IMG/VR virus record: IMGVR_UViG_3300010282_000006 | Span: 10,315-74,314 of that record | DNA from: a virus | Taxonomy: Duplodnaviria > Heunggongvirae > Uroviricota > Caudoviricetes | Direction: 5' to 3' (one strand) | DNA length: 64,000 bases | Shown here: positions 1 to 64,000 of the stretch, piece by piece | Layout of the letters: the number at the start of each line of letters is the position of its first letter | How positions within the stretch are numbered: the first letter of the stretch is position 1 | Notes under the pieces: generated by a model | Database searches by the model: none | The model's input: only the letters and a program-made list of their open reading frames with translations | Told to the model about the DNA's origin: nothing | Translations under genes and position numbers: made by a program

Positions 1-339
1 ACGCGAAGAAAATGACGAATCGCGTATTCTGGCATGGTGCGGGCTGCGCGTGGATATTGTGACTGCGTTCGTTCGAGAACGACTTGCTTTTCAAAGATTT
101 TTGGAATCAGCTCGCCGTGGTCACACACACCATCGCCGAGATTCCACACAATCTCGTTATCATAGGTATATCGAACGCCGCTAATCTCTACCGGATTGTT
201 CGGCTCTCTGACCTTACATATGATCGCGTTGAGACGATAATGCGACTCCAAAACGCCGAGCTCACCCGATGAAAGATCCTTGATCTGTTCCGCAGGAACC
301 GCAAAAACATCCAGATCCCCGCGCAGATACAGCTCCAAA

Positions 340-1143
340 TCATGCCGATTCAGTACGATGTTGCTCATTGATTGCCTCCAATCTGGCTTCTGCAACCTCT
401 ACCCACGGCAAACCGTAGTATTGGCTGCTTTTCTTGTCGCATACGCCGTTGTCGATACCGATGTATCGGCGATTCTCAATTTTCGCGGCGAGGAGCGTTG
501 ATCCTGTACCGCAGCAGTTGTCAAGAACCACATCTCTCTCATTTGTATAGGTACGAATGGCATATCTCAGCAGCTCCACAGGCTTTTCCGTGCCGTGGAG
601 CGCCACAGACGGATGCGGCTTGGGAAAGCGCCAGATCGACGCCGGATATTTGAGATTGCTGTCGGACGTTTCGACCAGCTTGTAATTGCCGTAACTGCGA
701 TTGGAATGGATGTCTGCCGCCTGTTTGCCGACCGCGCTGCCTTTGCTGTGATTTTTCTCTCCAAGCTCCATCTGCGGATTGTAGACTGGAGGATTCGCGT
801 AGAACACCATGATGTCTTCATGCTCGCGTAGCGGCATTTTCTTGGCGTTGAGAAAACCGCTTTTGAGCACCTTATCCCAGATGATATTGTACCGATGGAG
901 CTTTTCGTTAGAGAGCATCATGCGCGCCGTAAATTTGTCCTGACCGAAGAGAAGAATTGCGCCGTTCGGCTTGATGATGCGCTCGTACTGCGCCCAAAGA
1001 AGAGTCGGGTCAATCACGACATCCCATTTGTTGCGGCTCAGTCCGTACGGCAAGTCGCAGAGGATCATGTCGACACTCTCAGAAGCGACATCCTTCATCA
1101 CCTCAAGGCAATCGCCGAATACAACGGCGTTTGGCGTGATCAT
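340..1143 (-). CDS. DNA methyltransferase, beta-class N6-adenine/N4-cytosine type (DLPYG motif IV, C-terminal CCGTGST SAM motif)
   Basis: 267 aa ORF; motif IV-like CDLPYG near N-terminus and FxGxG-like DNCCGTGST near C-terminus is the beta-class order. Confidence 0.75.
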   Translation of the reverse strand: MITPNAVVFGDCLEVMKDVASESVDMILCDLPYGLSRNKWDVVIDPTLLWAQYERIIKPNGAILLFGQDKFTARMMLSNEKLHRYNIIWDKVLKSGFLNAKKMPLREHEDIMVFYANPPVYNPQMELGEKNHSKGSAVGKQAADIHSNRSYGNYKLVETSDSNLKYPASIWRFPKPHPSVALHGTEKPVELLRYAIRTYTNERDVVLDNCCGTGSTLLAAKIENRRYIGIDNGVCDKKSSQYYGLPWVEVAEARLEAINEQHRTESA

Positions 1144-1475
1144 CCGTCGCTCACCGCCTTTTGTTCGTCAGCGAGGCGCTGGTTGATACGGTCGCAGGTC
1201 TCACAGTAGCCAAGAAGAGCGCGACGCAGCTCCTCCTTTTCCGCATCGTTCATCTTTTTGATGGTTTTTCCAATCTCAATGAGAATGGTGTTCGCATCCA
1301 TCGCGCTTACTTCTTCGGTGTTCGGGAAAAAGTCGGACGCCGGTTTGTTCATCCACTCATGGAAGGCCGCCTCCTGCTTTTCGTCCATCGGAACACCCAT
1401 CAAGCCCATAAGCGTCGCTTCAAAGAGGTCTTGCGGAAGCGTTTGGAGATATTCAAAGACTGTCACATCTATCAC
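1140..1475 (-). CDS. hypothetical phage protein
   Basis: 111 aa ORF, 4-nt overlap with flanking genes in the same operon. Confidence 0.45.
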
Positions 1476-2008
1476 CTCGTTCCAGTCGAGCCAAAGCCGC
1501 CGCGATCGCTGTTGCCGAGAGATTCGACCTCCTCAAAAGCCAGCGTCGGCTGGTGCTCGATGATGCGGAACTGGCAGATACGGTCGCCCGCGTGGATCTC
1601 CGTGTCGCGATCCGCGACGGCGGGGAAGCGCCACTGGTCGTTGTCGCCGCAGTATTTCTCGTCGATAACGCCGATGCTGTTTGCCTGTCTGACGCCGAAA
1701 TTCTTGTAGGTGGAGGAGCGCGGCGCGACGATAGCTTCGTATCCTTCGGGAAGCTGCATGGCGACGCCGAGTGGGATCAGCTTAGATTCTCCGGCCTTCA
1801 TGGTTACGTCCTCCGCTGCAGCGAGGTCAATCCAGTCGGACTTTCCGCCGACGTAACAGAGCTTGGGAATTTTGTCGGAGAAATAGCGGATGCGGATGGT
1901 CTCGTCCGGCTGATCGTCTGGGTATGTCATGATGCTGTGACTCGACGAATCGACATCGCCGGCGTCGTTGTAATGCTTGTAAGTTGTTTCAATCGTTGCA
2001 AATCCCAT
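1472..2008 (-). CDS. dut: dUTP diphosphatase (dUTPase)
   Basis: 178 aa; C-terminal RGGFGSTG motif 5 and overall dUTPase-like sequence. Confidence 0.8.
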
Positions 2009-2102
2009 TTTCGTGTTTCCTTTCTGAAATGTGAATCTTTTGAAAATCTTCGCTCAAAATCCGTGCTCGGAGCGGCGGCGTTTATTCGCCGCCGCTTTCC
2101 TG

Positions 2103-2579
2103 TTATAGAGCACGCGCAAATTGATTGTCAGATGCAAGCGTAACGCCAAGTAAATCGTCGTATCGTGTTGGACGGTTCGGGATATAGCGCCCAAACTTCA
2201 CAATGACATGCTTACCACGCAAAGCATCGAGCTTGTCTTTGATTTCTTCGGGATAATAGCCTGTGTAGATGACAAACGGACTTTCCGCGTCGTCCGCACG
2301 AAGCAAGGAGAGAAGATGATATAGCTCGTCGAATTGAAGCATTGGCTCCAAACCACCGACGACGATAGCCGTTGTGATTGGGTTGGACAGATACATCTTC
2401 ACAAGCGTTTCGTCCGATATGTCGCGGATTGGCGACTGCATGAGCGGACTATTCTGGCACAGCGCAACACTGTGTCCGGCTTCCGTGCAGCACTTCCAGT
2501 CACAAACAGCGCTTGCGATGAACATGGACGGGCGCTTATAATTACAGAAGTCCTCTGCAACAAAACCACGCAGCTTCAT
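2103..2579 (-). CDS. nrdG: anaerobic ribonucleotide reductase activating protein (small NrdG type)
   Basis: 158 aa directly downstream of nrdD; VVGGLEP, FVIYTGYYPEE and C-terminal DLLGVTLASDNQ segments resemble NrdG; Cys cluster is non-canonical (CDWKCC). Confidence 0.65.
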   Translation of the reverse strand: MKLRGFVAEDFCNYKRPSMFIASAVCDWKCCTEAGHSVALCQNSPLMQSPIRDISDETLVKMYLSNPITTAIVVGGLEPMLQFDELYHLLSLLRADDAESPFVIYTGYYPEEIKDKLDALRGKHVIVKFGRYIPNRPTRYDDLLGVTLASDNQFARAL

Positions 2580-4591
2580 TACATCATCCCGTCCTTCTGG
2601 AGCACGTTAAACCAACGGCGTCTGTCGAACTCACGCTTGCGAATTTTCTGGTAGCTGCTGACGGGGACATAAAAGCCGACGACGCGAGCGTAGGTGTCGG
2701 CAACGGGCTTGCCACAGTTGGGGCATGTCGCCGTACCGATAAAGGCGTGCTTATCCTCGCAGACAGAAATCTTCGTTGTGAAAGCGAAGTATATAACGCC
2801 CATTGCCGCGACATAGTTGAGCATATCCCATGCGGATTCTTTATCAGGGAAACGGTTTTCGATGTTGATGTGTGCAATGCAGCCGCCGCCACACTTGGCG
2901 TCAAACAGACTGCCAAGCCTGCACTTCTCCTGAATGGTGCATTTCTCCATCAGCGGAATCCACTGATTAGAGTAGATGAAATACTTGTCCTGCTCATAGA
3001 GGAGGTTGTCAGCCTGACAAATGACACCTGCGCAATTTTCAGCCGGAATCATCTCCACATTGAACGAAAAATCGCAGTCGAAACTGTCCTTTACTTTGTT
3101 TATCGTATCAAGGATCTTGGTGGCAAACCTGACAGCCTCATCGGAATAGCTTTTGTTCCCGACCTCATCCGTGTCAATCAGTCCGAAAAGATCCATAACC
3201 TCATACATCCCGATGCCGCCGATCGTGCAGAACTGTTTGTCCAGCTCAACTGCGCCATCCTGATAGTTCGGCAGCAAACCCTTTTCGATGTTGCGCTTGA
3301 TGATGTGGCGCATGGAAGTAAGCGCCTTGCAGTCGAGGAGAACACGCTTTTTCAGAATCTTGATGTATTCTGCCTGATCGAAATTGCTCTCGTAGGCAAT
3401 TCGGACAAGGTTGATGGTGCTGACACGGCAGGAGCCGACGGATAGCGCCGTACCGCCGATGCTGTTGATGAAGGCGTCGAGCTTTTTGGTGTCGCTGAGG
3501 AGACGGCAGCAGTTGGAAAGCACGCCGACATTATCACTACAGAAGAAATTGCTGTCAGACCAGTCAATGTTGTGATCAGAGCACCAACGCGCAAACGGCA
3601 CGTCAACAAACACGTCCCATTCGCGTGTCTTGATCATTTCGGCGACTTTCTCCGGCGTAAGCGGTTTCTTGAGCAATGAATATGTGAGCACCGGATAGGT
3701 GAACATATTTACAACGCGAATTTCGCTGACGACCTCCATAAACACCTTCTGACATTCCACCAGTTCATCAATGTGGTCGATGGCAAACGTACCGTCAGGG
3801 AAGACCACGCCGCCGAACAGGGACTCCATGTACGGATGGTCGAAGATAGAAATGTTGGTAAATGAACTCTGATCCACGCGCAGAAACGGCTGGTTCAAAC
3901 GGTAGATCAGCTTTTGGAACTGCTGACGAAGATAGTAGTCCGGATCTTTCATGTAGTATCCGTCCTCAACGTCTTTCTTCCAGAAGTACCATGCCCAAAC
4001 CAGAACATTCGGCATACCAACGGCTCCGCTCTGGCGGTTGGAAAGGAACGACACGAACTCGATCACATCGTCAAAATAGGTTGTAAGGTGCTTCGGTGCC
4101 TGATTGTTGTAGCGCTTTTTGGTGAACACGATCTCTCCGTTTACGTCCTCGAACTGACCGTTGAGGAAGAACAGCCCTTCCTCGGCGAGTCGTGTGAAAT
4201 CGTTAGCCCAACAATACGGGAAGTAACTTGCTGTTGCGCTGTCGTTGAGATAGAAACCTTTGGAAAACTCTTGCTCCAGCCATTCCTTTGCCGTACGCAA
4301 GCCCCAGCGCTTCTTGGTCTCGTAGAAAATCTTATTGAGGCCGAATAACTTATCTTCGCTCTTCCCTTTTTCCGTCATGAAACTGCGAATGTCCTTGTGA
4401 TTTGCATTTGCGTTCGGATCAATGCTCGCGTCGGCAAGCGTATCCTTGTCGACGAAATTTTCGATGAACTCCGAAAAATCCAACTGGCTCGGATGGATGC
4501 CGTTTAGATATTCAAAATCCTCGCCATATTTCTTTTTCAGGTCTTCCAAGCACCGTTCAAAGTCCTTGGAAAGTTTCAGCTCAATGTTCAT
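2579..4591 (-). CDS. nrdD: anaerobic ribonucleoside-triphosphate reductase (class III RNR)
   Basis: 670 aa; C-terminal zinc ribbon CPNCG and glycyl-radical motif RVVGFYVP. Confidence 0.9.
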   Translation of the reverse strand: MNIELKLSKDFERCLEDLKKKYGEDFEYLNGIHPSQLDFSEFIENFVDKDTLADASIDPNANANHKDIRSFMTEKGKSEDKLFGLNKIFYETKKRWGLRTAKEWLEQEFSKGFYLNDSATASYFPYCWANDFTRLAEEGLFFLNGQFEDVNGEIVFTKKRYNNQAPKHLTTYFDDVIEFVSFLSNRQSGAVGMPNVLVWAWYFWKKDVEDGYYMKDPDYYLRQQFQKLIYRLNQPFLRVDQSSFTNISIFDHPYMESLFGGVVFPDGTFAIDHIDELVECQKVFMEVVSEIRVVNMFTYPVLTYSLLKKPLTPEKVAEMIKTREWDVFVDVPFARWCSDHNIDWSDSNFFCSDNVGVLSNCCRLLSDTKKLDAFINSIGGTALSVGSCRVSTINLVRIAYESNFDQAEYIKILKKRVLLDCKALTSMRHIIKRNIEKGLLPNYQDGAVELDKQFCTIGGIGMYEVMDLFGLIDTDEVGNKSYSDEAVRFATKILDTINKVKDSFDCDFSFNVEMIPAENCAGVICQADNLLYEQDKYFIYSNQWIPLMEKCTIQEKCRLGSLFDAKCGGGCIAHINIENRFPDKESAWDMLNYVAAMGVIYFAFTTKISVCEDKHAFIGTATCPNCGKPVADTYARVVGFYVPVSSYQKIRKREFDRRRWFNVLQKDGMM

Positions 4592-4601
4592 GCCCGCCCT
4601 C

Positions 4602-4805
4602 CTACTTCAAATTATTCAACCAGTTGTTCGCCGCGACGAAATCAAGCAGCGTGCCATCGTCAAGGCGAAGTGCCGGCGACGAGCTCAGACCAAGCGCCAG
4701 CATCTCGTCGACATCCGTGTTGACCTCGAACGAGACACCCATCTGCGTCATTTTCATCTCAAGCATCTTGCATTTCGGGCAGTTGGTCGAAAAAAGCGTG
4801 ATCAT
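4602..4805 (-). CDS. glutaredoxin/NrdH-like thioredoxin-fold protein
   Basis: 67 aa with CPKC redox motif, adjacent to nrdD. Confidence 0.55.
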   Translation of the reverse strand: MITLFSTNCPKCKMLEMKMTQMGVSFEVNTDVDEMLALGLSSSPALRLDDGTLLDFVAANNWLNNLK

Positions 4806-4808
4806 ATC

Positions 4809-5081
4809 CTATCCCTCCTTTTCTTGCGGCATGGCTTTTGCTATGACACATCCGCCTCTGCCGATATTTTTTGAATTGCGCACATCCCAAGCTGCGCCGC
4901 CATCTTTCAAAAGGACTTGAAGCGCTGCTTTGAACACTTCTGCGATATCCGCATCGGATTTGCTCAGTATTGCATACATGTTGCAAGCGAGGGCGGCGAA
5001 CTCAGCAGCAATATGCAGCGAGTCGCCGGTTGCCTCTAATTGCGGGATGTAACCGTCGTCATTGATTTCCGCATGAATCAT
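4809..5081 (-). CDS. hypothetical protein (start moved to internal ATG overlapping upstream stop, ATGA)
   Basis: ORF 4809..5129 trimmed to ATG at 5081 that overlaps stop of upstream gene. Confidence 0.35.
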   Translation of the reverse strand: MIHAEINDDGYIPQLEATGDSLHIAAEFAALACNMYAILSKSDADIAEVFKAALQVLLKDGGAAWDVRNSKNIGRGGCVIAKAMPQEKEG

Positions 5082-5647
5082 GCCAGCGCCTCCGCAAGCC
5101 GTGTGATTTTGCCGTAAAGCTCCTCCCACGTCCGAACGCGGATCAAGCCGGCGCGGTGTTCGTCATAGTCGCGGTTGTGCGGGCGATCAAACAGAAAGAG
5201 ATGCGGTACGTTAGGAATAGCCGCCACAAGGTTGTGCGTGCCGTCGTCGATCATAACGTCCCCATACACGATCCCCTTGTCACTCGCAATGATGACATCC
5301 TCCCACTTGAACATCGGAAACAGTTCCAGAAAACGCTTGATTTTTGCCGGAACAGTTGCCGGATGCGTTGCAGTAAGGACGCGGACTTTGTGACCATCCA
5401 GCATGAGACGCTGAATGTATGTCGCCGAGTTTGCAATCGGAAGAATCCGCTGCCAGATGTTGTCATTGTGCAAGGGGGCAAAGACCTGATCAGACGTAAG
5501 ACCGGGGAAGAACTTCGCGATCTCCCAATCGGTAACATCGCGCGGCATGACATGTGTTCCGTAACAGCGGTTCAGCTCCGCAATCCATAGCCCGCACAGA
5601 TCCCATAGGACATCATCAAGATCAGTGAAAATTGTCAAAGATTTCAT
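5078..5647 (-). CDS. 5'(3')-deoxyribonucleotidase, HAD superfamily
   Basis: 189 aa; N-terminal DLDDVL HAD motif I and overall similarity to NT5C-type nucleotidases. Confidence 0.7.
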   Translation of the reverse strand: MKSLTIFTDLDDVLWDLCGLWIAELNRCYGTHVMPRDVTDWEIAKFFPGLTSDQVFAPLHNDNIWQRILPIANSATYIQRLMLDGHKVRVLTATHPATVPAKIKRFLELFPMFKWEDVIIASDKGIVYGDVMIDDGTHNLVAAIPNVPHLFLFDRPHNRDYDEHRAGLIRVRTWEELYGKITRLAEALA

Positions 5648-6177
5648 ACAATGCCCTCCGCATAGACAGCGTACTCGATTGCGTGCTTGAGCTGATCGAG
5701 TGTGCCGCCGTTTGTAATAACGGCATCGAAAGGATAGCCGTCAAGCGCGGTTTCGGAAGCATGCGCTTTTTGATCAGGAGTAAGCCCATTGTCAAACCCA
5801 GGACGTTCCACGCGGATCAGCGTGGCTTCAAACCCGTAGTCCTTGAAAATTTCATACTCGTTGGGAAAACGGCAGTCAGGGATCAGCACATAATCCCACT
5901 CGCCGTTGAAGAAGGTGAGCATCGAAACGACGAAATTCACCCAGAAATCCGGCGATTGTGCGCGAACGCGCTCCGTACCGACGTACTGAAGCAGCGTGCG
6001 GCCTGCCTCATCTTTCTTGCCGTTCCAGCCGAAATACTTTTCGGCGACAAATTTCACAGCGTCGCCGAAATGCGCGATCAGCACCTTCTTGCCCTGCGCC
6101 TCTAAAACCTCCTTGAGGAATCCGGCAGTCGTGTCCTTTCCGTGTTGCGCCTTTGCGCTGATGCAGACGATTTTCAT
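5644..6177 (-). CDS. deoxynucleoside monophosphate kinase (phage T4 gp1-like)
   Basis: 177 aa; P-loop SAKAQHGKDT; position in nucleotide-metabolism operon. Confidence 0.65.
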   Translation of the reverse strand: MKIVCISAKAQHGKDTTAGFLKEVLEAQGKKVLIAHFGDAVKFVAEKYFGWNGKKDEAGRTLLQYVGTERVRAQSPDFWVNFVVSMLTFFNGEWDYVLIPDCRFPNEYEIFKDYGFEATLIRVERPGFDNGLTPDQKAHASETALDGYPFDAVITNGGTLDQLKHAIEYAVYAEGIV

Positions 6178-6881
6178 ACAACGTACTCCTTTCGCAGGCA
6201 GTCAATGGTCTCCTCATCGACCTCGATGTCGTCGAACAGAACGGGGATCTGCTTCTTGAACGCCATGAGGAGCAGAATGGCAATCTCGCGCATCTGCGGG
6301 TGAGCCGCCTTTCCGGTGCGGAGCTTGAAGAAGTGCCGCCACTCGCGGATATTCATGGTGATGCAGATTTCCGTCTTCGTGGAGTTGTTCAGAACAGAAC
6401 GCGCGATTTGCGGCGACGCGCCAAGCTCCAACATGCGGAGGTAATGGCGCTCGGCGTCGCGGCACGCATCCCACCACTCCTCATAGATTGCATCAAACAG
6501 TTCTTCGGTCAGCTTTGACTCGCGCATCTTGGGATCGAGTCTCATGCCGCCCATAATGTCGATGTAGGTGATGCCGCCGCCGAACTTTTCCTTGCCGTAG
6601 TTGCAGTAGCGCGTGCTCTCCTGCGCGTAGCTCGCGATCCGGTGGCGGACTTCCTCATGCGAAACGCCGCGATCGTTTGTGAGGCGGACGGTAACGTTGA
6701 AATGCTCAATGACTGCCTCGTGGCCGCGCGTCAAGATGTCTTTGACGAAGCGAATGCAGGAATCGTCCGTTATCCTGTCCTCAGACTTGTAACACGTTCT
6801 GCCGACCCTCTCGATCTGCCTGAGAATTTCCATGCCGTCAATATCCGACATGATTTCAAATTTTGGCTTGATGATTCTCAT
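6174..6881 (-). CDS. thyX: FAD-dependent thymidylate synthase ThyX
   Basis: 235 aa; ThyX signature RHRIASYAQESTRY (RHRxxSxxxxSxR). Confidence 0.85.
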   Translation of the reverse strand: MRIIKPKFEIMSDIDGMEILRQIERVGRTCYKSEDRITDDSCIRFVKDILTRGHEAVIEHFNVTVRLTNDRGVSHEEVRHRIASYAQESTRYCNYGKEKFGGGITYIDIMGGMRLDPKMRESKLTEELFDAIYEEWWDACRDAERHYLRMLELGASPQIARSVLNNSTKTEICITMNIREWRHFFKLRTGKAAHPQMREIAILLLMAFKKQIPVLFDDIEVDEETIDCLRKEYVV

Positions 6882-6893
6882 AGATACCTCCTG

Positions 6894-6915
6894 TATAAAT
6901 TATTGTCGAGCTAAT
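6894..6915 (-). promoter_or_regulatory. upstream motif 1 (minus-strand sense ATTAGCRCGACAATAATTTAT, 4-8 nt before GGAGG RBS) in front of thyX
   Basis: one of 6 copies (also 15761-15781, 20641-20666, 25614-25636, 25677-25700, 32931-32954). Confidence 0.45.
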
Positions 6916-7534
6916 TGGAAGCATAGAAATTGTGATTGCCGATTGTGCAGACGTAGCGTAGACTGTTATGAAAGCGAGAGCTTGTTCCGACCGAACAGAA
7001 ATACTCGATCGTGTCGGCAACTGCGCTCTCTCCCTGACCGAAAACCAGCAAACAAACCTCGTTGACGGTCTCCATGTTGTCGGTGCAATCCTTTGAAACG
7101 GGAGAAGCATACTGACCGGAAACTTTGACGACCTGCTCCGGCGTCTGACCGGTACGCTCTGCGGTTGTTCGGATGCACTGAGCAACCGCCATGATTCCTT
7201 CATACGGCTCGCCGCGAGCCTCGGCACCGACAACGCGCACGACGTAATCAAAGTCGTATCCCCACTCTTCAAGACTTGGGTAGACGCTTTCTCCAACATC
7301 GTTGACTGCGGAAGTATCCAATTTGTCCTGCAACTCATAAAGCAAGTCGGCAAGAATTGCGTTATTCTTTTGCATCACTTCGTATTCGCCCTGTATGAGA
7401 CTAAGCTCGTCGCTTAGGCGGGTTGCCTTAGCGTAATACACACTGGCAATAATGACGAAAAGTATGCAAAAGAATAGGGAGAATACACATGTAGCATTTA
7501 CGATGGCGCGCAAATACCTTTCTCTGGTTTTCAT
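6911..7534 (-). CDS. cell wall hydrolase, SleB/Hydrolase_2-like with N-terminal TM helix
   Basis: 207 aa; hydrophobic N-terminus; VVGAEARGEPYEGIMAVAQCI resembles the conserved SleB-family core. Confidence 0.55.
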   Translation of the reverse strand: MKTRERYLRAIVNATCVFSLFFCILFVIIASVYYAKATRLSDELSLIQGEYEVMQKNNAILADLLYELQDKLDTSAVNDVGESVYPSLEEWGYDFDYVVRVVGAEARGEPYEGIMAVAQCIRTTAERTGQTPEQVVKVSGQYASPVSKDCTDNMETVNEVCLLVFGQGESAVADTIEYFCSVGTSSRFHNSLRYVCTIGNHNFYASN

Positions 7535-7552
7535 GGTGCTTTTGCTTCCTCC

Positions 7553-8476
7553 TTAAATGACGAGATCATAGTCGTTGAGATACCAGAACCCCGCTTTGTT
7601 TTTCTCAACCGACTTGGCGGCGATTACGTCTAGTTTTTTGAGCGGTTGTTTTTTGAAGTTTGACGCACGGAGCGTCAGGCGTGCAGTTTTTCCGCTTCCG
7701 ATGGATCTTGTCTGGATCGCGTACCCCCAAATCGAATTGTCCTTCTTGCTGCGAAGCGGGTAGACGTCCATAATGATGAGCTTTCTGCGGTCTTTTTCGT
7801 CGCCGGTCGTCAGATCGACATAACCGAGGTTTTCGAGCTGATCCTGCATCTTGCTCTTGAAGTCAAAATCCTCCAAGTGAAGCCCTTTGACCGTTTCTTC
7901 CAGCTCGGCAAGCAGGCCGTCCATATCGGTGATCGTGTAAGACTTAGCCGCTTCGCCATTTTTTGAGACGTCGGTGGCATGACGGGAAACGATCTGTGCA
8001 AGCTCGGCGTTGAGCTTCTCTTTGGCAACCTTTTTTGCGGTTCCGCATTTGAAAAACTCAAACAGCTCGACCATGCGCAGCAGTTCGCGCGCATTACCGT
8101 ATGCGGAAAAATAGTCGAGACAGATGAGAATACCGCGTTGTCGCGTATCAAGCTGTGTTTCAGCATCCATAATCCGCAGCAACTCCATAAAAGAGTCAAT
8201 CTTCCGTCCATGGGACAGTTCGTAAAGCTGATTGGCGACGGCGGCATTGAGGTACTTAACCGACGCAATGCCTTTGGAAATAATATTGTCATCCTTGTCG
8301 AACAGGTACTTGTCCTTTGATTTGCCGAATCGCGGCGGGACGATCTTGATGCCATAGACGGCAGCGAGCTCATTGCCGCTTTTAACATCCTCTTCTCCAT
8401 TGGCGTTGTTGAGATAGGCCGTAATGAACTCGTACGGATGGTAGTAGCGGAGGTAGGCGCAGAGATAGCCGATCAT
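7553..8476 (-). CDS. dnaE: DNA polymerase III alpha (DnaE-type) C-terminal segment, separated from the N-terminal segment by an HNH-endonuclease insertion
   Basis: 307 aa starting MIGYLCAYLRYYHPYEF, matching the region just after the FNKSH fingers motif of DnaE. Confidence 0.65.
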   Translation of the reverse strand: MIGYLCAYLRYYHPYEFITAYLNNANGEEDVKSGNELAAVYGIKIVPPRFGKSKDKYLFDKDDNIISKGIASVKYLNAAVANQLYELSHGRKIDSFMELLRIMDAETQLDTRQRGILICLDYFSAYGNARELLRMVELFEFFKCGTAKKVAKEKLNAELAQIVSRHATDVSKNGEAAKSYTITDMDGLLAELEETVKGLHLEDFDFKSKMQDQLENLGYVDLTTGDEKDRRKLIIMDVYPLRSKKDNSIWGYAIQTRSIGSGKTARLTLRASNFKKQPLKKLDVIAAKSVEKNKAGFWYLNDYDLVI

Positions 8477-9251
8477 GCAGTAACCGATCGAATGATTATC
8501 GCGTAGTCCGCCATTACTGGCGGGGCAGACTATATCTTCCGCTCAAATGAGCGGTCTTTGCGCTTCCACGGGCAGCTCATCCTCCCGTGTACTCCCTGTT
8601 GGGATAGTCGTTTGACTTTCAGATTGTTTCTTCCAGACAAATCCAAACGCTTGCTTTGTTCTTCCGTTGAGACAATGCGAAATCGCGCCATGCGAGCATC
8701 CAGTCGCCCGTTCTGCTTCCATCGAGGAGCGATACGATGCTATGTATTCGCCGTCAAGTGTAAACTGGTCAATCGCATTTCCGCGCGGAGAGCGCAGACC
8801 GTGAACAAGGGCGTGTTCGTTGTTTTCGCCGTATGACGCCCACTCAAGATTGCTTGACCTATTGTTGCGTTTGTTGCCGTCTTTATGGTTGACGGTCGGA
8901 AGATTGTCTGGATTTGGAATGAACGCGGTCGCCACGAGGATATGAACAGGAACTACCCACGAAGTATGATTTTTCCTCAGATTTACCACAAAGTAGCCGT
9001 CTTTGCGGTTTTTCCCAACGCTTTTCGTGAGCTTCATCGGAGCACCATTCAAAAAGCGCGTTACTCCGTTGGAGCTTGTGACGAAGCGGTCAACGCTTCT
9101 CACTTCTCCGGCGTCGCTTACCTCGTAATATCCTTCATATCCAACGATTTGCTTCCACATATCATTCTCCAATCCGCTTAGCACAGGATTGCCCTCCATT
9201 TCTGGATAGGGTTTCCCTGTTAGCGCATCTCTTCAACGCCATTTCCTGCGT
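8477..9251 (-). mobile_element. intervening sequence in dnaE carrying an HNH homing endonuclease (candidate group I intron or free-standing HEG insertion)
   Basis: 775 bp between the two dnaE segments; upstream segment ends in a stop, endonuclease ORF has its own RBS and frame. Confidence 0.55.
8543..9199 (-). CDS. HNH homing endonuclease (NUMOD4 + HNH_3 motifs)
   Basis: 218 aa; GYEGYYEVSDAGEVRS (NUMOD4-like) and VNHKDGNKRNNRSSNLEW (HNH). Confidence 0.8.
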   Translation of the reverse strand: MEGNPVLSGLENDMWKQIVGYEGYYEVSDAGEVRSVDRFVTSSNGVTRFLNGAPMKLTKSVGKNRKDGYFVVNLRKNHTSWVVPVHILVATAFIPNPDNLPTVNHKDGNKRNNRSSNLEWASYGENNEHALVHGLRSPRGNAIDQFTLDGEYIASYRSSMEAERATGCSHGAISHCLNGRTKQAFGFVWKKQSESQTTIPTGSTREDELPVEAQRPLI

Positions 9252-11732
9252 TTACTGAACGTGAGACGCACACCCATGAGCAATATGGTTCACAAAGAAT
9301 GGGCTAATCATTAACCCGAACATGTAGCTCGACGCATCGGAGATGATCTGCACAAACTCCTTGGCCTCCTGCTCAGCGACCTCGCGCGGCTGCGGCGACA
9401 TTTTACAGTAACCGTCTAAAATATCAGGAAGCGCTTTTGCCAACTCCTCCGGTTTCTTCCTCGCTATCATGCGCCGCGTATTGTCCGCCGCGCTGCCGGA
9501 ATAACCACAGATTTGCTGTAGGAATTTGATGACGTCCTCCTGATAGACGAGATAGCCATAGTTGTCGGCAAGTAGCTCGTCGATGATCGCTGACGGATTC
9601 TTGTGCGGCTTGTGCTTCATCAGGTCGTCGCGGTACGACGCGCCAGACGGACGCAGCGCCGCCGTGATGAGGCTCATATCGAAGATCGAGTGCGGCTCGT
9701 ACTGCTTGAGCATGGAGAACGCGAAGTCTCCCTCAAACTGGAAGATCCCAACGGGGGAGCGGAGCATATCCTTCCAGACAGCCTCATCGTTCCAGTTGAT
9801 TTCATGCGATTTCGGGTACGGCGTCCCGATGAGCTTGTAGGCATCCTTGATGATCTCGACGTTTTTGAGTCCGAGGATGTCGTATTTGACAAGCCCCGCG
9901 TCGTGGACGCAATCCATGTCGATTTGCAGGATCTCCTTGCCATCCGAGAGGAACGTGCCATAGTTGTCGCGCAGCGTGATCGGGCTTGCGACGATGCCGG
10001 CTGGGTGCATGGACTGCGAGATCGCAACGTCAAGAAGACCGTCGTAGTAGTAGAAGACTTCGGGATACTTCTCGCGCGTCTTTTCCTCGTTCGCCTCGAA
10101 CTCATCCTTGATCTGCGTGGAGATCTTGCCGATCCACGGATTTTTCGCGGAAATGGCGTCGTTCTCTTTTTTCAGGCGTTCAAGCTCTTTCGACAACGCT
10201 TTTACGAGTTCATCATGCGGCGTTCCACTCATCTTCTCTGGAAAGATCAGTTCTCGTGTCTTTCTATCAAAGTAGTAAGCACCGGGACATCTGGCATCAC
10301 CAAACGAAACATCAACGCCGTTATCTTTCAGAGCAGAGATAATAGAGCGTAGCTCTTTAACAGGATGCAGATGCTCGTTGTCCCACCGGACGCTCAATCC
10401 GCGACAAATCTCGTCGATCGCGCCCTTGGACTTGATCGTGCCGATGGCGAGGATGTACGCCGTTTTCTCCTGCCCGAAGCGGTTGATGATGTACTCATAC
10501 ACCTTGTCGCGGTCAGACGGCGAGACGTCGATGTCGATGTCGCCGATCTCCTTGCGGTCTTCGTTTGCAAATCGGCTAAAGACCGTTTTCCACGTTTCGG
10601 GATTGAGGTCGGTCGTGTCGGTCAGAAACGCCACACGAGAACCGCCGCACGAACCACGATTAAAGCCGAGCGGAATGTCGTGCGTCTTGCACCACGTCGC
10701 AAGCTCGCTCATAAAGAGCATGAATCCAGACATCTCGATCTTGTCGAAGACGTGCATTTCGTCCTGAATCGCCGCGCAGAAAGGCGCTTCCTGCTCCTTA
10801 GTCACCGCGCAGGAAGAGAGCTTTTCCCGCAAGCCCTGTTCGATGCGCTCCATCAAAACGCTGCGATCGCGTTCGCCGTACAAAATCGGGTACTTGAAGC
10901 TCTTGTCGAGGTCGAACGCTTCCACGGAGTCCGCGATGACGTTTGTGTTCTCGATCGCCTCAGCCCAGAGCTTTTCCGGTATGGCATCCTGCGCGCGGAA
11001 CATCTTGCACAGCTCGTCGTAGCTCTTGTAGGTAAGGTCAAACGTGTCCTCATCCGCAAACTCGATGTGCTTGGCGAGCTGCATCATCGTGCGGCACTCC
11101 GCCTTGTACTTATCAAGGCTGTGTGTATCGGTGGTTGCCACCAGCGGGATGCCGTATTTCTGCGACATCTCCGCAAGGTGACGGTTGAACGCGATCTGGT
11201 CGGGATGGTTGTGCGGTTGGATTTCGAGATAGTCGTAGTGTTTTACCAACCGTTCATAAATCGGGTGCGTAATGGAAAGGCGATTGAGGGGCGAGGCAAG
11301 ACAGGCGCTCATCTTGATCACGTTGTCGGAGATTTTGAAGAACTCATCAAACGTAATGCGCGGCTTGTAGTAGAAGTGGTCTTCCGTGCTTGAGCGGCTG
11401 ACCAGCTCGTTGATCTCGCGCAGCCCATCCATATTCTTTGCAAGGAGAATCGTATGAAAATTGTCGCGGAGCTTGGACGATTCACCGGTGTGAGGATCTT
11501 TCCAGATGAGCTTTTCCGTCAGATAGACCTCAACACCATGAATGTACTTAATACCGGCCTTGTCGCAGGCGAGTTTTTTTGCAACCCATTGGTAAACATT
11601 TCCGTGCTCCGTGAACGCAATCGCTTTTTGCCCAAGCCCAACGGCGTGCGCGATATAGTCCTGAAACTTTGTCGCGCTGTCAAGAAGCGAAAGCTCGCTG
11701 TGCAGATGAAGCGTGGTGTAGTTGTTGTTCAT
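9252..11732 (-). CDS. dnaE: DNA polymerase III alpha (DnaE-type) N-terminal segment: PHP domain and polymerase core
   Basis: 826 aa; PHP motif HLHSELSLLDS..AFTEHGNV; ORF ends in a stop at the position of the conserved FNKSH region. Confidence 0.8.
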   Translation of the reverse strand: MNNNYTTLHLHSELSLLDSATKFQDYIAHAVGLGQKAIAFTEHGNVYQWVAKKLACDKAGIKYIHGVEVYLTEKLIWKDPHTGESSKLRDNFHTILLAKNMDGLREINELVSRSSTEDHFYYKPRITFDEFFKISDNVIKMSACLASPLNRLSITHPIYERLVKHYDYLEIQPHNHPDQIAFNRHLAEMSQKYGIPLVATTDTHSLDKYKAECRTMMQLAKHIEFADEDTFDLTYKSYDELCKMFRAQDAIPEKLWAEAIENTNVIADSVEAFDLDKSFKYPILYGERDRSVLMERIEQGLREKLSSCAVTKEQEAPFCAAIQDEMHVFDKIEMSGFMLFMSELATWCKTHDIPLGFNRGSCGGSRVAFLTDTTDLNPETWKTVFSRFANEDRKEIGDIDIDVSPSDRDKVYEYIINRFGQEKTAYILAIGTIKSKGAIDEICRGLSVRWDNEHLHPVKELRSIISALKDNGVDVSFGDARCPGAYYFDRKTRELIFPEKMSGTPHDELVKALSKELERLKKENDAISAKNPWIGKISTQIKDEFEANEEKTREKYPEVFYYYDGLLDVAISQSMHPAGIVASPITLRDNYGTFLSDGKEILQIDMDCVHDAGLVKYDILGLKNVEIIKDAYKLIGTPYPKSHEINWNDEAVWKDMLRSPVGIFQFEGDFAFSMLKQYEPHSIFDMSLITAALRPSGASYRDDLMKHKPHKNPSAIIDELLADNYGYLVYQEDVIKFLQQICGYSGSAADNTRRMIARKKPEELAKALPDILDGYCKMSPQPREVAEQEAKEFVQIISDASSYMFGLMISPFFVNHIAHGCASHVQ

Positions 11733-11822
11733 TGAAAACCTTCTTTCGTTGGCTCCTCAAGAGACATGCCCGTGCAAAAGATACGGCGCTCTTTCTTGGA
11801 GCGTAATAAGTTGTTGACACAC

Positions 11823-13754
11823 CTATCCGGTTCTTCCGAAAACCTCATCCTCGTCGCCCTGCTCGGTGAGTTGCGGCGGCGGATAGGGGAGGGAAGTCGT
11901 GTACTTCGTCTTGTCCCACCCGTACTGATAGTCCAGCTCCTCTTCGGTGGAGAAGAAGCGCTTGGACGGGCGATCGTAGAACACTTCGATACTGCGTCCC
12001 TCGTATCCGTTCAGACGGTCTTTGAGAATGTCGATCACAACGTCGCCCTTGAGCGGCTTCGACGCCATCCGGTCGCGCTCTTGCACACGGTAGAGTGAGA
12101 TGATACGGTGCGCGAGGTCGATGATCGCAGAGATACCCTGCACGTCCATCTTGCTCAGACGACGCATCGCCTCGATCTTGTGCGGATGCACAACGAGGAT
12201 TACAACGACGTTGAACTTTACCGCAAAAGCAATGAGATCCATCACAAGCTCCGCCTGCTTGTCGTACTTGTTGTCATCGTTGCTTTCAAGGTTCATAGCT
12301 GTCATGTTGTCGAGGATCAGCAGCTTGACGCCGTACTTTCGCACAGAATCCTCCATCGACTGAAGGATATCCGTTTTCTTGTTTGACTCACCATCCTTAC
12401 GGATGAATAGCTTGCCGCGATAGTATTCGCTGATTGCGCGCTTGGCCTCCGGCTTGATTTTGTAGTACGGCGAACCGTCAAAATCCTTCTGCTCGACATT
12501 GCGCTGACCGGCGAAAATGTAGTTGATCCAGTTCTTTGCCTGAAAGTTTGGCAACTCTCCGGAAAACAAGTAGGCGTTTTCGCCGCGATCGAGACATCGG
12601 CAAATGACCTGATTGAGAAAGGATGACTTACCACTGCCGTTGATTCCCGTCACGATGTTCAGCGTGCCGTAAAACAGCCGCATGAGATAGCGGTCAAGCT
12701 CCGGAAGCCCCGTCTTGATGCCATCCATCGCGTCAAGATCAAGGTCTTCGATGTCGGCAAAGTCAACGACGCCGGGAACAGGGGAGTCCTTGGCGTCCAG
12801 AATGATACGGAGGACTTCCTCCTTGCCGAAGTAATACAGAACCTCGTTCAGGTCTTTGATTGGCGTTTTCTTGCCCTTCGGCGAGACATACCACCGAGGA
12901 ACCTCGACGACCTTTGTGCGCCAGCTTCCAAGACGATATATGCACTCTTTCTGCATCTTCAGGCCGGCCTCGTCGTTGTCGGAACAGACAATGATGGAGT
13001 CAAACTGCTCCAGCCAGTCCCAATTTTCCTCGATCCAGTGGAAGTTGCCGCTTCCGAGCGGGACGGAAACCGCGTTGGTGAAGCCAGCCTCGATTGCCGA
13101 AAGGCAGTCCGGCTCGCCCTCGCAGATAAGGAGAGGCACGGTCGTGTTGATACGGTTCATGTTCCACAGCAACGGCGTCGTGTCTGCATCCTTCTGACAC
13201 CAGCATTTGTTTTCGCCGTGCTCAACTTTTCTGGACGGCCTGTATTTGACCATCGTGAGGACGTCGTTGGTATCGTAGTAGTTCCAGACGATGTTCCCCT
13301 TCTCGTCTTGCCGCACGTCACAGTAGTCCAGCGTTTTCGGGCTGATTTTCCGTAGCTTGAAATACTCATAGACCTTTGACTTGTCATCGCAGACAACCTC
13401 TTTCGGATAGCGATACTGCCGACGTGTCTTCACACCAAGCTCGCCAAAAGAATACGGCATTTCCGCCCGTTCAAAGAGCCTGCGGCACGCCTCGGCGTAC
13501 GTTGCGCCCTTATACATCAGCACGTCCAGCAGATCGTAGCTTCTTTGGCACGCGCCGAAGCATCGGAAGTTGTACCCCTTCTTGTTGTAGATAAACGACG
13601 GATGATCCTCTTGATGGAACGGGCAGCAGCACTTCATGTCGCGCTCGTCGTAGTCCTGAATGTCCAGCTCCTCCACGATCAGGCGGGCATTTTCGTCGCC
13701 GAGTTTTTCCTTCGCCTGCATGATCGCGTCTCTGTCAATCTGCAAGGCGACCAC
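11823..13754 (-). CDS. bifunctional DNA primase/helicase (T7 gp4-like)
   Basis: 643 aa; zinc-binding CCCPFHQEDHPS, Toprim LLICEGEPD, DnaB-like Walker A GINGSGKSSF. Confidence 0.85.
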   Translation of the reverse strand: MVALQIDRDAIMQAKEKLGDENARLIVEELDIQDYDERDMKCCCPFHQEDHPSFIYNKKGYNFRCFGACQRSYDLLDVLMYKGATYAEACRRLFERAEMPYSFGELGVKTRRQYRYPKEVVCDDKSKVYEYFKLRKISPKTLDYCDVRQDEKGNIVWNYYDTNDVLTMVKYRPSRKVEHGENKCWCQKDADTTPLLWNMNRINTTVPLLICEGEPDCLSAIEAGFTNAVSVPLGSGNFHWIEENWDWLEQFDSIIVCSDNDEAGLKMQKECIYRLGSWRTKVVEVPRWYVSPKGKKTPIKDLNEVLYYFGKEEVLRIILDAKDSPVPGVVDFADIEDLDLDAMDGIKTGLPELDRYLMRLFYGTLNIVTGINGSGKSSFLNQVICRCLDRGENAYLFSGELPNFQAKNWINYIFAGQRNVEQKDFDGSPYYKIKPEAKRAISEYYRGKLFIRKDGESNKKTDILQSMEDSVRKYGVKLLILDNMTAMNLESNDDNKYDKQAELVMDLIAFAVKFNVVVILVVHPHKIEAMRRLSKMDVQGISAIIDLAHRIISLYRVQERDRMASKPLKGDVVIDILKDRLNGYEGRSIEVFYDRPSKRFFSTEEELDYQYGWDKTKYTTSLPYPPPQLTEQGDEDEVFGRTG

Positions 13755-13763
13755 CTCCTTTAA

Positions 13764-14534
13764 TCAAAGCAGCTCTTCATATTCGCACTCGGCGCTCGTA
13801 TCACACAGGTGCTTGCAGTACCAGAAATCAAGAGCCGGCAGCCACTCGTCCGTCCGTGTGATCTCGTCGATTCTGCTTGCCGCCCACGCCTCAACCTCCT
13901 GCAACCGCTCTTTTTTGAACGGTTCCGTAATCCATACGCCATTTCGGAAGCAGTTGAACTCCAGATAATCCGGGTAACGTCCGTAAAGCTGGTGGACTGC
14001 GTGCGCATAGAGGTAGAGCTGCCGCAGGTATTGATCCAGCTCCAAATCCGACGCAGTAGGCTTTGCACGATTGCTGCGCGGTTTCAGCGCGCGGGATTTG
14101 TGGTCGGTCAGATAGAGCGTTCCGACGCTATCTTCAGACAGCAGATCGAGGAAGCCGACAAATGGATGAGCGGCAAACTCAAAGTGCATCTCCTGCTCGA
14201 CCTTGAGGATCTTTCGCTCTGGGAACGACAGCACTTTGAGGTACTGCCGTCCCTGCTCGAAATATGCGTCGTAGATCTTCTGGCTCGGCGGCCTCCCCGT
14301 TACTTCATCGCGAAAGTGCATCAGGTAATACGCCACCAGCTCATTTCGCGCAAGTTCGCCGGAAAAGTACCGACGTAAGATGTCGTGCATAAATTTTCCA
14401 TACTGCGCAAAGAACTTCGATTGCGTATCGACGTTGTAGATGTACTTCTGCATCCAACAGTAGGGGCAATCCTCAAACAGGGTGATGCGAGAATAGCTCC
14501 ACTCCATCTGATCAATCAAAAGATCGTATCGCAT
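13764..14534 (-). CDS. PD-(D/E)XK nuclease with Cas4/RecB-like Fe-S cysteine motif
   Basis: 256 aa; N-terminal DCPYC and C-terminal CKHLCDTSAEC cysteines around a PD-(D/E)XK-like core. Confidence 0.65.
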   Translation of the reverse strand: MRYDLLIDQMEWSYSRITLFEDCPYCWMQKYIYNVDTQSKFFAQYGKFMHDILRRYFSGELARNELVAYYLMHFRDEVTGRPPSQKIYDAYFEQGRQYLKVLSFPERKILKVEQEMHFEFAAHPFVGFLDLLSEDSVGTLYLTDHKSRALKPRSNRAKPTASDLELDQYLRQLYLYAHAVHQLYGRYPDYLEFNCFRNGVWITEPFKKERLQEVEAWAASRIDEITRTDEWLPALDFWYCKHLCDTSAECEYEELL

Positions 14535-14543
14535 AAGACCTCC

Positions 14544-14990
14544 TTAGAAGGGGAGATCTTCTTCGCCATCTTCGCCGTCGTCCTTGGCAGGTTCTTCTTT
14601 CTTCTTGGACTTCACACTCGACTTGGACGACTTCTTGGCGGGCTTGGGAGCCTCTTCCTCCTCGTCGTCGGACGCTCCGGCGTCATTCCTGCCGCCGCAG
14701 AACTCCACGCGATCCGCCTTGACCTCCCACGCGATGCGGTTGTTGCCGTCCTTGTCCTTCCATTTGCGGCTCTGAAGGACGCCCTCGATGAGGATTTCGC
14801 GCCCCTTGATAAAATACTTGCTTACGAACTCAGCGGTCTGCTGCCAGAACACGCAGTCGATGAAGTCCGCCTCGTCCTTCGCATACGGACGATCCACCGC
14901 CACGCTTGCGTTGCAAACGGCCGTGCCGCTCTCAGTGCGACGCAGCTCCGGATCGCGTACAAGCCTGCCTTTGATGATGATTCTGTTCAT
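14544..14990 (-). CDS. ssb: single-stranded DNA-binding protein
   Basis: 148 aa OB-fold sequence with acidic C-terminal tail ending DLPF. Confidence 0.9.
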   Translation of the reverse strand: MNRIIIKGRLVRDPELRRTESGTAVCNASVAVDRPYAKDEADFIDCVFWQQTAEFVSKYFIKGREILIEGVLQSRKWKDKDGNNRIAWEVKADRVEFCGGRNDAGASDDEEEEAPKPAKKSSKSSVKSKKKEEPAKDDGEDGEEDLPF

Positions 14991-15745
14991 TCCTCGTTAC
15001 CTCCGATGAATTTTTTGATGGCCTCAAAGAGGTCGGTCGCAGTCTTCATATCCTTCAGATTGCGATAATCGCCGCTGGGCTTACCCTTGCCGTCCTTGAC
15101 GTACTTGCGAATGACCTCGGCGAGATCAGCGCGCGCCTTCTTCGACTCTGCCTCGTCCGTGATGTTCTTGAGATAATTGGAGACAACCGCTCCGATTTCG
15201 TCGATCATGCCGTCAACGAGCTTCTGCTCCTCCTGCTGCGCCGCCTCCTGCTTCTTGGAGCGCCAGTTGTCCGGATCGTCGTCTGGCGTCGCGACCTGAA
15301 AGAATTTGAGTAGAAAGTAGCGGTTGAGATAGCTCAGACCGGAGCCGACTGCCTGCGAAGCGTCGCTCTGCTGACCAACCAACGTCCAAGGCACCTCCAG
15401 CGTGTCAGTGGCGTTGTCGAGGTTGACCCAAGTAAAGGTCATGTCGGAATTGACAAGGATCTCGTTGACCTTCTCCTCCACGGTTCCGCCGCCCTTAACG
15501 CCCTTGACCTTCGTATAGCTGTAGGGCGTGACCTGCATCGTTTGCGGGACGATTCCGGGGTAGAGAAGGACATGGTACTTGTCCATGCCCGCCGTTACCT
15601 TGGCGAGGATCTCGTCCTCAGAGACGTACTTATAGTTGTAGCCTGCCTTGTTTTTTCGGATGACTTCAACCATCTTGCGGATGCCGGCGAGCTTCTGATA
15701 AATGCTCATTTCCTCGACGGCAAGCTCTTTCTTCTCATTTGCCAT
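14987..15745 (-). CDS. erf: ERF-family single-strand annealing protein
   Basis: 252 aa; GYNYKYVSEDEIL and GSGLSYLNRYFL segments match the conserved ERF core (compared from memory with P22 Erf). Confidence 0.75.
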   Translation of the reverse strand: MANEKKELAVEEMSIYQKLAGIRKMVEVIRKNKAGYNYKYVSEDEILAKVTAGMDKYHVLLYPGIVPQTMQVTPYSYTKVKGVKGGGTVEEKVNEILVNSDMTFTWVNLDNATDTLEVPWTLVGQQSDASQAVGSGLSYLNRYFLLKFFQVATPDDDPDNWRSKKQEAAQQEEQKLVDGMIDEIGAVVSNYLKNITDEAESKKARADLAEVIRKYVKDGKGKPSGDYRNLKDMKTATDLFEAIKKFIGGNEE

Positions 15746-15780
15746 ATATAAGCCTCCTGATATAAATTATTGGCGCGCTA

Positions 15781-16050
15781 TCAATCATCAAGCGCCCGCA
15801 GTACAAAGCAGGCGTCGCAATAGCGTTTCCTGTCGTGTTCGATTTGGACGTAATCGCCCTTAATCGCTTCGCCGCAGCCGTCGCACACGATCGTTCTCAC
15901 ATAGGCTCCGCCACAAAACGGGCAGCATGTCGATGTCTCGTAAGGAGGCGAGTGAAACCCGTGACGCTCTACGATGGTTTGCGGATCGTCGAACAGCTCT
16001 CCGCAGTCCAAGCAAGTGTATGTCGGCATCATGCTCCGACCGCTTTCCAA
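15781..16050 (-). CDS. small Cys-rich zinc-ribbon protein
   Basis: 89 aa with CLDCG..CCPFCGG..CDGCG..CDAC. Confidence 0.4.
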   Translation of the reverse strand: MESGRSMMPTYTCLDCGELFDDPQTIVERHGFHSPPYETSTCCPFCGGAYVRTIVCDGCGEAIKGDYVQIEHDRKRYCDACFVLRALDD

Positions 16051-16340
16051 ACCGTCGTATTGCGCATCGTTGTCGGGCTGCGCCGACGACCAACAGCCTT
16101 AACAATGCCGTCGTCGCGCATTTCGGTTAGGCGGGGCTTGACATAGTTTCGATCGGTGGATGGGATCGTTCCGTTTTTACACAGAACGTCGGTAATCTCC
16201 TCGGCGGTCATGCCATTTGGATCGCCGTTTTTCATCACCGCGAGGATGTTGTTTTTGCGGTTTATGCGCGCAGGCTTCACCGCATTAAATGCTTCACGTC
16301 GATTTTTGAGAGGGATGCTCAATTCGTTCGCTCCTTTCAA
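16029..16340 (-). CDS. hypothetical protein
   Basis: 103 aa ORF in operon. Confidence 0.35.
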   Translation of the reverse strand: MKGANELSIPLKNRREAFNAVKPARINRKNNILAVMKNGDPNGMTAEEITDVLCKNGTIPSTDRNYVKPRLTEMRDDGIVKAVGRRRSPTTMRNTTVWKAVGA

Positions 16341-16501
16341 TGATACAAACTCCGGTTTCTTGCGCAGTGATCGTCGGGCATATCATTCCGCCGCCCTGCA
16401 CTCTGCCGCGCCGCGTTTTACTGTTGGGATAGGACAGGTCGACAGCCCCCACGACACACTCGATAAATCCTTGCTTGGTGGCCTGCTTGATCTTTACCGT
16501 C

Positions 16502-17203
16502 TCAATACGCCATCACTCCTTTTGCGGGACACTGTACCATCCGGTCTTCGCACCCCCCCCCGCCTGCCTCTGCCTTGAGCGCGCGGGAGATTCCAGAACT
16601 GTCGTAGATGCGGTTTGCGTCGCCGTTGTAGTTGTTGATGTACCCGATCTGACGAAGCTCGGCGACGTCCGCCAACTCTCCGGTCATTTTTCTGCCATTC
16701 GTCGGATCAAGCCGCGTCAGCGCGGCCTCAAACGCTCCGATACCGGAGAAAAATGAACCGACCGTCATGTCTTCGAACAAATACGGCATCGCATCGTAGA
16801 GATTCGCCATGATCTGCTCAAGAACATCGACAACAATGCTGTTACCGGCCTGCTTGTAGAGCTGACTGCCGCATTTGTCCTTGCCGTGGTAAATCTTATC
16901 GTTCATAGCGTTCCTCGCTCTGTCAAACTGATCATCGAAGAAGCCCATCAAACGCCAGCACTCACGCTGCGTCAATTTGCGCACGCGAAAACCTGTGCGC
17001 TTTGCAATGCTTTCCATAGATCCCCTCTCTGTGTCATCCAGTTCACAAAAGCTCACCAGAACATTGTCCTTCTGCACGCCTGTCAGGGTGTTGGTAAAAT
17101 CGTCTCGGCGCAATTCGAGCCGTTGGATAATACCCCCCCCATCATCGTATCTGCCGCGTATTGCGGCTGGGAAGATCTGACTGTGGTATTCCATCCGTCT
17201 CAA
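16502..17203 (-). CDS. C5-cytosine DNA methyltransferase module: TRD-like segment, motif IX (RKLTQRECWRLMGF), motif X (QAGNSIVV) and then motif I (FFSGIGAFEAAL) at the C-terminal side; ORF-track start is TTG
   Basis: motif order read directly from translation; two G8/G9 tracts inside (17133-17140, 16553-16561). Confidence 0.6.
   Translation of the reverse strand: MRRMEYHSQIFPAAIRGRYDDGGGIIQRLELRRDDFTNTLTGVQKDNVLVSFCELDDTERGSMESIAKRTGFRVRKLTQRECWRLMGFFDDQFDRARNAMNDKIYHGKDKCGSQLYKQAGNSIVVDVLEQIMANLYDAMPYLFEDMTVGSFFSGIGAFEAALTRLDPTNGRKMTGELADVAELRQIGYINNYNGDANRIYDSSGISRALKAEAGGGGCEDRMVQCPAKGVMAY
16553..16561 (-). repeat. G9 homopolymer (coding strand) in C5-methyltransferase module
   Basis: counted in sequence. 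Confidence 0.9.
17133..17140 (-). repeat. G8 homopolymer (coding strand) in C5-methyltransferase module
   Basis: counted in sequence. Confidence 0.9.
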
Positions 17204-17392
17204 TCACTCCTGTCATCTGCTGATTTCCAAACCCCTTATAATCTCTCGCAAGGAGAGCCAAGGATACATCCGAATATCCTTCAAACCGCTCGCCCTTGTT
17301 GCTGAGTCTTGCGCCCGCCTTCGACGGAGAGCAAGTCCCAAGTGTGGCGGTCGATTGAACCGCGCCCTCCCGAACGGACGGTGTGGCTGATG

Positions 17393-18088
17393 TTACGGAG
17401 CGGTGGGGGGGGCGAAGCTGTCAGATGAAATCATCTCGGCGACCTTTTCGTCGGAGAGATAGTATTTCTCGTCAACGTCGTCCTCCAGCAAATCGCCCAA
17501 AGCGACTTTGAGCGGAACGGGATCGGGGAATTTGAACTTGCCGTTGTCCAGATCGCTTCGGACAATGACGCAGTAGACGCGCTCGCGGTTCTGCGGGATG
17601 CCATAGTTCTTCGCGTTGAGAACCTGCCAATAGACGTTGTAGCCGTACTCTTCCAGTTCCTTGACGAACATATCGAAGGTGTCGCGGAAGCGTGCGCCGG
17701 TGATATTCTTGACGTTCTCATAGATTGCGAAACGCGGCTTTTTCTCGCGCAAAAAGCGGAGCCATTCTACCAAGAGAGAAGAGCGGGTTTTCTCGATCTT
17801 CGTTGAGCCGCACTTCGGGCATTTGTCGCGCTGTGCGTAATGCGCTTCTAACGGGTTATAGGTGTGACCGCAGTTTTTACAAGTCCACGCAGCCCCCCCC
17901 TGCTTGCCCGCGATAGAAAAATCCTGACAAGGTGAACCGCCGAACATGGTGTTAAAATCAGGGACAACCTTTTCGTCCGCCTTGGTGATGTCACCAATAT
18001 TCAGAACCGGATCGACGCCGTGAATGGCGGCGTAACTCGTTGCGGCGTACTTGTCGAACTCGCAAAATAGGGCAGTTTTGTATTGCAT
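17393..18088 (-). CDS. C5-cytosine DNA methyltransferase catalytic core, motifs II-VIII (FCEFDKYA, GGSPCQDFS, ENV, QNRERV), lacking motif I, with an inserted CxxC..CxxC zinc ribbon
   Basis: 231 aa; RBS-preceded ATG directly after the upstream stop, so motif I is truly absent from the N-terminus; two 8-nt G/C tracts inside. Confidence 0.7.
   Translation of the reverse strand: MQYKTALFCEFDKYAATSYAAIHGVDPVLNIGDITKADEKVVPDFNTMFGGSPCQDFSIAGKQGGAAWTCKNCGHTYNPLEAHYAQRDKCPKCGSTKIEKTRSSLLVEWLRFLREKKPRFAIYENVKNITGARFRDTFDMFVKELEEYGYNVYWQVLNAKNYGIPQNRERVYCVIVRSDLDNGKFKFPDPVPLKVALGDLLEDDVDEKYYLSDEKVAEMISSDSFAPPTAP
17405..17412 (-). repeat. C8 homopolymer (coding strand) three codons before the stop of the C5-methyltransferase core ORF
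   Basis: counted in sequence. Confidence 0.9.
17893..17900 (-). repeat. G8 homopolymer (coding strand) in C5-methyltransferase core ORF
   Basis: counted in sequence. Confidence 0.9.
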
Positions 18089-18105
18089 GTAGATATCTCC
18101 TTAGA

Positions 18106-18426
18106 TCAGCTTTTCGTGATCGAGTTAATCGCTCTCTGCGCAGCACCAACGCCGTTGTCGCGGTCGTACAGCCGTTCATCAATCTCGTCGTCAGAATCCA
18201 ATGACACTTTCATAACTCTGCCTTTCAGATAGTCAAAGTACAGCATAGCGCCTTTTGATCTCATATCATCCAAAATAGCAGCCGCTTCACCCTCCGTCAT
18301 ATCGGCAGGGTCATATTGCAGGAATCCCATACCCTGCGGATGAGAGTGGTTATAGAGCGAAGCCAATACTGCAGCCTTGCTCAAACCTTTAATCAGAACC
18401 ATAGTTACCTCTCTTTCAAAGCACAC
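18106..18426 (-). CDS. hypothetical protein
   Basis: 106 aa. Confidence 0.4.
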   Translation of the reverse strand: MCFEREVTMVLIKGLSKAAVLASLYNHSHPQGMGFLQYDPADMTEGEAAAILDDMRSKGAMLYFDYLKGRVMKVSLDSDDEIDERLYDRDNGVGAAQRAINSITKS

Positions 18427-18959
18427 GACCGAAGGATTTCCTCTGTCAATACATCTGTGTCCTTTGTTGCTTCATAGAGCTTTTCTAAGTCGAACTCTTC
18501 TTCCTGAAACTTGAACTGAATCCATTTTGGCTCATGCTCGCGCCAGTCAAGCCACGATGCAGGATTTTCAATGCCAAGAACATCCTTGACCATTTGCAAA
18601 ATGCGTTCTCCTGCTTTTTTGGATTTTACGAACCCGCTTAGATCGTAGCCAATACCGCGAGGACGCCAAAATTCGCCACCGCCGTCAGGTCTCGGATCAG
18701 GCCACTCATACGGATGCCACGGCGTACCCTTTCGCGGATGCTCTTGAACTTTGGGATAATAGAAACCTCCGTTCCCATCATCAAATCCGATGTTGGATTG
18801 TATTACCCCGTCATCAAAAAATATCTGCTTTTGTCCACATTCTTCACATGTCCCGAAACCACCGATACCGAATCCTTGAAGAACGATGTCGCAACCGCAA
18901 TTAGCACACCCGTACTTCAAAAAATCGTGGTATCGGATTGCAATAACCTTGTTTTTCAT
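18405..18959 (-). CDS. hypothetical zinc-ribbon protein
   Basis: 184 aa with CANCGC...CEECG. Confidence 0.4.
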   Translation of the reverse strand: MKNKVIAIRYHDFLKYGCANCGCDIVLQGFGIGGFGTCEECGQKQIFFDDGVIQSNIGFDDGNGGFYYPKVQEHPRKGTPWHPYEWPDPRPDGGGEFWRPRGIGYDLSGFVKSKKAGERILQMVKDVLGIENPASWLDWREHEPKWIQFKFQEEEFDLEKLYEATKDTDVLTEEILRSCALKER

Positions 18960-18984
18960 GACGCAAACTCCTCATTTTCAATCG

Positions 18985-19489
18985 TTACAGCTTTCGCTCT
19001 ACTGTGACGATCGTGTCGTTCTTACTTCCGCCATGCGGAACCAGCAGCACTTCGAGCATTTCAAAACCGCGTGTCTTTCCGACGCCGTTGCTGTTCCAGC
19101 CGAAGCAAATAGCGATTCCACCCGGTTTTGTGATGCGCCGAATCTCATCCAAATGCTTCGCCCGCCATGATGACTGCGTGGTTTCCTGCGTTACCTCGTA
19201 TCCGAAGCCCTTGTAGCACTCTGCTACCTGACGTAATGAATACGGCGGGTCGTACAGAACGCAGTCAACGGTGCCGTTGCCAAACATCTTCAAAAAGTCC
19301 AGCGCGTCCATGTGATACATGCTGTCGCAGTCCGGATTGATGTCGTTTGTTACCGTTGCGATTTTCGCGTTGTTCGCAAACGGATCAACGACCACCCCCC
19401 CCCTCGACGTACCGGCCAAGAAGCTCGCGGATGGGCTTGATCGAGAAGGTGTATCGGTTTGGCATTGACCAAACTCTACTGAATTTCAT
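18985..19489 (-). CDS. small DPPY-type DNA methyltransferase; the authentic RBS+ATG (19489) is out of frame with the methyltransferase body across a G9 tract (currently OFF)
   Basis: body (ORF 18985..19419, TTG start, no RBS) has CVLYDPPYS; upstream AAGGAGA-N6-ATG encodes MKFSRVWSMPNRYTFSIKPIRELLGRYVE then hits the tract; G8 or G11 restores the frame. Confidence 0.6.
19395..19403 (-). repeat. G9 homopolymer (coding strand) between the ATG and the catalytic body of the small DPPY methyltransferase
   Basis: counted in sequence. Confidence 0.9.
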
Positions 19490-19507
19490 TTGTGATCTCC
19501 TTGTGAT

Positions 19508-20350
19508 TCAAAATGAACACTCGCACGGTAGGTTGTCGTCGTCTTGAATCAACCGCCGCGCGGTCGCCCAAAATTTCTGAGGCGTTGTCTTTTCCGTGGG
19601 ACAAAGCGCCTTTTCTTTGAGCTTTGCAAATTCTTTCTCAAACTCACGAAGATACCCCTGCTTCAAAATGCTAAATCCGATCTGGTCTTCCGCCCATTTC
19701 GCCTTCTCCCAAACGTCAGGCCGCAGACAATAGACAATGAACCAATGCTGCTTTCCAGCTTTGAGACAGCCGATGCAGTTTGCGTGGTTGAATGTCGCGT
19801 AGGTGCTCGGTCTGCGGATTCCGACATCTTCGATTGCGTGGATCGTCCGAGCCTCCCATGTCAGCGGATACTCGGTCAGGTATCCCATTGCCGCCATGAT
19901 GCCCTTGCGCCGCGTGATACGGTTTTGCTCCGTGGCGTCAAATCCATAGACGACGGACACATCCTGCCGGATGCTCTGCGGCGACGTCGGATAGTTCTTG
20001 GACAGCCATTTTGTGAACGGCTTGGTTTTCAACGTCTCCGTGCAAAGCGCCTGCGATTGAACGCCGTATTTGAACGCTTTTCGCTCTACACAGACGTCAA
20101 ACTGGTCTTTTTCCAACCATCCCTGCATATTTGCGTATGTTATCGGTATGCCGAGATAATCGGCGACCTCTTTTTTGAAGCGTTTAATATCTTCGTGTTC
20201 CGTGCGCGGGCAAAGATCGTGGTTTAATAGGATCGTTTTGCCAGCGCCATAGCGCCTGACGGTCTCCACGGCGGCAAGCGCCGAGGAGTGACCGCCGGAA
20301 AAACAAACGATGTGAGTCATACCGACCACAACCATCACGGTTGAGGTCAA
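19508..20350 (-). CDS. PAPS reductase / DndC-like PP-loop ATP pyrophosphatase family protein
   Basis: 280 aa; PP-loop CFSGGHSS; C-terminal cysteine cluster. Confidence 0.65.
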   Translation of the reverse strand: MTSTVMVVVGMTHIVCFSGGHSSALAAVETVRRYGAGKTILLNHDLCPRTEHEDIKRFKKEVADYLGIPITYANMQGWLEKDQFDVCVERKAFKYGVQSQALCTETLKTKPFTKWLSKNYPTSPQSIRQDVSVVYGFDATEQNRITRRKGIMAAMGYLTEYPLTWEARTIHAIEDVGIRRPSTYATFNHANCIGCLKAGKQHWFIVYCLRPDVWEKAKWAEDQIGFSILKQGYLREFEKEFAKLKEKALCPTEKTTPQKFWATARRLIQDDDNLPCECSF

Positions 20351-20456
20351 CCGTCTAATCCTCCTAAGCTACTTGCCATGCGGCTTTCACGCTGTAACAG
20401 ACGGCTTTACCCTGTGCTTATCAATCTCGCAGGAACCCGGCTTACCGGGATTGGTA

Positions 20457-20627
20457 TTAGCTCCTTTCCCTCTTTCTCGCCGCGTTGATCTGGCGGCTCT
20501 TTTTCGCCATCTTACGGCGGATCTTGCGCTTGGCGGCGTAGTTCTTGGGCTTCTTCCAGCCCTTCGCGTGGCGGCCAAACGTATAGCCGTGGAGTCTGAT
20601 CGTGGAATGAGCATTGGAAACCGGCAT
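20457..20627 (-). CDS. small highly basic protein (start trimmed to RBS-preceded ATG)
   Basis: 56 aa, Lys/Arg-rich; preceded by conserved upstream motif 1. Confidence 0.4.
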   Translation of the reverse strand: MPVSNAHSTIRLHGYTFGRHAKGWKKPKNYAAKRKIRRKMAKKSRQINAARKRERS

Positions 20628-20671
20628 GTGAGAATCCTCCTTATAGATTATTGTCGCGCATAGCACGAATA

Positions 20672-20893
20672 TTAGTCGTCTCTCTTTCTTGACGACGTGC
20701 TTCCCTTGAAAAGTATCTGGCTCAACAGCGAAACGCCGAAAGCCTGCCAGTAGGTAAGTGTTGTCAGCCCGAAAATGTCAGGCATGATTGCGTTCCATAG
20801 TAGCTTGACCAGAAAAGCACGGATCGGCATACCAACCACAATGAGCGCAACAGCCAGAAAGATTGACATGGCAAGTTGATCACCGTCTTTCAT
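20672..20893 (-). CDS. small membrane protein
   Basis: 73 aa, two hydrophobic segments. Confidence 0.35.
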   Translation of the reverse strand: MKDGDQLAMSIFLAVALIVVGMPIRAFLVKLLWNAIMPDIFGLTTLTYWQAFGVSLLSQILFKGSTSSRKRDD

Positions 20894-20902
20894 AAGCCCT
20901 CC

Positions 20903-21847
20903 TTAATGCGCGTTCCGGTCGCAGTTGTTCATCACCATGATGCGCTCCCAAGTCTGCTCGCCAAGCAAGCCCTTAAACTTTGCCTCTGTCTTCGGCGGAT
21001 GATTGGATTTTTTCACCACGAACGGAGCCATGTGCCAGCGAATCAGCAGCGCGACTCCAGTCGCCTCATCATCGCTCAGGTCGCCGGTGTAGCGAAAGCT
21101 CTCGTAAGCGCCGACACGCTCATGGTTGTAGTAGTGAGCCGTTTTGCACGGATTTCCTTTGGAATCAACAAACGACTTGGTGCGCTCCTTGCCAAAGTCG
21201 TGCAGCAGCATGGCGCGGAGAAGAACGTCGTCCGTATTGGGATAGTGCTCACGCATATAGCTCCAAGCCGCCATACAGTGCTGCCCGATGGTCAGCGTGT
21301 GGTGCGGATTGTCATGCGCAATCTGAGAGAGAAACCGCAGCTTGTCGTCGATACAGCCGGAAACAAACGTCGGCGCGTTACAGACCTCAATCTTATCCCA
21401 GCCCTCCGCGTACATCGGCACGTCAAACTTGCGGTACATCTGCGAGATTACATCATTCGGAACAACACGATTGCGATTCTCGTTATATCGCAGACACGCT
21501 TCAATCGGCGTCGCCATGAATACGCAAACCGTTCGCAAATCGGGGATGTGCAGTCCGCGCAGACTGTGGAGAAACGCGCGGCGGTGCTTATAGTGGATGT
21601 TGGTCGCGTCGTAAACAACGCTGTTGCCGCCGCGCAGATCATCAAAAATGCGCTGATGCAATGTCTTGAAGACAAGATCCTGCTGCGTCTGATCGTTCGC
21701 ATCACCCAAAAGCTCAGCACGAATTGCGTCGCTGGAGTGGACGACGACCTTTTCGGCAAACGGAAGCGCCTTAGATAGCTCCTTTGCCTTTGTGGTCTTG
21801 CCGCTGCCGGGAAGACCAACCATCATATAGAAGATTTGCGCCATCAC
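20903..21847 (-). CDS. P-loop polynucleotide kinase fused to HD-domain phosphohydrolase
   Basis: 314 aa; Walker A GLPGSGKTT at N-terminus; HD motif LLHDFGK in C-terminal half. Confidence 0.65.
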   Translation of the reverse strand: MMAQIFYMMVGLPGSGKTTKAKELSKALPFAEKVVVHSSDAIRAELLGDANDQTQQDLVFKTLHQRIFDDLRGGNSVVYDATNIHYKHRRAFLHSLRGLHIPDLRTVCVFMATPIEACLRYNENRNRVVPNDVISQMYRKFDVPMYAEGWDKIEVCNAPTFVSGCIDDKLRFLSQIAHDNPHHTLTIGQHCMAAWSYMREHYPNTDDVLLRAMLLHDFGKERTKSFVDSKGNPCKTAHYYNHERVGAYESFRYTGDLSDDEATGVALLIRWHMAPFVVKKSNHPPKTEAKFKGLLGEQTWERIMVMNNCDRNAH

Positions 21848-22335
21848 TCAGCCCTCTTGCCGTCGCCGCTCTGCCGATTGTCGATGCAATAACAAATGTA
21901 AACGGGAGGATACTTGAGACCGAGCATTTTGGCGACAAGATATGCGGAGTAGCCGTCGATCAGCTCATGCTCACAGTTGATAGCAACCGTGGTGAAGAAC
22001 GCGCGGCGCTTTCTGTACTCGTCAAGTCGTTTGGCGATCTTTTCAGTCGCCGGAATCGACTTTGCGATGTAATCGGGAATCTCAATCTCGTCCATCGGAA
22101 TGCTGACGAGCACGCTGTCGATTTCCGCAAGAGGGAAGTGTGCGCAGTGCAGCTTCGCGACGTCCTCCGCGCCATCGCCGGTGATTACACCGGTCATGGC
22201 AATACCATCCTTCATACCGCGCGCCGTGTTGCAGATTACTTTGCTGCCGCGCCTGACGCTGGTGGCAAGATGATCGGGAACGGAAAAGCAGTAGAGCTTC
22301 GCGCTGTCGGGATGCTTGACGAGAATGATGTTCAT
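21844..22335 (-). CDS. hypothetical protein
   Basis: 163 aa. Confidence 0.35.
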   Translation of the reverse strand: MNIILVKHPDSAKLYCFSVPDHLATSVRRGSKVICNTARGMKDGIAMTGVITGDGAEDVAKLHCAHFPLAEIDSVLVSIPMDEIEIPDYIAKSIPATEKIAKRLDEYRKRRAFFTTVAINCEHELIDGYSAYLVAKMLGLKYPPVYICYCIDNRQSGDGKRAE

Positions 22336-23159
22336 GTCGTTTTCTCCTTATCGTATTGAATTTCGCTGAGGAAGTTCTTCCTGAACAGCTCCACCAGAGC
22401 CGTATTGAGGATTTCGTCAACGCCTCTGTCAATCGTCGGCTGATTGGCGAGCATATAGGCATCTTTGATGTTCTTCATGTAGGACACAGCGTTGTTGCAG
22501 CCGTCGATTGCAGATTTGAGATCGCCATACTCGTACTTCTTGATCGCAAGAAGCAGGTCGCGCTGCTTTGGAATCAGACAGTCGACATACGGCTCTCCGT
22601 CCATCCATCTAAGCATGAAATCCTGCATCCGAAGGACGTGATGCCACTGCTTGCTGTCGTACCCGAACCTTTCAATCTTCCACGCCGTTGTCGGATACGG
22701 ATGACAAAGCGCCTTTTGTTTTTCAAGCGCCATACCGACCATGCAGTTGAGCGCGGCGAAGTCGTTATAGCGACCGATCCGTTCACGAGCGTCGATGACA
22801 GGCTGAAACAGCACCGCGTACTTCGGATTGAGGATTCTGTACGGAGTGAACAGGATTTCGACAAAGTTGATGTTCTGCTTGCGGAAGCAGTCAAACATCA
22901 GCCGAATATCCTTGACATCGACATGCTCGTCGTTCTCCATAACGTGCGTATAGCTGACCGGTTTGCGGTTGAGCACAAAGTCCTCGAACGTCGGCAAGAC
23001 AATGAGTTTGGTGTCGATGTCGCTGCCTTCATAGTCCAGCTCGTAGTTCTGCGAGCCTTGCAGGAAGATTCCAACCCATTCGGGATGCCTATACTTCACG
23101 GCATCCAAATGCTCAGACAGCCGGCGCATGATGTTTGCATAGCGTTCATCTTGCGTCAT
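22332..23159 (-). CDS. nucleotidyltransferase-fold protein (Pol beta superfamily GS..DxD motif)
   Basis: 275 aa; GSQNYELDYEGSDIDTKLIV. Confidence 0.5.
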   Translation of the reverse strand: MTQDERYANIMRRLSEHLDAVKYRHPEWVGIFLQGSQNYELDYEGSDIDTKLIVLPTFEDFVLNRKPVSYTHVMENDEHVDVKDIRLMFDCFRKQNINFVEILFTPYRILNPKYAVLFQPVIDARERIGRYNDFAALNCMVGMALEKQKALCHPYPTTAWKIERFGYDSKQWHHVLRMQDFMLRWMDGEPYVDCLIPKQRDLLLAIKKYEYGDLKSAIDGCNNAVSYMKNIKDAYMLANQPTIDRGVDEILNTALVELFRKNFLSEIQYDKEKTT

Positions 23160-23586
23160 GCAAGAATGTCACCTCTTTCTTTTCTCCGTACTGCGTGAGC
23201 AGCTTCATCACCTTTAGGCTGTCACACAGAATGATGTGATCTTTGATGATCTCCAAATCCGTCTTTGACGGTTTGAAATGCTGGCGACACAGCTCCGTGA
23301 CGTTCTCGATGCAGATTTGCACATTGTCCGCCTGAATCTCCATGCCGTAAACCGACTCGATCGCCGTTGTAAAATCCGTGCGTTTTTTGCAACGGGCAAA
23401 TTTGCGGCGCAGGATCTCCAGAATGAAGACGCCCTCACCGCAGGACGGTTCCAGAAACGTTGCGTCCGGAGCAAATGCGTCTGGATTCTCGCGCTCCAGC
23501 GCATCGCACATATCGCTGACCACCCACTGCGGCGTGAAGACTTCACCGTACTTCTGGATGCGTTCTTTCTTTTCCACCGTCACCAT
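23146..23586 (-). CDS. SAM-dependent methyltransferase-like N-terminal domain (gamma-class motifs X FTPxxV and I EPSCGEG) lacking the (N/D)PP(Y/F) catalytic motif
   Basis: 146 aa; YGEVFTPQWV and FLEPSCGEGVFI; overlaps next gene by 14 nt. Confidence 0.45.
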   Translation of the reverse strand: MVTVEKKERIQKYGEVFTPQWVVSDMCDALERENPDAFAPDATFLEPSCGEGVFILEILRRKFARCKKRTDFTTAIESVYGMEIQADNVQICIENVTELCRQHFKPSKTDLEIIKDHIILCDSLKVMKLLTQYGEKKEVTFLHDAR

Positions 23587-24152
23587 TACAAAGCACCGCC
23601 TTTACTGACAGAAACCATACAGGAGTCAATGAATGCGTGGCGACCGCCGTACTTTGCGGCGTTGACCTGCTGTGCTTTTGCAAGGCGGCTCATAGACGTA
23701 TTGTAGTGTTCATCGCAGACCTTGAAGCGCGTTCCGTAGGTTGTGAATCCTTCTTTCACCGGCTTTCCGCAGAAGAAACACAGCCCATATTGCATACGAC
23801 GCTGCGCATCGCCGGCGGAATAGCCGCGTTTCTTTTCGGCCTCAGCACGCTTGTGATTGCGGAAATATGCTCTGTGCTTGTCGCACATGGCATACGGCGA
23901 GCCTTTCGGCAGAGGTTTTCCGCAGCGAACGCACACATGATCGGCTCGTGATTTGGCGCGCTCTTCTTTTCTGCGCTTCTGACGATCGCTCTCCCCGCCG
24001 TTGTCGCGGTATTTCTGATTGTACGCTCTAAAACGTTCTGCGCACTCGAAGCAATACGATCGCCCGTTGAGCGTATATGCGTCCTGCTTATGGCAGTTTA
24101 CGCAGCGATGGAGAGCCTTGTAGTAGCGGTAGTTTTCCGTACTGCTGCTCAT
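23586..24152 (-). CDS. Cys-rich zinc-finger protein
   Basis: 188 aa with multiple CxxC pairs. Confidence 0.4.
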   Translation of the reverse strand: MSSSTENYRYYKALHRCVNCHKQDAYTLNGRSYCFECAERFRAYNQKYRDNGGESDRQKRRKEERAKSRADHVCVRCGKPLPKGSPYAMCDKHRAYFRNHKRAEAEKKRGYSAGDAQRRMQYGLCFFCGKPVKEGFTTYGTRFKVCDEHYNTSMSRLAKAQQVNAAKYGGRHAFIDSCMVSVSKGGAL

Positions 24153-25597
24153 CCCGCCATCGCGTCTTCCGCCGCCAGCTCTTCCGCCTCTTCCATATCA
24201 GGGGCGGCCGCCGTTTCCTTGATGAGACCTTCGAGAACCTTGAAGGAGAAGTTCTTAATCTTGTACGCCGCGAACTTCGGCCGATCCACGATGCGGACGA
24301 CCACACCCTCACGAACATGCGTCTTTCCGACCGGATCAACGCCGTCGTAGAACAGCTCCGCCATCGCCTTGACATACTCACCGGCGGAACTGAGGTGCAG
24401 CAGGTTGCCGTCCCCATCCATGAACGAATATCCACCATTGGCGTCCGGCTCCGGAATGATGAAGCGCTTGAACATCTGCACGCACTTGACGCCCATTTGC
24501 TTGCAACGATAGCGAACAAAGTCGGGCGGATACTCCACCACATCGCCGTCCTCGTTCGTCATGGTCATACGGTAGACGAACAGATCGGACTGCGGCACAG
24601 ACATATCAATGGAAAACGCGCCGTGATCGTCAGATCCGTGCATGAGCTTCTTGCCAGTCGGGGCGCATCCATAGGAGAAAACAGTTCTCGCACCGTACTG
24701 GCTGGAAAAAGTCTTGTCGCCGTTGGCGTTGTCGACCTTCTTGTTGTCCACGCTTGCCATGATCGGCGTGCCGTCCATCGTGAAGCCAACGACCTCGTAA
24801 TAGACCGTCTCTCCCTTGAACAGCTTTCCCTCAAACGCCTTGCTGTGCTCCTCGCGGAAGGTGTTGTTGCCGTACCAACCGCCCTCGTAGCTTTCGAGAA
24901 CCGTGCGGCGCGTGCCGGAAACGTATCCCCAATCGTAGACGGGGGTTCCGTCGCGTCGCAGGAGCTTGTCAAGCAGCGTGCGCTTGAAGCCCTTGAAAAC
25001 AGGGAGATAGCCGGTGCGCTGGCTCGTTCCGTGCATTTTGAGAGTGATCTCAATGAGATCGCCGGGGTAGAACGCCGAAAGGTTGTAAGCAAGCTGTTCC
25101 GTGTCGGCGTGCTCGGCAAAGAGCGGAGCAATCGGCGCGCGCTTCTTGCGAGTACGATTGCCGCCTCTTCCTGTGTTATGACCGGAACGGTTGGCGCGGG
25201 GGATGTACTTCTCGCAGATGGTCACGCCGTTCAGCATGGTGATCCGGTCGCCCTCCTTGAGCTTCGAGACATCCGTGAAGCTCGACAGGCTGGAAAGCGG
25301 CATGAACAGACCGTCGCTCTTTTCTCCGCGCAGCTTGAGCGCCTTGATGTTGCGCTTTTCGGGATCGAGATAGCCGCCTGCAGGCTTTCCGTTCTCGTCC
25401 TTGCGGCGAAGAAGGTCGTTCTTGACGGCGTATTCCATGCCGAGCTTTCCATCGACAGGGAAATACACGCCGAGGGCGTTCGGCTCCGTTTTCAGATCGA
25501 CGATCACTGTGTTGCCAAAGCACTCGCCACACAGCAGACGATCCGCATTGCTGTGCTTTCGCAGGTTTTCGATGCGCGTGATGTAACCGCAGTACAT
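24149..25597 (-). CDS. putative ATP-dependent RNA ligase (Rnl5/DraRnl-like: N-terminal Myf-type OB domain plus nucleotidyltransferase domain with KxHG motif)
   Basis: 482 aa; HSNADRLLCGECFG (tRNA-binding OB-like), ITLKMHGTS (ligase motif I variant). Confidence 0.55.
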   Translation of the reverse strand: MYCGYITRIENLRKHSNADRLLCGECFGNTVIVDLKTEPNALGVYFPVDGKLGMEYAVKNDLLRRKDENGKPAGGYLDPEKRNIKALKLRGEKSDGLFMPLSSLSSFTDVSKLKEGDRITMLNGVTICEKYIPRANRSGHNTGRGGNRTRKKRAPIAPLFAEHADTEQLAYNLSAFYPGDLIEITLKMHGTSQRTGYLPVFKGFKRTLLDKLLRRDGTPVYDWGYVSGTRRTVLESYEGGWYGNNTFREEHSKAFEGKLFKGETVYYEVVGFTMDGTPIMASVDNKKVDNANGDKTFSSQYGARTVFSYGCAPTGKKLMHGSDDHGAFSIDMSVPQSDLFVYRMTMTNEDGDVVEYPPDFVRYRCKQMGVKCVQMFKRFIIPEPDANGGYSFMDGDGNLLHLSSAGEYVKAMAELFYDGVDPVGKTHVREGVVVRIVDRPKFAAYKIKNFSFKVLEGLIKETAAAPDMEEAEELAAEDAMAG

Positions 25598-25639
25598 TTC
25601 TTCAACTCCTCATAAATAAATTATTGTCGCGCTAATAGA

Positions 25640-25673
25640 AGCGGTAGAAAGCACCGTTAAGCACCTTCTACCG
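25640..25673 (-). terminator. stem-loop (9-bp stem GCGGTAGAA/TTCTACCGC) between cysteine desulfurase and RNA ligase genes, flanked by two copies of upstream motif 1
   Basis: inverted repeat read from sequence. Confidence 0.4.
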
Positions 25674-25701
25674 CATATTATAGATTATTGTCGTGCAAAA
25701 G

Positions 25702-26856
25702 TCAAGACATTTTTGAAAGTCTTTGTGAGATTTCCGCAATCTTATATGCTGCGTCGACCACATCCGTTCCATCGTTGGTCTCGCCAAAAGATATACGGAC
25801 TGTGCAGGCAGCTTCTTCATCCGGCATACCAATCGCACGCAACACATGGGAGACGCCATTGCCGGATGAACAGGCCGCGCCTGCGGAGATGCAGACGCCA
25901 TCCATATCGAGCGCCATCAAAAGCGCCTCGCTGTGGACGCCGAAGATCGTCAGACTGACGATGTTGTCAATGTGCGGCGCGTTGTCGCAGTTGACACGAA
26001 ACCGACCAGCGCCGAGCTTATGCGCAAGACTGCTCAGAAATACATTACGAAGCGCCATGTATTGTGTCATACGATCAATCAGACTTTTCGTGATGATTTC
26101 CGCCGCTTTTCCAAGCCCTACAATACCGGGTACATTCTGTGTCCCGCCGCGTAATCCACGCTCCTGACCGCCTCCGAAAATCAGAGGTTTCTTGTGTATT
26201 TTACTGCTGATATAGAGGAATCCAGTGCCTTGCGGCGCACCGAACTTGTGACCGGACGCGGACAGCATATCAATGTGACACTTTTTGACGTCAATCGGCG
26301 TATGGCCAACTGCGGCTACCGCGTCCGTGTGGAGCGGAATGTCATACTTTTTGCAAACAGTTCCGATTTCCTCCATCGGATTGATTGATCCAAGCTCGTT
26401 GTTCGCCCACATGATAGATACCGCACCGATCCGATCCTTTATGCTTGCCGAATTGTTGCGAATCTCAAAATCGAGCCACTTCGGATCGACACGGCAATCA
26501 TTGCCGACGTCCAGAGCGATAGAAGGGACGCCGAGCGCTCCACGGTCATAATGCGCCAGAGGTTCGGATACGGAGTGATGCTCCGCCTTTGTGGTGATGA
26601 TCGTTCCACGGTCGATGCAACGAAGCCAAGCGTTGTTGGACTCCGTGCCGCCGGACGTGAAATAGATTTCCGATGCGTCCGCGTTTATCATGGCGGCGAC
26701 CTGCTCTCTCGCTCGTTCGATTGCCTGATGCGCCGCAACGCCCTGTGCGTGCAGGCTGGACGGATTGCCGACGCTGCCGTCGCCAAACCACGGAAGCATG
26801 GCCTCCAGAACTTCGGGACTCACCGGCGTGGTTGCCGCGTGGTCAAGATAAATCAT
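25702..26856 (-). CDS. cysteine desulfurase (NifS/IscS family); start trimmed to MIYLDHAATTP
   Basis: PLP-dependent class V aminotransferase signature (SGHKF, active-site Cys in SAGAACSSG loop). Confidence 0.85.
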   Translation of the reverse strand: MIYLDHAATTPVSPEVLEAMLPWFGDGSVGNPSSLHAQGVAAHQAIERAREQVAAMINADASEIYFTSGGTESNNAWLRCIDRGTIITTKAEHHSVSEPLAHYDRGALGVPSIALDVGNDCRVDPKWLDFEIRNNSASIKDRIGAVSIMWANNELGSINPMEEIGTVCKKYDIPLHTDAVAAVGHTPIDVKKCHIDMLSASGHKFGAPQGTGFLYISSKIHKKPLIFGGGQERGLRGGTQNVPGIVGLGKAAEIITKSLIDRMTQYMALRNVFLSSLAHKLGAGRFRVNCDNAPHIDNIVSLTIFGVHSEALLMALDMDGVCISAGAACSSGNGVSHVLRAIGMPDEEAACTVRISFGETNDGTDVVDAAYKIAEISQRLSKMS

Positions 26857-28444
26857 GATTTTCCTCCCTGCAAAACATCTCTTTGTTGCACATCTCTCTA
26901 CTCCAGCAGAAAGCATACTCCGGCAAAACGCGCCGCTTCTCCTGCGGAATACGGCGATCCTCCTCCAGATACCGCAAATACGACGCTTTGATGCTGTCTT
27001 CGTTCTCCGTGACCACGGAAGCGAGGCTTTCCACCTCTGCCCGGTCATACCATCGGACGTTCCACAGCGAGAGAATCAGCAATCGCTCATCTACAACGCT
27101 CAACGGCAGGCGTCTCGAAGCGCGCAGCTCCTTTGAGACAAGAAGAGCCAAATCCATGCCGCAAAGCGGCACCTTGACGCCGAAAAGGTTGGCGGAAAAA
27201 CGCTTGACTACCTTGTGTGCGTGAGACTCAAGATACAGGCAGCGGCATTTCTGCTTGTTCCGAAAGCCCTCCCAAAAAACAGCGGATACAACGGCTTGAA
27301 TATGCTTTTTCACGAGAAAAGAACAGACACCATCGTAATAGAAAAGCGTACTGTACGGAAAATCCCGCAGAGCGCGGGAAAGACAGGCTGAAATATATCC
27401 GCCGTTCCAAAATCCGAATGGAGGGAGCTGCAAATAATCGCGCAATTCGTTTATTTCGCAGTATCCGCAAGCCTGAATCCGGGATTTTATGAAATTTCGG
27501 ATGTCGCGTATGACCGAGGCGTGGTCGTCCAGCGAAAAACCAAGCCTCTTATCACAGCTTCCATTCATCCCATAGTCGACGCCTGCCTTGATGCCAGCAA
27601 TCGAGACGGACGCGAACGGATTGAGCGAAAGCGCCTCCACTCCGCGCGGATAAACCGATAAAACGAGGTCGTCCAACGTCGCAGGCTCTTTTTGTCTTAC
27701 GGCATCGCGCATTTTTACAATGCGCTTGTGAACTGCCACATTCGACATGGTGCCGATCCTCGCGGCGATCTCACGTTCCGTCGCTCCGCGTTCCGCCAGA
27801 TCTGCGATTCTTCGGTCTGTTTGATCCGCCGCGCCGGAGGTCAGCTTCCGCCTGTCCGGGTCTGGTTCTCCACGCAGATAGAGCGTAGACGGTTCATGCC
27901 CCGAACGGTAGCAGGTAAAATGACTGAACCACTCATTTTCCGCCTGACGCTTCATTTCCTCATAGGCGTGCAGCAGTTCTATATGCTCGCGATCCAGTTT
28001 TACGAACGATTCCAATTCTTCCGGGAAGCACTTGTATTGCTCGGCGTTGTTCTCAGCCGCGCGGAACCACGCATCGCTTGGCTTGTTTCCCTCCGTATCC
28101 CACAAGCCGGCGCTTTTTAGCTGGGTGCGCATCGCATCGAAACGCTCGTACAGATCCATTGCGGCATCGGGAAAGTCAGACGTCAGGACGCATAGGCGGT
28201 CGCTGCATCCGGTTTCCGCAAACAGGCTTTCTATCTTGCTGCGCTTCGGCTGACCGACGATATAAACCAGGCAAATTCTGTCTGGATAGTCGAAATGCGC
28301 CGCGTAGCGAACCATCTTTGCGATATTCCTTGCGTATCCGTGGAATGTCAGGAATCGGCGCAACTGCTGCCGTGAATATTCAATTTTTGGAAAACCGTCG
28401 AGTACAAATGTTTCCTTGTACTCGACGGCTCTTTCCTTCTTCAT
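26843..28444 (-). CDS. large protein with sigma-70 region-4-like HTH (TEREIAARIGTMSNVAVHKRIVKMR); start trimmed to RBS-preceded ATG
   Basis: 534 aa; HTH segment shared with gene 55700..56503. Confidence 0.45.
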   Translation of the reverse strand: MKKERAVEYKETFVLDGFPKIEYSRQQLRRFLTFHGYARNIAKMVRYAAHFDYPDRICLVYIVGQPKRSKIESLFAETGCSDRLCVLTSDFPDAAMDLYERFDAMRTQLKSAGLWDTEGNKPSDAWFRAAENNAEQYKCFPEELESFVKLDREHIELLHAYEEMKRQAENEWFSHFTCYRSGHEPSTLYLRGEPDPDRRKLTSGAADQTDRRIADLAERGATEREIAARIGTMSNVAVHKRIVKMRDAVRQKEPATLDDLVLSVYPRGVEALSLNPFASVSIAGIKAGVDYGMNGSCDKRLGFSLDDHASVIRDIRNFIKSRIQACGYCEINELRDYLQLPPFGFWNGGYISACLSRALRDFPYSTLFYYDGVCSFLVKKHIQAVVSAVFWEGFRNKQKCRCLYLESHAHKVVKRFSANLFGVKVPLCGMDLALLVSKELRASRRLPLSVVDERLLILSLWNVRWYDRAEVESLASVVTENEDSIKASYLRYLEEDRRIPQEKRRVLPEYAFCWSREMCNKEMFCREENHDLS

Positions 28445-28510
28445 TTCTGCCACTCCTTTTGATCGAATCAGCGGTTCCATAAAATCAAACAAAAGTTGTT
28501 GCAAATCTCG

Positions 28511-28625
28511 TTGCGGGAAGCGGGACTTGAACCCGCAGCTTGCGAAGACTGTTCGCCGCCCGACCGTCGAGCTGTTCCCGCGTGCCGCCGCGTAAGCGGC
28601 GGTTGCCGTCTTTCCGGCTGCCAGA
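28511..28625 (-). tRNA. tRNA-like sequence with canonical T-arm and acceptor stem but a non-canonical (5-nt) anticodon loop; possible pseudo-tRNA
   Basis: GCGGGTTCAAGTCCCGC T-arm and GCGGGAA/TTCCCGC acceptor pairing; anticodon arm does not fold canonically. Confidence 0.3.
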
Positions 28626-28660
28626 AAAAAGGAGAAACGTTTGCCGCCCACCACAACGGC

Positions 28661-28750
28661 TGGCGGAAGGGGAGGGGATCGAACCCTCGCGCCGCTTTCG
28701 CGGCCTAGCGGTTTAGCAAACCGCCCTCTTCACCGCTTGAGTACCCTTCC
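28661..28750 (-). tRNA. tRNA-Ser (anticodon GCU) with long variable arm and encoded CCA
   Basis: hand-folded cloverleaf: acceptor GGAAGGG/CCCTTCC, anticodon loop TTGCTAA, T-arm GAGGGTTCGATCCCCTC. Confidence 0.65.
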
Positions 28751-28994
28751 ATGTCGGAGCATCCGCGAAGTGGACGCTCCGGAAAAGAAACCTGTTAAAA
28801 ACACTCGAATATTATATGAAAGAATCGCCATTCAGGGCTGATCTCGTGCTCTCATATCTTCCTCCGATCGTATGCGGTTCGCCGGAGTCCGGCGTTCCGC
28901 CGCAGGTGTAGCCGGTGAAATCATTTGTGTATCACAGCAGGATCTTCTTCATGGGAATCATCTCCTTTTGCCTTTGCGTCCATCATACGGACAC

Positions 28995-30161
28995 TTAGGG
29001 AAACAAGTTATCTACAAACCGATCCATGTCGGTCGTCAGCTTGTAACAGTTGCCATGAGAGGCATGGTTTTTCCAAGAGTTGTATTTTTCGTCAAATTTT
29101 TCGCGCGTCATTTTGCCGGACAGCACCAGCTTCGCGTCCTTTCGTAGTCTCTTTTTGATCTGGCGCTTGTTGTCGCCGGTCAACCTCCGAATGACCTTGC
29201 CGTCCTCGGTAAGATAGCTGTGGAACCCAAGAAAACGGACGCCCTTTCGCATTGGCACGATCTCCGTCTTGCTGTTGAGCGTCAGACGAAGCTCTGATAA
29301 ATACGCTTCGATCTTCTTCTTGCAATCCTTCAAATAATTCTTATCGTCGGAGAGCAAATAGAAGTCGTCCGCATATCGGCCGTACCACACACAGCCAAGG
29401 TCTTCCGTAACGTAGTGATCGAGGCCGTCAAGAAACATCAGCGCAAATACCTGACTGCACTGATTGCCAAGCGGCAACCCGAGACCATCCGTGCTGTCTA
29501 TCAGAAGATTGCAAATCCATCGAATACCATCGTCGTCGAAGTAGCGGCGAACGCAGGCTTTCATCAGGTCGTGGTCGATGCTGTAAAAGAACTTGGTAAT
29601 GTCGCATTTGAGAATGTATCCGCCGCTTCCGTGCTTCGCGTAGAAATCCAGCAGGTTTTCCGAAAGTCGATCCAGCCCGAACAAGGTTCCCTTGCCTGCC
29701 TGACCGGCGTAGTTGTCGAGAACGAAACAGCTTTGCAGCCTCGGCAGCAACACGCAGTCGCACAGGCAATGCTGGAGAACCTTATCGCGGAACGTACCTG
29801 ACTTGACGATCCTTCTTTTCGGCTCGGAAACAACAAACGCGGTGTACGCTCCGACGCGGTATGTTCGCTCCTCCAACTGGCGCTTCATCACGACCAGATT
29901 TTCAAGAGCCAACACGCTGAACCGCTGTGCGCTGCGCTTCTTTCCCTTGCCTTTGCGAGCGACCTGATAGGAACTAAACAGATTTTCAAAGCTGGTCAGC
30001 TTCTCAAAGTCGCTCACGGCTTTTGTATTTGTCCCGCCGACGGCGAGAGAGGTTGTGTACTCTTTTGATAGTATGGCGCACTCCTTGTAGCTGTCTAAGC
30101 AGCTTATAGACCTCGCAAATCCACCAGAACGGGCGAACGTCGTTGCTGTAGTCGCAGTCAT
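28995..30161 (-). CDS. diversity-generating retroelement reverse transcriptase
   Basis: 388 aa; RT motifs incl. YADDF and the DGR-diagnostic LGNQCSQ (in place of QGxxxSP); ATG lies inside the template repeat. Confidence 0.85.
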   Translation of the reverse strand: MTATTATTFARSGGFARSISCLDSYKECAILSKEYTTSLAVGGTNTKAVSDFEKLTSFENLFSSYQVARKGKGKKRSAQRFSVLALENLVVMKRQLEERTYRVGAYTAFVVSEPKRRIVKSGTFRDKVLQHCLCDCVLLPRLQSCFVLDNYAGQAGKGTLFGLDRLSENLLDFYAKHGSGGYILKCDITKFFYSIDHDLMKACVRRYFDDDGIRWICNLLIDSTDGLGLPLGNQCSQVFALMFLDGLDHYVTEDLGCVWYGRYADDFYLLSDDKNYLKDCKKKIEAYLSELRLTLNSKTEIVPMRKGVRFLGFHSYLTEDGKVIRRLTGDNKRQIKKRLRKDAKLVLSGKMTREKFDEKYNSWKNHASHGNCYKLTTDMDRFVDNLFP

Positions 30162-30207
30162 TCCAGTTCAGAATGCCATTGGAGTTGACGTAGCAGACGT
30201 TGCGAGC
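30128..30207 (-). repeat. DGR template repeat (TR), ~80 nt
   Basis: near-identical to two variable regions; differences are confined almost entirely to TR adenines (coding strand). Confidence 0.8.
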
Positions 30208-30238
30208 ATCAGCACACAGCCTGAAGGTCGTCGTCAAG

Positions 30239-30607
30239 TCAGGTCTTCCGCCAAGCGAGTGTCATATATTTGACATCGTGGGCTAAGGCAGACCACGATT
30301 CGCCTGTTGCGGCGCTGATCAGATGAGCGTGGAGGCTGTATTTCACAAGACTTAGGAATTTATTGCAGTTCGTAACCGCGCTTGTCTGGAAATCAAAGCG
30401 TTTTTGCCGCTGTGAGGATGAATCTGTCCGAAAGGAATTGGCATCCATCACATTGCTGTGGATGTTCAGCGCGTATGTTTGAAGCTGGTCGGCCAGCCGA
30501 CGGAACTTTACCGGATAATGCTGTCGGCTGGTCGTCAGATCAAACACGCTGAAAAGAAGCTCCTCTGCTTTGTCTCCTATGTCAAACTTAACCTCTTCGC
30601 TCATCAC
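30239..30607 (-). CDS. avd: Avd-like accessory variability determinant
   Basis: 122 aa basic helical protein between target gene and TR/RT, the canonical position. Confidence 0.6.
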   Translation of the reverse strand: MMSEEVKFDIGDKAEELLFSVFDLTTSRQHYPVKFRRLADQLQTYALNIHSNVMDANSFRTDSSSQRQKRFDFQTSAVTNCNKFLSLVKYSLHAHLISAATGESWSALAHDVKYMTLAWRKT

Positions 30608-30613
30608 AAGACA

Positions 30614-31225
30614 TCAAGATACGAAGATGGAAGAATCCAAGATACAAAACGGGCGAACGTGGCGGCTGCAGTCGCAGCCATTCCAGAACAGAATGCCATA
30701 GGAGCTGACGAAGCAGACGAGGCGAGTGTAGCTGGTACTCTCGTCGAATGTTACGCGCGTGGCAGTCCACCACGGTGAACCCATCTTGGGAAGATACTCG
30801 CGATAGCGGCGGTAGAGATCGGTCGTGAGCAAGGAAATATTGTCACGGACGCTGAACGACTTACCCGTACCGTCGTCTGCGACGAGCTTGACGGTGTGCT
30901 CCACGATGTTGCTTGCGCCAACCGCCTTGGAAAGCTCCTTATAGAAGGTATCGTTGAGATAGCGGCGCACGTCGCTCTTTGCGTAGTCGCCGCCACCGCC
31001 GTATTCCATCGTCTTGACAGAATCCTTGGCGAGAACCGCCGTAGTGGTCGCGCTGTGCTCCAGAACGTAGAACTCGCGGCTGCCGATTTTCACAACGGAG
31101 CCCGCCTTGATCTCGCCGAGCGTGCGGCGAGGCTGCTCAGACAGGGTAACGATGATGTTACCGTTGCCCTGCTCCTTGACGTCGACCTTGACGTTGGGGC
31201 ATTCGTTTTTGATCTCGATCTGCAT
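30614..31225 (-). CDS. DGR target protein 1 with C-terminal variable region (CLec/DUF1566-like)
   Basis: 203 aa; C-terminal ...WWTATRVTFDESTSYTRLVCFVSSYGILFWNGCDCSRHVRPF encoded by VR1. Confidence 0.8.
   Translation of the reverse strand: MQIEIKNECPNVKVDVKEQGNGNIIVTLSEQPRRTLGEIKAGSVVKIGSREFYVLEHSATTTAVLAKDSVKTMEYGGGGDYAKSDVRRYLNDTFYKELSKAVGASNIVEHTVKLVADDGTGKSFSVRDNISLLTTDLYRRYREYLPKMGSPWWTATRVTFDESTSYTRLVCFVSSYGILFWNGCDCSRHVRPFCILDSSIFVS
30648..30726 (-). repeat. DGR variable region VR1
   Basis: 12 mismatches to TR over 79 nt, 11 at TR adenines, 1 G/C mismatch. Confidence 0.8.
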
Positions 31226-31572
31226 TATGCGTCCTCCTCATTCTTCGGCGATTCATCCGCGTCGTCCACGGACAAGAGCCTTGTGAAGTTCTGAATGATC
31301 GCGCTGTTGTGCGAGCGCGCCCGCGCCATCGTCTGCCGCGTCTTGGCAAGCTCGCTCGTGTAAGCGTCCAGCTCGTCCATTCCGTCGCTGATCTGCTGAT
31401 TGATGAGTTCGAGATTGCTGATCGTCTGCGTGACCAAAGAGACGGCGTTATCCGCCTCCTGTGTGAGACGCTGAATCTCCGCAGACTTTTCGCGCAGCAT
31501 GTCGCGTGCTGCGGGTGTGTTGCGCATGTTTCTCATATCGACCTCCTTACTCCATACCGCCGATGCTGACAA
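31225..31572 (-). CDS. hypothetical coiled-coil protein
   Basis: 115 aa. Confidence 0.4.
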   Translation of the reverse strand: MSASAVWSKEVDMRNMRNTPAARDMLREKSAEIQRLTQEADNAVSLVTQTISNLELINQQISDGMDELDAYTSELAKTRQTMARARSHNSAIIQNFTRLLSVDDADESPKNEEDA

Positions 31573-32446
31573 TGGCTCCGCTGCCGGAAACCGTGGGAAG
31601 TTCGCCGTTCCACTGCTCGTACTTGATCTTCTCGATCAGCTCAGGCGTAAGGGACGCCGCAATCTTGCGGTTGGCGTCAGCCTCCGCCTCAGCCGCAATA
31701 CGCATGACCTCAGCCTCCGCGTTTGCCTGAATGACGGCTGTTTCCGCTGTGACCTGCGCGACCGCCTTGTCCTTGTTTGCCTGAACCTTTGCGGTTTGCG
31801 CCTCAATGTTGGCCAGCTCAAGCTCCTGCTGGGCGTTGACCTTCTTTTGGATTGCCGCCGCAGTCTCAGGATCGACGTCAATATTTGTAAAATTCACGGT
31901 GTCGATCAGGATGCCGTACTGGTCAAATTTCTCGCGCAAATACTCGTCCAGATGCGCGTTGATGTCCGTGCGTTTGTCGCCAAAGATGTCGGTGACGGGA
32001 TAGAGCGCCGTGATTTCCTGCGTCCATGCGGAAACCTTGGGCTTGATAAACGTGTCCTTGATCGTCTCACCGTTTTTGCCCTTGAAGGTCACGAACGTAC
32101 CGGAGACACGCGACTCATCGAAGCGATAGGAAAATTCCAGCTCGACCGTGACGCTCTTTCCGTCTGACGTGGGACACTTGAAGCTCTCATCGTGCTTGGA
32201 GTCGCCCTTTTCGCCGGAGACAAGGTAGGATTGCTCCAAGCCGATCGAATAGGTTGTGACCTTCTTCGTGGGGCTGACCATGTGCCATCCCTGCGAAAGA
32301 ATCTCTCCATCAACGCCGCCGTTCATATTGTAAATGACGCCGACATAACCGGCGGGGATCTTCTTGACGCACATAAGCGTCAGGGTCAGCGCGAGGACGA
32401 GGCCGATGCCGAGGATAATGCCACCGATGTATCCGTTTTTCTTCAT
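31547..32446 (-). CDS. SPFH/Band-7 (stomatin/prohibitin-like) membrane protein
   Basis: 299 aa; N-terminal TM, SPFH-like core, Ala/Glu/Gln-rich coiled-coil tail. Confidence 0.65.
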   Translation of the reverse strand: MKKNGYIGGIILGIGLVLALTLTLMCVKKIPAGYVGVIYNMNGGVDGEILSQGWHMVSPTKKVTTYSIGLEQSYLVSGEKGDSKHDESFKCPTSDGKSVTVELEFSYRFDESRVSGTFVTFKGKNGETIKDTFIKPKVSAWTQEITALYPVTDIFGDKRTDINAHLDEYLREKFDQYGILIDTVNFTNIDVDPETAAAIQKKVNAQQELELANIEAQTAKVQANKDKAVAQVTAETAVIQANAEAEVMRIAAEAEADANRKIAASLTPELIEKIKYEQWNGELPTVSGSGAIVSIGGME

Positions 32447-32448
32447 GC

Positions 32449-32640
32449 TTACTTACTCTCCTTTTCTTCTTTGTTGTTGGTGTTTTCTGCTTCGGATGCG
32501 GGATTATCGTCTTCAGTCATGGCTTTTTTGGCGTCGCCATACAGCTTGTTCGCAAGCCTTCCGATCGGCTTGAAACAGAACGGCAGGAGAAACCAGAGAA
32601 GAACCACGCCGAGGATCAACAAAATGTAGAACACAGGCAT
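32449..32640 (-). CDS. small membrane protein (start trimmed)
   Basis: hydrophobic MPVFYILLILGVVLLWFLLPF. Confidence 0.35.
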   Translation of the reverse strand: MPVFYILLILGVVLLWFLLPFCFKPIGRLANKLYGDAKKAMTEDDNPASEAENTNNKEEKESK

Positions 32641-32653
32641 GAGATCGCCTCCG

Positions 32654-32917
32654 TTACGCCGGCGCAATCGCGGCTTCCACGTTTGCCTCATCCGCAGGCT
32701 GCGCGCCGGCGCTGCCTGCCTTGGGCGTCTGCTTTTTGACACCCCATTCGTTCCCGTTCGTCCAACGGAGCGTTCCGTCCTTGTAGCGGACGAAGTAGCG
32801 CAGGAAGGAATCGTTGGGATCGACCTTGCGGATCACACCGCGCACCTTGCGCTTGACATCGTAGACCACATCGCCGACCTTGTGAATGATGGGAGCGCCC
32901 TTCTTCTTGTGTTCCAT
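32654..32917 (-). CDS. hypothetical protein
   Basis: 87 aa, RBS-preceded, upstream motif 1. Confidence 0.45.
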   Translation of the reverse strand: MEHKKKGAPIIHKVGDVVYDVKRKVRGVIRKVDPNDSFLRYFVRYKDGTLRWTNGNEWGVKKQTPKAGSAGAQPADEANVEAAIAPA

Positions 32918-32990
32918 GTTTATGCCTCCTAAAATAAATTATTGTCGTGCTAATGAAATCTGAAAGGCTTTCGCCCTCAGATGCGCTGTT

Positions 32991-33929
32991 TTAGTAGAAC
33001 AGCTTCTTGTAATGCGCGTAATCGGACAGTGCGTTCCGATATGCCTGATCGTTTTCAAACGTCGTCTCAAAGACACGTTCCGCGAACGCTCTGTCATTGA
33101 GGTCGAACGTTCTGATCTCCACCTCCAACGCATGAGCTCGGTTAAAAATGCCGGACGTATGGATCACATTGTAGGTCAGAGAATAGCGCCCGTCCATGAT
33201 CGCGTTGAAGCGCTTGAGGAGCTGGTATAGCTGCTGTGTAGTGATGTGGCTGCTGCGTTCCGTACGGAAGAGATATTCCGACGCTTGGTATGTGTGGAAG
33301 ATCACACCACGCGCCTGCTGGTTGAATCCACGGGAATCCTTGTAGTCATTGAGCTGATCCGCAACAAACTGCGGCAGCTCCATGAACTTCCCACCGAGCA
33401 AAATCCCGTTTTCCAGCACGTCAGACTTTTTCAGCTCGCACATCTGCTCCATCGTCAGGCCAAACCATGCAAGATAGCAGGCGGACATGTGAGGGTCAAA
33501 CTTTCCGGTATTGTCACGCTCCGGATCTTTCGCCGTCTCCTCCACACAGAAGCGCAAATCGTTCAGATTGCGAAAGTAGGCGAGCTTTTTCCCGCCGCTT
33601 GTCGCATTGGAATCCACAGCGCTGAGATCTTCCAAATTGACAGACTTCAAAATCTGCATCTGATTCTCCGAAAAACGTCCGCTCTCTATCTGGTAGCTGA
33701 CATAGCGGCAAAGAGCCATTCGGTATTGCACAAAGCTGGTCTTGCGGCGTATGCCGATCGCATTGAACAGGGAGATGTAATCATCTCGCGTCATATCCGA
33801 ATCTAGCTTGCCGTTGTTCGCCTTATCCCATGCGCGGATCGCCTTTTCCTTCTGTAGGAAGACATTTATTATAGAATCCGAGCAGGATTTCAGCCCGCGT
33901 TTCTCGTCCGTAAAAAACGAATCGTTCAT
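32991..33929 (-). CDS. hypothetical protein (start trimmed to RBS-preceded MNDSFF)
   Basis: 312 aa; own sigma70 promoter upstream. Confidence 0.45.
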   Translation of the reverse strand: MNDSFFTDEKRGLKSCSDSIINVFLQKEKAIRAWDKANNGKLDSDMTRDDYISLFNAIGIRRKTSFVQYRMALCRYVSYQIESGRFSENQMQILKSVNLEDLSAVDSNATSGGKKLAYFRNLNDLRFCVEETAKDPERDNTGKFDPHMSACYLAWFGLTMEQMCELKKSDVLENGILLGGKFMELPQFVADQLNDYKDSRGFNQQARGVIFHTYQASEYLFRTERSSHITTQQLYQLLKRFNAIMDGRYSLTYNVIHTSGIFNRAHALEVEIRTFDLNDRAFAERVFETTFENDQAYRNALSDYAHYKKLFY

Positions 33930-33968
33930 GTCGCTCCCTCCAATCCGCTGTTCCGGTGGCGTATAGAC

Positions 33969-33997
33969 ATAGTAGCATGTTGGAGGTCGCTTGTCAA
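33969..33997 (-). promoter_or_regulatory. sigma70-type promoter (TTGACA-17-TACTAT) for gene 32991..33929
   Basis: hexamers read on minus strand. Confidence 0.5.
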
Positions 33998-34029
33998 TAG
34001 CAAAACATAAATTTATTGGAAATTCTGCA

Positions 34030-34500
34030 TTACCACCGATTGACAACGGACTTGAGTACCTCGCGGCGTTCCGAATCCATCTCGGCAATGTTCGCTCGCA
34101 GGCGGCGGGGCTGTTCCACGAAACGCCGCCAGCTTTCGTAGCACGCCTGCCTGTAGCCGTAATAGTAATCCGAGATCGCGCCGCGCGACTTGTTTGCGCC
34201 GTAAAAGTAGCGTTCCAACAGCGATTTGATTTCATCTGCCGTGGTGCTGAGCGTATGCCGCTCGTTCCGCCCGTCCGCGTAATCGCAGATCATCGCGGCG
34301 CTTGCCTCGCAGCCAAGCTCAACGTTTATGTAGAGCACGCAGCTCTTCGCATCGGCGAACCGTTCCGGCAGTTTACCCTTGTATGGGAAGAAAAGGAACT
34401 TGTCGCTCTCACTGGCGAGCTTGACCTTGGAAAGATCCAGCTCAAAATTTCCAAAATCCTCTACGGGATTCCCGACGAGAATCAAACAAACCGCCTCCAA
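34030..34500 (-). CDS. hypothetical protein (TTG start in ORF track; weak)
   Basis: 156 aa. Confidence 0.3.
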   Translation of the reverse strand: MEAVCLILVGNPVEDFGNFELDLSKVKLASESDKFLFFPYKGKLPERFADAKSCVLYINVELGCEASAAMICDYADGRNERHTLSTTADEIKSLLERYFYGANKSRGAISDYYYGYRQACYESWRRFVEQPRRLRANIAEMDSERREVLKSVVNRW

Positions 34501-34514
34501 CCTCTTATTGTATA

Positions 34515-34543
34515 TTGACAGGCACGATTACAAGTGGTATGAT
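34515..34543 (+). promoter_or_regulatory. sigma70-type promoter (TTGACA-17-TATGAT) for immR-like gene
   Basis: hexamers read on plus strand. Confidence 0.5.
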
Positions 34544-34651
34544 TAAAACAATCCACGAAGAAAATCGTTCCATCTGCGGCATACTATACCACGACCATAA
34601 TCGTTATGTCAATACCTTTTCACGAAAAAATTCGTGAGCTAGGAGATTTTT

Positions 34652-35050
34652 ATGGACTCCACAATTTATATCCGCACAAAAGAGCTGTGCGATGAACGCG
34701 GAATGTCGATCACCAGACTTGAGGGCGAGCTTGGACTTGGACAATATGCGATCGGTCGGCTCAAATCCTCATCCAATCCGACGGTCGAAACGGCCATGAA
34801 GATCGCCGGATACTTCGGCGTTTCCGTCGATTATCTGATCGGAGCCTCCGACATTCGCACCAAGGCAGACGATCTGGTGCATGACAACGACTTTGTATCG
34901 CTCCAGCGCGCACGCGAGAGGATGACGGATGTTGACCGAGACCGCATGATGGCGATGCTCCAAATTGCTTTTAACAAAGCGTTCGGAGATGAGACCGCCA
35001 GCGTTGAGCAGTATATCCTGAATGTCGAACGTGAGGAGAAGAAGGAGTGA
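34652..35050 (+). CDS. XRE-family HTH transcriptional regulator (ImmR-like)
   Basis: 132 aa; N-terminal HTH_XRE; paired with ImmA-like peptidase. Confidence 0.8.
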   Translation: MDSTIYIRTKELCDERGMSITRLEGELGLGQYAIGRLKSSSNPTVETAMKIAGYFGVSVDYLIGASDIRTKADDLVHDNDFVSLQRARERMTDVDRDRMMAMLQIAFNKAFGDETASVEQYILNVEREEKKE

Positions 35051-35051
35051 C

Positions 35052-35759
35052 ATGATCCGATACGGGAAAATCCACGATGAGGTGTTGAAGCTCTACTGCA
35101 ACATGAATCCGCTGGTGTTTCCGATCCAACCGGAGGAAGCTATGCGAGCCGTTCCAAATTGCAGGATGATGACATACCGCGAGTTTTCCGCACTCAACAA
35201 CTGTTCCGTAGAGGAGACGGTGCGGCTTTGCAGCAGCAAATCAGGCTGCACGCAATATGACGTGCTCCGCAATCGCCATCTTATCCTGTGGAACGACGAT
35301 CCATCCGATAATAATGTGCTTGGTCGCCAGAGGTGGACGAAGGCGCACGAGCTGGGGCATGTGGTTTTGCGGCATCTTCCGCAAACCGCGCGTTCCAGAA
35401 GCGAACCGTCAGGATTTTATGCCGAGCACTGCAAGGAATACGAGGACGAGGCGGATCTGTTCGCGTCGATCCTCCTTTGCCCGTGGCCTCTCTTTTTCCA
35501 ACTGCACATTCATTCCGCCGCCGACGTCGCCAATGTGTTTGGCCTTTCCACAGAGGCTTCCAATGTGCGCTGGGCGGATTATCTGCGGTGGAGAAGCTGC
35601 AAACGCAATGACAAAGAGCTGCGCTGGGCTGGATGGATGGAAGGACTGTATCAGCTTCGTAAAAAATCCGGTATGGTGGAGCACCCACCGTTCCGCTACG
35701 GAGGAAGAAGATACAGCGGCATCGACGTATGGCCGGAAAAGGCTTCAGGCGATCCCTAA
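35052..35759 (+). CDS. ImmA/IrrE-family zinc metallopeptidase (HEXXH)
   Basis: HELGHVVLRH motif; start ATG overlapping immR stop. Confidence 0.75.
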   Translation: MIRYGKIHDEVLKLYCNMNPLVFPIQPEEAMRAVPNCRMMTYREFSALNNCSVEETVRLCSSKSGCTQYDVLRNRHLILWNDDPSDNNVLGRQRWTKAHELGHVVLRHLPQTARSRSEPSGFYAEHCKEYEDEADLFASILLCPWPLFFQLHIHSAADVANVFGLSTEASNVRWADYLRWRSCKRNDKELRWAGWMEGLYQLRKKSGMVEHPPFRYGGRRYSGIDVWPEKASGDP

Positions 35760-35790
35760 CATGGGGTCGCCTGTTTTTTTTGCGCAGCCT
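35749..35790 (+). terminator. intrinsic terminator (hairpin GGCGATCCC...GGGGTCGCC followed by T8)
   Basis: read from sequence. Confidence 0.55.
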
Positions 35791-35813
35791 GTTTTTTTTG
35801 AGCGGTTCCAAAA

Positions 35814-36311
35814 TCAATTCCGGCATGGAAGAAGAATCGCTGTGAGCGGAGAATCCATGACGCCCGCCTTGGAGTAGACCATCAGTGACGCGACGCTCCC
35901 CACAAACGGCTTCGCGTAACCGAGATAGGCCGTGCAGCCCGTCCCGGCCGACTCCAAGGTCGTGATCAGACGGCGAACGTCGAAGACGCTGCTGATCGTC
36001 GTCCCGTCAAAGCGCTCTGCGGTGAGGGTGATCTTTCCCGGCGTCTTGCGCAGCACTTCCAGCGCCGGAAGATCCTCGACGAGGAAGAAGTCGCATCCCT
36101 CCGCCTCGCGCATCATCTCGTCATACTTGTCCTCGCGCGTTCCCGCCGGCAGTTCGTCCGGCGCTTCCTTGAGCATGACGAGGGTGTATCCGTCCGTCAC
36201 GGCGTAGCGGTCGCCGGAACGGTGGTAGCCGGTAATATGATGCGGATACCTGCGCCACTCTTCCGAGATGAGCCGCTTGAGTGCGGCGAGCTGTTTCTTT
36301 GTGAGCTTCAT
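35814..36311 (-). CDS. hypothetical protein (start trimmed to MKLTKKQ)
   Basis: 165 aa. Confidence 0.4.
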   Translation of the reverse strand: MKLTKKQLAALKRLISEEWRRYPHHITGYHRSGDRYAVTDGYTLVMLKEAPDELPAGTREDKYDEMMREAEGCDFFLVEDLPALEVLRKTPGKITLTAERFDGTTISSVFDVRRLITTLESAGTGCTAYLGYAKPFVGSVASLMVYSKAGVMDSPLTAILLPCRN

Positions 36312-36436
36312 TTTGCTCCTCCTTTGCAAATCATGCGTGCGGCGTATTCCGCAGCGGATTTTTCCTGCGCCTTTTCCACGCAGAGACGGATGATGAGATA
36401 GATAATGCCTGCCATAAACGACATGTTGACACCTCC

Positions 36437-36754
36437 TCAAACCATGTGCTCGGCCATGAAGTTCTCGAAGACGTCCGGCGTCCAGAGTCCGGAGCCGTCA
36501 TCCGCCGCGATGCCGGTTTGTTCCAGCTTCGTCACAAGACTGTCATAGGGGAGGGTATCGACCTCCAAGCCGAAGTGCAGGCACAGCGTCGTCCAGAGCG
36601 CTCGGAGCTGGCTCTGGAAGCCGCAGTCGTTCCAGTCGTCGCGGTGGTACTGGATAAAGATTTTGATGAACTCAAACTCCGCGTCCTGCTGAATCTCCTC
36701 CGCGCGGCGCTCCATCTCCTCGCGCAGCATTTCCTGATCCATGATCTGTTCCAT
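36437..36754 (-). CDS. hypothetical acidic protein
   Basis: 105 aa. Confidence 0.4.
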   Translation of the reverse strand: MEQIMDQEMLREEMERRAEEIQQDAEFEFIKIFIQYHRDDWNDCGFQSQLRALWTTLCLHFGLEVDTLPYDSLVTKLEQTGIAADDGSGLWTPDVFENFMAEHMV

Positions 36755-36773
36755 ATTCAGTCCTCCCGTTTTC

Positions 36774-37616
36774 TCAGTCGTTCCAGTTTTCGTGCTGCGT
36801 CAGGTACACGGCATAGTCGAACTCGGTCTTGCTGACCTTGTAGGACACGGAATCCTTCGCTATGCGATACTCCGTTCTGGGCTTGCTCTCCTTGACGTTC
36901 CAGCGGCTTCCGTACCACGACGTCACGCCCTCCTCCTTTTTCGGCGTCCAGCCGTCCTTGATAAGCGATTCCACAAACGCGCGCTTATTCTGCACGCCAT
37001 ATTCACTCGTGCGGATGAGCTTTTCCATCGCTGCGCGGAGCTTGCCGAAGCGCATGGGGGAGAAATCATCAGCAAATCCGTGGTACTTCGCGCGCTCCAG
37101 CCTGTCCTCCTCGGCCGCCTGACGCGCGCGCTCCGCCTCCTCCGCGCTGCGCTGCTCCTCGCGGACGCGCTGCTCCTCCTCCTTGCGGGCATACCACGCG
37201 GCGCGGTGCTGTGCGTAGACGTCGGCGCGTTCCGGATTCCACTGGCGCACGAACTCGATCCACGCATTGCCGATGAAGCGATTGCTTTCCATCGCCAGAT
37301 TCATCGCGGCGACGAACGCCTCCGGAGACTCGCCGCCAAAGTTCTTGACGCCCTCGGCGTAACGATCATCGGTCATATAGTCGCGGTAGATGCTGCGGTT
37401 CTCAACCTTCAAGCCGTCCGGCACGCCGTCAAAGAAGATGAACGTGTCAAATTGGCGCTCGCCGTACTGGTTGGTTCCATGATCGGCGGCGTAGACCGTT
37501 CCGACGACGGGGAAGACATCGTAGTAGTGGCGGACGACCTTGTTGCCGTCCGCTCCATATTCGAGCACGCGGCGCTTGCTCGTCGGCTGCGCGGACAGTT
37601 CCAGTAACGTTTTCAT
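36774..37616 (-). CDS. hypothetical protein
   Basis: 280 aa. Confidence 0.4.
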   Translation of the reverse strand: MKTLLELSAQPTSKRRVLEYGADGNKVVRHYYDVFPVVGTVYAADHGTNQYGERQFDTFIFFDGVPDGLKVENRSIYRDYMTDDRYAEGVKNFGGESPEAFVAAMNLAMESNRFIGNAWIEFVRQWNPERADVYAQHRAAWYARKEEEQRVREEQRSAEEAERARQAAEEDRLERAKYHGFADDFSPMRFGKLRAAMEKLIRTSEYGVQNKRAFVESLIKDGWTPKKEEGVTSWYGSRWNVKESKPRTEYRIAKDSVSYKVSKTEFDYAVYLTQHENWND

Positions 37617-37626
37617 ATACTCCTCC

Positions 37627-38004
37627 TTATTTGTTGTATGGGTAAGTCAACATCCACAGGTTTTTCACTTCGTCCAGCGTCAGGCGATAGTGCTCGCCCT
37701 GCGGGGCGCGGTCAGTCGTTCCGTCTGATTCGAGACTCAGCCACGCTTCAACGACATCGCCGTTCGCATCCTCGCGCTCGTGCAGCTTCATGCTGAGCAG
37801 AGACGGATGGACGCGGGACGGGTCTTGCGAGAGGTACGAAAAGATAATGCGGTACGCCTCGGCAAGATAGCGCTCATCCAATCCGACGCCGTAAAACAGT
37901 GCGTCCTCCATCTGTTGCAGCGTAAAGGCGTTCGGATGCTTCGCGCTCTCCATGTAGTGCTGAAACACCTTGCCGTTCAATCGCTGCTTTTCTGTTTCTG
38001 TCAT
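37627..38004 (-). CDS. hypothetical protein
   Basis: 125 aa. Confidence 0.4.
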   Translation of the reverse strand: MTETEKQRLNGKVFQHYMESAKHPNAFTLQQMEDALFYGVGLDERYLAEAYRIIFSYLSQDPSRVHPSLLSMKLHEREDANGDVVEAWLSLESDGTTDRAPQGEHYRLTLDEVKNLWMLTYPYNK

Positions 38005-38051
38005 GGCTTGTTCCTCCTTCCTCTTGTACCAGAGAAGAGATCCGTCGGGCG

Positions 38052-38429
38052 CTAACCGGCGGGTATGAATTTTTCCTCCACGCGGATCACGCCGGTCGGA
38101 TTGCGGTCGGTCAGACGTTGCTCAAAATAGCGCAGGCATTCGCTGAGAATGACGCCGCGCTGGAATGCGTTGAGGTCGTCCAAGTCGATTGCCTGAGCGG
38201 TTTCGTCCGTCAGATCGTAACGGTCTGCCACCGTGTCGTCCTCCGGCCTACCATAGACCGTATAAACGGCGCGGAAGCCCTGCGTTCCGCTGAACATGGC
38301 GGCGGCCTGCTCGTCCGAAAGTTTGTAAAGCCTTTGGAAATAGGCGTGGTCGTCAATGGTAAACTGAACTACTCTCACTCCACGCCCATCTCCTTCGCAA
38401 AATTGTCGATCTGTTCCGCCGTCAACCAC
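38052..38429 (-). CDS. hypothetical protein
   Basis: 125 aa. Confidence 0.4.
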   Translation of the reverse strand: MVDGGTDRQFCEGDGRGVRVVQFTIDDHAYFQRLYKLSDEQAAAMFSGTQGFRAVYTVYGRPEDDTVADRYDLTDETAQAIDLDDLNAFQRGVILSECLRYFEQRLTDRNPTGVIRVEEKFIPAG

Positions 38430-38950
38430 TCCGGCTTTTCCGGCAGAATCGCGTAGACCGCACGCATCAGCTCGATCTGCGTCTTTTCATCGTGCGTCCA
38501 GAGATGCTTCGTGTGCCGGCTGCGTCCGTCGTTGCCGAGGAAGTAGCTGCAATCAGAACGGAGACGGTCGAGAAACATGTAGTAGAAGCGCGAGCTGTAT
38601 GAGGTGATGTCGAAACGCCGCAGGACGGCCACCGCATCTTCGTACTCGCGCGCTCTGAGGTTCCGGCAAAGCTGCGCATCGCGCAAGCCTTCGCGCATCC
38701 ATTCCAGCCAGTCCGCCGCATCCACGGGCGGACGCAAATTGTAGGCGACGACACAGATCGCGCCGTAGGTCGCACCGATGTTGTTGACACCGTAGTCGCC
38801 GAAGTCCGGCAGCGCAGCGCCGCACTCGCGGGCAAATCGCTGGCAGCCCTCTTTTCCGCCGTAAAACATCCCATCCGTGCAGAGATGAGCGGCAGCGCGC
38901 GCTGTGGTGGACATCCAGTTATTGAATCTCTCGGAAATATTCTGTTCCAT
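38375..38950 (-). CDS. hypothetical protein (start trimmed)
   Basis: 191 aa. Confidence 0.4.
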   Translation of the reverse strand: MEQNISERFNNWMSTTARAAAHLCTDGMFYGGKEGCQRFARECGAALPDFGDYGVNNIGATYGAICVVAYNLRPPVDAADWLEWMREGLRDAQLCRNLRAREYEDAVAVLRRFDITSYSSRFYYMFLDRLRSDCSYFLGNDGRSRHTKHLWTHDEKTQIELMRAVYAILPEKPEWLTAEQIDNFAKEMGVE

Positions 38951-38954
38951 TTTT

Positions 38955-39245
38955 TTACTCCTTTCCCTCATAGCGGAACGCATACGGTGTGCCGACGCGG
39001 TACGGATAGAGACAAAACCAGTCGTCGCCGTCGATGTTCAAGGCGTGCTTGCTTCCGTCCTTCCGAATGACCACGCGCGGAGACTCGCGGAAGAGCTCGT
39101 CGAGCTGCGGCGCGTTGTACCGGCAGGCGTTTTCCAGCAGCGTGATGATGAACGACGCACTCGTCTCTTTCATTTTGACTTTTACGAAGCCTCCAAAAAT
39201 ACCGGGTTCGTCGCTTTCCCATTTGTAGATGCCGGTTTTTAGCAT
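38955..39245 (-). CDS. hypothetical protein (start trimmed)
   Basis: 96 aa. Confidence 0.4.
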   Translation of the reverse strand: MLKTGIYKWESDEPGIFGGFVKVKMKETSASFIITLLENACRYNAPQLDELFRESPRVVIRKDGSKHALNIDGDDWFCLYPYRVGTPYAFRYEGKE

Positions 39246-39329
39246 AATGTTTCCTCCTTCGATTTTGCGCTTCTTACGCCCATATAAGAGAAAAAGGAGC
39301 GCAAGTGCTAACCTGCGCTCCAAATTTTC

Positions 39330-41273
39330 TTACGCGGTGAGGAGAGGCATAGTCGATGCGGGGGAGATGATGTAGTTCTGCGGCGCGCGCATGACCTCCT
39401 CGTACTCCTCGCGGCCTTGGAACTCATCGACCACGGCGCGGGATTCCGCGTCCATATCGTTGTAGTGCTTCTTTCCATAATCCGGCGGGAGCCACTGGCG
39501 GCTGCGCGCTGCAAAGATGTTGAGGCGGTCAATCAGGCGCTTCGCGTCGTCGTCAAACTTGATGTGGCAGGTTCCCTTCTTGTAGAACGTGGCGGTGAAG
39601 TATTTGAAGTTCATCGTCGTGCGCTGGCACTGTTCCGCAACATGCGCCACGGTGTAGGGGTCGATGGAGGAGCCGGTTTCGCCGCGATCCAGATAGTTCA
39701 AAGCGCGTTCGATGTCCGCGATTTTGCCGGAGAACTCGCGCGCTTCCAATTTCTTCTTGCCGTCATATTTCGTGTAGAATCCGTTGATGGGGAGAATGAC
39801 CTTCATACCGACCTTGTGCGCCTTATTCGTCGCCCACCCACTATAGTAGTGGATGTTCTTGGCGCATTCCGGATACCATGCGTGTTCGGCGGACAGCTCA
39901 TCGAAGAGCTTGTAGATCGCATCCTCCACGCCACGCGAGAGACGCGCGGAGATTTCCAGCATGACCTGCTGAATGTTGTAACGCGAGAAGTCGTAGTCCT
40001 TCATCTCGCTGATTTTGTTGTAATACTCATTATGGAGATCGGAGGTCATCTTTTCCGTCAGTTCGCGGCGGGAAAGCAGCAGATTCCAATACCTTGAGCG
40101 CAAACCGCGCAGATAGGAGTTGATCGTGTCGCTCGTCGCATGGTCGCACTTGTGGTCGTTCACGGAGAGCTGGATGAGCGGCTGGCTGTAAGTATCGGAG
40201 CCGTTCATAATGTACGGCGCAAGCGCGTTATACTCGCGCATGAGAGCGACGCCGGCCTTTGCCTCCATGTTGTAGCCGGAAACAAGCTGATCCATCCAGT
40301 CACCGGCGACCAGATCGGTGACTCCTGCGCTGCGTTCCTCCTCCATCTCAGCGGCGCGTTTGAGACCTTCCAGAATGTTCGACTTACGTTCCGGCTCCGG
40401 AATCCTCAGATAGACGATTGCGACCTCGACGTCGCTCTGACGCTCGGCATGTGAGAAAGCACCGGAAACAAACTCAATCTTGGCCTCGTAACGGGCGAGT
40501 TGCTCCTGCAGCACCTTCCGTCGCTGCGTGTACGGGTTGCGGATGGTCTCTGCATTGAGCAGAGATACGATTTGTCCGCCCGCGTCCTTCTGCATGGAGA
40601 TCGCCTTGAGTAGGTGTTCGTCTCCATTGGAAAACGGCGGATTCATCAGGATCACGTCGTAGTGCTTCATGGTGAAGTAGGTGAGAAAGTCGTCCGACAC
40701 GACACGATAGCCCTTGCCTTTGAGGATCATCTGAAGATTGGCGTCGCGTTCGATGCAGTCCACTCGTTCCATAAAGAAATCGTCCCGATAGTTCCCGTGC
40801 TTGTGGTTGAAGCACTTGAGCGCACAGGAAATCAAGTCGCCCTTTCCGGCGGACGGTTCCAACATTGTATCCGCGTACCGCCAGTCGATCAGATTGACCA
40901 TGCGACCGGCAAGCGCCGTCGGTGTCGGAAAAAACTCTGCATCAGGGGAGGCTGGAAGTGCTCGGACATCCGCGTGCAGCACTTCTGCTCTGTGCTCTGC
41001 ATACCAGTCAGCGAAAATTCTCTTGCCCTCTGCGACGGTTTTGCAGCGACCGATGGGGTTTGTGCGAAAATAGTTGCCGGTGCGCTCGGTGTAGTATTCC
41101 ACATCCATCGGCTTATCCTTATTCCAATGCTCGACCGCAGGCGTGCCGTCCATATAGAAGATCCCGCGAATCACGCCGACCGGCTGCGCGTCCTTGTGGA
41201 TGATGACGCTGCGCTGATAGGCCGGTTTCTCCCATCTGGTACAGCGCTCGGTTTTTTCGGTGTAGTAAAACAT
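39330..41273 (-). CDS. N6-adenine DNA methyltransferase, gamma-class (FPTP motif X, EPSAGKG motif I, NPPF motif IV) with ~400-aa C-terminal domain of unknown function
   Basis: 648 aa after trimming to RBS-preceded MFYYTEK. Confidence 0.75.
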   Translation of the reverse strand: MFYYTEKTERCTRWEKPAYQRSVIIHKDAQPVGVIRGIFYMDGTPAVEHWNKDKPMDVEYYTERTGNYFRTNPIGRCKTVAEGKRIFADWYAEHRAEVLHADVRALPASPDAEFFPTPTALAGRMVNLIDWRYADTMLEPSAGKGDLISCALKCFNHKHGNYRDDFFMERVDCIERDANLQMILKGKGYRVVSDDFLTYFTMKHYDVILMNPPFSNGDEHLLKAISMQKDAGGQIVSLLNAETIRNPYTQRRKVLQEQLARYEAKIEFVSGAFSHAERQSDVEVAIVYLRIPEPERKSNILEGLKRAAEMEEERSAGVTDLVAGDWMDQLVSGYNMEAKAGVALMREYNALAPYIMNGSDTYSQPLIQLSVNDHKCDHATSDTINSYLRGLRSRYWNLLLSRRELTEKMTSDLHNEYYNKISEMKDYDFSRYNIQQVMLEISARLSRGVEDAIYKLFDELSAEHAWYPECAKNIHYYSGWATNKAHKVGMKVILPINGFYTKYDGKKKLEAREFSGKIADIERALNYLDRGETGSSIDPYTVAHVAEQCQRTTMNFKYFTATFYKKGTCHIKFDDDAKRLIDRLNIFAARSRQWLPPDYGKKHYNDMDAESRAVVDEFQGREEYEEVMRAPQNYIISPASTMPLLTA

Positions 41274-41552
41274 TCCGTTCCTCCTTTTCAAATTTGCTGC
41301 TTGCACTCTTACCAGAGAACGATTTGTGAATTTGCTAACTGAACAAAAAAAGACGCCGGATTGCTCCGGCGTCTCACAATTTACAGCAGCTCTACACAGG
41401 TCAGATAGTCATATTCGTCTCCATCAACGGATACGGTGTCGCCGCTCTCAAAGAGGTTTTGCAGCCACTCGTCGTATGCCTCCGGGCTTCCGGCGTTCCA
41501 GCGCTTTTCGTCCAGCCACTCACGGAGCGCGCGGACGCTGGAGAACGTGTAG

Positions 41553-41891
41553 TTAAACACAGCCGTCAGCCTCCGTCATCTTGTGGTAGGTGTGCTCCTG
41601 CGGCTCGTCGTCAAACGTGACGTGCAGCGTACAGCCGTGCATATTCGAGCCGAACCAGTTGTTGAGAAACAGCGTCGCAACATTGACCAGATTGCGCCGC
41701 GCGTAACGGTTGTCGAGAAGCTGCGCAAGATCGGGTCGTCCGTCGAACTTGACGCTGACATACTCGCCGCTTCCATAATGCGGCTTGTTGGGATCGGGGT
41801 CGAGTCGGGTGAAGGTGAGCTTTTGGGTGAAGCTCTTGCCATCGCAGACGCCGGAAACCTCGGCGACGATCATACGCGGATTCTTTTCCAT
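41553..41891 (-). CDS. hypothetical protein
   Basis: 112 aa. Confidence 0.4.
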   Translation of the reverse strand: MEKNPRMIVAEVSGVCDGKSFTQKLTFTRLDPDPNKPHYGSGEYVSVKFDGRPDLAQLLDNRYARRNLVNVATLFLNNWFGSNMHGCTLHVTFDDEPQEHTYHKMTEADGCV

Positions 41892-41906
41892 ATTGCGCTC
41901 CTTTCG

Positions 41907-42539
41907 TTAGTTGGCAAGCACCAAGATCGAAGAGTCAAGAGTCAAAAACGGGCGAACGCCGCTGCTGCAGCCGCAGCCATACCAGTTCAGAATGCCATCG
42001 GAGTTGACGAAGCAGACGAGGCGAGCGTAACCGTTACTAGGCGTGGATGCGGGCGTGATTGTCCACCACCAGCTTTCATAGCTGCTGTTCAGTCCGAGCG
42101 TCTTGTGGTACTTCGCATACTCGGCGGCGGTGAGCAGGCTGACGGAATCCGCACACTTCCCATAGTCATCGAGGCCATCCAGCGACGTCAAATCACGCTC
42201 CATCGAGATAATGTTCTCGACGCCGACGATTGCTGAGAGCTTCCGGAAATACTCGTCGTTCAGCTTGTCGCGGATGGGGGATTCCCTCCAGTCGGAGCAG
42301 TCGCCGAACTCCTCGCCGCTGTACGGGAAGCCCTCGGAGATGACGCGCGTGCCGTTCTCGGTCTGTTCCAGCACGATGAACGTCTCGTCGCCGATGGAGA
42401 AGGTCTCGCCGGGTGAGAGGGTGGAAAGCGGCACCTTGCGCTCTTCAAGCAGCGGCGCGAGCGCTGCGGCATCCGACACCTCGATGATGAGCTTGTTGCC
42501 CTCGACAGTCACGACGCTCTTGTCAAATTCCAGTTTCAT
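41907..42539 (-). CDS. DGR target protein 2 (remote), paralog of target 1
   Basis: 210 aa; C-terminal ...WWWTITPASTPSNGYARLVCFVNSDGILNWYGCGCSSGVRPF encoded by VR2. Confidence 0.8.
   Translation of the reverse strand: MKLEFDKSVVTVEGNKLIIEVSDAAALAPLLEERKVPLSTLSPGETFSIGDETFIVLEQTENGTRVISEGFPYSGEEFGDCSDWRESPIRDKLNDEYFRKLSAIVGVENIISMERDLTSLDGLDDYGKCADSVSLLTAAEYAKYHKTLGLNSSYESWWWTITPASTPSNGYARLVCFVNSDGILNWYGCGCSSGVRPFLTLDSSILVLAN
41947..42026 (-). repeat. DGR variable region VR2
   Basis: 12 mismatches to TR over 80 nt, all at TR adenines. Confidence 0.8.
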
Positions 42540-42622
42540 GTAATGTTGTCCTCCTTTTCTGTCGTTGTGTTGTTACATGAGAAGAGCGGGCGGCATTGCT
42601 AACCGCCCGCTCCGTTTTCCCG

Positions 42623-43558
42623 TTACACCTTGGCAGCGAGCAGCTCCGCCATCTTGTCCATCATGGCGTGGCCGTCCATGATCCTGCCCCAGTTGTTCTC
42701 GCGGTAGTTCGCCGTCTGACGGCGCGGCGCGTTGTGGGATACCATATCGCTCATGGCGTTGATCGCACCCCACGCCGTTCCACGGAACTTGATGAGATCG
42801 GGCGCGAACCAGCAGACCATGTACTCGTCCTTGATCGCCTTGACGTTGTTCTTCTCACGGTCGCTCGCGTCCTCCTTGAGCGGGAACATCTCAGAGAGAA
42901 TCTTCTGAATCTCATCCTCGCTGACGTTCGTGTTGGCGAGCTGATCGGCGTAGACGCCGAGCCGCTCCATATACTTGCCGGCCATGTCGAGGCAGCGATG
43001 CGCCTCCGCGAGCTTCATCTGAAGGTCGCCGGTGTGACGCGCCGCCCACGTCCGCTTTGCGCCGTGCAGGGCAAGGTTGAGCGTGTTGTTGCAGACCACG
43101 CGAATCGGCGTCATGCAGACGCGAATCGCTCCGCCGCCGTCGTGGGAGTTGGTGAAGCACAGGTACGGCTCCGTCTTGTCGCCGACGATCTCCGTGTCGG
43201 GGAGCTTTGCCAGCAGCCAGATCTTCCGGCCTCCGCTCAGGCTGCCCGCCGTCTCATAGCGGACGTCGCCGCCGATGAGATTGTCCGTGAACGCGAAGGC
43301 GTCCGCATTCTGACAGACCTTGTAGCGGTCGGAAACGACGCCCAAGACCGTGCCGTCCGAGGAGCGGACGTTCGCCTTGAAGCCCGGAATCTTGCTGCCG
43401 CCGCAGACCTGCATCTCCTTCTGATTGACATTCCAGTCGAGACCGGCCAGCCTGAGCGCGTCCGCGCTCGTCGGGGCCTCGGCGACCTCCGTGCCGAGAC
43501 CGTGCCACGGCTTCTCACGAACGTACATCATGGTTTCCACATTAGCAGACATTTTCAA
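42623..43558 (-). CDS. hypothetical protein (possibly DUF932-type phage/plasmid protein; recollection only)
   Basis: 311 aa. Confidence 0.4.
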   Translation of the reverse strand: MKMSANVETMMYVREKPWHGLGTEVAEAPTSADALRLAGLDWNVNQKEMQVCGGSKIPGFKANVRSSDGTVLGVVSDRYKVCQNADAFAFTDNLIGGDVRYETAGSLSGGRKIWLLAKLPDTEIVGDKTEPYLCFTNSHDGGGAIRVCMTPIRVVCNNTLNLALHGAKRTWAARHTGDLQMKLAEAHRCLDMAGKYMERLGVYADQLANTNVSEDEIQKILSEMFPLKEDASDREKNNVKAIKDEYMVCWFAPDLIKFRGTAWGAINAMSDMVSHNAPRRQTANYRENNWGRIMDGHAMMDKMAELLAAKV

Positions 43559-43628
43559 GTCCTCCTTATATTTTGTTTGTTGTTGGTTTGTTGCTTACAC
43601 TCTTACAAGAGAACGGATGTGGGATTTG

Positions 43629-43898
43629 CTAACCGAGTGTTGATTTTTTCTCGTCCGGCATATCAACGCTTTCCGCGATGACCTCTTCCCAGCTCGTGAT
43701 GATCTGGTTCCAGTGCTCGATTGCCTTCTCCCGCGTGGGACTGCCGCGCAGATTGAAGCGGCCTTCGTCGCAGCGAGAACACACAACGCGCCACGCCGTC
43801 ATTTTCCCTTTGCCGAGAAATCCGAATTTGAGCGATATGAACGATTCCAAACGCGGCGCAGCGCCACAATAACAGCGCTTCATATCAATCTGCCCCAT
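43629..43898 (-). CDS. Lar-family restriction-alleviation-like zinc-finger protein
   Basis: CYCG...CSRCDEG...EKAIEHWN pattern. Confidence 0.45.
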   Translation of the reverse strand: MGQIDMKRCYCGAAPRLESFISLKFGFLGKGKMTAWRVVCSRCDEGRFNLRGSPTREKAIEHWNQIITSWEEVIAESVDMPDEKKSTLG

Positions 43899-43901
43899 CG
43901 C

Positions 43902-44147
43902 TTACTCATCCCACAGAGAATCCCGATAAAGGAAGATCGCCGTCAGGCTCATCTCGACGTCGGACGCCGCTCCGGTTTCGTCGGTTTCGCCGTTGACATT
44001 TTCAATCACGACGGTTCCGTTATCGCGGTCGATGCTTTTTACCGTTCCTGAGTTGATGCCGCCGCCTTTGGTGTCAGAGAAAAGAATGTAATCCCCAACA
44101 GTAAGCAAATTGATTGCCTCCGCCTGATGCTCATACGGATAAACCAT
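43902..44147 (-). CDS. hypothetical protein
   Basis: 81 aa. Confidence 0.35.
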   Translation of the reverse strand: MVYPYEHQAEAINLLTVGDYILFSDTKGGGINSGTVKSIDRDNGTVVIENVNGETDETGAASDVEMSLTAIFLYRDSLWDE

Positions 44148-44150
44148 TGT

Positions 44151-44582
44151 TCAGTCCTCCCTGCAAAGTTCTTCGACCTCTGCGCGCTTCCAGCCGTTTT
44201 CGTCGCAGACCTGCCAGTCATCTTCCGTGAAGTCGGCCAGTCCGACGCTGCTCTCATAGTCCATGATGGCATAGGGAAGTCCCTCGTCACGCCACATCCA
44301 GTTTAGCTCGCCATAGGCGTTGAAGTAATTCTCCTTCGCCTGCGCGATACGGTTGCGGAGCGTGAACGCGGTGTCCAAGACAATGCGCTGCACCGTCCAG
44401 TCCGCTCCAAGCGTCGCCGTACCTCTCCGGTCGAACTCGTCGCGAACTTCGACGGTGTAAATCGGGTTCCCTGCTCCGTCCGTCAGGTTTTGCTTCATGT
44501 CTGCGGTGTTGAATTTGTAGAGTCTTCCGTCGTGCGAAAAGAGCACTTCGAGATCGTTGATTCCTTTTGTGATTTCCGTCAT
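44151..44582 (-). CDS. hypothetical protein
   Basis: 143 aa. Confidence 0.4.
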   Translation of the reverse strand: MTEITKGINDLEVLFSHDGRLYKFNTADMKQNLTDGAGNPIYTVEVRDEFDRRGTATLGADWTVQRIVLDTAFTLRNRIAQAKENYFNAYGELNWMWRDEGLPYAIMDYESSVGLADFTEDDWQVCDENGWKRAEVEELCRED

Positions 44583-44627
44583 TTGATGTCACCTCCTGTT
44601 GATATATGAGACGTTTTCTGTGATTTG

Positions 44628-45077
44628 CTAACCTCTCTCGCGCGTCTTCCAGATGTTTTCCACGGAGAAGCTGTAACGGATGAAGTCGTCCACCAGACTG
44701 ACGACCACAAAGTCCGCGAGTTTCAGCGCTTCCGCCAGAAGTCTCGCCTCGGCCTTGTTCATCGTCGTGATCGCCTTGACGTCCAGCCGGATTGTGGCAT
44801 TCCGTTCCTCGCGCACAGGCTCGCTCTCCGTTATCTGATGCGCTTCGGCACAGACAGACATCAAATCCGTTACGGCGTCCTTGAGCGCGGCGTACCGGCG
44901 CAGCTTGTCCGTATCGACGTCCTTGCCGCAAAAATTCTCGTTGAGATCGTAAAGAACGCCGATTTCCTTCGACGTCAACTCGTTAATGGGCTTGCGGCGA
45001 AGCTCCTGCTCATAGGCAAGCTCCGCCTCGGCCTGTTCCGCCTCCCGTTCCGCGCGATATTTAATAAAATCTACCAT
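44628..45077 (-). CDS. hypothetical protein
   Basis: 149 aa. Confidence 0.4.
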   Translation of the reverse strand: MVDFIKYRAEREAEQAEAELAYEQELRRKPINELTSKEIGVLYDLNENFCGKDVDTDKLRRYAALKDAVTDLMSVCAEAHQITESEPVREERNATIRLDVKAITTMNKAEARLLAEALKLADFVVVSLVDDFIRYSFSVENIWKTRERG

Positions 45078-45141
45078 TTTGCCTCCTTATTCCACATCCC
45101 ACTGACAGATATAGTATCGCGTTGGATAAGCTGATACCTCC

Positions 45142-45597
45142 TCACCAAATTTTCTCCCATGCCGGATCGCTGGCGATTGCGTTGATTTCGCGATCTTGCC
45201 GTGCGACGTCATCCAGCTCTCCTTCGTCTGGAAAAGCCGACACATCCAGATCGTAAACATCGCATCCGACGCGCTCGCCGTCCGTATAGACGCTTTGCAC
45301 CATGCCGCCTTCGACGCAAATGGCAACAGAGACGCAGGGCAATTCGATTTCGCACTCCTCGATCATCCAACCCTTTTCATCTCCGTAATCCTTGATTTTC
45401 GCCACACCCGTATCTTCCAGCCCATAACAGTTGTGGTCGTCCGTCTGTTCGCTCGTATCGAAATTCCACAGCCGCAGCGTCTCCTCGTAGTCGGCGCGCA
45501 GCGCCTCACGCGCGGCTTCCTTGGTTGTGAACGATTTGCAGGATGCAAGAATCTCGCATTCCACGCAGCCGGCACAAATCAGATTGTAGATTTTCAT
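45142..45597 (-). CDS. hypothetical acidic Cys-containing protein
   Basis: 151 aa. Confidence 0.4.
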   Translation of the reverse strand: MKIYNLICAGCVECEILASCKSFTTKEAAREALRADYEETLRLWNFDTSEQTDDHNCYGLEDTGVAKIKDYGDEKGWMIEECEIELPCVSVAICVEGGMVQSVYTDGERVGCDVYDLDVSAFPDEGELDDVARQDREINAIASDPAWEKIW

Positions 45598-45860
45598 GCT
45601 GATACCTCCTTAACAATTTCAAATCTTGGATGATAGAGCGTTCCGATATTGTTGACGTAGTATTTCTTCCGATCGAATACGACGTATTGGCGGAATCCTT
45701 TATCCATGATACTGCACGCTTTTTCCTTTGTGCCGTCAGAAACAAGCAGCTTCCCGTATGGCATGACGCGGCTGTTTCCAAACGTCGGTATCGTATAGGA
45801 AAGAATCTCCAACACTTTCGGCAGATCGGGCTTGTGAAGCCTCACGTTTCTCACCTCCAC
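45594..45860 (-). CDS. hypothetical protein (start uncertain, GTG)
   Basis: 88 aa. Confidence 0.3.
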   Translation of the reverse strand: MEVRNVRLHKPDLPKVLEILSYTIPTFGNSRVMPYGKLLVSDGTKEKACSIMDKGFRQYVVFDRKKYYVNNIGTLYHPRFEIVKEVSA

Positions 45861-45901
45861 GGATATAAGAGAACGATTCGCCGATTTGCTAACCGCTTAA
45901 T

Positions 45902-45930
45902 AAAAAATCCCGCCTCTCGGCGGGATTTGT
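45902..45930 (-). terminator. intrinsic terminator (hairpin ATCCCGCC/GGCGGGAT followed by U-run on minus strand)
   Basis: read from sequence. Confidence 0.5.
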
Positions 45931-45946
45931 CAAAATGCTGTCGATT

Positions 45947-46531
45947 TTACTTGTTGAAGTTCTCGTTGAAGGTGCCGGAGTAGGCCATGACGTCGTTCCA
46001 GTCGTCGTATGTAACCTTTTCACGCTGCCCGTCGCACACGAAAACCGTGTTGGGGCGCGGCAGGCTTCCGTCTCCGGCGTTTGCGCTGCAACCGTAGCAA
46101 AACCACTTTGCGCAATTCTCGCGCGGGAAGTAGACCTCGCGGGCATAGTACAGATCGTCCAGCAGCCCACGGTAAATCTCGCGGCCGGTTCCGTTCTCGG
46201 TCTTGACGAAGCGAACGGGAATGACACGCTCAGGATTGCGGTGCGGATTGTTGTGCCAGTCGCTCTGCGAGACTTCGACCTTGAAGTCGCCCAACATCGG
46301 GACGATAACGGCGTGATCGGCCACATACTGAACGCCGAGGCGTTTCACGGTCTCGCGCTCCATAAAAACAACGCCGCTTGTGCCGGTGCAATCCGTTGCC
46401 GTCACCTTGACGCGCTTTGAAAAGTCGATGTTGAATCCGTATTTGATAAACGGCTGAATATCCTCCTGCGTCGGCTCGGAAAAACGAACCGTCACATCGG
46501 TATCGCGGTGGGAAATGATCGTCTGTTCCAT
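45947..46531 (-). CDS. hypothetical protein (start trimmed)
   Basis: 195 aa. Confidence 0.4.
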   Translation of the reverse strand: MEQTIISHRDTDVTVRFSEPTQEDIQPFIKYGFNIDFSKRVKVTATDCTGTSGVVFMERETVKRLGVQYVADHAVIVPMLGDFKVEVSQSDWHNNPHRNPERVIPVRFVKTENGTGREIYRGLLDDLYYAREVYFPRENCAKWFCYGCSANAGDGSLPRPNTVFVCDGQREKVTYDDWNDVMAYSGTFNENFNK

Positions 46532-46541
46532 GTTGTCCTCC

Positions 46542-47027
46542 TTATCTGTACCAGAACTCACCTTTGAGCGCCATGTCCTTCGGATAGACGGGATGGACTT
46601 CGCCATTTGCGAACTCGATGCGCTCCTCATCCAAAACATCCAGATCGCCGTCCACGCCGGACAGCTCGATTTCCAAGACCTCCTTCGTCTTCATATTGAC
46701 CTTGCACTTGCTTTCTGCGGAGATTTCGCCGTCGTTCCACAGACTGATGAATGTTGCATCCACCAGCTCATCCGCCAGCGGCGGAACAGAGAAGACCGGC
46801 GCGTCCTGCGTGGCGGAGATCGTCGCCGTGGAGCTGATTGCCATGCGGTAAATCTGCCCGACCACCTCGTCCGGAAGATCGGCCTTGTAGAATTTCACGC
46901 TGCGGTCAGATGCAATGTGCGCGACGTTCTCATAGTCGCCGTGCTCATATTTGAGACGGTTCCAGACAGACAGGCCATTCCCAAAATGACCGAAGCCCAG
47001 AGAAAAATCCTTGCTTGTGCGTTCCAT
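46542..47027 (-). CDS. hypothetical protein (start trimmed)
   Basis: 161 aa. Confidence 0.4.
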   Translation of the reverse strand: MERTSKDFSLGFGHFGNGLSVWNRLKYEHGDYENVAHIASDRSVKFYKADLPDEVVGQIYRMAISSTATISATQDAPVFSVPPLADELVDATFISLWNDGEISAESKCKVNMKTKEVLEIELSGVDGDLDVLDEERIEFANGEVHPVYPKDMALKGEFWYR

Positions 47028-47052
47028 GCTGTTATCCTCCCTTCGCCTCTGC

Positions 47053-47562
47053 TTACCTGTTTTCCACGCGGCGATAATGGGCTTCTCCGTTGGAAAACGT
47101 GCCGACAACATGGTATTCCTCGAAGCCGTATTCCTGAGCCAGCTTGCGAAGCGCGCGGGTGATCTTGCGCTGCTCGCTCGCGTACTTCCGCCGTGCCGCG
47201 CTCCGGCAAAGGTCGAAGTAGTAGCGGCAATCCTCGTTGTCGTAGTCGTCGCCGTCCAGATCGTGCTCCGTCTCGACGTAGAACTGAGCGCCAGTCCAGT
47301 AACCGCCGCGCAGATCGGTCTTGTGGAACAGCAGGTCACGATTTAACTCCTCCATCCGTTCGCCGACATCATGGAAGATTTCGTCTCGGAGAAAATCATC
47401 GAAAGATGTGTCGTCTTCCAGATCGTCGCTTCCGCAGACGGGGCAGACGTCGGTATCGTCGTAGATGATCGCGCCGCAGTCGGCGCAGCGCTTGACCTCC
47501 GTGTAGAAGTCACGGGCGAAAAGAGGAAAATCCCTCATGGTGCAGAAATTCGGGCAGCTCAT
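47053..47562 (-). CDS. hypothetical zinc-ribbon protein
   Basis: 169 aa, CADCG..CPVCG. Confidence 0.4.
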   Translation of the reverse strand: MSCPNFCTMRDFPLFARDFYTEVKRCADCGAIIYDDTDVCPVCGSDDLEDDTSFDDFLRDEIFHDVGERMEELNRDLLFHKTDLRGGYWTGAQFYVETEHDLDGDDYDNEDCRYYFDLCRSAARRKYASEQRKITRALRKLAQEYGFEEYHVVGTFSNGEAHYRRVENR

Positions 47563-47651
47563 AGCTCACAGCCTCCGTTTTCAGATTGACCTTGCGGCCA
47601 TCTATACAAGAGAAAGAAAACGCCGGCTGCTAACCGGCGCTTCCAAAATAT

Positions 47652-47993
47652 TTATGCCTCGCGGAGCTTCTTTTGCAGCGCTTCGATGCTGTCGATACAG
47701 TCCTGATCTGCTTCGACAATATCCATGTCGTCGCCCGCCCATTTGATTTCGCTCTCCCGCGCTTCGGAGAGGGCGTTCAGCGCGTCCATAATCAGCTCGT
47801 AATCGCTGCTGTCCAGCTCGACCAGTGTGTTCTCCCGATGCGTTTTGCTGACGGGTCCATCCTCGATCTCATAGACCAGTTGCTCCGTTTCGCTGTCGCT
47901 CAAGAGTACCGCCGTGCGTCCATCGTTGATGATCTCGCGTGCGGTGATTTGCAGTTCGTACTGCCTGCCGTTCCATGTGATGTTTTTGTGCAT
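47652..47993 (-). CDS. hypothetical protein
   Basis: 113 aa. Confidence 0.4.
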   Translation of the reverse strand: MHKNITWNGRQYELQITAREIINDGRTAVLLSDSETEQLVYEIEDGPVSKTHRENTLVELDSSDYELIMDALNALSEARESEIKWAGDDMDIVEADQDCIDSIEALQKKLREA

Positions 47994-48040
47994 GGTGTTA
48001 CCTCCTTTTCACATATACCAGAGAAGAAAAGAGACCGGTG

Positions 48041-48283
48041 CTAACCGGTCTCTGAAAAATTCTCGTTGCCTGCGTCATGCCCCAGCTCGTAGACCTCATA
48101 CGCCGCGCGTTCCAGCCGGTCGATCGTGTTGGTCGCATACGGCTCCGCCTCTTTCAGTGCATCCGCCTCGGCCGTCAGCACCTCGTTGACAAAGGCGAAC
48201 GCCTCCTCGACGTCGCTGTCCAGCACCAGTAGCGTGCTGTGTTTTTTGACGATCTTGTTAAACTGCTCCTTGGAAAGAACCAT
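48041..48283 (-). CDS. hypothetical protein (start trimmed)
   Basis: 80 aa. Confidence 0.35.
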   Translation of the reverse strand: MVLSKEQFNKIVKKHSTLLVLDSDVEEAFAFVNEVLTAEADALKEAEPYATNTIDRLERAAYEVYELGHDAGNENFSETG

Positions 48284-48296
48284 ATTGTCCTCCTTT

Positions 48297-48926
48297 TCAC
48301 ACGTTGATGATTCCGTCTTTGATAACGCCCTCGGTGCATCCGTCTTCCTCCGTGATGACCGGCGGACGGTCGAAGACCGCTTGGAAGCGGCACTCGCCGC
48401 CGTTGTTGTACGCGCAGGCCGTTGTTCCGCAATCCTGCGGCTCATCCTCGCCGCTCAACTTGATCTCGTCCTTGTTCCATAGGATTCGCGAACAAGAGAC
48501 AGACTGGATGCCTCCGGCGTTCCCGCGCTTGACATGGCAGTCGATGATACGGCTATACGCCTCCGCCAGACTGTTCGCCTCCACGGTCATGCCGCGCGCC
48601 TCGCCGTTTGCATAGTTGACAATCGCGACGAATCTGTCGGGCGCGTATTCCTCCTTAAACTCCACGCGGCTGAGACCATCTACCACATCGAACCCGCAAT
48701 GCGGGCAGGCCGTGAAGCTCTGGCCGTAGATTTTCTCGTCGTGAAGGGAAGAGGCAAGAAACATCTCACCGCAGGCTTCGCAGCGAATGAGCTTGCCGCT
48801 GTCCTCCATCTCTCCGGCGCAGGTGTCGCAGACCAGACGCGCCGTGGGAAGTCCGACGTCGATCTCGCGCAGCTCGTCCTCGTCGACGTTCCAGCCGCAC
48901 TCGGTACAGATTTTCTTTTTACACAT
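48297..48926 (-). CDS. hypothetical Cys-rich protein
   Basis: 209 aa. Confidence 0.4.
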   Translation of the reverse strand: MCKKKICTECGWNVDEDELREIDVGLPTARLVCDTCAGEMEDSGKLIRCEACGEMFLASSLHDEKIYGQSFTACPHCGFDVVDGLSRVEFKEEYAPDRFVAIVNYANGEARGMTVEANSLAEAYSRIIDCHVKRGNAGGIQSVSCSRILWNKDEIKLSGEDEPQDCGTTACAYNNGGECRFQAVFDRPPVITEEDGCTEGVIKDGIINV

Positions 48927-49031
48927 GATGAAGTCCTCCTTTCAGGCTTCTGTCTCTATATCAGAACTATTCCACGATTTGCTAACCGCTAAATAAAAAA
49001 AGCGGCGGAGTGATCCGCCGCTCCTGTTCCG

Positions 49032-49472
49032 CTATCCGTAAACCAGCTCTCCGAAAAGCGCATACTGGACGATCATGTCCGCCATCTCCGCGTCGATCTC
49101 GCCCGTGTCAATCTTGCCGGTTTTCAGATCGACTGCACCGTACACATCGCCGCCGTTCTGAATCCACAGCTTGATGCCGGACAGCAGCTTTTCCAGATTG
49201 AGAAGCCAGCCCTCGCCGTCGTCCTCGTCCTCTGCGTCGAAAAAGCGGATAGACTTCATGGTGGACGGGCGTGCGCTGTCGCAGTCCAGCAGTATCTTCG
49301 CCGCCGTGGTCTCCACCGGCTCATCCTCCGGTGCATTTTCAAACGCGCTCGTCGTGTTGTCCAGACACGCCCAATAGCCGATTCCGCCTTCCAGCGCGGC
49401 GCTGAGAATGTCCTTGACGTCCTCGTCCGTCAGCGTGACGGTCGCCTCGATTTTGATTTTATATTCGTTCAT
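49032..49472 (-). CDS. hypothetical protein (start trimmed)
   Basis: 146 aa. Confidence 0.4.
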   Translation of the reverse strand: MNEYKIKIEATVTLTDEDVKDILSAALEGGIGYWACLDNTTSAFENAPEDEPVETTAAKILLDCDSARPSTMKSIRFFDAEDEDDGEGWLLNLEKLLSGIKLWIQNGGDVYGAVDLKTGKIDTGEIDAEMADMIVQYALFGELVYG

Positions 49473-49609
49473 GGGAAACCTCCTCGCTTTAAGTACATAT
49501 ATTAGAGAAGCATGTGTATATTTGCTAACCGTTCCGATTTTGAATATGCAAAAAAATAGAGCGGGGAAGACCGACCACCACGACGGCCTTCCCCTAAAAA
49601 AGAGATACC

Positions 49610-50044
49610 TTATTTTTCGTGCCAGAAGACAGGCGCAATGTAGTATCCGTCGTGATACAGCGCACCGCTCCATCCGTTCAGCCTGTCAAACAAAAACTCA
49701 AAAAGAACATGCCACACACCGCAATCCGTTTGAACAGTGAATAAACGGAAATCCGTGTCGATCTCGACAGACAACACCTCGCGCGTCTCCGTTCCATCCG
49801 AAATGAGCACGGGCACGCCCTTGGCCTTGTGAAGTGCGATTTCGCGGAAAATCTGATGGACGTCGCTTGTCGCATCCGCTCCCTCTTTGCGGAAATGCTC
49901 CGCCAGATAGACGGCGCTGAGGGCGTGTTCCTTGTTGTCATCGTCCGCCGTGATGATTCCGCCGTCCTCCATGTAGTCCAGCACGGGGTAGAATTTTCCG
50001 GCGGTGAAATACTCGCCGTCTGTGATTGCCTGATAGTATTGCAT
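49610..50044 (-). CDS. hypothetical protein (start trimmed)
   Basis: 144 aa. Confidence 0.4.
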   Translation of the reverse strand: MQYYQAITDGEYFTAGKFYPVLDYMEDGGIITADDDNKEHALSAVYLAEHFRKEGADATSDVHQIFREIALHKAKGVPVLISDGTETREVLSVEIDTDFRLFTVQTDCGVWHVLFEFLFDRLNGWSGALYHDGYYIAPVFWHEK

Positions 50045-50113
50045 GATCGTCAACCCCTTCCATACATACAAGAGAAACCGGCGTGATTTTGCTAACCACG
50101 CCGGTAAATTTTT

Positions 50114-50317
50114 TCAGTTGATCGCAATGCGCTTGTCGCCGTGTTCCAGCGCGTTTTTCAGCTTCTCGCCGATGATCGTCAACTGCTCATAGCGCAGGTG
50201 AGACAGTCCGCGCTCGACCTGATTGGACGCGCGGCGGCTGTTGTTGTCGTAGTGTTGGCCGGTCATCTTCACGACCTCCGCGAGCCATTGCAGCTCTGCC
50301 TTGCTCAGATGTTCCAT
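50114..50317 (-). CDS. hypothetical protein
   Basis: 67 aa. Confidence 0.35.
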   Translation of the reverse strand: MEHLSKAELQWLAEVVKMTGQHYDNNSRRASNQVERGLSHLRYEQLTIIGEKLKNALEHGDKRIAIN

Positions 50318-50319
50318 TT

Positions 50320-50619
50320 TCAGACCTCCATGCCTCTCGCAAATTTCTCCTGGTCGATGATGCAGGTGATCGCGCTCATGGCGTCCATGTACTGCATCGA
50401 CTTGTCGCGCTCGCCCAGATGATCGCAGCGGTCGCTCATCTGATTATAGATTATGACCACCATGTCGCGGACGTTGTTCAGCTCGATAGGCGTTCTGCTT
50501 TCCAGTTCCAGAATGCGCCTGATCGTCTCCGCCTCCTCAGCATTCACGATGCCGCGCTGTGCGGGCGTATAGGCGTTGTTCAACTCAAGGATGGATTGAA
50601 AATCTGTTTTTGTCGTCAT
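50320..50619 (-). CDS. hypothetical protein
   Basis: 99 aa. Confidence 0.4.
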   Translation of the reverse strand: MTTKTDFQSILELNNAYTPAQRGIVNAEEAETIRRILELESRTPIELNNVRDMVVIIYNQMSDRCDHLGERDKSMQYMDAMSAITCIIDQEKFARGMEV

Positions 50620-50674
50620 ATCGAAGCACCTCCCACAGATACTTGAGATTGTTTTCCGGTCTTGCTAACCACTG

Positions 50675-50914
50675 TTACTGAAAAATCGGCCAGTCCGATT
50701 CGCCTGAGAAATCAAACGCTCCTTCTGCGTCCTTGCGCGTCCACTCTTCAACCAAAATCACCTCGGATTCGCGCAGCTTTTGCATATCCTCGGCAACAAA
50801 TGCTGCAGCCTCGTCCAATGTTGGTTCCCGCAGCGCCTTGATTATCATGGAATATCCGCTACTGAAACAGACCTCGAAGTATTTGATTTTCTTATCCATA
50901 TCGCTATCCTCCAA
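50675..50914 (-). CDS. hypothetical protein
   Basis: 79 aa. Confidence 0.35.
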   Translation of the reverse strand: MEDSDMDKKIKYFEVCFSSGYSMIIKALREPTLDEAAAFVAEDMQKLRESEVILVEEWTRKDAEGAFDFSGESDWPIFQ

Positions 50915-51247
50915 TCAATATTCACCCGGCCACCGTTCCACGATACCGGGATGCCAGCGGTAAAGTCCGATTGCCTCGCACTGTGCGTCGAAGTTGTTCG
51001 GAAAGTTGACCGCGCTCGGCACGACGGTCGTTCCGTCCGGCAGCTCTACCGGCTTGCTATATCCACCGAGGTCGTGGATGCACTCGTCCAGCGTGTCGAA
51101 AAGACGGTCAACCAGCCGCGCTCCGTTGTAGATCGCCACGCAGCTACGCAGCGGGCTCGTGCTCAGGTTCCGAACGCCGCGCCGCTCGTCGTACTCTCGG
51201 ACGACCATGCCTCGTGCAGTAAATTCAGGATAGTATTTCATGTTCAT
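50915..51247 (-). CDS. hypothetical protein (start trimmed)
   Basis: 110 aa. Confidence 0.4.
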   Translation of the reverse strand: MNMKYYPEFTARGMVVREYDERRGVRNLSTSPLRSCVAIYNGARLVDRLFDTLDECIHDLGGYSKPVELPDGTTVVPSAVNFPNNFDAQCEAIGLYRWHPGIVERWPGEY

Positions 51248-51282
51248 CGCCTCCATCCATACATGAGAACGGTTCCGCGATT

Positions 51283-51316
51283 TGCTAACCGCTGAAAAAA
51301 CTTTTTTGCGCGTCGC
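51283..51316 (-). promoter_or_regulatory. upstream motif 2 (minus-strand sense GGTTAGCAAA-N16-18-TCAT/TTAT-ATAT...GGAGG-ATG), representative copy; sigma70-like -35 TTAGCA / -10 TATAT-type
   Basis: one of 22 copies between 38.0 and 56.7 kb, each in front of a small minus-strand gene. Confidence 0.5.
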
Positions 51317-51380
51317 AGTTGGCTTTCCAATGCCTCCGTGCAAAAAGAAGAACGGCGGGCGATTTGCCCGCCGTGTTCCG

Positions 51381-51812
51381 TTACGCCTGCACGCAGCGGC
51401 GAAATCCGTCGCGCTCGCGCTCTCCCATGTGCCACTCCGCCACGAAATCCCAGCCACGCTGATACTGCGTATAGCGGCGGAAGCTCCGCACGATTGCCAG
51501 CACCGCATTGGGGTCAGCGCCGACCGTTTTGCAAACCAGCCGCAACGTGTCCCATGCACCGTCGCTCTCCGCATCTCTCTTCCAGTAGATGCCAGATTCC
51601 TTGTCCGTCATTGTCCTACCGGCGTACAGGCGGGCAATCTCCAAAAAGCTCCGGCGCGCCTCGATGTACGCCTCAGCAGCCTCCATAACCGCCGCGACGT
51701 CGTACTTGATCGGCTCGTGCTTCGCAGCGCCTTGTTCATTACTCAGATACCCTCCGCCAAATGCTACACAGTTATCCATCACGCGCGACCATACTCCCCA
51801 ACTTGCCGCCAT
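51381..51812 (-). CDS. hypothetical protein (start trimmed)
   Basis: 143 aa. Confidence 0.4.
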   Translation of the reverse strand: MAASWGVWSRVMDNCVAFGGGYLSNEQGAAKHEPIKYDVAAVMEAAEAYIEARRSFLEIARLYAGRTMTDKESGIYWKRDAESDGAWDTLRLVCKTVGADPNAVLAIVRSFRRYTQYQRGWDFVAEWHMGERERDGFRRCVQA

Positions 51813-51945
51813 TGTTTTGTACCTCCGTTCTGGATTTTTGGATTTCCTGTTGATACAAGAGAGTATTTTCCGCATTTGCTAACCTGCTCCCAAAAAAATT
51901 GCGGCGGACAGAAATGTCCGCCGCTCGTCTGTTCCGTCTGTTCCG

Positions 51946-52758
51946 TCAATAGTCCTCGCCGAGTCCGGCGTGGTATCTCCTGCGCGCCTCGAAGTATGCG
52001 CGGCGCTGGACGTCGTTGAATCCAAGGTCGTCGAAGTAGCACGCCAGATTCTCCTGTTCCCCACGCCAGCGGACGCGGCCAAATGCGCCGAGCGTATCAT
52101 AATCCGCCTGCCAGTTGATGTGATACTCGTGATTCGCCATCTCCCGGACGAAAGCGTCCACCCAATACTCGAAATTCTCGCTGTTTCCATCCTTCGCCGC
52201 CACCAGCGCCGCATAGAGCTGATCCTGATGGTCGCGGAAATCCTTGTCGGCGTAGTAGCAGAAGGAAACCTCGCTGTAATAGGGATAATTCCCCTTCAGC
52301 CGGTCAAAGACGCTCTGCTCCTTGATGTGCGTGACCGTCGCTCCGCTGTAGTCGATTCCAAAAATGGACAGGTGATCGACGCGCAGCGGGTAGAGGTCGC
52401 GCAGAAAACGCTCACGGCGCTGAAATTCGTCGTACTCCGCCAGCGGCGCGGTCAGCTCCTCCTCCGTGAAAAGCGTCTGGCGCAGCTTTTCCTCGTACAG
52501 CGCGCGCAGCTCCTCGTGCGTCTTCTCGTGCTGATCTTCGTCCCAGCGCGTCGGACGGTGGTGCAGCTCGTAGTCGTTCGCGTACCCGATCTGATGCCCA
52601 TTGAAAAAGACCAGCGCGCTGTATCCGAAGTGTCCGCCGAAGTCGATGAACAGGACGTCGTGCTCCTTGATGACCGTCGTGTCCTCCGCCAGCTCAAACG
52701 CGGCGTCCTCGTCCAGCGCCTCAATGTCTGTGATCGTCCAGTTTTTCGTCTGTTCCAT
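51946..52758 (-). CDS. hypothetical acidic protein
   Basis: 270 aa. Confidence 0.4.
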   Translation of the reverse strand: MEQTKNWTITDIEALDEDAAFELAEDTTVIKEHDVLFIDFGGHFGYSALVFFNGHQIGYANDYELHHRPTRWDEDQHEKTHEELRALYEEKLRQTLFTEEELTAPLAEYDEFQRRERFLRDLYPLRVDHLSIFGIDYSGATVTHIKEQSVFDRLKGNYPYYSEVSFCYYADKDFRDHQDQLYAALVAAKDGNSENFEYWVDAFVREMANHEYHINWQADYDTLGAFGRVRWRGEQENLACYFDDLGFNDVQRRAYFEARRRYHAGLGEDY

Positions 52759-52886
52759 GTTGTGCTCCCTTCCGGCCTGCGGCCTTGTTCTGTGAATACT
52801 TGAGAATGATTTTCTGTTCTGCTAACCAAACGGCTGAATTTTTCCAAAAAAAAGAGACGGACATTGCTGCCCGCCTCCGCGTTCCG

Positions 52887-53378
52887 TCACGCGCTGATCT
52901 TGTCCCGCTTGCCGTCCGTGTTGACGACCTCGCTCCCGTAATAGCCCCGGATGTCGTCCATCGAAAGGTTCCGACTGCTCCGCTTTTTGTAACCGTCGCG
53001 GTGGAAATACCACGCGCTTTTGTTGCTGCTCCACCGGAAGGACAGCGCCTTCAGCTCGTCCTTGTGCGGCTTCGTGTCGCCCGTCACCCACAGCCACGAG
53101 CCGCAGACCTCGATCGTGATTCCCTCCATGTGAATCAGCTTTTCAATGACGTCCATGAACTCCGCCGCCGTCTCCGTCGTCGCCGTGCGGCTCGTGTAAA
53201 ATTCGCCGTCCTTGTTCTGGTGGACGTCCTTGAGGCGCGCAAAGAGCTTTTCATACTCCGCGTTGATCTGCTGCATATCCACCGTGCTTCCGCCCATGTC
53301 GGGATGGTGCTTCATGGCGAGGCGCTTGTACTGCTTCTTCAGCTCTTCCAGCGTCTTCGGATTATCAAACCACTTCAT
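52887..53378 (-). CDS. J-domain (DnaJ-like) protein
   Basis: HPD tripeptide in KKQYKRLAMKHHPDMGGS near N-terminus (start trimmed). Confidence 0.65.
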   Translation of the reverse strand: MKWFDNPKTLEELKKQYKRLAMKHHPDMGGSTVDMQQINAEYEKLFARLKDVHQNKDGEFYTSRTATTETAAEFMDVIEKLIHMEGITIEVCGSWLWVTGDTKPHKDELKALSFRWSSNKSAWYFHRDGYKKRSSRNLSMDDIRGYYGSEVVNTDGKRDKISA

Positions 53379-53503
53379 CGTCGTGTCCTCCAAAAAATCA
53401 GATTTGGAATCTTCCATCCATATATGAGAACAGTTCCGGCGTTTGCTAACCGTTCCAAAAAATAAAAAATCCGGGAAGTTTCCCTCCCGGATTTTCCACC
53501 GAT

Positions 53504-53719
53504 TCAAACAGTCGGCACATAATCAAAATAGCCGATGCGCTCGAAGATTTCCAGCGCGCCGTGCGCGGCCTGTTTCGGCATGTCCGCAGCCCACATAAGC
53601 GGGAAGCGTAAATTGTCCATGTCGCAGACCTGAACGTGCGCCCTGTCCTCGTGAAAATCCGCCCTCATGCGGTACTGGCCGTATGTCTTTTCCATCGTGC
53701 AAAGCGGCGTGTTATACAT
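53504..53719 (-). CDS. hypothetical protein
   Basis: 71 aa. Confidence 0.35.
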   Translation of the reverse strand: MYNTPLCTMEKTYGQYRMRADFHEDRAHVQVCDMDNLRFPLMWAADMPKQAAHGALEIFERIGYFDYVPTV

Positions 53720-53892
53720 GGTTTCGCCCTCCGTTCCAAAAGTCGGTTTGTTCCTCCCGCTGATATATTAGAGCGTTTTCCGCGCCTGCTAACCGGTTTC
53801 AAAAAATATTTTCTTGTTCCATTTCGCGCGAAACATGAGAAGTGGCGGCGAAACAAAAAAAAGCGGCGGGATTGCTCCCGCCGCCCGTTCTG

Positions 53893-54114
53893 CTACTCTG
53901 CGTGAAACTCTCTTGTCGGCTGAATCGTAAATGGTACGCAAGAAACGATTTCGTCCAGCGCATCCTGCTCTTCATCCGACAAGACGCCTGTTCCATAACA
54001 TATTGCGACCTCCACGTCCTTTGTGTCGCTGAAAATGTTGATGATTTTGCCGTTTACAATGTCGATTGCAATTCTCATATTCAAATCCTCCGTTCCGTTT
54101 TTGTGATTCCTCAC
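53893..54114 (-). CDS. hypothetical protein
   Basis: 73 aa. Confidence 0.35.
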   Translation of the reverse strand: MRNHKNGTEDLNMRIAIDIVNGKIINIFSDTKDVEVAICYGTGVLSDEEQDALDEIVSCVPFTIQPTREFHAE

Positions 54115-54230
54115 ACTGTTATATGAGAAAGAATGCAGCGCTTGCTAACCAGTCTGCAAAAAAAATCAGTCGTTCCAAAAAAAATCGAAAGAGGCGGAGC
54201 GATCAAGCTCCGCCCGTTCCGTTACAGGGA

Positions 54231-54533
54231 TTATGCGGCCTGCTTCGGTTCGTAAACCGTTTTGTAATACTCCGGCAGCGTCATCCACCGGCCTTCCGGC
54301 GAGCGTTCCCACGCCCACATCTCATCGAAGAACGCCTGCAGGTGCTTCGGCTGTTTTGCCGCCAGATCGACGTCCCGCAGCTCGTCGCTGTCCAGGCAGC
54401 CGGACGCCTGAAGCTCCGGGTAGGTTCCAGCTTTGCGGTATCCGTTCATCTTCGCCACCCACAGCGATTCGTTCACGACCTGTTCCAAACTCAACATTTC
54501 GTTCCCTCCGTTCCAAGCTCCGCGGCCGCGCAA
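54231..54533 (-). CDS. hypothetical protein
   Basis: 100 aa. Confidence 0.4.
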   Translation of the reverse strand: MRGRGAWNGGNEMLSLEQVVNESLWVAKMNGYRKAGTYPELQASGCLDSDELRDVDLAAKQPKHLQAFFDEMWAWERSPEGRWMTLPEYYKTVYEPKQAA

Positions 54534-54611
54534 GCGCGCGCCGTCGTCTCATCCATTCCGTCGTCCAGCAGCATTTCCAGCAGCTCGTTATAGCTCATCG
54601 TGTTGCCCTCT

Positions 54612-54794
54612 TCAGTCCACGACCTCAATGTCGGTCAGCTCGTAGTATTCCAGCAGTTCCAGCGCGTTTGTGTAATCGCCGAAGTCGTAAAGCTCTTCCG
54701 CCTGCTCGATCATTTCGCAGTAGGTCAGCAGCTCGCCGGTCTCCAGATTCATGTAGTAGCGCCTGCGCGGGAAGGTATTCCTCATCGTGTTCAT
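54612..54794 (-). CDS. hypothetical protein
   Basis: 60 aa. Confidence 0.3.
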   Translation of the reverse strand: MNTMRNTFPRRRYYMNLETGELLTYCEMIEQAEELYDFGDYTNALELLEYYELTDIEVVD

Positions 54795-55236
54795 GTGTTC
54801 CAGCCTCCACTATTTTAACTCGCGTCGTCCGGTGGTCTCCGCAGCTTTTGCCGCAGTCCGTCGCGCGATTCTCACCTATACTTGAGAACGTTCTGCTGTT
54901 CTGCTAACCGGCAGCAAAGAAAATTTTCCAGCCGTTCCAAAATCTGAGCCGTTCCAGCGCCAGCCCAGCAGCACCAGCACCGGCGCAAAAAAGGCGGAGC
55001 CGCAAAAGCTCCGCCCTGTTCCGTCATCGCCGCGTCAGCGCTTCGGATTATCCAGCCATTCCACAAACCGCATAATCAGCTCCACCACCCTGAACGCGCC
55101 GACCGTTACCACGATGTAATACAGTGCGCCGTACTCCATGCCGTTTTACCTCCCCTAATCGTTTCATTCGTTCCGCCAGACGTTCCACCGGCAGCGCGGC
55201 CAGCCATTCCAGAAGCCAGCCGCGCGCCGCGTTCCG

Positions 55237-55599
55237 TCAAATGAAATACATTTCCCCGTTGAGCTCCAAGGCGACAGCCTCCTGCCCCATGTCCGCCTTC
55301 AGCCGCTCGCAATGCTCGACAACTTCGCCGATGTGCTCCTGCAGATCCGCGTCGCTCGCGTAGGCGAAAACGACCGTTGTATTTTCCGCGACCAGACCGG
55401 CCGCAGGGCTGAGCCAGTAACCCAGCGCCGGCGTGCTCGTCGCCCCACCGAAGAGCCGCGACAGCAGCGCCGCCGTCGCCTTGACCTGTTCCGTATTGTC
55501 CACGGCCTGATCGACCGCAGCCGTCGCCGGAACGTAGACCGTTATCTTGCTGGACAGCTTGAAGCACCGCTGCAGCTTCGCATTGTTGATCGTCATGGT
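55237..55599 (-). CDS. hypothetical protein (start trimmed)
   Basis: 120 aa. Confidence 0.4.
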   Translation of the reverse strand, partial: TMTINNAKLQRCFKLSSKITVYVPATAAVDQAVDNTEQVKATAALLSRLFGGATSTPALGYWLSPAAGLVAENTTVVFAYASDADLQEHIGEVVEHCERLKADMGQEAVALELNGEMYFI

Positions 55600-55699
55600 G
55601 GTATCTCCTTTTCCGTTTTGAAGTAGGGGCGAGCGGATGCCCGCCCCTCGCATACATGAGATTAGATTATTGGCTTGCTAACCGTTCCGAAAAATTTTC

Positions 55700-56503
55700 T
55701 TACATGTGCAGCGCCGTCAACTGCTCGCGCAGCTTCACAATACGCTTGTGCACGGCGACGTTGGAGATCGTTCCGATGTCCTGTGCAATCTCGCGTTCCG
55801 TGTATCCGCGCCCGACAAGCTCCAAAATCCTGTTGTTGATTTCGTCGCAGCCGTCCCGGAAGTCCTCCATATCTGCCTTGAGGATAGCGGCGCGTTCCGT
55901 GTCGTCTTCGCTCGCGCAAATCGTTTCGACCGCGCTGCAGGTCTCCCCGTCTTCCGTTTCCAGCTCGCGCACGCTCGCCGCGCTGTGCTTGCTGTCCTGA
56001 TAGAAAACCGCTGCAACGCTCGCGTCGGCAGCCTCATAGACCAGCTTGACCAGCTCAAGCGGGCGCTTGCCCTGAGCCGCGCGGCGCTCGTTTCGCTTCG
56101 TCAGCTTGTCGGCGTCGAGCTTGACCGCCAGCCGCAGCCACGTTTCTGAAACGAACTCGTCAAGATCGTGCAGCCCGTACAGGCCGAACGCGGGCACCTC
56201 GGAGAACTGCAAATCGTGGTCTTCGGTGCTGTACTTGATGCGGTCTTTCGCGGCTTTGTGGATGCACTTCTTCATGAATGCGACCTGCTCGCCCTCAGAC
56301 AGGGCAGCCCACGCGGAGACGACGCGCGCCGCGTTCGCGCCAGCGTTCGCGCCTTCGGTCTCTGCCCACGCAATACGCAGGCAGGCGGAGAAGAGGACTT
56401 CAGAGACCTTGCAGCCGATTTCAGAGGCAGCCGCGCGGCGAATGTCCCACGCGCGGAGCATAACGGCGGACTTGTTGGTGGTGTTGGTGGTGGTGGTTTT
56501 CAT
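55700..56503 (-). CDS. sigma-70-like protein (C-terminal region-4 HTH TEREIAQDIGTISNVAVHKRIVKLR); first gene of the leftward array
   Basis: 267 aa; HTH shared with 26843..28444. Confidence 0.45.
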   Translation of the reverse strand: MKTTTTNTTNKSAVMLRAWDIRRAAASEIGCKVSEVLFSACLRIAWAETEGANAGANAARVVSAWAALSEGEQVAFMKKCIHKAAKDRIKYSTEDHDLQFSEVPAFGLYGLHDLDEFVSETWLRLAVKLDADKLTKRNERRAAQGKRPLELVKLVYEAADASVAAVFYQDSKHSAASVRELETEDGETCSAVETICASEDDTERAAILKADMEDFRDGCDEINNRILELVGRGYTEREIAQDIGTISNVAVHKRIVKLREQLTALHM

Positions 56504-56602
56504 GGTGGTATCTCCTTTACAAAATAGATTTTTGTCGCCATATCGGAAGAGCCGGAGCGGAGCCGGAGCCGAAGCCCCGAAGCGCCCCGCGCGCCCCTCT
56601 TG

Positions 56603-56631
56603 AGCTACCTATATTGTACCACGGTCAACCC
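56603..56631 (-). promoter_or_regulatory. canonical sigma70 promoter (TTGCAA-17-TACAAT) heading the leftward gene array
   Basis: hexamers read on minus strand. Confidence 0.5.
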
Positions 56632-56705
56632 TATATTGCAACAGATTTTTGTCTTGCTAACCTCAGAACGGTATAAATTTTTGTCGTTCAAAATTGTGCA
56701 AAATA

Positions 56706-57118
56706 CCGAAGCCCTGACAGATCAGCCGGAGACCTGGCACGGCAGCGGAGCAGGCGAGCAGGGCGACGCATAGCGGAGCCATGCACCGACGAGCGAAGCG
56801 AGCGCGAGCGCCAGCAGGCGCAGCGCAGCGGAGCCAGCAAGCGAGGCCGCCAGCCCAGCAGCAGCACCAGCACCACCGGCAGCGGGCAGCAGAGGCGAAG
56901 AGCAGCCAGAACGGAGAGAGGGAAGGGGGAGAGGAGCGGAACGCCGCCACACGTCCAGCACATAAGGCCGGAGACCGAACGCCCAGCACCAGCACCACCG
57001 GCACGCCCTCAGCAGGCCGCCACCAGCGCCCGCAGATCGACCGGAAGAGCGCCAGCAGGCGCAGCCTACCAGACGCGGACACAGCGCCAGAGGCGAAGCG
57101 CCGCCGCCGTCACCATCC
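56706..57118. repeat. ~410-bp compositionally extreme block: T almost absent on plus strand (A absent on minus), with CAGCACCAGCACCACCGGCA-type short repeats
   Basis: about 11 T in 413 nt by eye-count; overlapping ORFs are low-complexity artefacts. Confidence 0.6.
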
Positions 57119-57712
57119 CGCGCACGGTCTCCGCAGGCGCTCCGCCGGTTCTACTTTTTGCGAGTATGCAGAACCGGACGCCCGGAAGCCCTGAAACGGC
57201 GCGCCCTCAGCGCTTGCGCCGCGTCGATGCAGGCAGCGCAGCAGACCAGCGCGCCGCGAATAGTCCACAGGGGGAGCCTTGACATTTTGGCGCGTACCCA
57301 TAACGCAACCTCGTGGTATAGTACCTCACACCACGCACCAATTCTCAAAAATCCCCTCACACATCACACCCCACCTTGCACCACGCAAGTGTTCTGATAG
57401 AAACAATACAAACTACCATACATAATTGAGAGCTTCTAAATAACCGGCGTTCTCGAACGGTTTTTCCAAGCACCTCAAAGAATCATTCTGCATTTACATC
57501 CCTTTGTGTTGTTATACCGACAACGCTCGGAAAGCATACCATAAATCTATCCTCAGCACGGTAAGAAACCCGCATACAGAAAGGCTTTGACCGACATGAC
57601 ATCGTGCGATCTTGCGTTGAATGATGGATTCTAGCGTTTCTGCAGGATCATCGAAATCGTCAAAGTTCATAAAAACATACGCCGAAAGTACGATAAAAAT
57701 TTATATAATGTA

Positions 57713-57741
57713 TTGACTTCAGCAGAGAGATAAAGTATAAT
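57713..57741 (+). promoter_or_regulatory. sigma70-type promoter (TTGACT-17-TATAAT) for integrase
   Basis: hexamers read on plus strand in AT-rich leader. Confidence 0.45.
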
Positions 57742-57816
57742 AAAGCCAATGAGACAGGCGTGTTTTTTGCTTTTTCTAAAGTACGACATAAATCTATTTA
57801 CGGAAGGAGCAGCAAT

Positions 57817-58752
57817 ATGAACGAGCAGATAGACCTCTTCTCTGCGGCTGTATATGCTGAGCGCACTGCGGGACTGGCCGTATGCGGTGAACATGCCGTT
57901 GAGATCAGAGACGAATCGGAAATCGACGAATGGCGTGACAAAGCGATAGACTCCGCAACCTATCCGGGAACGACGATCACAACCAGAAACGGTAAGAAGG
58001 TCTCTGACAAGCTGCTGCTGTTCCCCGGCGTCGATCCTACGCTTGAAGCACACAGTAAAGGCTATCGACCCAACTACCGTAAAGGAGGAACACAGACTGT
58101 CTACCCCATCAAGAAATGGGATGAATTAGAACGTGTCGCTCTTTGGCTCTACGAGAACAAGGATCGCAAATACCTTCTTGGATTTATCCTTGGTATCAAC
58201 CTCGGATTGAGAGCAAACGAGCTTTTGAAGCTCAGGATGCTTGACGTCTATCTGCCTGACGGTACAATCCGCTACGTCGAAGATACGCAGGACACCAATG
58301 ACCGCATCAATATCTCTCAGAGCAAGACACACGGCAAGATCCGTACTGTCTATCTCAACACCGCTTGCGCATCTGCTTTGCACTGGTACTTTGGTGATCA
58401 TCCTTACGGATTGGATAAGAATAAACTGATTTTCTCCTCAAGAGAGGGAGGAGCTATCGAAGTCGACACCTTCCGCAAGGTACTGAAGGAAGCCTGCGAA
58501 GCCGTAGGCATTCGTCAGAACATCGGTACTCACACCATGCGGAAGACATGGGGATGGTGGCAGTACACTACCAACACCGGCAAGCAGTACGGTGATGTCA
58601 CACAGCTCCAACGGTTGTACGGACATGAAAGCCCGATGACGACCTTGCGGTATATCGGTGTGATGGATGAAGAGGATAAGGCTCTCTATCATTCGATGGT
58701 GCTTGCGGTTGCCGGAGACGTCATCGCTTATCGGGACGGAGAATACAAATAA
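57817..58752 (+). CDS. int: tyrosine recombinase / phage integrase
   Basis: 311 aa; C-terminal catalytic region with GTHTMRKTW and LYGHESPMTTLRYIGV (R..H..R..Y pattern); RBS GGAAGGAG. Confidence 0.8.
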   Translation: MNEQIDLFSAAVYAERTAGLAVCGEHAVEIRDESEIDEWRDKAIDSATYPGTTITTRNGKKVSDKLLLFPGVDPTLEAHSKGYRPNYRKGGTQTVYPIKKWDELERVALWLYENKDRKYLLGFILGINLGLRANELLKLRMLDVYLPDGTIRYVEDTQDTNDRINISQSKTHGKIRTVYLNTACASALHWYFGDHPYGLDKNKLIFSSREGGAIEVDTFRKVLKEACEAVGIRQNIGTHTMRKTWGWWQYTTNTGKQYGDVTQLQRLYGHESPMTTLRYIGVMDEEDKALYHSMVLAVAGDVIAYRDGEYK

Positions 58753-59026
58753 TTTATTTTTCCATCCCATTTCTGTACGGTAATACCATCATCGAGACCT
58801 TGTACGGTAACGAGTCGAGGATAATCTGGCGGTATGTAAGGCTTGGCAATTATTATAAGGCTTTACGGTATACAAAATCCGCATCGCGTAAATTGTCCGT
58901 CTTGCACTGCTTAGGAGGTGCTGCGCAAAGCAAAGCTCGACGCCCCTGTCGAGCGGCAGATGGCAGAACGGCCGCCTGTCCGCTGCAGAGCTTTCAAGTA
59001 TCCCGCGAGCGAAGCGAAGCGGACAG

Positions 59027-59479
59027 GTGCAAAACGTGAAAAAGTTATTTTTGCAACTTTTTTGCAAGAAACAGAATCCCCTTACCCCTTTAAGGGTCTA
59101 CGTTCAAGAATCGCCTGTTTATGCGGGTTTGAGATGGGTCAAAATCGAGTTTTGGAACCTCGATGGTTCCAAGCAAAAAGTGAAACTGCAATTTTGCAAC
59201 TATTTTGGAGGTTTTGGATTGAGTGCCGACGTGTGCGTTTTTGATTTGTGGCTGAAGGGCTGCGAGATAAACGAGACAAAAATCTATCCGTTGGAAGGGC
59301 AAGGCAAAACGGCGCTCTACAAAGTTTGGAAAGATTTTATCGGCGCGGACTATCACGAATACCACACAACGCCGGTCTTTATCGGCTGGGTGGACGGAAG
59401 GCAGGTCTGCGCGACGACGAACTATAAAAGCGCTTTGGCGTGTTGGAGAAATTACGCGAAAAGCGGAGGTCGTGTTTGA
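59027..59479 (+). CDS. hypothetical protein
   Basis: 150 aa. Confidence 0.35.
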   Translation: MQNVKKLFLQLFCKKQNPLTPLRVYVQESPVYAGLRWVKIEFWNLDGSKQKVKLQFCNYFGGFGLSADVCVFDLWLKGCEINETKIYPLEGQGKTALYKVWKDFIGADYHEYHTTPVFIGWVDGRQVCATTNYKSALACWRNYAKSGGRV

Positions 59480-59629
59480 GATTTGGAGGTGGATCGGTGC
59501 TTTACTGGTGGCAACGGCTTGAAATCTGGTTGTGTGGGAGAATGTGTCGGCTGCGTAACCGTTATTGTGGCTGTGGCAAGATGGGAAAGTGGTTCTGTAT
59601 GCGGTGCAGATTAAAGTAGGAGGATTGAT

Positions 59630-60007
59630 ATGGCAATAAGAGATGACCTGATTCGCCGCCGTGATGCGATTGAAAGCGTTGCTGGTCTTGCGGATACCAT
59701 GTCCGTGTGTGTGAGCACGGATGAGTGCCGTGGCATGATGAGAATGAAAATGTGTGCTCTGTCTGCGATCAATGAAGTACCTGCAGCAGCGCCGCGCGGT
59801 GAAGAGGCGGACGGTGAACGCGAGAATGCGTGGGTGAGCGTTAAGGATGCGCTTCCCGACAACCACACGGACTGCCTTGTCTACTGCGGCGATGACTACG
59901 GCATTATGATCTCTCATTACTGCTATGGCTTTTACACCTACGATAGCAAGGTGACGCACTGGCAGTATTTGCCGAAAGCACCGGAGGGAGAGCTGACTCG
60001 TGGGTGA
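59630..60007 (+). CDS. hypothetical phage protein (DUF551-like C-terminal WVSVKDALPDNHTDCLVY)
   Basis: 125 aa. Confidence 0.4.
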   Translation: MAIRDDLIRRRDAIESVAGLADTMSVCVSTDECRGMMRMKMCALSAINEVPAAAPRGEEADGERENAWVSVKDALPDNHTDCLVYCGDDYGIMISHYCYGFYTYDSKVTHWQYLPKAPEGELTRG

Positions 60008-60191
60008 TATAAAGCGTAGGCTGATAGCCTGCCAGCATTGCGGGCAGATATACCTGACGCAGAACGAAGTAACGGGAAAATGGGGCGTTGCTTGCGATTG
60101 CGGATTTGCAAAGAGAAAAATCGGCTGGTACGATACAGAGCGCGAAGCAATCAAAAGGTGGAATTACGTCGCTATGGACTGGGAGGCGTGA
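60000..60191 (+). CDS. Lar-family restriction alleviation-like protein
   Basis: CQHCG...CDCG...REAIKRWN. Confidence 0.5.
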   Translation: MGDIKRRLIACQHCGQIYLTQNEVTGKWGVACDCGFAKRKIGWYDTEREAIKRWNYVAMDWEA

Positions 60192-60192
60192 C

Positions 60193-60537
60193 ATGGAACG
60201 ACTGACACAGAAAAGTTTTGATATTTGCGCGGATTACTGCGCGTGTAGCAAGGATTGCGGGTTCTTTAAGCATGAAGTCAATGTAATGTGCAATGACGCG
60301 GAGATATACAACAAATTGCGCGCCTACGAGGACGCGGAGGAACAAGGACTGCTTATCCGCTTGCCGTGCAAGGTGAACGAGGTGGTGTGGATGTTCCACC
60401 CGAAATATAAAGCAGTGCATAGATGTATGTACCCATCGGCGTCTAATATGTTGGCCGATATCGAAAGCGGTTGTCTAATTTTTAAGACCCGTGAAGAAGC
60501 CGAAGCCGCGCTTGCCAAGGAAGGCGGCGCGATATGA
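60193..60537 (+). CDS. hypothetical protein, paralog of 61813..62265 (shared LRAYEDAEEQGLLIRLPC and TREEAEAALAK)
   Basis: start trimmed to MERLTQ. Confidence 0.4.
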   Translation: MERLTQKSFDICADYCACSKDCGFFKHEVNVMCNDAEIYNKLRAYEDAEEQGLLIRLPCKVNEVVWMFHPKYKAVHRCMYPSASNMLADIESGCLIFKTREEAEAALAKEGGAI

Positions 60538-60743
60538 CCGCAGTTGAGAAGCTGATATTGGAAAACCAGAAAATAATACTTCTCGGCATCTCGGCACTTC
60601 TCACGCCCAAATGCAGGGGAATGATGGATGCCAACGGAGAAACAAAAACGAATGTGCGCCTTATTGAGAGATACAAGGGAACCAGTCGCTTTTTGGAAGA
60701 AGCTGCATTAAAGGATGGTGACGAATGGCACGAATTGAACTGA
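60534..60743 (+). CDS. hypothetical protein
   Basis: 69 aa. Confidence 0.3.
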   Translation: MTAVEKLILENQKIILLGISALLTPKCRGMMDANGETKTNVRLIERYKGTSRFLEEAALKDGDEWHELN

Positions 60744-60913
60744 TGGACGTCGCGGATCGTGTTGGGTGGCACTGCTATTATTGCGGAGAGCGCAGAAGTG
60801 TTAAGTACAAGTTGCATTTTGGCAGTTTTACAATCCCTGTTTGCAATGCTTGCGCGGCGCGATTGTCTGGAAAAACAATGCTGAAGAAGGAGGAGAATCA
60901 TGGGTGTGTATAA
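60725..60913 (+). CDS. zinc-ribbon protein
   Basis: 62 aa CYYCG...CNAC. Confidence 0.35.
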   Translation: MARIELMDVADRVGWHCYYCGERRSVKYKLHFGSFTIPVCNACAARLSGKTMLKKEENHGCV

Positions 60914-61199
60914 TCCGCTTTTGGATATGCCGGTGAGTTGTGCGGAGTGTGATACGCGCGGCGGTAGCAACTGCTTTTTATCAAACCAGTTATCTTATCC
61001 TGATGTTCTGAGACGCAGGCATCCCGATTGCCCGCTTGTTGAGGTGAAGGTTCCACACGGGCGGCTGATCGACGCGGACGAGGCTTACATAAACATGATG
61101 TGTGAGATGTGTGGGTCTGGGTATCAGGGTCGAGCACTGAGTATTTTGAGATCTGATTTATACTCTCCTTCCATCATTGAAGCGGAAAGTGCGGATTAA
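60900..61199 (+). CDS. hypothetical protein, MGVYNP family (paralog of 61591..61809 and 62267..62434)
   Basis: 99 aa. Confidence 0.4.
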   Translation: MGVYNPLLDMPVSCAECDTRGGSNCFLSNQLSYPDVLRRRHPDCPLVEVKVPHGRLIDADEAYINMMCEMCGSGYQGRALSILRSDLYSPSIIEAESAD

Positions 61200-61210
61200 G
61201 GAGGTCGGCT

Positions 61211-61453
61211 GTGATTTTCTTTACGAAAGTAAAAGAGTCGTGCTCGTGTAACAACTGCCATAGTCCGAACTACTATACGCCGATTGCGACGTTGGAAACG
61301 GTGGATGAGCTGTTCGATTTGCAGATTGGAAGTTGTGTAGTAACGCTTTGCCGCGACTGCATAAGGCAGTTGAGCCTGCAGGCTGATATGCTAAACGGTG
61401 TTACCCGCGAGAGCGGACAATATACCAAGGAGAAACAGCATGAGGGGTCTTGA
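61211..61453 (+). CDS. hypothetical Cys-rich protein
   Basis: 80 aa. Confidence 0.3.
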   Translation: MIFFTKVKESCSCNNCHSPNYYTPIATLETVDELFDLQIGSCVVTLCRDCIRQLSLQADMLNGVTRESGQYTKEKQHEGS

Positions 61454-61590
61454 AAACGGGATCACGCTGTCAAAGGTGTGGTTTTTTGTATCGGCGCTTA
61501 TAATCGGCGTTTCGCTTAAAGAGCCGTATTTGGGAATGGGTGTGTGGTTCTTTGGATGCGGGATTGAAGCCGCGATAAAGGGGGTATAGC

Positions 61591-61809
61591 GTGGGAGTGT
61601 ATAACCCGTTTGCGGAGCTTCCGAATAGCTGCGTATTGTGCGAATCCAGAGAGAAATGCGATTTATACCGCCAGAACGTCGGCAGGTCGGTTTACCGACA
61701 CAACGATTGCCCGCTTGTTGAGATAGACAGACCGCATGGCGATATACTTGACATCGAAGAGTACGAGCGATACGGAGAGGCGAAAATACTTATAGAGGCG
61801 GAGAAATAA
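61591..61809 (+). CDS. hypothetical protein, MGVYNP family
   Basis: 72 aa. Confidence 0.4.
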   Translation: MGVYNPFAELPNSCVLCESREKCDLYRQNVGRSVYRHNDCPLVEIDRPHGDILDIEEYERYGEAKILIEAEK

Positions 61810-61812
61810 GCA

Positions 61813-62265
61813 ATGGAACGACTGACAGGTAGGTATGACGGCGGTGCCATTTTAATTTGCGAACAAGATGCGTGCAAACTGTATGGTGATGGTATGTGTT
61901 CTGCGAGCAATCCGTGCAATGTGGAACAAAATATGATCGACCGCCTTGCAGCATACGAGGACGCGGAGGAACAGGGTTTGCTTATCCGTTTGCCGTGCAA
62001 TGTTGGCGATACGGTGTACTGCTTGTGGTACGAGCCGTGCCACTTAGGAAATAGTCACCCTAACAGCTATGATTGCGAGGGGTGCGAGGACGAGTGCGAC
62101 TTAAAGAAAGCAGTTGTTGAGCAGGTAGCGGGTGGCGTTGAATGGATAGTTCGCAATATGCTTGGTAAAAGGCCGTTTGCATACGCTACGCGCGAAGAAG
62201 CCGCAGCCGCGCTTGCAAAGGACATAAATGTCCCCGGCAAAGATGTCGGGAAGATGGAGGGATAG
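61813..62265 (+). CDS. hypothetical protein, paralog of 60193..60537
   Basis: 150 aa. Confidence 0.4.
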   Translation: MERLTGRYDGGAILICEQDACKLYGDGMCSASNPCNVEQNMIDRLAAYEDAEEQGLLIRLPCNVGDTVYCLWYEPCHLGNSHPNSYDCEGCEDECDLKKAVVEQVAGGVEWIVRNMLGKRPFAYATREEAAAALAKDINVPGKDVGKMEG

Positions 62266-62266
62266 C

Positions 62267-62434
62267 ATGGGAGTGTATATTAAAGGCATGAATATGCCGA
62301 AGGACTTTTTTCGATGCCCGTTTGCAGTCATTCTCAATGCGATAAACTCAAGCGGAAGAATGGGTTATGGTGATTATTGCGAATTGTATGACGCAATCTC
62401 GGATATTTATGGAACGACTGGTGGTGCGGTATGA
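62267..62434 (+). CDS. hypothetical protein, MGVY family (start trimmed)
   Basis: 55 aa. Confidence 0.3.
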   Translation: MGVYIKGMNMPKDFFRCPFAVILNAINSSGRMGYGDYCELYDAISDIYGTTGGAV

Positions 62435-62841
62435 CAGTAAAGGATTTTAGCGTTGGGAAGCCTGCGTACCTTTTGCGTTGCAATGGGTATGACAAATATC
62501 CTGATCCGCCGCGAGAAGTCGAGGTGGCAAAGGTTGGTCGCAAGCTGGTTTATGTTAAGACGAGCAGTTGGGGAATGACTTCGTTTGTTGCTCCGCTTTG
62601 TCCGGATACGCGCCCGTACTTTGAGCAGAACATTGACTACGGTAATAAGGATCTTCTGTTCTCGACGATTGAGGTGTACAACGAGTGGATGGAGCAGAAG
62701 GAGCTGTCGCGATGGTTCCGTGAAAACTTCCATAAAATCGAATCGCTCAACGCTGAGCGCCTGCGCCTCGCAAAGCAGGTGCTCGTGTCGGACGACTGGC
62801 ACGACCCAAAACGCGCGGCGGAGTGGAAGGGGCTTCGCTGA
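62431..62841 (+). CDS. hypothetical protein
   Basis: 136 aa. Confidence 0.4.
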   Translation: MTVKDFSVGKPAYLLRCNGYDKYPDPPREVEVAKVGRKLVYVKTSSWGMTSFVAPLCPDTRPYFEQNIDYGNKDLLFSTIEVYNEWMEQKELSRWFRENFHKIESLNAERLRLAKQVLVSDDWHDPKRAAEWKGLR

Positions 62842-63160
62842 ATAAATTGTTAAGGTGTTACCCCGCGAGAGCGGATAATATACCAAAGCCATTGCCGATT
62901 TGCACATCTGCAATAAGAAAGTCCGCAGACGTATGGTGCTGCGGTGAGCGGGTGGGATCGCCGATCGGTTGGGAAATGACGCCGATAAAAGTACCGTAAA
63001 ACGGCCATTCGGCAAATCTATATGCGCCATTGGTGTAATTGGTATTAGCACGCCCCATAAGTGGGAGGGCAGCGGAAATAGTTGTTGCCGACGAATACCA
63101 CTGACGATGCAGAAAAAATCGTGAACGAGGGCAACATCGCACACGATTCTGTTTCGGCTT

Positions 63161-63187
63161 CCGGTTCGAGTCCGGAATGGCGCACCA
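63161..63187 (+). other. tRNA 3'-end-like fragment (T-arm TCCGGTTCGAGTCCGGA + acceptor ATGGCGC + A + CCA) without a canonical 5' half; candidate att-site remnant
   Basis: read from sequence; the matching 5' acceptor strand is 150 nt upstream. Confidence 0.3.
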
Positions 63188-63308
63188 AATCCGCAAGCGG
63201 TCGAGGAAGCGCGAGAAGTTAAGCGCATGGAGCTGTGCGCACAGCAACGGCCATTTAAGCCGGATGTACCATGTGGCTGATGAAAAGGCGAAGCGCGGCG
63301 GATGATAC

Positions 63309-63385
63309 GCGGGAGTAGCTCAATTTGGCGGAGCACCGGTCTTCCAAACCGGGTGTTGCGGGTTCGAGTCCCGTTTCCCGCTCCA
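63309..63385 (+). tRNA. tRNA-Gly (anticodon UCC), CCA encoded
   Basis: hand-folded cloverleaf: acceptor GCGGGAG/TTCCCGC, anticodon stem CCGGT/ACCGG loop CTTCCAA, T-arm GCGGGTTCGAGTCCCGT. Confidence 0.75.
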
Positions 63386-63613
63386 AAAGTGGCGGTTCGA
63401 TTCCGCATCGGTGATAGAGCGCTTGGCAGCGACGGGGTTCTCCGGGCAGGATCGGAGATGATTTGTGGCGAGTCAGACGGCGACTCTCGCCTAACCTTCC
63501 GGCGTGACCGGACAGTAGGACAAGATCCGTCCGCATGGCAAGGCGGACGTTAAACTGCCAAAGATTCCAAAAAATTCAGAGACTACTTATGCACTGGAAT
63601 GGAGGTGCGGCGG

Positions 63614-64000
63614 ATGGCAATGTATAAGATCGGCGTGACAGAGGCCGGTGACGCGGGGCTTGACCTTTCGTGGGAAGAGAAGCTCGACAGCGTGGATGGA
63701 GCAGTCCTGATTACGAAGCGCGTGACGCATGACTTCATCAATGCAGTCCACCGACATCCGGAGAAGCTGATCGTCCATGCGACATGCACCGGATACGGCG
63801 GTACTGTGATCGAGCCGCGCGTGCCGCGAGACGGATACCAGCTCGGTTCCGCAAAGGCGCTGGTGAACGACAATTTCCCCATTGATCGAATTGTGATACG
63901 GGTAGACCCTATTATTCCGACGATGAAGGGGATGCGGCGGGCGGTCGGCGTGATCAAGACAGCCATCATCCTTGGTTTCAGTCGGTTTCGGATCAGTGTG
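63614..64000 (+). CDS. partial CDS running off the window (host-like gene, function not recognised)
   Basis: RBS GGAGGTG then ATG; open to window end. Confidence 0.4.
   Translation, partial: MAMYKIGVTEAGDAGLDLSWEEKLDSVDGAVLITKRVTHDFINAVHRHPEKLIVHATCTGYGGTVIEPRVPRDGYQLGSAKALVNDNFPIDRIVIRVDPIIPTMKGMRRAVGVIKTAIILGFSRFRISV

Follow-up and report, generated by a model that had tools for sequence, protein, structure and literature searches.

The window analysed here, a stretch of 64 kb from a contig of at least 115 kb, holds a complete single DGR cassette, consisting of a target gene (target 1), an Avd-like accessory gene, a template repeat (TR) and a reverse transcriptase (RT) gene, together with a second target gene (target 2) located 11.7 kb from the cassette (Table 1). 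The motifs [I/L]GxxxSQ and YxDD are diagnostic of DGR RTs, and both have counterparts in the RT ORF, whose start codon is uncertain, TR overlapping the 5' end of the ORF. The Avd-like protein was recognised by its PHROG match, and its similarity to Pfam 23S_rRNA_IVP was sub-threshold only (E 0.09). Directly 3' of TR lies a conserved structure that probably belongs to the DGR template RNA, as suggested by an RNAalifold analysis of 12 homologous cassettes in which five base pairs of the inner hairpin were changed on both sides. Within the 64 kb window we found no second RT, second Avd, further target or third variable region (VR), and the singleness of RT and TR holds for this window. The source element is a large Clostridia-type phage. 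The window also encodes DnaE, a primase-helicase, NrdD, ThyX, an Erf-like annealing protein and HNH endonucleases, and these genes, the PHROG matches and the presence of relatives in IMG/VR led us to reject an origin from a conjugative element or plasmid, which had been raised by the DUF932, LPD11 and methyltransferase genes. A clue to the host comes from relatives of target 2 at 55-62% identity on MAG contigs of Clostridia/Acutalibacteraceae, which point to no narrower host, and among 50,697 deposited phage genomes no near-identical match to the cassette or to the target 2 region was obtained.

Table 1. Features of the DGR cassette and of the target 2 region (coordinates are those of the window)
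Feature	Coordinates	Strand	Description
DGR reverse transcriptase	28995-30161	-	388-aa ORF; Pfam RVT_1, E 2.6e-15; LGNQCSQ and YADD (read from the translation)
RNA structure directly 3' of TR	30074-30126	-	conserved; inner hairpin 30089-30104 with covariation
Template repeat (TR)	30128-30207	-	19 adenines, each at codon position 1 or 2 of the VR frame
Avd-like accessory gene	30239-30607	-	122 aa; PHROG 3206 'Avd protein of DGR', E 1e-12
Target 1 gene	30614-31225	-	203 aa, DUF6273; VR1 = 30648-30727
Intrinsic-terminator-like hairpin and T run	41350-41375	-	end of the target 2 unit; followed by the next motif copy (41339) and a methyltransferase gene
Two small ORFs directly 3' of target 2	41381-41891	-	112 aa (41553-41891) and 59 aa (41381-41560); predicted as genes in L079 and L081 (identical contigs)
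Target 2 gene	41907-42539	-	210 aa, DUF6273; paralogue of target 1
Variable region VR2	41947-42026	-	residues 172-197 of target 2; C-terminal
3' junction CGTTCGCCCGTT	41947-41958	-	identical in TR, VR1 and VR2; GC-rich, IMH-like
Promoter-like motif of target 2	42573-42605	-	GGTTAGCA (42597-42604), N14, TCTC, ATGTAA (42573-42578); 34-66 nt before the ATG
Hairpin between the stop codon of the DUF932 gene and target 2	42584-42612	-	perfect 10-bp GC stem GAGCGGGCGG / CCGCCCGCTC, TTAGCA box in the loop

The differences between VR2 and TR have the pattern expected of a recipient and its template. Over the 80 nt that end at the junction, VR2 differs from TR at 10 positions, every one of which (10/10) is among the 19 adenines available in TR (hypergeometric P = 5.6e-8). 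An earlier reading of the sequence alone had counted 12 mismatches over 80 nt, all at TR adenines, and had named a spread of mismatches over all four bases as the outcome that would speak against it; no such spread was seen and the adenine-only pattern stands, but the count is 10, and 12 is obtained when the comparison is made 4 nt longer, the extra two mismatches falling at a G and a T outside the repeat. When every A of TR was replaced by N, the resulting pattern matched the window at TR, VR1 and VR2 only (0 matches expected), and VR2 fitted it without any additional mismatch. The same reading was right that the three repeats end in an identical 3' junction, since the 64 kb window contains CGTTCGCCCGTT at three sites only (30128, 30648 and 41947; 0.02 expected), which are the 3' ends of TR, VR1 and VR2. 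Immediately after the junction the two VRs continue with TT(T)TG and TR with CTGG (CTGGTGG...), and the junction and these VR-specific and TR-specific flanks are kept across the RT clade; VR2 thus displays a GC-rich IMH at which the flanks of VR and TR diverge. Between VR1 and VR2 there are 10 differing positions, 8 of which are TR-adenine sites.

Target 2 appears to constitute its own short transcription unit, composed of a promoter-like motif, target 2, two small ORFs and a terminator and lying apart from the target1-avd-TR-RT operon; this suggestion draws on the arrangement of sequence elements around the gene. The recurrent motif, defined by direct extraction from the sequence, has the consensus GGTTAGCA-N14-TCTC-WWRTAT and is present in 21 copies in the window, all on the minus strand and the target 2 copy included, and GGTTAGCA itself occurs 20 times, again always on the minus strand, between 39.3 and 56.7 kb (0.9 expected); an SD and an ATG come 20-45 nt further downstream of the copies. 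The copy at target 2 has no upstream AT-rich tract and ends with TAA, not TAT, and a motif copy is conserved 5' of the target 2 orthologue in the related contig L002. The sequence-only reading had given target 2 its own upstream motif and promoter; the motif is present (42595-42602, assigned to the GGTTAGCA box), strongly non-random and conserved in a relative, but a scan of the minus strand with the sigma-70 consensus (TTGACA, 16-18 nt, TATAAT) found no site 5' of target 2, nor any at the remaining copies of the motif, and it is by position and recurrence only that the motif may be regarded as a promoter. The two small ORFs are probably co-transcribed with target 2, and the 112-aa ORF had no Pfam, PHROG or NCBIfam match. 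The hairpin that precedes target 2 probably insulates the upstream gene in the manner of a terminator, and its orthologue in L002 retains pairing through one compensatory change (GAACGGGCGG / CCGCCCGTTC).

It is conceivable, if somewhat doubtful, that VR2 is a true DGR target that lacks a transcription unit of its own, GGTTAGCA serving as an operator, as a packaging or replication signal or as part of a terminator, and target 2 being read through from the upstream genes. The departure of the motif from the sigma-70 consensus would fit such an arrangement, as would the placement of the box in a hairpin loop in five motif copies, that of target 2 among them, and termination before target 2 may be leaky, the hairpin there being followed by only a weak T tract. 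However, 21/21 copies lie on the coding strand with a fixed two-block spacing (box, 14 nt, TCTC-WWRTAT), most of them with an AT-rich tract upstream; each copy is found 20-60 nt before an SD and a start codon, often right after a terminator; and the array is conserved in a relative whose target 2 is only 75% identical. We retain a separate transcription unit as the apparent arrangement.

The paralogy of target 2 to target 1, proposed from the sequence alone, was borne out by 37% identity across 191 aa (E 3e-36) and by the match of both proteins to Pfam DUF6273 and PHROG 9958. Target 2 consists of a small N-terminal beta domain and a C-type-lectin/FGE-like domain, and its variable region, as in DGR targets, occupies the C-terminus of a C-type-lectin-like scaffold; in the structure model, pLDDT is below 50 at residues 165-191, the VR itself, and confidence there is low. 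The sole basis for calling target 2 'receptor-like' is this C-type-lectin-like DUF6273 fold, and its location on the virion and its binding to a receptor are putative. Target 2 had no match to tail or fibre families other than a weak one to a Hoc-like PHROG, which covers the lectin part only, and no obvious N-terminal signal peptide was noticed when the translation was read by eye. The neighbours of target 2 are DUF932, methyltransferase and LPD11 genes, and no structural module surrounds it.

Rather than a virion receptor-binding protein, target 2, and perhaps the whole DUF6273 pair, could be an intracellular hypervariable binder that is expressed separately and possibly early, for example a DGR-diversified factor for counter-defence or host takeover; we consider this unlikely. 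Several observations are compatible with it: no obvious signal peptide or fibre-anchoring domain was seen in target 2, the gene lies within the array of 21 short promoter-marked units, its neighbours (DUF932, a DUF4942/Dam-like methyltransferase and LPD11) are typical of anti-restriction or entry regions, and the target 2 orthologues of related large phages adjoin an ImmA/Xre-type regulatory pair.

Comparison with contigs from other samples indicates that VR2 is actively rewritten. Against the window, contig L081 (ENA ERZ27241767) shows 14 differences over 20,843 nt: VR2 accounts for 11, each at an A site, VR1 for three and the remainder for none. All 13 differences over the 14,375 nt of L079 (ERZ27241770) and all 11 over the 5,231 nt of L078 (SRR5190120) are at A sites of VR2. 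The TRs of L081 and L082 are identical to that of the window. The three VR2 alleles have 16 polymorphic sites, all of them TR adenines (P = 3.6e-14), 18/19 TR-adenine sites are substituted in at least one of the alleles, and the members of the target 2 protein cluster are identical except within residues 173-194. In SRR5190121 a contig breaks off precisely at 41958, which may hint at several VR2 haplotypes, diverse at TR-adenine positions, within that sample. At VR2, variation is thus limited to the VR and to TR-adenine sites in genomes that are otherwise identical, and public assemblies alone can in such a case substitute for read-level heterogeneity tests.

The two VRs do not change together. 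In the lineage of the window, VR2 has accumulated 11 differences and VR1 three (window versus L081), and in the sister contigs 3300021311 and 3300021318, whose flanks are 100% identical, VR1 differs at eight sites, all TR adenines, and VR2 at none; the turnover of VR2 is therefore not constant, VR2 having remained unchanged in this pair while VR1 changed. The idea that VR1 and VR2 differ because of independent rounds of homing accords with these data, the VRs varying independently among contigs and the positions that separate them in the window being mainly TR adenines (8 of 10).

The same sister contigs (IMGVR 3300021311_000001 and 3300021318_000003), whose RT is 81-83% and whose target 2 is 75% identical to those of the window, provide evidence from a related lineage. 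Their TR differs from that of the window at four non-adenine positions, and at 4/4 of these both VR1 and VR2 hold the state of their own lineage, in both lineages. TR, VR1 and VR2 therefore evolve in concert at non-adenine sites over two phage lineages, and both VRs follow TR at these sites, the transfer presumably running from TR to VR. An exact search of IMG/VR for the 3' flank of VR2 retrieved only these two known relatives. In other phages of 100-160 kb, target 2 orthologues are likewise isolated, neither an RT nor an Avd gene lying closer than 10 kb, and one remote orthologue, compared with its cognate TR, has 10/11 mismatches at adenines; most smaller phages of the RT clade have two adjacent VRs. 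Contigs L003 and L083, compared to measure how far from TR the remote VR of the 160 kb relative lies, showed no overlap.

These observations bear on whether VR2 might be a fossil, target 2 being an old duplicate of target 1 whose TR-like end is no longer rewritten and whose A-bias is a relic of past homing. The identical VR2 of the sister contigs 3300021311/3300021318, alongside a VR1 that differs at eight sites, is what a fossil would show, and no hairpin lies downstream of VR2; but three distinct VR2 alleles occur in backgrounds otherwise identical over 5-21 kb, with all differences at TR adenines, more change has taken place in VR2 than in VR1 between the window and L081 (11 vs 3), and VR2 follows the lineage-specific non-A changes of TR, which together make a fossil very improbable. 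Variation of VR2 by homologous recombination or gene conversion with VR1 or other phage genomes, instead of TR-templated retrohoming, is conceivable given the at least 60 identical nucleotides common to VR1, VR2 and TR, and gene conversion could also produce concerted evolution at non-A sites, yet we hold it to be highly unlikely, because VR2 alleles have A-site bases that are absent from VR1 and TR of the same genome (indices 6, 28, 39, 45-46, 58 and 63 of L079 differ from TR, and no VR1 base accounts for them), the 16 polymorphic sites are exclusively TR adenines, flanking markers are not exchanged (0 differences outside the VRs in 20.8 kb), and conversion from VR1 would copy VR1 states, whereas VR1 and VR2 differ at 10 positions.

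Our data thus make it very likely that the single DGR of a large Clostridia-type phage has a working target in the non-adjacent gene at 41907-42539. The claim that one TR serves a second, non-adjacent paralogous target, made at first from the sequence alone, is supported, now also by variation among samples and by concerted evolution. Following the known DGR pathway, we propose a model whereby TR would be transcribed and its RNA copied into cDNA by a complex of RT and Avd, with random misincorporation opposite adenines; the cDNA would then displace the homologous 80 nt found at the 3' end of one or the other target gene. In this way about 12 codons, with up to 19 adenine positions among them, could be recoded, all within a C-terminal surface segment of the C-type-lectin-like DUF6273 domain, so that one template may supply two independently varying proteins with putative ligand binding and a putative role in receptor or adhesin binding.

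Non-adjacent phage DGR targets and DUF6273 targets are already known, and the current picture of DGR biology is unchanged by this locus. The survey of Wu et al. (2018, NAR, PMC5758913) states that phage-associated DGRs offer 'many examples' of non-adjacent targets, with a distance to the RT that does not exceed 50 kb in almost all of them. Target 2 is non-adjacent in the same sense, being separated from target 1 by ~10.7 kb and more than 12 unrelated genes, and it resembles those cases in that avd-TR-RT has one target as its neighbour and another target that matches TR is found in the same phage genome at a distance of a few to tens of kb, this other target being recognised by A-to-N-only differences and lying outside any other DGR. 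Unlike those cases, the remote target described here is shown to be active by between-sample variation and concerted evolution, it has its own promoter-like motif as one of an array of short units, and a clade of 100-160 kb phages has retained the arrangement. As a DUF6273 protein, target 2 is close to 'tgt2' of the gut phages nd4/nd12, a DUF6273 DGR target (PMC10743442), and to the pairs of large and small DUF6273 targets described for the Faecalibacterium prophages Lelie, CP11, Roos and Pioen (PMC11792537): these are likewise small, with DUF6273 as sole recognisable domain, a C-lectin-like fold and a C-terminal VR, and are often paired under one TR. In nd4/nd12, however, the cassette contains both targets, and tgt2 is paired with a tentaclin (PMC10743442), whereas here both targets are DUF6273 paralogues, one of which has moved 11.7 kb away. 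DGRs of the Treponema denticola (TvpA, PDB 2y3c) and Legionella type differ further, for they are chromosomal, with targets that are secreted or surface lipoproteins and can lie as far as hundreds of kb off, whereas the element described here lies within a phage genome and its target 2 has no obvious N-terminal signal peptide on a by-eye reading.

The Bordetella phage BPP-1 system (mtd-avd-TR-brt) shares with this DGR the adenine-specific mutagenesis from TR to VR, the C-terminal VR in a C-type-lectin fold, the Avd protein and a GC-rich 3' element; its single adjacent target, by contrast, is Mtd, a trimeric tail-fibre tip protein of 381 aa with extra N-terminal domains, where the present targets are DUF6273 proteins of 203-210 aa. 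The IMH of BPP-1 comprises a 14-bp G/C stretch and 21 bp, followed by a hairpin/cruciform that promotes homing. Unlike this arrangement, the GC-rich junction found here measures 12 nt and is both shorter and less purely G/C, and no significant hairpin follows either VR. A hairpin or cruciform conserved in both VR flanks had been put forward as a point to check, and DNA folding of the 89 nt from the junction gave no stable structure for VR2 (-6.5 kcal/mol, z = +1.18) or for VR1 (z = -0.54), nor is a tight GC hairpin common to the two downstream regions. A loose long-loop stem (CTCTTCG...CGAAGAG) occurs after both VRs and is, in the window, no better than that of shuffled sequence. The segment after VR2, described earlier as rich in direct repeats, does contain a short repeat, but this is just a 7-nt unit present 2.3 times, and VR1 is followed by none. 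Because the likeness of the VR1 and VR2 flanks is accounted for by a conserved C-terminal peptide, LDSSI, which is encoded with synonymous differences, we claim no nucleotide-level element beyond the junction.

What the two recipient sites share is a TR-homologous body, the GC-rich CGTTCGCCCGTT junction and a T-rich flank, and nothing else. Given that 11.8 kb separate VR2 from TR and that no hairpin follows VR2, these three features appear to be sufficient for homing. The locus provides a natural example of one TR with two active paralogous targets that differ in flank, in position and probably in transcription unit, and comparing their VRs leaves a shorter list of cis requirements for homing in the clade of this DGR, namely the TR-homologous body, the 12-nt junction and the T-rich flank, with no hairpin. 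For studies of the requirements of a DGR homing site, this clade is thus convenient.

The 12-mer CGTTCGCCCGTT occurs three times in the window (at 30128, 30648 and 41947, against 0.02 expected), and these sites mark the ends of three copies of a repeat of about 80-119 nt, namely the template repeat (TR), the variable region of the cassette-adjacent target 1 (VR1) and that of the remote target 2 (VR2), which lies 11.7 kb from the cassette. The TR, both VRs, both target genes and the reverse transcriptase (RT) gene are all on the - strand. VR2 differs from the TR at 10 of 80 nt, and all 10 mismatches fall at the 19 adenines of the TR (P = 5.6e-8 for 10 random mismatches all hitting adenines); the 13 mismatches of VR1 comprise 11 at adenines, one at the 5' edge and a G>C at 30661. 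The sequence-only reading had also placed every VR2 mismatch at an adenine but counted 12, a figure that arises only by running 4 nt beyond the 5' edge of the repeat, where the extra two lie at G and T. Every TR adenine occupies codon position 1 or 2, and the TR pattern with A degenerated to N has just three matches in the 64 kb: TR, VR1 and VR2. The non-adenine change at 30661 is missing from two otherwise identical contigs (L081 and L082), and arose either by ordinary point mutation or by misincorporation at a non-A base, a rare event.

Coordinates of the features discussed
Feature	Position	Strand	Remarks
Polymerase-like ORF	7553-8476	-	further DNA-polymerase-like ORF, after the HNH endonuclease ORF
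HNH endonuclease ORF	8543-9199	-	next after the Pol III alpha-like ORF
Pol III alpha-like ORF	9252-11732	-	matches PHP, NTPase and finger domains of Pol III alpha
RT ORF	28995-30161	-	RVT_1 match; contains LGNQCSQ and YADD
TR	30128-30207	-	adenine-rich; between the 122-aa gene and the RT ORF
VR1	30648-30727	-	3' end of ORF 30614-31225 (203 aa)
VR2	41947-42026	-	3' end of ORF 41907-42539 (210 aa)
Promoter-like motif array	39282-56662	-	21 sites, e.g. 39306-39313, 42597-42604, 48039-48046, 56655-56662
Target 2 motif copy	42573-42605	-	34-66 nt upstream of ATG
Perfect 10-bp hairpin before target 2	42584-42612	-	TTAGCA box in loop
Hairpin-loop motif copies	39296-39321, 42584-42612, ~47620-47645, ~48030-48055, ~50080-50105	-	

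The LGNQCSQ and YADD motifs are typical of RTs of diversity-generating retroelements (DGRs), and the 122-aa cassette protein matches the PHROG family 'Avd protein of DGR' (E 1e-12); beyond these and the two targets, the window contains no RT, Avd or DUF6273 gene. The two target proteins are paralogues, as had been proposed: they share 37% identity over 191 aa (E 3e-36), and both match Pfam DUF6273 and PHROG 9958. Modelled with AlphaFold, target 2 reaches a mean pLDDT of 76, with the VR segment (residues 165-191) below 50 and its conformation not reliably modelled; the small N-terminal beta domain shows weak similarity to the SH3, KOW and Tudor-like folds.

Comparison between samples revealed that VR2 varies at adenine sites only. 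The exact target 2 protein is present in the protein collection, and two of the three variants in its 90% cluster equal it outside residues 173-194, the third (P0122) having a few substitutions elsewhere as well. L081 (ENA ERZ27241767:k141_41961) shows 14 differences from window 47616-26774 over 20,843 nt, 11 in VR2 (all at TR-adenine sites), three in VR1 and none elsewhere, with an identical TR. Two further contigs from other samples, L079 (ERZ27241770:k141_138590; 13 differences over 14,375 nt) and L078 (from SRR5190120; 11 over 5,231 nt), differ from the window at VR2 A sites exclusively. Together, the three VR2 alleles have 16 polymorphic positions, 16/16 at TR adenines (P = 3.6e-14), and substitutions in one or more of them cover 18 of the 19 A sites. 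A contig from SRR5190121 starts exactly at 41958, the VR2 junction, which is compatible with, and no proof of, an assembly break from within-sample heterogeneity.

The closest related phages, IMGVR_UViG_3300021311_000001 and 3300021318_000003 (the sister contigs), have the same layout as the window, with identities of 81-83% for the RT, 83-84% for target 1 and 75% for target 2. Their TR has four non-adenine differences from that of the window, all synonymous, and in both lineages VR1 and VR2 each carry their own lineage's TR state at 4/4 of these sites; VR2 has therefore been rewritten from the TR after the lineages diverged. The view of target 2 as a second, remote DGR target is thus borne out by A-site-only variation between samples and by concerted evolution with the TR. 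The proposal that VR1 and VR2 diversify independently holds as well: between the window and L081, 11 sites changed in VR2 and three in VR1, while the sister contigs are 100% identical over 20.6 kb around target 2 and have exactly eight differences in 11.6 kb around the cassette, all at VR1 A sites. Therefore, both sites are used, at different times, and the remote site is no weaker.

The 3' junction expected at VR2 from target 1 and the TR is present, CGTTCGCCCGTT being identical in all three copies. Directly after it the TR continues with CTGGTGG and the VRs with TT(T)TG and then the codons of a conserved C-terminal peptide, and this layout of junction and flanks recurs across the RT clade. 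The likeness of the VR1 and VR2 flanks is one of encoded protein (LDSSI), the nucleotide differences being synonymous, and no nucleotide element beyond the junction was seen in common between them. The shared hairpin or cruciform suggested downstream of the junction is absent: DNA folding of 89 nt from the junction gave no significant hairpin (z = +1.18 for VR2, -0.54 for VR1). Of the 'direct-repeat-rich' tail, there is a slight trace after VR2 (a 7-nt unit, 2.3 copies) and none after VR1. Immediately 3' of the TR (30074-30126, - strand) lies a conserved RNA structure, whose inner hairpin (30089-30104) has compensatory changes at five pairs among 12 homologous cassettes; it is probably part of the DGR template RNA, and probably the segment on which priming by RT-Avd depends.

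Target 2 lies in an array of short units. GGTTAGCA has 20 copies, all on the - strand and within 39.3-56.7 kb (0.9 expected), and one additional copy reads AGTTAGCA, giving an array of 21. Each copy stands 20-60 nt before a small gene in a two-block layout (AT-rich tract, GGTTAGCA, 14 nt, TCTC-WWRTAT), with a Shine-Dalgarno sequence and start codon 20-45 nt after it. From position, strand bias and recurrence, we infer that the motif is a promoter. The claim that target 2 has its own promoter is upheld insofar as the recurrent motif precedes it, but the two-block motif departs from the sigma-70 consensus, and because of this a phage-specific sigma factor or an unusual one of the host may recognise it. 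In five copies, that of target 2 and four others, the TTAGCA box is the loop of a GC-rich hairpin whose 3' arm fills the spacer and whose T tract runs into the TCTC block; hairpin and motif there appear to form a compact terminator/promoter overlap. A related phage locus (L002) has 18 motif copies and keeps motif and hairpin before its target 2 orthologue, with one compensatory base-pair change. Downstream of target 2 are two small ORFs and then a terminator (41350-41375).

Within the RT clade, most 35-60 kb phage contigs have two adjacent VRs and large contigs have one VR within 10 kb of the RT; the adjacent target in large phages is target 1-like. Target 2 orthologues (61-64% identity) in other large phages stand alone, neither RT nor Avd being present within 10 kb, and one of them has 10/11 mismatches at adenines relative to the TR of a sibling-sample phage; these orthologues make a remote target 2 a conserved feature of this large-phage group. 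Since a 124-kb relative (IMGVR_UViG_3300045988_147703; L007 8290-9501) carries target 2-like (57%) and target 1-like (50%) genes in tandem, directly upstream of avd-TR-RT, the remote target is probably one gene of such a pair that has moved. One target 2-like protein (P0060, 61% identity; L084 and L085 10001-10636) has the same exact sequence on at least 24 contigs from different runs, which is unexpected for a hypervariable target; its lineage may have an inactive DGR or be one widespread clone.

Non-adjacent targets have been reported for 45 of 372 DGRs (Wu et al., PMC5758913), and PMC10743442 and PMC11792537 describe both DUF6273 proteins with C-lectin-like folds as gut-phage DGR targets and gut-phage DGRs with two targets; because all three are already described, the arrangement belongs to a documented type. 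Mildly new are the independent turnover at both VR sites, the lack of a hairpin at VR1 or VR2, and the location of the remote target in a promoter-marked array of short units rather than a structural module. Its neighbours are DUF932, methyltransferase and LPD11 genes, and on this placement there is a small chance that the protein would be an intracellular hypervariable binder instead of a receptor-binding protein.

Other genes of the window are those for a DnaE-type polymerase, primase-helicase, NrdD, ThyX, an Erf-like annealing protein, HNH endonucleases, methyltransferases, an integrase and an ImmA/Xre-like pair; the pair is known from genes called on contigs that match the window exactly. 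Because of this gene content and of IMG/VR relatives of 90-160 kb, the element is a large phage; none of the deposited phage genomes searched was closely similar. MAG contigs carrying relatives make a host within the Clostridia likely. The phage is probably temperate, as the HTH_3 (Xre-like)/Peptidase_M78 (ImmA-like) pair and the integrase (57760-58752) point to; the pair (34652-35759, + strand) is divergent from the surrounding - strand genes, and it directly adjoins the target 2 orthologue in related large phages. The polymerase gene looks split (7553-11732, - strand), which suggests interruption by a homing endonuclease or intein. Comparison of the sister contigs' RT loci (L074, from 3300021318_000003, ~11585; L075, from 3300021311_000001, 11586-11810) revealed an in-frame 225-nt deletion in the former that takes out RT residues 175-248 (window numbering), and with them LGNQCSQ and the aspartate block KCDITKFF. 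Either the RT is dead or the deletion is an artefact of assembly; VR1 of that contig has fewer substitutions relative to the TR (11 versus 19).

Follow-up and report, generated by a model that had tools for sequence, protein, structure and literature searches.

What keeps one base off one strand of a few hundred nucleotides of phage DNA is the question raised by positions 56706–57118 of the 64-kb stretch analyzed here (the window). By exact count, these 413 nt contain 106 A, 150 C, 145 G and 12 T, close to the ∼11 T estimated in the initial annotation, with a G+C content of 70% and a T share of 2.9% as compared to 24.7% in the whole window. A sliding-window count places the block far below ordinary T content, with a minimum of 10 T per 400-nt window against a mean of 98.7 (sd 12.2), and AT skew rises up to +0.93 at the block. 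Depletion of A, C or G comparable to that of T does not occur in the 64 kb, each of these bases numbering at least ∼52 per 400-nt window. Under a binomial model (p = 0.247), a 413-nt segment would have no more than 12 T with a probability of ∼1e-34. The longest T-free run of the block is 171 nt (56783–56953), and the probability of such a run arising by chance anywhere in 64 kb is ∼1e-17; outside the block the longest T-free runs are of 56 nt (54954–55009) and 54 nt (56544–56597). T remains scarce as far as about 57269: the 564 nt up to there contain 33 T, and 10 of these lie in the loop of the hairpin at 57149–57173.

The block is enriched in CAG/AGC/CCAGC and depleted in AA and GG (GG 0.67-fold). 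It holds two copies of a 20-nt unit, CAGCACCAGCACCACCGGCA (at 56862 and 56984), and two of a 19-nt unit, GAGCGCCAGCAGGCGCAGC (at 56806 and 57047). Also, a 24–27-nt sequence related to a block unit occurs in the early region at 54958–54981, and this is the only match of at least 13 nt between the block and that region. The related copy previously reported at 54961–54985 therefore does exist, but the closest relative (L002) has none at the equivalent place, on which ground antisense or immunity pairing with the early transcript was rejected. The features of the locus are as follows:

55700–56503, minus strand: first leftward early gene (267 aa), with Gp111-like N-terminus and sigma/HTH-like C-terminus; left neighbour
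56504–56694, no strand assigned: switch region, from the first leftward early gene to the block, with promoters and two ATTNTTGNCNTGCTA copies
56544–56597, minus strand: 54-nt stretch free of T (of A in the mRNA) within the 5' leader of the leftward early transcript
56641–56613, minus strand: leftward sigma70-like promoter, from a promoter scan
56649–56654 and 56672–56677, plus strand: candidate rightward promoter TTGTCT-17-TATAAA, read by eye
56645–56659 and 56677–56691, no strand assigned: copies of ATTNTTGNCNTGCTA, a recurrent motif, in the switch region
56695–56709, no strand assigned: conserved operator-like motif TGTGCA-N3-TGMCRA on the left block boundary
56706–57118, plus strand: T-depleted block, from base counts and syntenic blocks in relatives
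56906–56942, plus strand: central polypurine tract (GGAGAGAGGGAAGGGGGAGAGGAG...), from positional composition
57149–57173, no strand assigned: conserved hairpin/inverted repeat TTCYRC-N13-RCRGAA with loop TTTTnnnGAGnnn, inside the T-poor region
57174–57269, plus strand: second T-poor segment, 8 T in 96 nt by base count
57270–57327, no strand assigned: conserved 3' element, made up of a G-run, TTGACATTTT (57279–57288), a 34-nt variable segment and TAGTACCTC (57319–57327)
57317–57440, plus strand: tract poor in G and rich in C, with the lowest G count of the window (8 in 110 nt)
57713–57741, plus strand: near-consensus sigma70 promoter of the recombinase gene, TTGACT-17-TATAAT, from a promoter scan
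57760–58752, plus strand: small tyrosine recombinase (integrase family; Pfam PF00589, PHROG 216)

The leftward sigma70-like site falls close to the coordinates at which such a promoter had been annotated before (56603–56631). The ATTNTTGNCNTGCTA motif has 13 matches in the window versus 3.9 expected, mostly upstream of leftward genes. The 54-nt stretch is the third-longest T-free run of the window and is T-poor in several relatives, not in all, and TTGACA-17-TATAAT sites occur upstream of the recombinase gene in relatives too.

Relatives of the locus were found using the first leftward early gene (267 aa) as anchor; the hairpin pattern TTCYRC-N13-RCRGAA also retrieves the family from IMG/VR. 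True relatives amount to ∼60 IMG/VR contigs and 7 Oscillospiraceae genomes, which form 15 sequence clusters. Every true relative found has a block of 290–630 nt with 3–7% T between the early-operon switch region and the small tyrosine recombinase gene. A syntenic T-depleted block in related phages, envisaged in the initial annotation, is thus present and occupies the same slot. A blastn search against deposited phages gave no match. A second class of matches to the hairpin pattern (TTCCGCTTTTCGAGAGCGGGCAGAA) was discarded, as none of them has a T-poor block; L047, the one such locus inspected, comes from a phage whose neighbouring genes are different, and its match falls within the CDS of a membrane protein.

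Block bodies are unalignable between clades (44–59% identity), the neighbouring protein being 58–89% identical. Folding z-scores of the block are 0.18 and 0.49 for the two strands, that is, about zero on both, and a specifically folded RNA was rejected. Given the lack of a specific fold, the conserved property of the block is its composition and not its sequence. A permissive Rfam 15 search over 54000–59000 returned three sub-threshold chance hits, none of them in the block. Nor does the binding array for a regulator that had been suggested earlier hold up, as there is no conserved repeat unit and the repeats seen in about half of the clades are no more than expected by chance. The longest internal repeats of the block vary from clade to clade and do not exceed chance expectation in 8 of the 15, and Tandem Repeats Finder detected only weak 3–9-nt periodicities in the block; a tandem or iteron array was rejected, the repeat unit not being common to family members.

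Polymorphism within four independent clades reveals how this composition is kept. The ratio of A/G to C/T polymorphic sites is 123:26 in the blocks versus 107:166 in the flanks (Fisher p ∼2e-18), C/T polymorphisms being suppressed about threefold in the blocks. At the level of sequence variation, this shows ongoing selection that keeps T off the plus strand. Three specific targets of such selection were rejected: avoidance of stop or start codons, as TGA, TAG, TAA and ATG all occur among the 12 T of the block; clustering of GATC, with 0–4 sites per block, inconsistent among relatives; and a link to hypermodified thymidine, as the phage has a thymidylate synthase of the ThyX type along with a dNMP kinase and a nucleotidase, and no hydroxymethylase signature.

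The block is part of a module of ∼0.8 kb. In order, this comprises the operator-like palindrome, the T-poor body with a fixed polypurine tract, the conserved hairpin, the G-run with TTnACATTTT, a covarying hairpin, GTACC and the G-poor tract. The motif TGTGCA-N3-TGMCRA marks the left block boundary in 12 of the 15 clusters and is a perfect palindrome, TGTGCATATTGCACA, in one clade. In all clades the polypurine tract keeps its distance to the conserved hairpin (∼−200 to −150 nt), the composition there being A 0.35, G 0.45 and C 0.15 over the 15 clusters. The hairpin itself (57149–57173) shows a compensatory T-A/C-G change at one pair and, as an inverted repeat, 10-5-10 symmetry in one clade. 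Within the 3' element, the 34-nt variable segment forms a hairpin with a different sequence in each clade (at least 10 stem sequences, same position), present in one copy per locus, and the spacing from TTnACA to GTACC is 42 nt in every member. Downstream, the longest G-free run of the window spans 57336–57377, and in each of the 15 clusters G makes up 9–17% of the segment from +125 to +300 relative to the conserved hairpin. This G-poor, C-rich tract (57317–57440) would have the composition of a Rho-utilization site if transcribed rightward.

Nothing comparable to the T-free block has been described before. We propose, at somewhat less than even confidence, that it represents a cis element of a new kind, whose defining trait is that one strand excludes one nucleotide, and not a sequence or a fold: a U-free/A-free non-coding transcription unit of 0.3–0.6 kb with a conserved 3' hairpin domain, kept by selection in one lineage of temperate Oscillospiraceae phages and serving either as an RNA/R-loop device in the repressor slot or as a composition-encoded origin. 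Should the block have a function, which the selection data indicate, a phage function would be encoded purely in the base composition of one strand and would tolerate complete sequence turnover. Elements of this type are missed by homology searches, RNA-structure searches and gene callers alike, and in this case the element belongs to a 0.8-kb non-coding module, conserved and placed centrally in the lysis-lysogeny region of an abundant group of uncultured human-gut phages.

As to how the element would work, the best explanation, held tentatively and with more doubt than the proposal above, is a rightward, untranslatable U-free transcript that forms an unusually stable RNA:DNA hybrid and possibly an R-loop origin for a T7-like replisome. 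The block would make up the body of a strand-specific and non-coding element located in the phage switch region, most likely transcribed rightward from a regulated promoter placed back-to-back with the leftward early promoter. Keeping T off the plus strand would keep U out of this transcript and dA out of its template. Such an RNA would be neither translated nor intrinsically terminated, since start codons and terminator tails all need U, and in the absence of weak rU:dA pairs its hybrid with the template should be unusually stable. A persistent R-loop could then act as primer and helicase-loading site, which would make it a transcription-primed origin used by the T7-like primase-helicase and DNA polymerase that the phage itself encodes, and the downstream conserved hairpins and G-poor, C-rich tract would be the processing and Rho-termination end of the transcript. 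Under a true R-loop origin, a simple compositional rule would be available for finding such origins.

The direction of transcription, the formation of the hybrid and the role in replication are all three what we infer; the depletion, its conservation, the non-coding nature of the block, the selection, the module architecture and the position at the switch of strand asymmetry are what was observed. Nearest-neighbour energies, with parameters from the literature, put the calculated global minimum of hybrid minus duplex stability for plus-sense RNA at 56705 (z = −5.6 in the window), and in all 15 clusters the plus-sense difference is −0.15 to −0.21 kcal/nt as compared to +0.03 to −0.22 for the minus sense, although this favourable energy largely restates the T depletion. 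T depletion begins ∼20 nt past the predicted start of the candidate rightward promoter, which is overlapped by two operator-like motifs and is weak (TATAAA). Plus-strand promoter-like sites (at least 9 of 12 positions) are found 60–110 nt upstream of the block in 6 of the 15 clusters and were not found in the other 9 at this threshold. The cumulative skew minima are at 56688 (AT) and 58383 (GC); gene orientation switches there, so the turn is not independent evidence for an origin. The phage has genes for a primase-helicase, DNA polymerase, exonuclease and Erf, the primase-helicase being common to block-bearing contigs of most clades, and no recognized replication initiator was found in the window. 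More distant phages also encode this primase-helicase, at 50–58% identity. Some 44 kb separate the block from the replication genes. Sequences classically prone to R-loops show G skew and contain clusters of G. The GC skew of the blocks varies between −0.23 and +0.20 among clades, and G skew and G clustering of the R-loop type are absent. No AT-rich unwinding element occurs inside or adjacent to the block except for the promoter/operator region upstream, which is the sole AT-rich DNA.

The closest known kind of element is the transcription-primed origin, as in ColE1 (RNA II), T7 (primary origin), T4 (oriF/oriG) and the non-RepA origins of cluster A mycobacteriophages. Like these R-loop origins, the block is non-coding, a few hundred bp long and directly downstream of a promoter, here a candidate one; it also belongs to a phage with its own T7-like replisome and no recognizable initiator in the window, lies at a turn of strand asymmetry and would form a very stable RNA:DNA hybrid, here by calculation only. 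Plasmids carrying the T7 origin require transcription by RNA polymerase and are sensitive to RNase H (PMC8373140), and mycobacteriophages have transcribed non-coding origins of ∼400–500 bp (PMC7157519). However, none of these R-loop origins is known to be defined by the exclusion of a single base. The RNA-based origin of phage Alma, the only known RNA-based phage origin compared, has 17–19% A and T, an ordinary composition, and the T4 and T7 origins contain an AT-rich unwinding element, unlike the 70% G+C block. Herpesvirus lytic origins also produce G+C-rich non-coding transcripts that form RNA:DNA hybrids (PMC12599619; KSHV preprint 10.64898/2026.08.31.748444). They share with the block a G+C-rich, low-complexity sequence next to divergent promoters in a virus with latent and lytic states, transcription of the block being only inferred, but they work with eukaryotic hosts and machinery and are repeat-based and G-rich instead of depleted in a single base; the resemblance is one of functional analogy only.

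Nearly as likely as the R-loop origin, and likewise a minority expectation, is a regulatory non-coding RNA or leader, depleted in U and working as RNA, made rightward from a lysogenic-side promoter in the repressor slot. The U-free body would serve to be untranslatable, terminator-free and poor in AU-rich nuclease sites, and the structured, nut-like 3' domain (two hairpins plus single-stranded motifs) would carry the specific function, for which immunity, control of the recombinase and rightward genes, or antitermination are candidates. The slot between the early promoter and int is the usual place of the temperate-phage repressor, and the block fills this canonical position, from divergent promoter/operator to int, with no repressor-like ORF there. 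Also in accordance with a regulatory RNA are the fixed-position hairpin with its many alternative stems, which, being single-copy per genome, is not a repeated operator, the fixed 42-nt spacing of the conserved motifs, the rut-like tract downstream and the operator-like motifs over the candidate rightward promoter. Against it, the body has no conserved primary sequence to serve as a pairing seed and folds no more than its composition dictates, conserved complementarity to early transcripts and Rfam matches are lacking, and a need for 300–600 nt of strictly U-free sequence is not evident. If a U-free regulatory RNA is the true case, it would represent a new design principle, that of untranslatable and terminator-proof transcripts. 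Two roles suggested in the initial annotation, an origin/R-loop and a U-free or A-free transcript, agree with the data and are the leading readings here.

Known phage regulatory RNAs offer partial parallels. The CI RNA of P4 and the c4 RNA of P1/P7 are short, structured and processed, with conserved complementarity to their targets. A non-coding product of the block would, like them, hold the place of a repressor gene by the early promoter, yet it would have a body of 300–600 nt with neither specific fold nor conserved complementarity. Lambda-type nut sites consist of boxA and boxB. The 3' element at 57270–57327 likewise has linear motifs around a short hairpin, fixed in position and varying in sequence among related phages. 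It differs in having no sequence similarity to nut, no identified N or Nus partner and a distance of ∼600 nt from the putative start, as compared to tens of nt in lambda, and the likeness concerns this 3' element and not the T-free body.

The other strand may instead be the functional one, which we consider unlikely, either as an A-free leftward transcript running from the recombinase side into the early operon or as A-free single-stranded DNA, for example a lagging-strand template or a loading zone for the primase-helicase. The minus strand would then be rich in CTG/GCT/GCTGG and carry a CCUCUC-type polypyrimidine tract; CAG on the plus strand, equivalent to CTG on the minus, is 2.3-fold enriched in the block. 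All phage genes to the left are on the minus strand and the leader of the leftward early mRNA is A-free for 54 nt. In hairpin 2, all 16 of the 16 non-Watson-Crick cells, over at least 5 independent stems, are A.C on the plus strand (G.U on the minus), and in hairpin 1 the non-Watson-Crick count favours A.C on the plus strand by 4 versus 1. These pairs hint that the minus strand may be the one that folds, contrary to a rightward RNA, but the count is confounded, since avoidance of T on the plus strand alone favours A.C over G.T. Minus-strand promoter-like sites to the right of the module occur in 2 of the 15 clusters only, the minus-sense hybrid energetics vary between clades, and a G-rich tract at the start of the RNA would have no known meaning.

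Still less probable is a double-stranded DNA element, such as a protein-binding or looping spacer between the left-edge palindrome and the inverted repeat at 57149–57173, or an accessory arm for the recombinase, whose composition would exclude promoters, terminators and A/T-containing palindromes. The operator-like palindrome and the conserved inverted repeat do flank the block, the recombinase gene is the right neighbour of the module in every clade, and a T-free strand cannot hold a −10 or −35 hexamer in either orientation. However, a duplex role leaves the one-strand bias unexplained, as an equal ban on A and T would serve, and there is no conserved repeat unit or iteron. The module (block, hairpins and recombinase gene) is uninterrupted in seven bacterial genome records, one of them a complete 3.56-Mb chromosome (L025), and as it stays unsplit in that integrated prophage, it does not represent the attP crossover site for the neighbouring recombinase.

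A functionless by-product of strand-specific mutation, through adenine mutagenesis by a diversity-generating retroelement (DGR) or through deamination, is very improbable, and the DGR version was rejected. The window does encode a DGR reverse transcriptase, its TR/VR pair (30125–30206 and 30645–30726) differs at minus-strand adenines, and the block shares with DGR repeats this adenine asymmetry, lacking A on that same strand. Unlike them, it has no second copy as a TR/VR partner, lies in no target gene and occurs in clades with no reverse transcriptase homologue found, such homologues being confined to the window's own clade and missing from the long block-bearing contigs of the others. T-involving polymorphisms are mostly ordinary transitions, under-represented rather than hypervariable, the internal architecture is positionally conserved, and a displaced strand would gain T by deamination rather than lose it.

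Scarcely credible, and likewise rejected, is a low-complexity protein-coding gene, a T-free strand having no stop codon in any frame and encoding hydrophilic residues only: the six frames are necessarily open, ORFs of 137–139 aa overlap the block and one relative has a 324-codon ORF beginning in the TTGTGCA motif, but indels of 1, 2, 4, 10, 41, 56 and 68 nt break the frame within clades 89–97% identical, which already refutes a conventional gene, period-3 signal is absent (no lag-3 autocorrelation), T is missing from all codon positions with C/T changes not frequent at wobble sites, ORF starts and stops differ among clades, and gene callers mostly leave the block without a gene. Pfam and PHROG searches gave no hit for either overlapping ORF, and the 137-aa product is not on record by exact look-up. 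A conserved coding gene in relatives, the alternative that the initial annotation had set against its own view, therefore found no support, and with neither conserved frame nor family hit, and C/T polymorphisms specifically missing, its placing of the constraint at the nucleic-acid and not the protein level is upheld; the block is non-coding.

Prophage copies of the module occur in the cultured strains Hominicoprocola fusiformis CLA-AA-H269, Dysosmobacter segnis BX15 and Clostridiales bacterium CCNA10, which makes the function of the block directly testable.

An exact base count of the T-depleted block on the + strand (56706-57118) gave 106 A, 150 C, 145 G and 12 T, a T share of 2.9% vs 24.7% in the whole window. 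In 400-nt sliding windows along the 64 kb, T averages 98.7 (sd 12.2) with a minimum of 10, and no comparable depletion of any other base occurs anywhere; the AT skew peaks at the block, at +0.93. The longest run without any T covers 171 nt inside the block (56783-56953). A chance origin is excluded, because the binomial probability of the T count is ~1e-34 and that of the T-free run ~1e-17. The T-poor state reaches ~57269; its sole interruption is a hairpin, with 10 of the remaining T in the loop. The body is rich in CAG, AGC and CCAGC and poor in AA and GG. The repeated 20-mer and the related copy outside the block reported in the initial annotation were both recovered, the latter at 54958-54981, and a second repeated pair, a 19-mer, was found.

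The window derives from a large temperate phage, whose long leftward array encodes a primase-helicase, DNA polymerase, exonuclease, Erf, ThyX, NrdD, several DNA methyltransferases and a DGR. The block lies within a 1.25-kb non-coding gap separating the gene of the 267-aa protein from that of the tyrosine recombinase, where the cumulative skews turn (AT minimum 56688, GC minimum 58383). The features of this region are as follows.

55700-56503, - strand: first leftward gene, a 267-aa protein with Gp111-like N-terminus and HTH-like C-terminus
56641-56613, - strand: leftward promoter, in the switch region
56645 and 56677, + strand coordinates: two switch-region copies of ATTNTTGNCNTGCTA, a motif recurring upstream of leftward genes across the phage
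56649-56677, + strand: candidate rightward promoter TTGTCT-17-TATAAA, in the switch region, back-to-back with the leftward promoter
56695-56709: operator-like element TGTGCA-N3-TGMCRA, a perfect palindrome in one clade
56906-56942, + strand: polypurine tract in the T-poor body, at constant distance from the hairpin, followed by a C-rich part
57149-57173: conserved hairpin between the body and the second T-poor segment
After that hairpin, + strand: second T-poor segment
57270-57288, + strand: G-run and TTGACATTTT, after the second T-poor segment
Between TTGACATTTT and TAGTACCTC: 34-nt variable segment with a hairpin
57319-57327, + strand: TAGTACCTC, at a constant 42-nt spacing to TTnACA
57317-57440, + strand: G-poor, C-rich tract directly after the module, with 8 G in 110 nt, the lowest count in the window
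57760-58752, + strand: small tyrosine recombinase, rightward, with its own near-consensus promoter

Relatives were sought by protein-anchored searches and by two DNA patterns, one built on the conserved motif GGGGGAGCCTTSACATTT and the other on the conserved hairpin (TTCYRC-N13-RCRGAA). Together these yielded ~60 contigs from IMG/VR and 7 records of bacterial genomes, among them Hominicoprocola fusiformis, Dysosmobacter segnis, other Oscillospiraceae and the complete chromosome of Clostridiales bacterium CCNA10. Another class of matches to the hairpin pattern was discarded, none having a T-poor block; at the one such locus inspected, the match fell within the gene of a membrane protein, in a phage whose neighbouring genes differ. 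The syntenic T-depleted block anticipated in the initial annotation is present in every true member (15 clusters), with 290-630 nt and 3-7% T, and keeps its position and orientation even at 38% identity of the anchor (267-aa) protein. Between clades the body is unalignable (44-59% identity) and the neighbouring protein is 58-89% identical. Conservation thus concerns composition and layout, not sequence.

The spacing from TTnACATTTT to GTACC is exactly 42 nt in every family member (57279-57325 in the window; equivalents in loci L001-L108 of the relatives), and the hairpin of the variable segment has at least 10 different stem sequences across clades; its position is constant, and each genome has a single copy. 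In the - sense TTnACATTTT reads AAAAUGU, followed in most clades by AA, GA or AG, so that an AUG-stop mini-ORF results. The G-poor tract, whose longest G-free run is 57336-57377, keeps its composition in 15/15 clusters (9-17% G), and would be rut-like if transcribed rightward. With up to 2 mismatches ATTNTTGNCNTGCTA has 13 matches in the window vs 3.9 expected, including 6899, 15766, 25620, 25684, 32938, 55666, 56645 and 56677 (+ strand coordinates). Most copies immediately precede leftward genes, and two belong to the switch region. The motif probably serves as a promoter or operator specific to this phage, and the 267-aa HTH protein may recognise it.

In both strands, no specific RNA folding of the block was detected (z = 0.18 and 0.49), nor was a conserved repeat unit in the block or conserved complementarity to early transcripts. 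The RNA:DNA hybrid that + sense RNA would form, computed with literature nearest-neighbour parameters, is more favourable relative to duplex DNA here than in any other 400-nt window of the 64 kb; the minimum lies at 56705 (z = -5.6). This property is constant in 15/15 clusters for + sense RNA and not for - sense RNA; neither GC skew (-0.23 to +0.20) nor purine content (0.49-0.70) is conserved across clusters. Unlike textbook R-loop zones, the block under-represents GG.

Several observations favour rightward transcription. T depletion begins ~20 nt past the start predicted for the candidate rightward promoter, and two operator-like motifs overlap that promoter; sites resembling a promoter were found ahead of the block on the + strand in 6/15 clusters, and right of the module on the - strand in 2/15. 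Also, the G-poor tract has the composition of a Rho-loading site in the + sense only. A + sense transcript of the block would have neither a start codon nor a terminator U-tract. We tentatively suggest that the block gives rise to a rightward, untranslatable, U-free transcript selected for hybrid stability, whose R-loop would provide the T7-like replisome of the phage with a primer and a site for helicase loading. RNA-primed origins have precedents in T7, ColE1, T4 and the non-RepA origins of mycobacteriophages (PMC8373140, PMC7157519); unlike the block, the one proven RNA-based phage origin inspected is not base-depleted.

Nearly as likely, though itself tentative, is a regulatory role at the RNA level: the module occupies the repressor slot, and its covarying 3' hairpin domain would be the specific part. 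A function of an A-free leftward RNA or of single-stranded DNA is doubtful. The non-Watson-Crick pairs of the two conserved hairpins are nearly all A.C on the + strand and would be G.U on the - strand, which points against the rightward direction; the count is itself biased by T avoidance and is taken as a warning, not as a result. The hybrid property is not constant across clusters for - sense RNA. A duplex-level spacer or accessory site is unlikely.

A mutational by-product is very improbable. In four independent clades, polymorphic sites in the block comprise 123 A/G and 26 C/T, vs 107 and 166 in the non-coding flanks within those alignments (Fisher p ~2e-18). New T alleles are removed, because the observed A/G:C/T ratio of 4.7 exceeds the ~1.5 expected from base composition. 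That T alleles do not arise fits less well, since an exposed strand would gain T by deamination. The DGR mutates adenines of the strand in question, but among the clades it was found in that of the window alone, and its own TR/VR pair lies elsewhere.

A protein is hardly credible: a strand without T contains no stop codons and leaves six frames open, making long ORFs automatic, and a gene is ruled out by indels of 1, 2, 4, 10, 41, 56 and 68 nt within clades 89-97% identical, no lag-3 periodicity in the block, ORF starts and ends that differ clade by clade, no Pfam or PHROG match for the block ORFs, and public gene calls that mostly leave the region empty; the initial annotation had named membership in a conserved coding gene of relatives as a refutation, and this check came out negative. 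The module is uninterrupted in integrated prophages, which excludes it as the crossover site of the recombinase.

The block is a genuine, conserved feature under selection, and is cautiously regarded as a non-coding transcribed origin or regulatory region. Literature searches found nothing relevant on T- or U-free regions in phages and no description of such an element; no Rfam family and no similar deposited phage was found for the block. The chance that it represents a new kind of element, defined by its composition, is substantial, and the existence of cultured lysogens opens its mechanism to direct experiment.

Other observations concern the flanks. The leftward early mRNA has a 5' leader that lacks A over 54 nt (56544-56597) and is able to form GC-rich hairpins with UUCG loops; its strand bias is shared by several relatives, not all. 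After a 34-aa hydrophobic ORF (55141-55037, - strand; region 54954-55141) comes an intrinsic terminator on the - strand, GGCGGAGC...GCTCCGCC plus T6, and then an A-free GCUGG-rich stretch copying 24-27 nt of the block; this copy is missing in the closest relative. By eye, GTTCCG, a hexamer that reads CGGAAC on the gene strand, appears strikingly frequent within the early genes and between them (54200-55700), especially in that relative (L002, 6700-8000). Right of the recombinase (58750-64000) GC skew is strongly positive (+0.12 to +0.23), the ORFs lack Pfam or PHROG matches, and there is a tRNA-Gly gene (63309-63385). Relatives have phage-like genes (NADAR, HNH) on this arm, so that the prophage does not end at the recombinase.

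Within the leftward array, an HNH/NUMOD4 homing-endonuclease gene (8543-9199) splits the DNA polymerase gene into two - strand ORFs (9252-11732 and 7553-8476; region 7553-11732). A PAPS-reductase-like protein and a class-V, cysteine-desulfurase-like aminotransferase (19508-20350 and 25702-27048, - strand) recall DndC/DndA of DNA phosphorothioation. At least four DNA methyltransferases are encoded (340-1143, 16502-17203, 17393-18088, 39330-41306), and the phage may heavily modify its own DNA. The DGR is complete (28995-31225, - strand), its template repeat (30125-30206) and variable repeat (30645-30726) being 84% identical over 82 nt and differing mostly at - strand adenines. Its components and the neighbouring tRNA genes are:

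28512-28750: tRNA-Thr and tRNA-Ser genes, just downstream of the DGR
28995-30161, - strand: reverse transcriptase (RVT_1), motifs LGNQCSQ and YGRYADDF
30239-30607, - strand: small Avd-like ORF, a DGR component
30614-31225, - strand: DUF6273 gene, the DGR target
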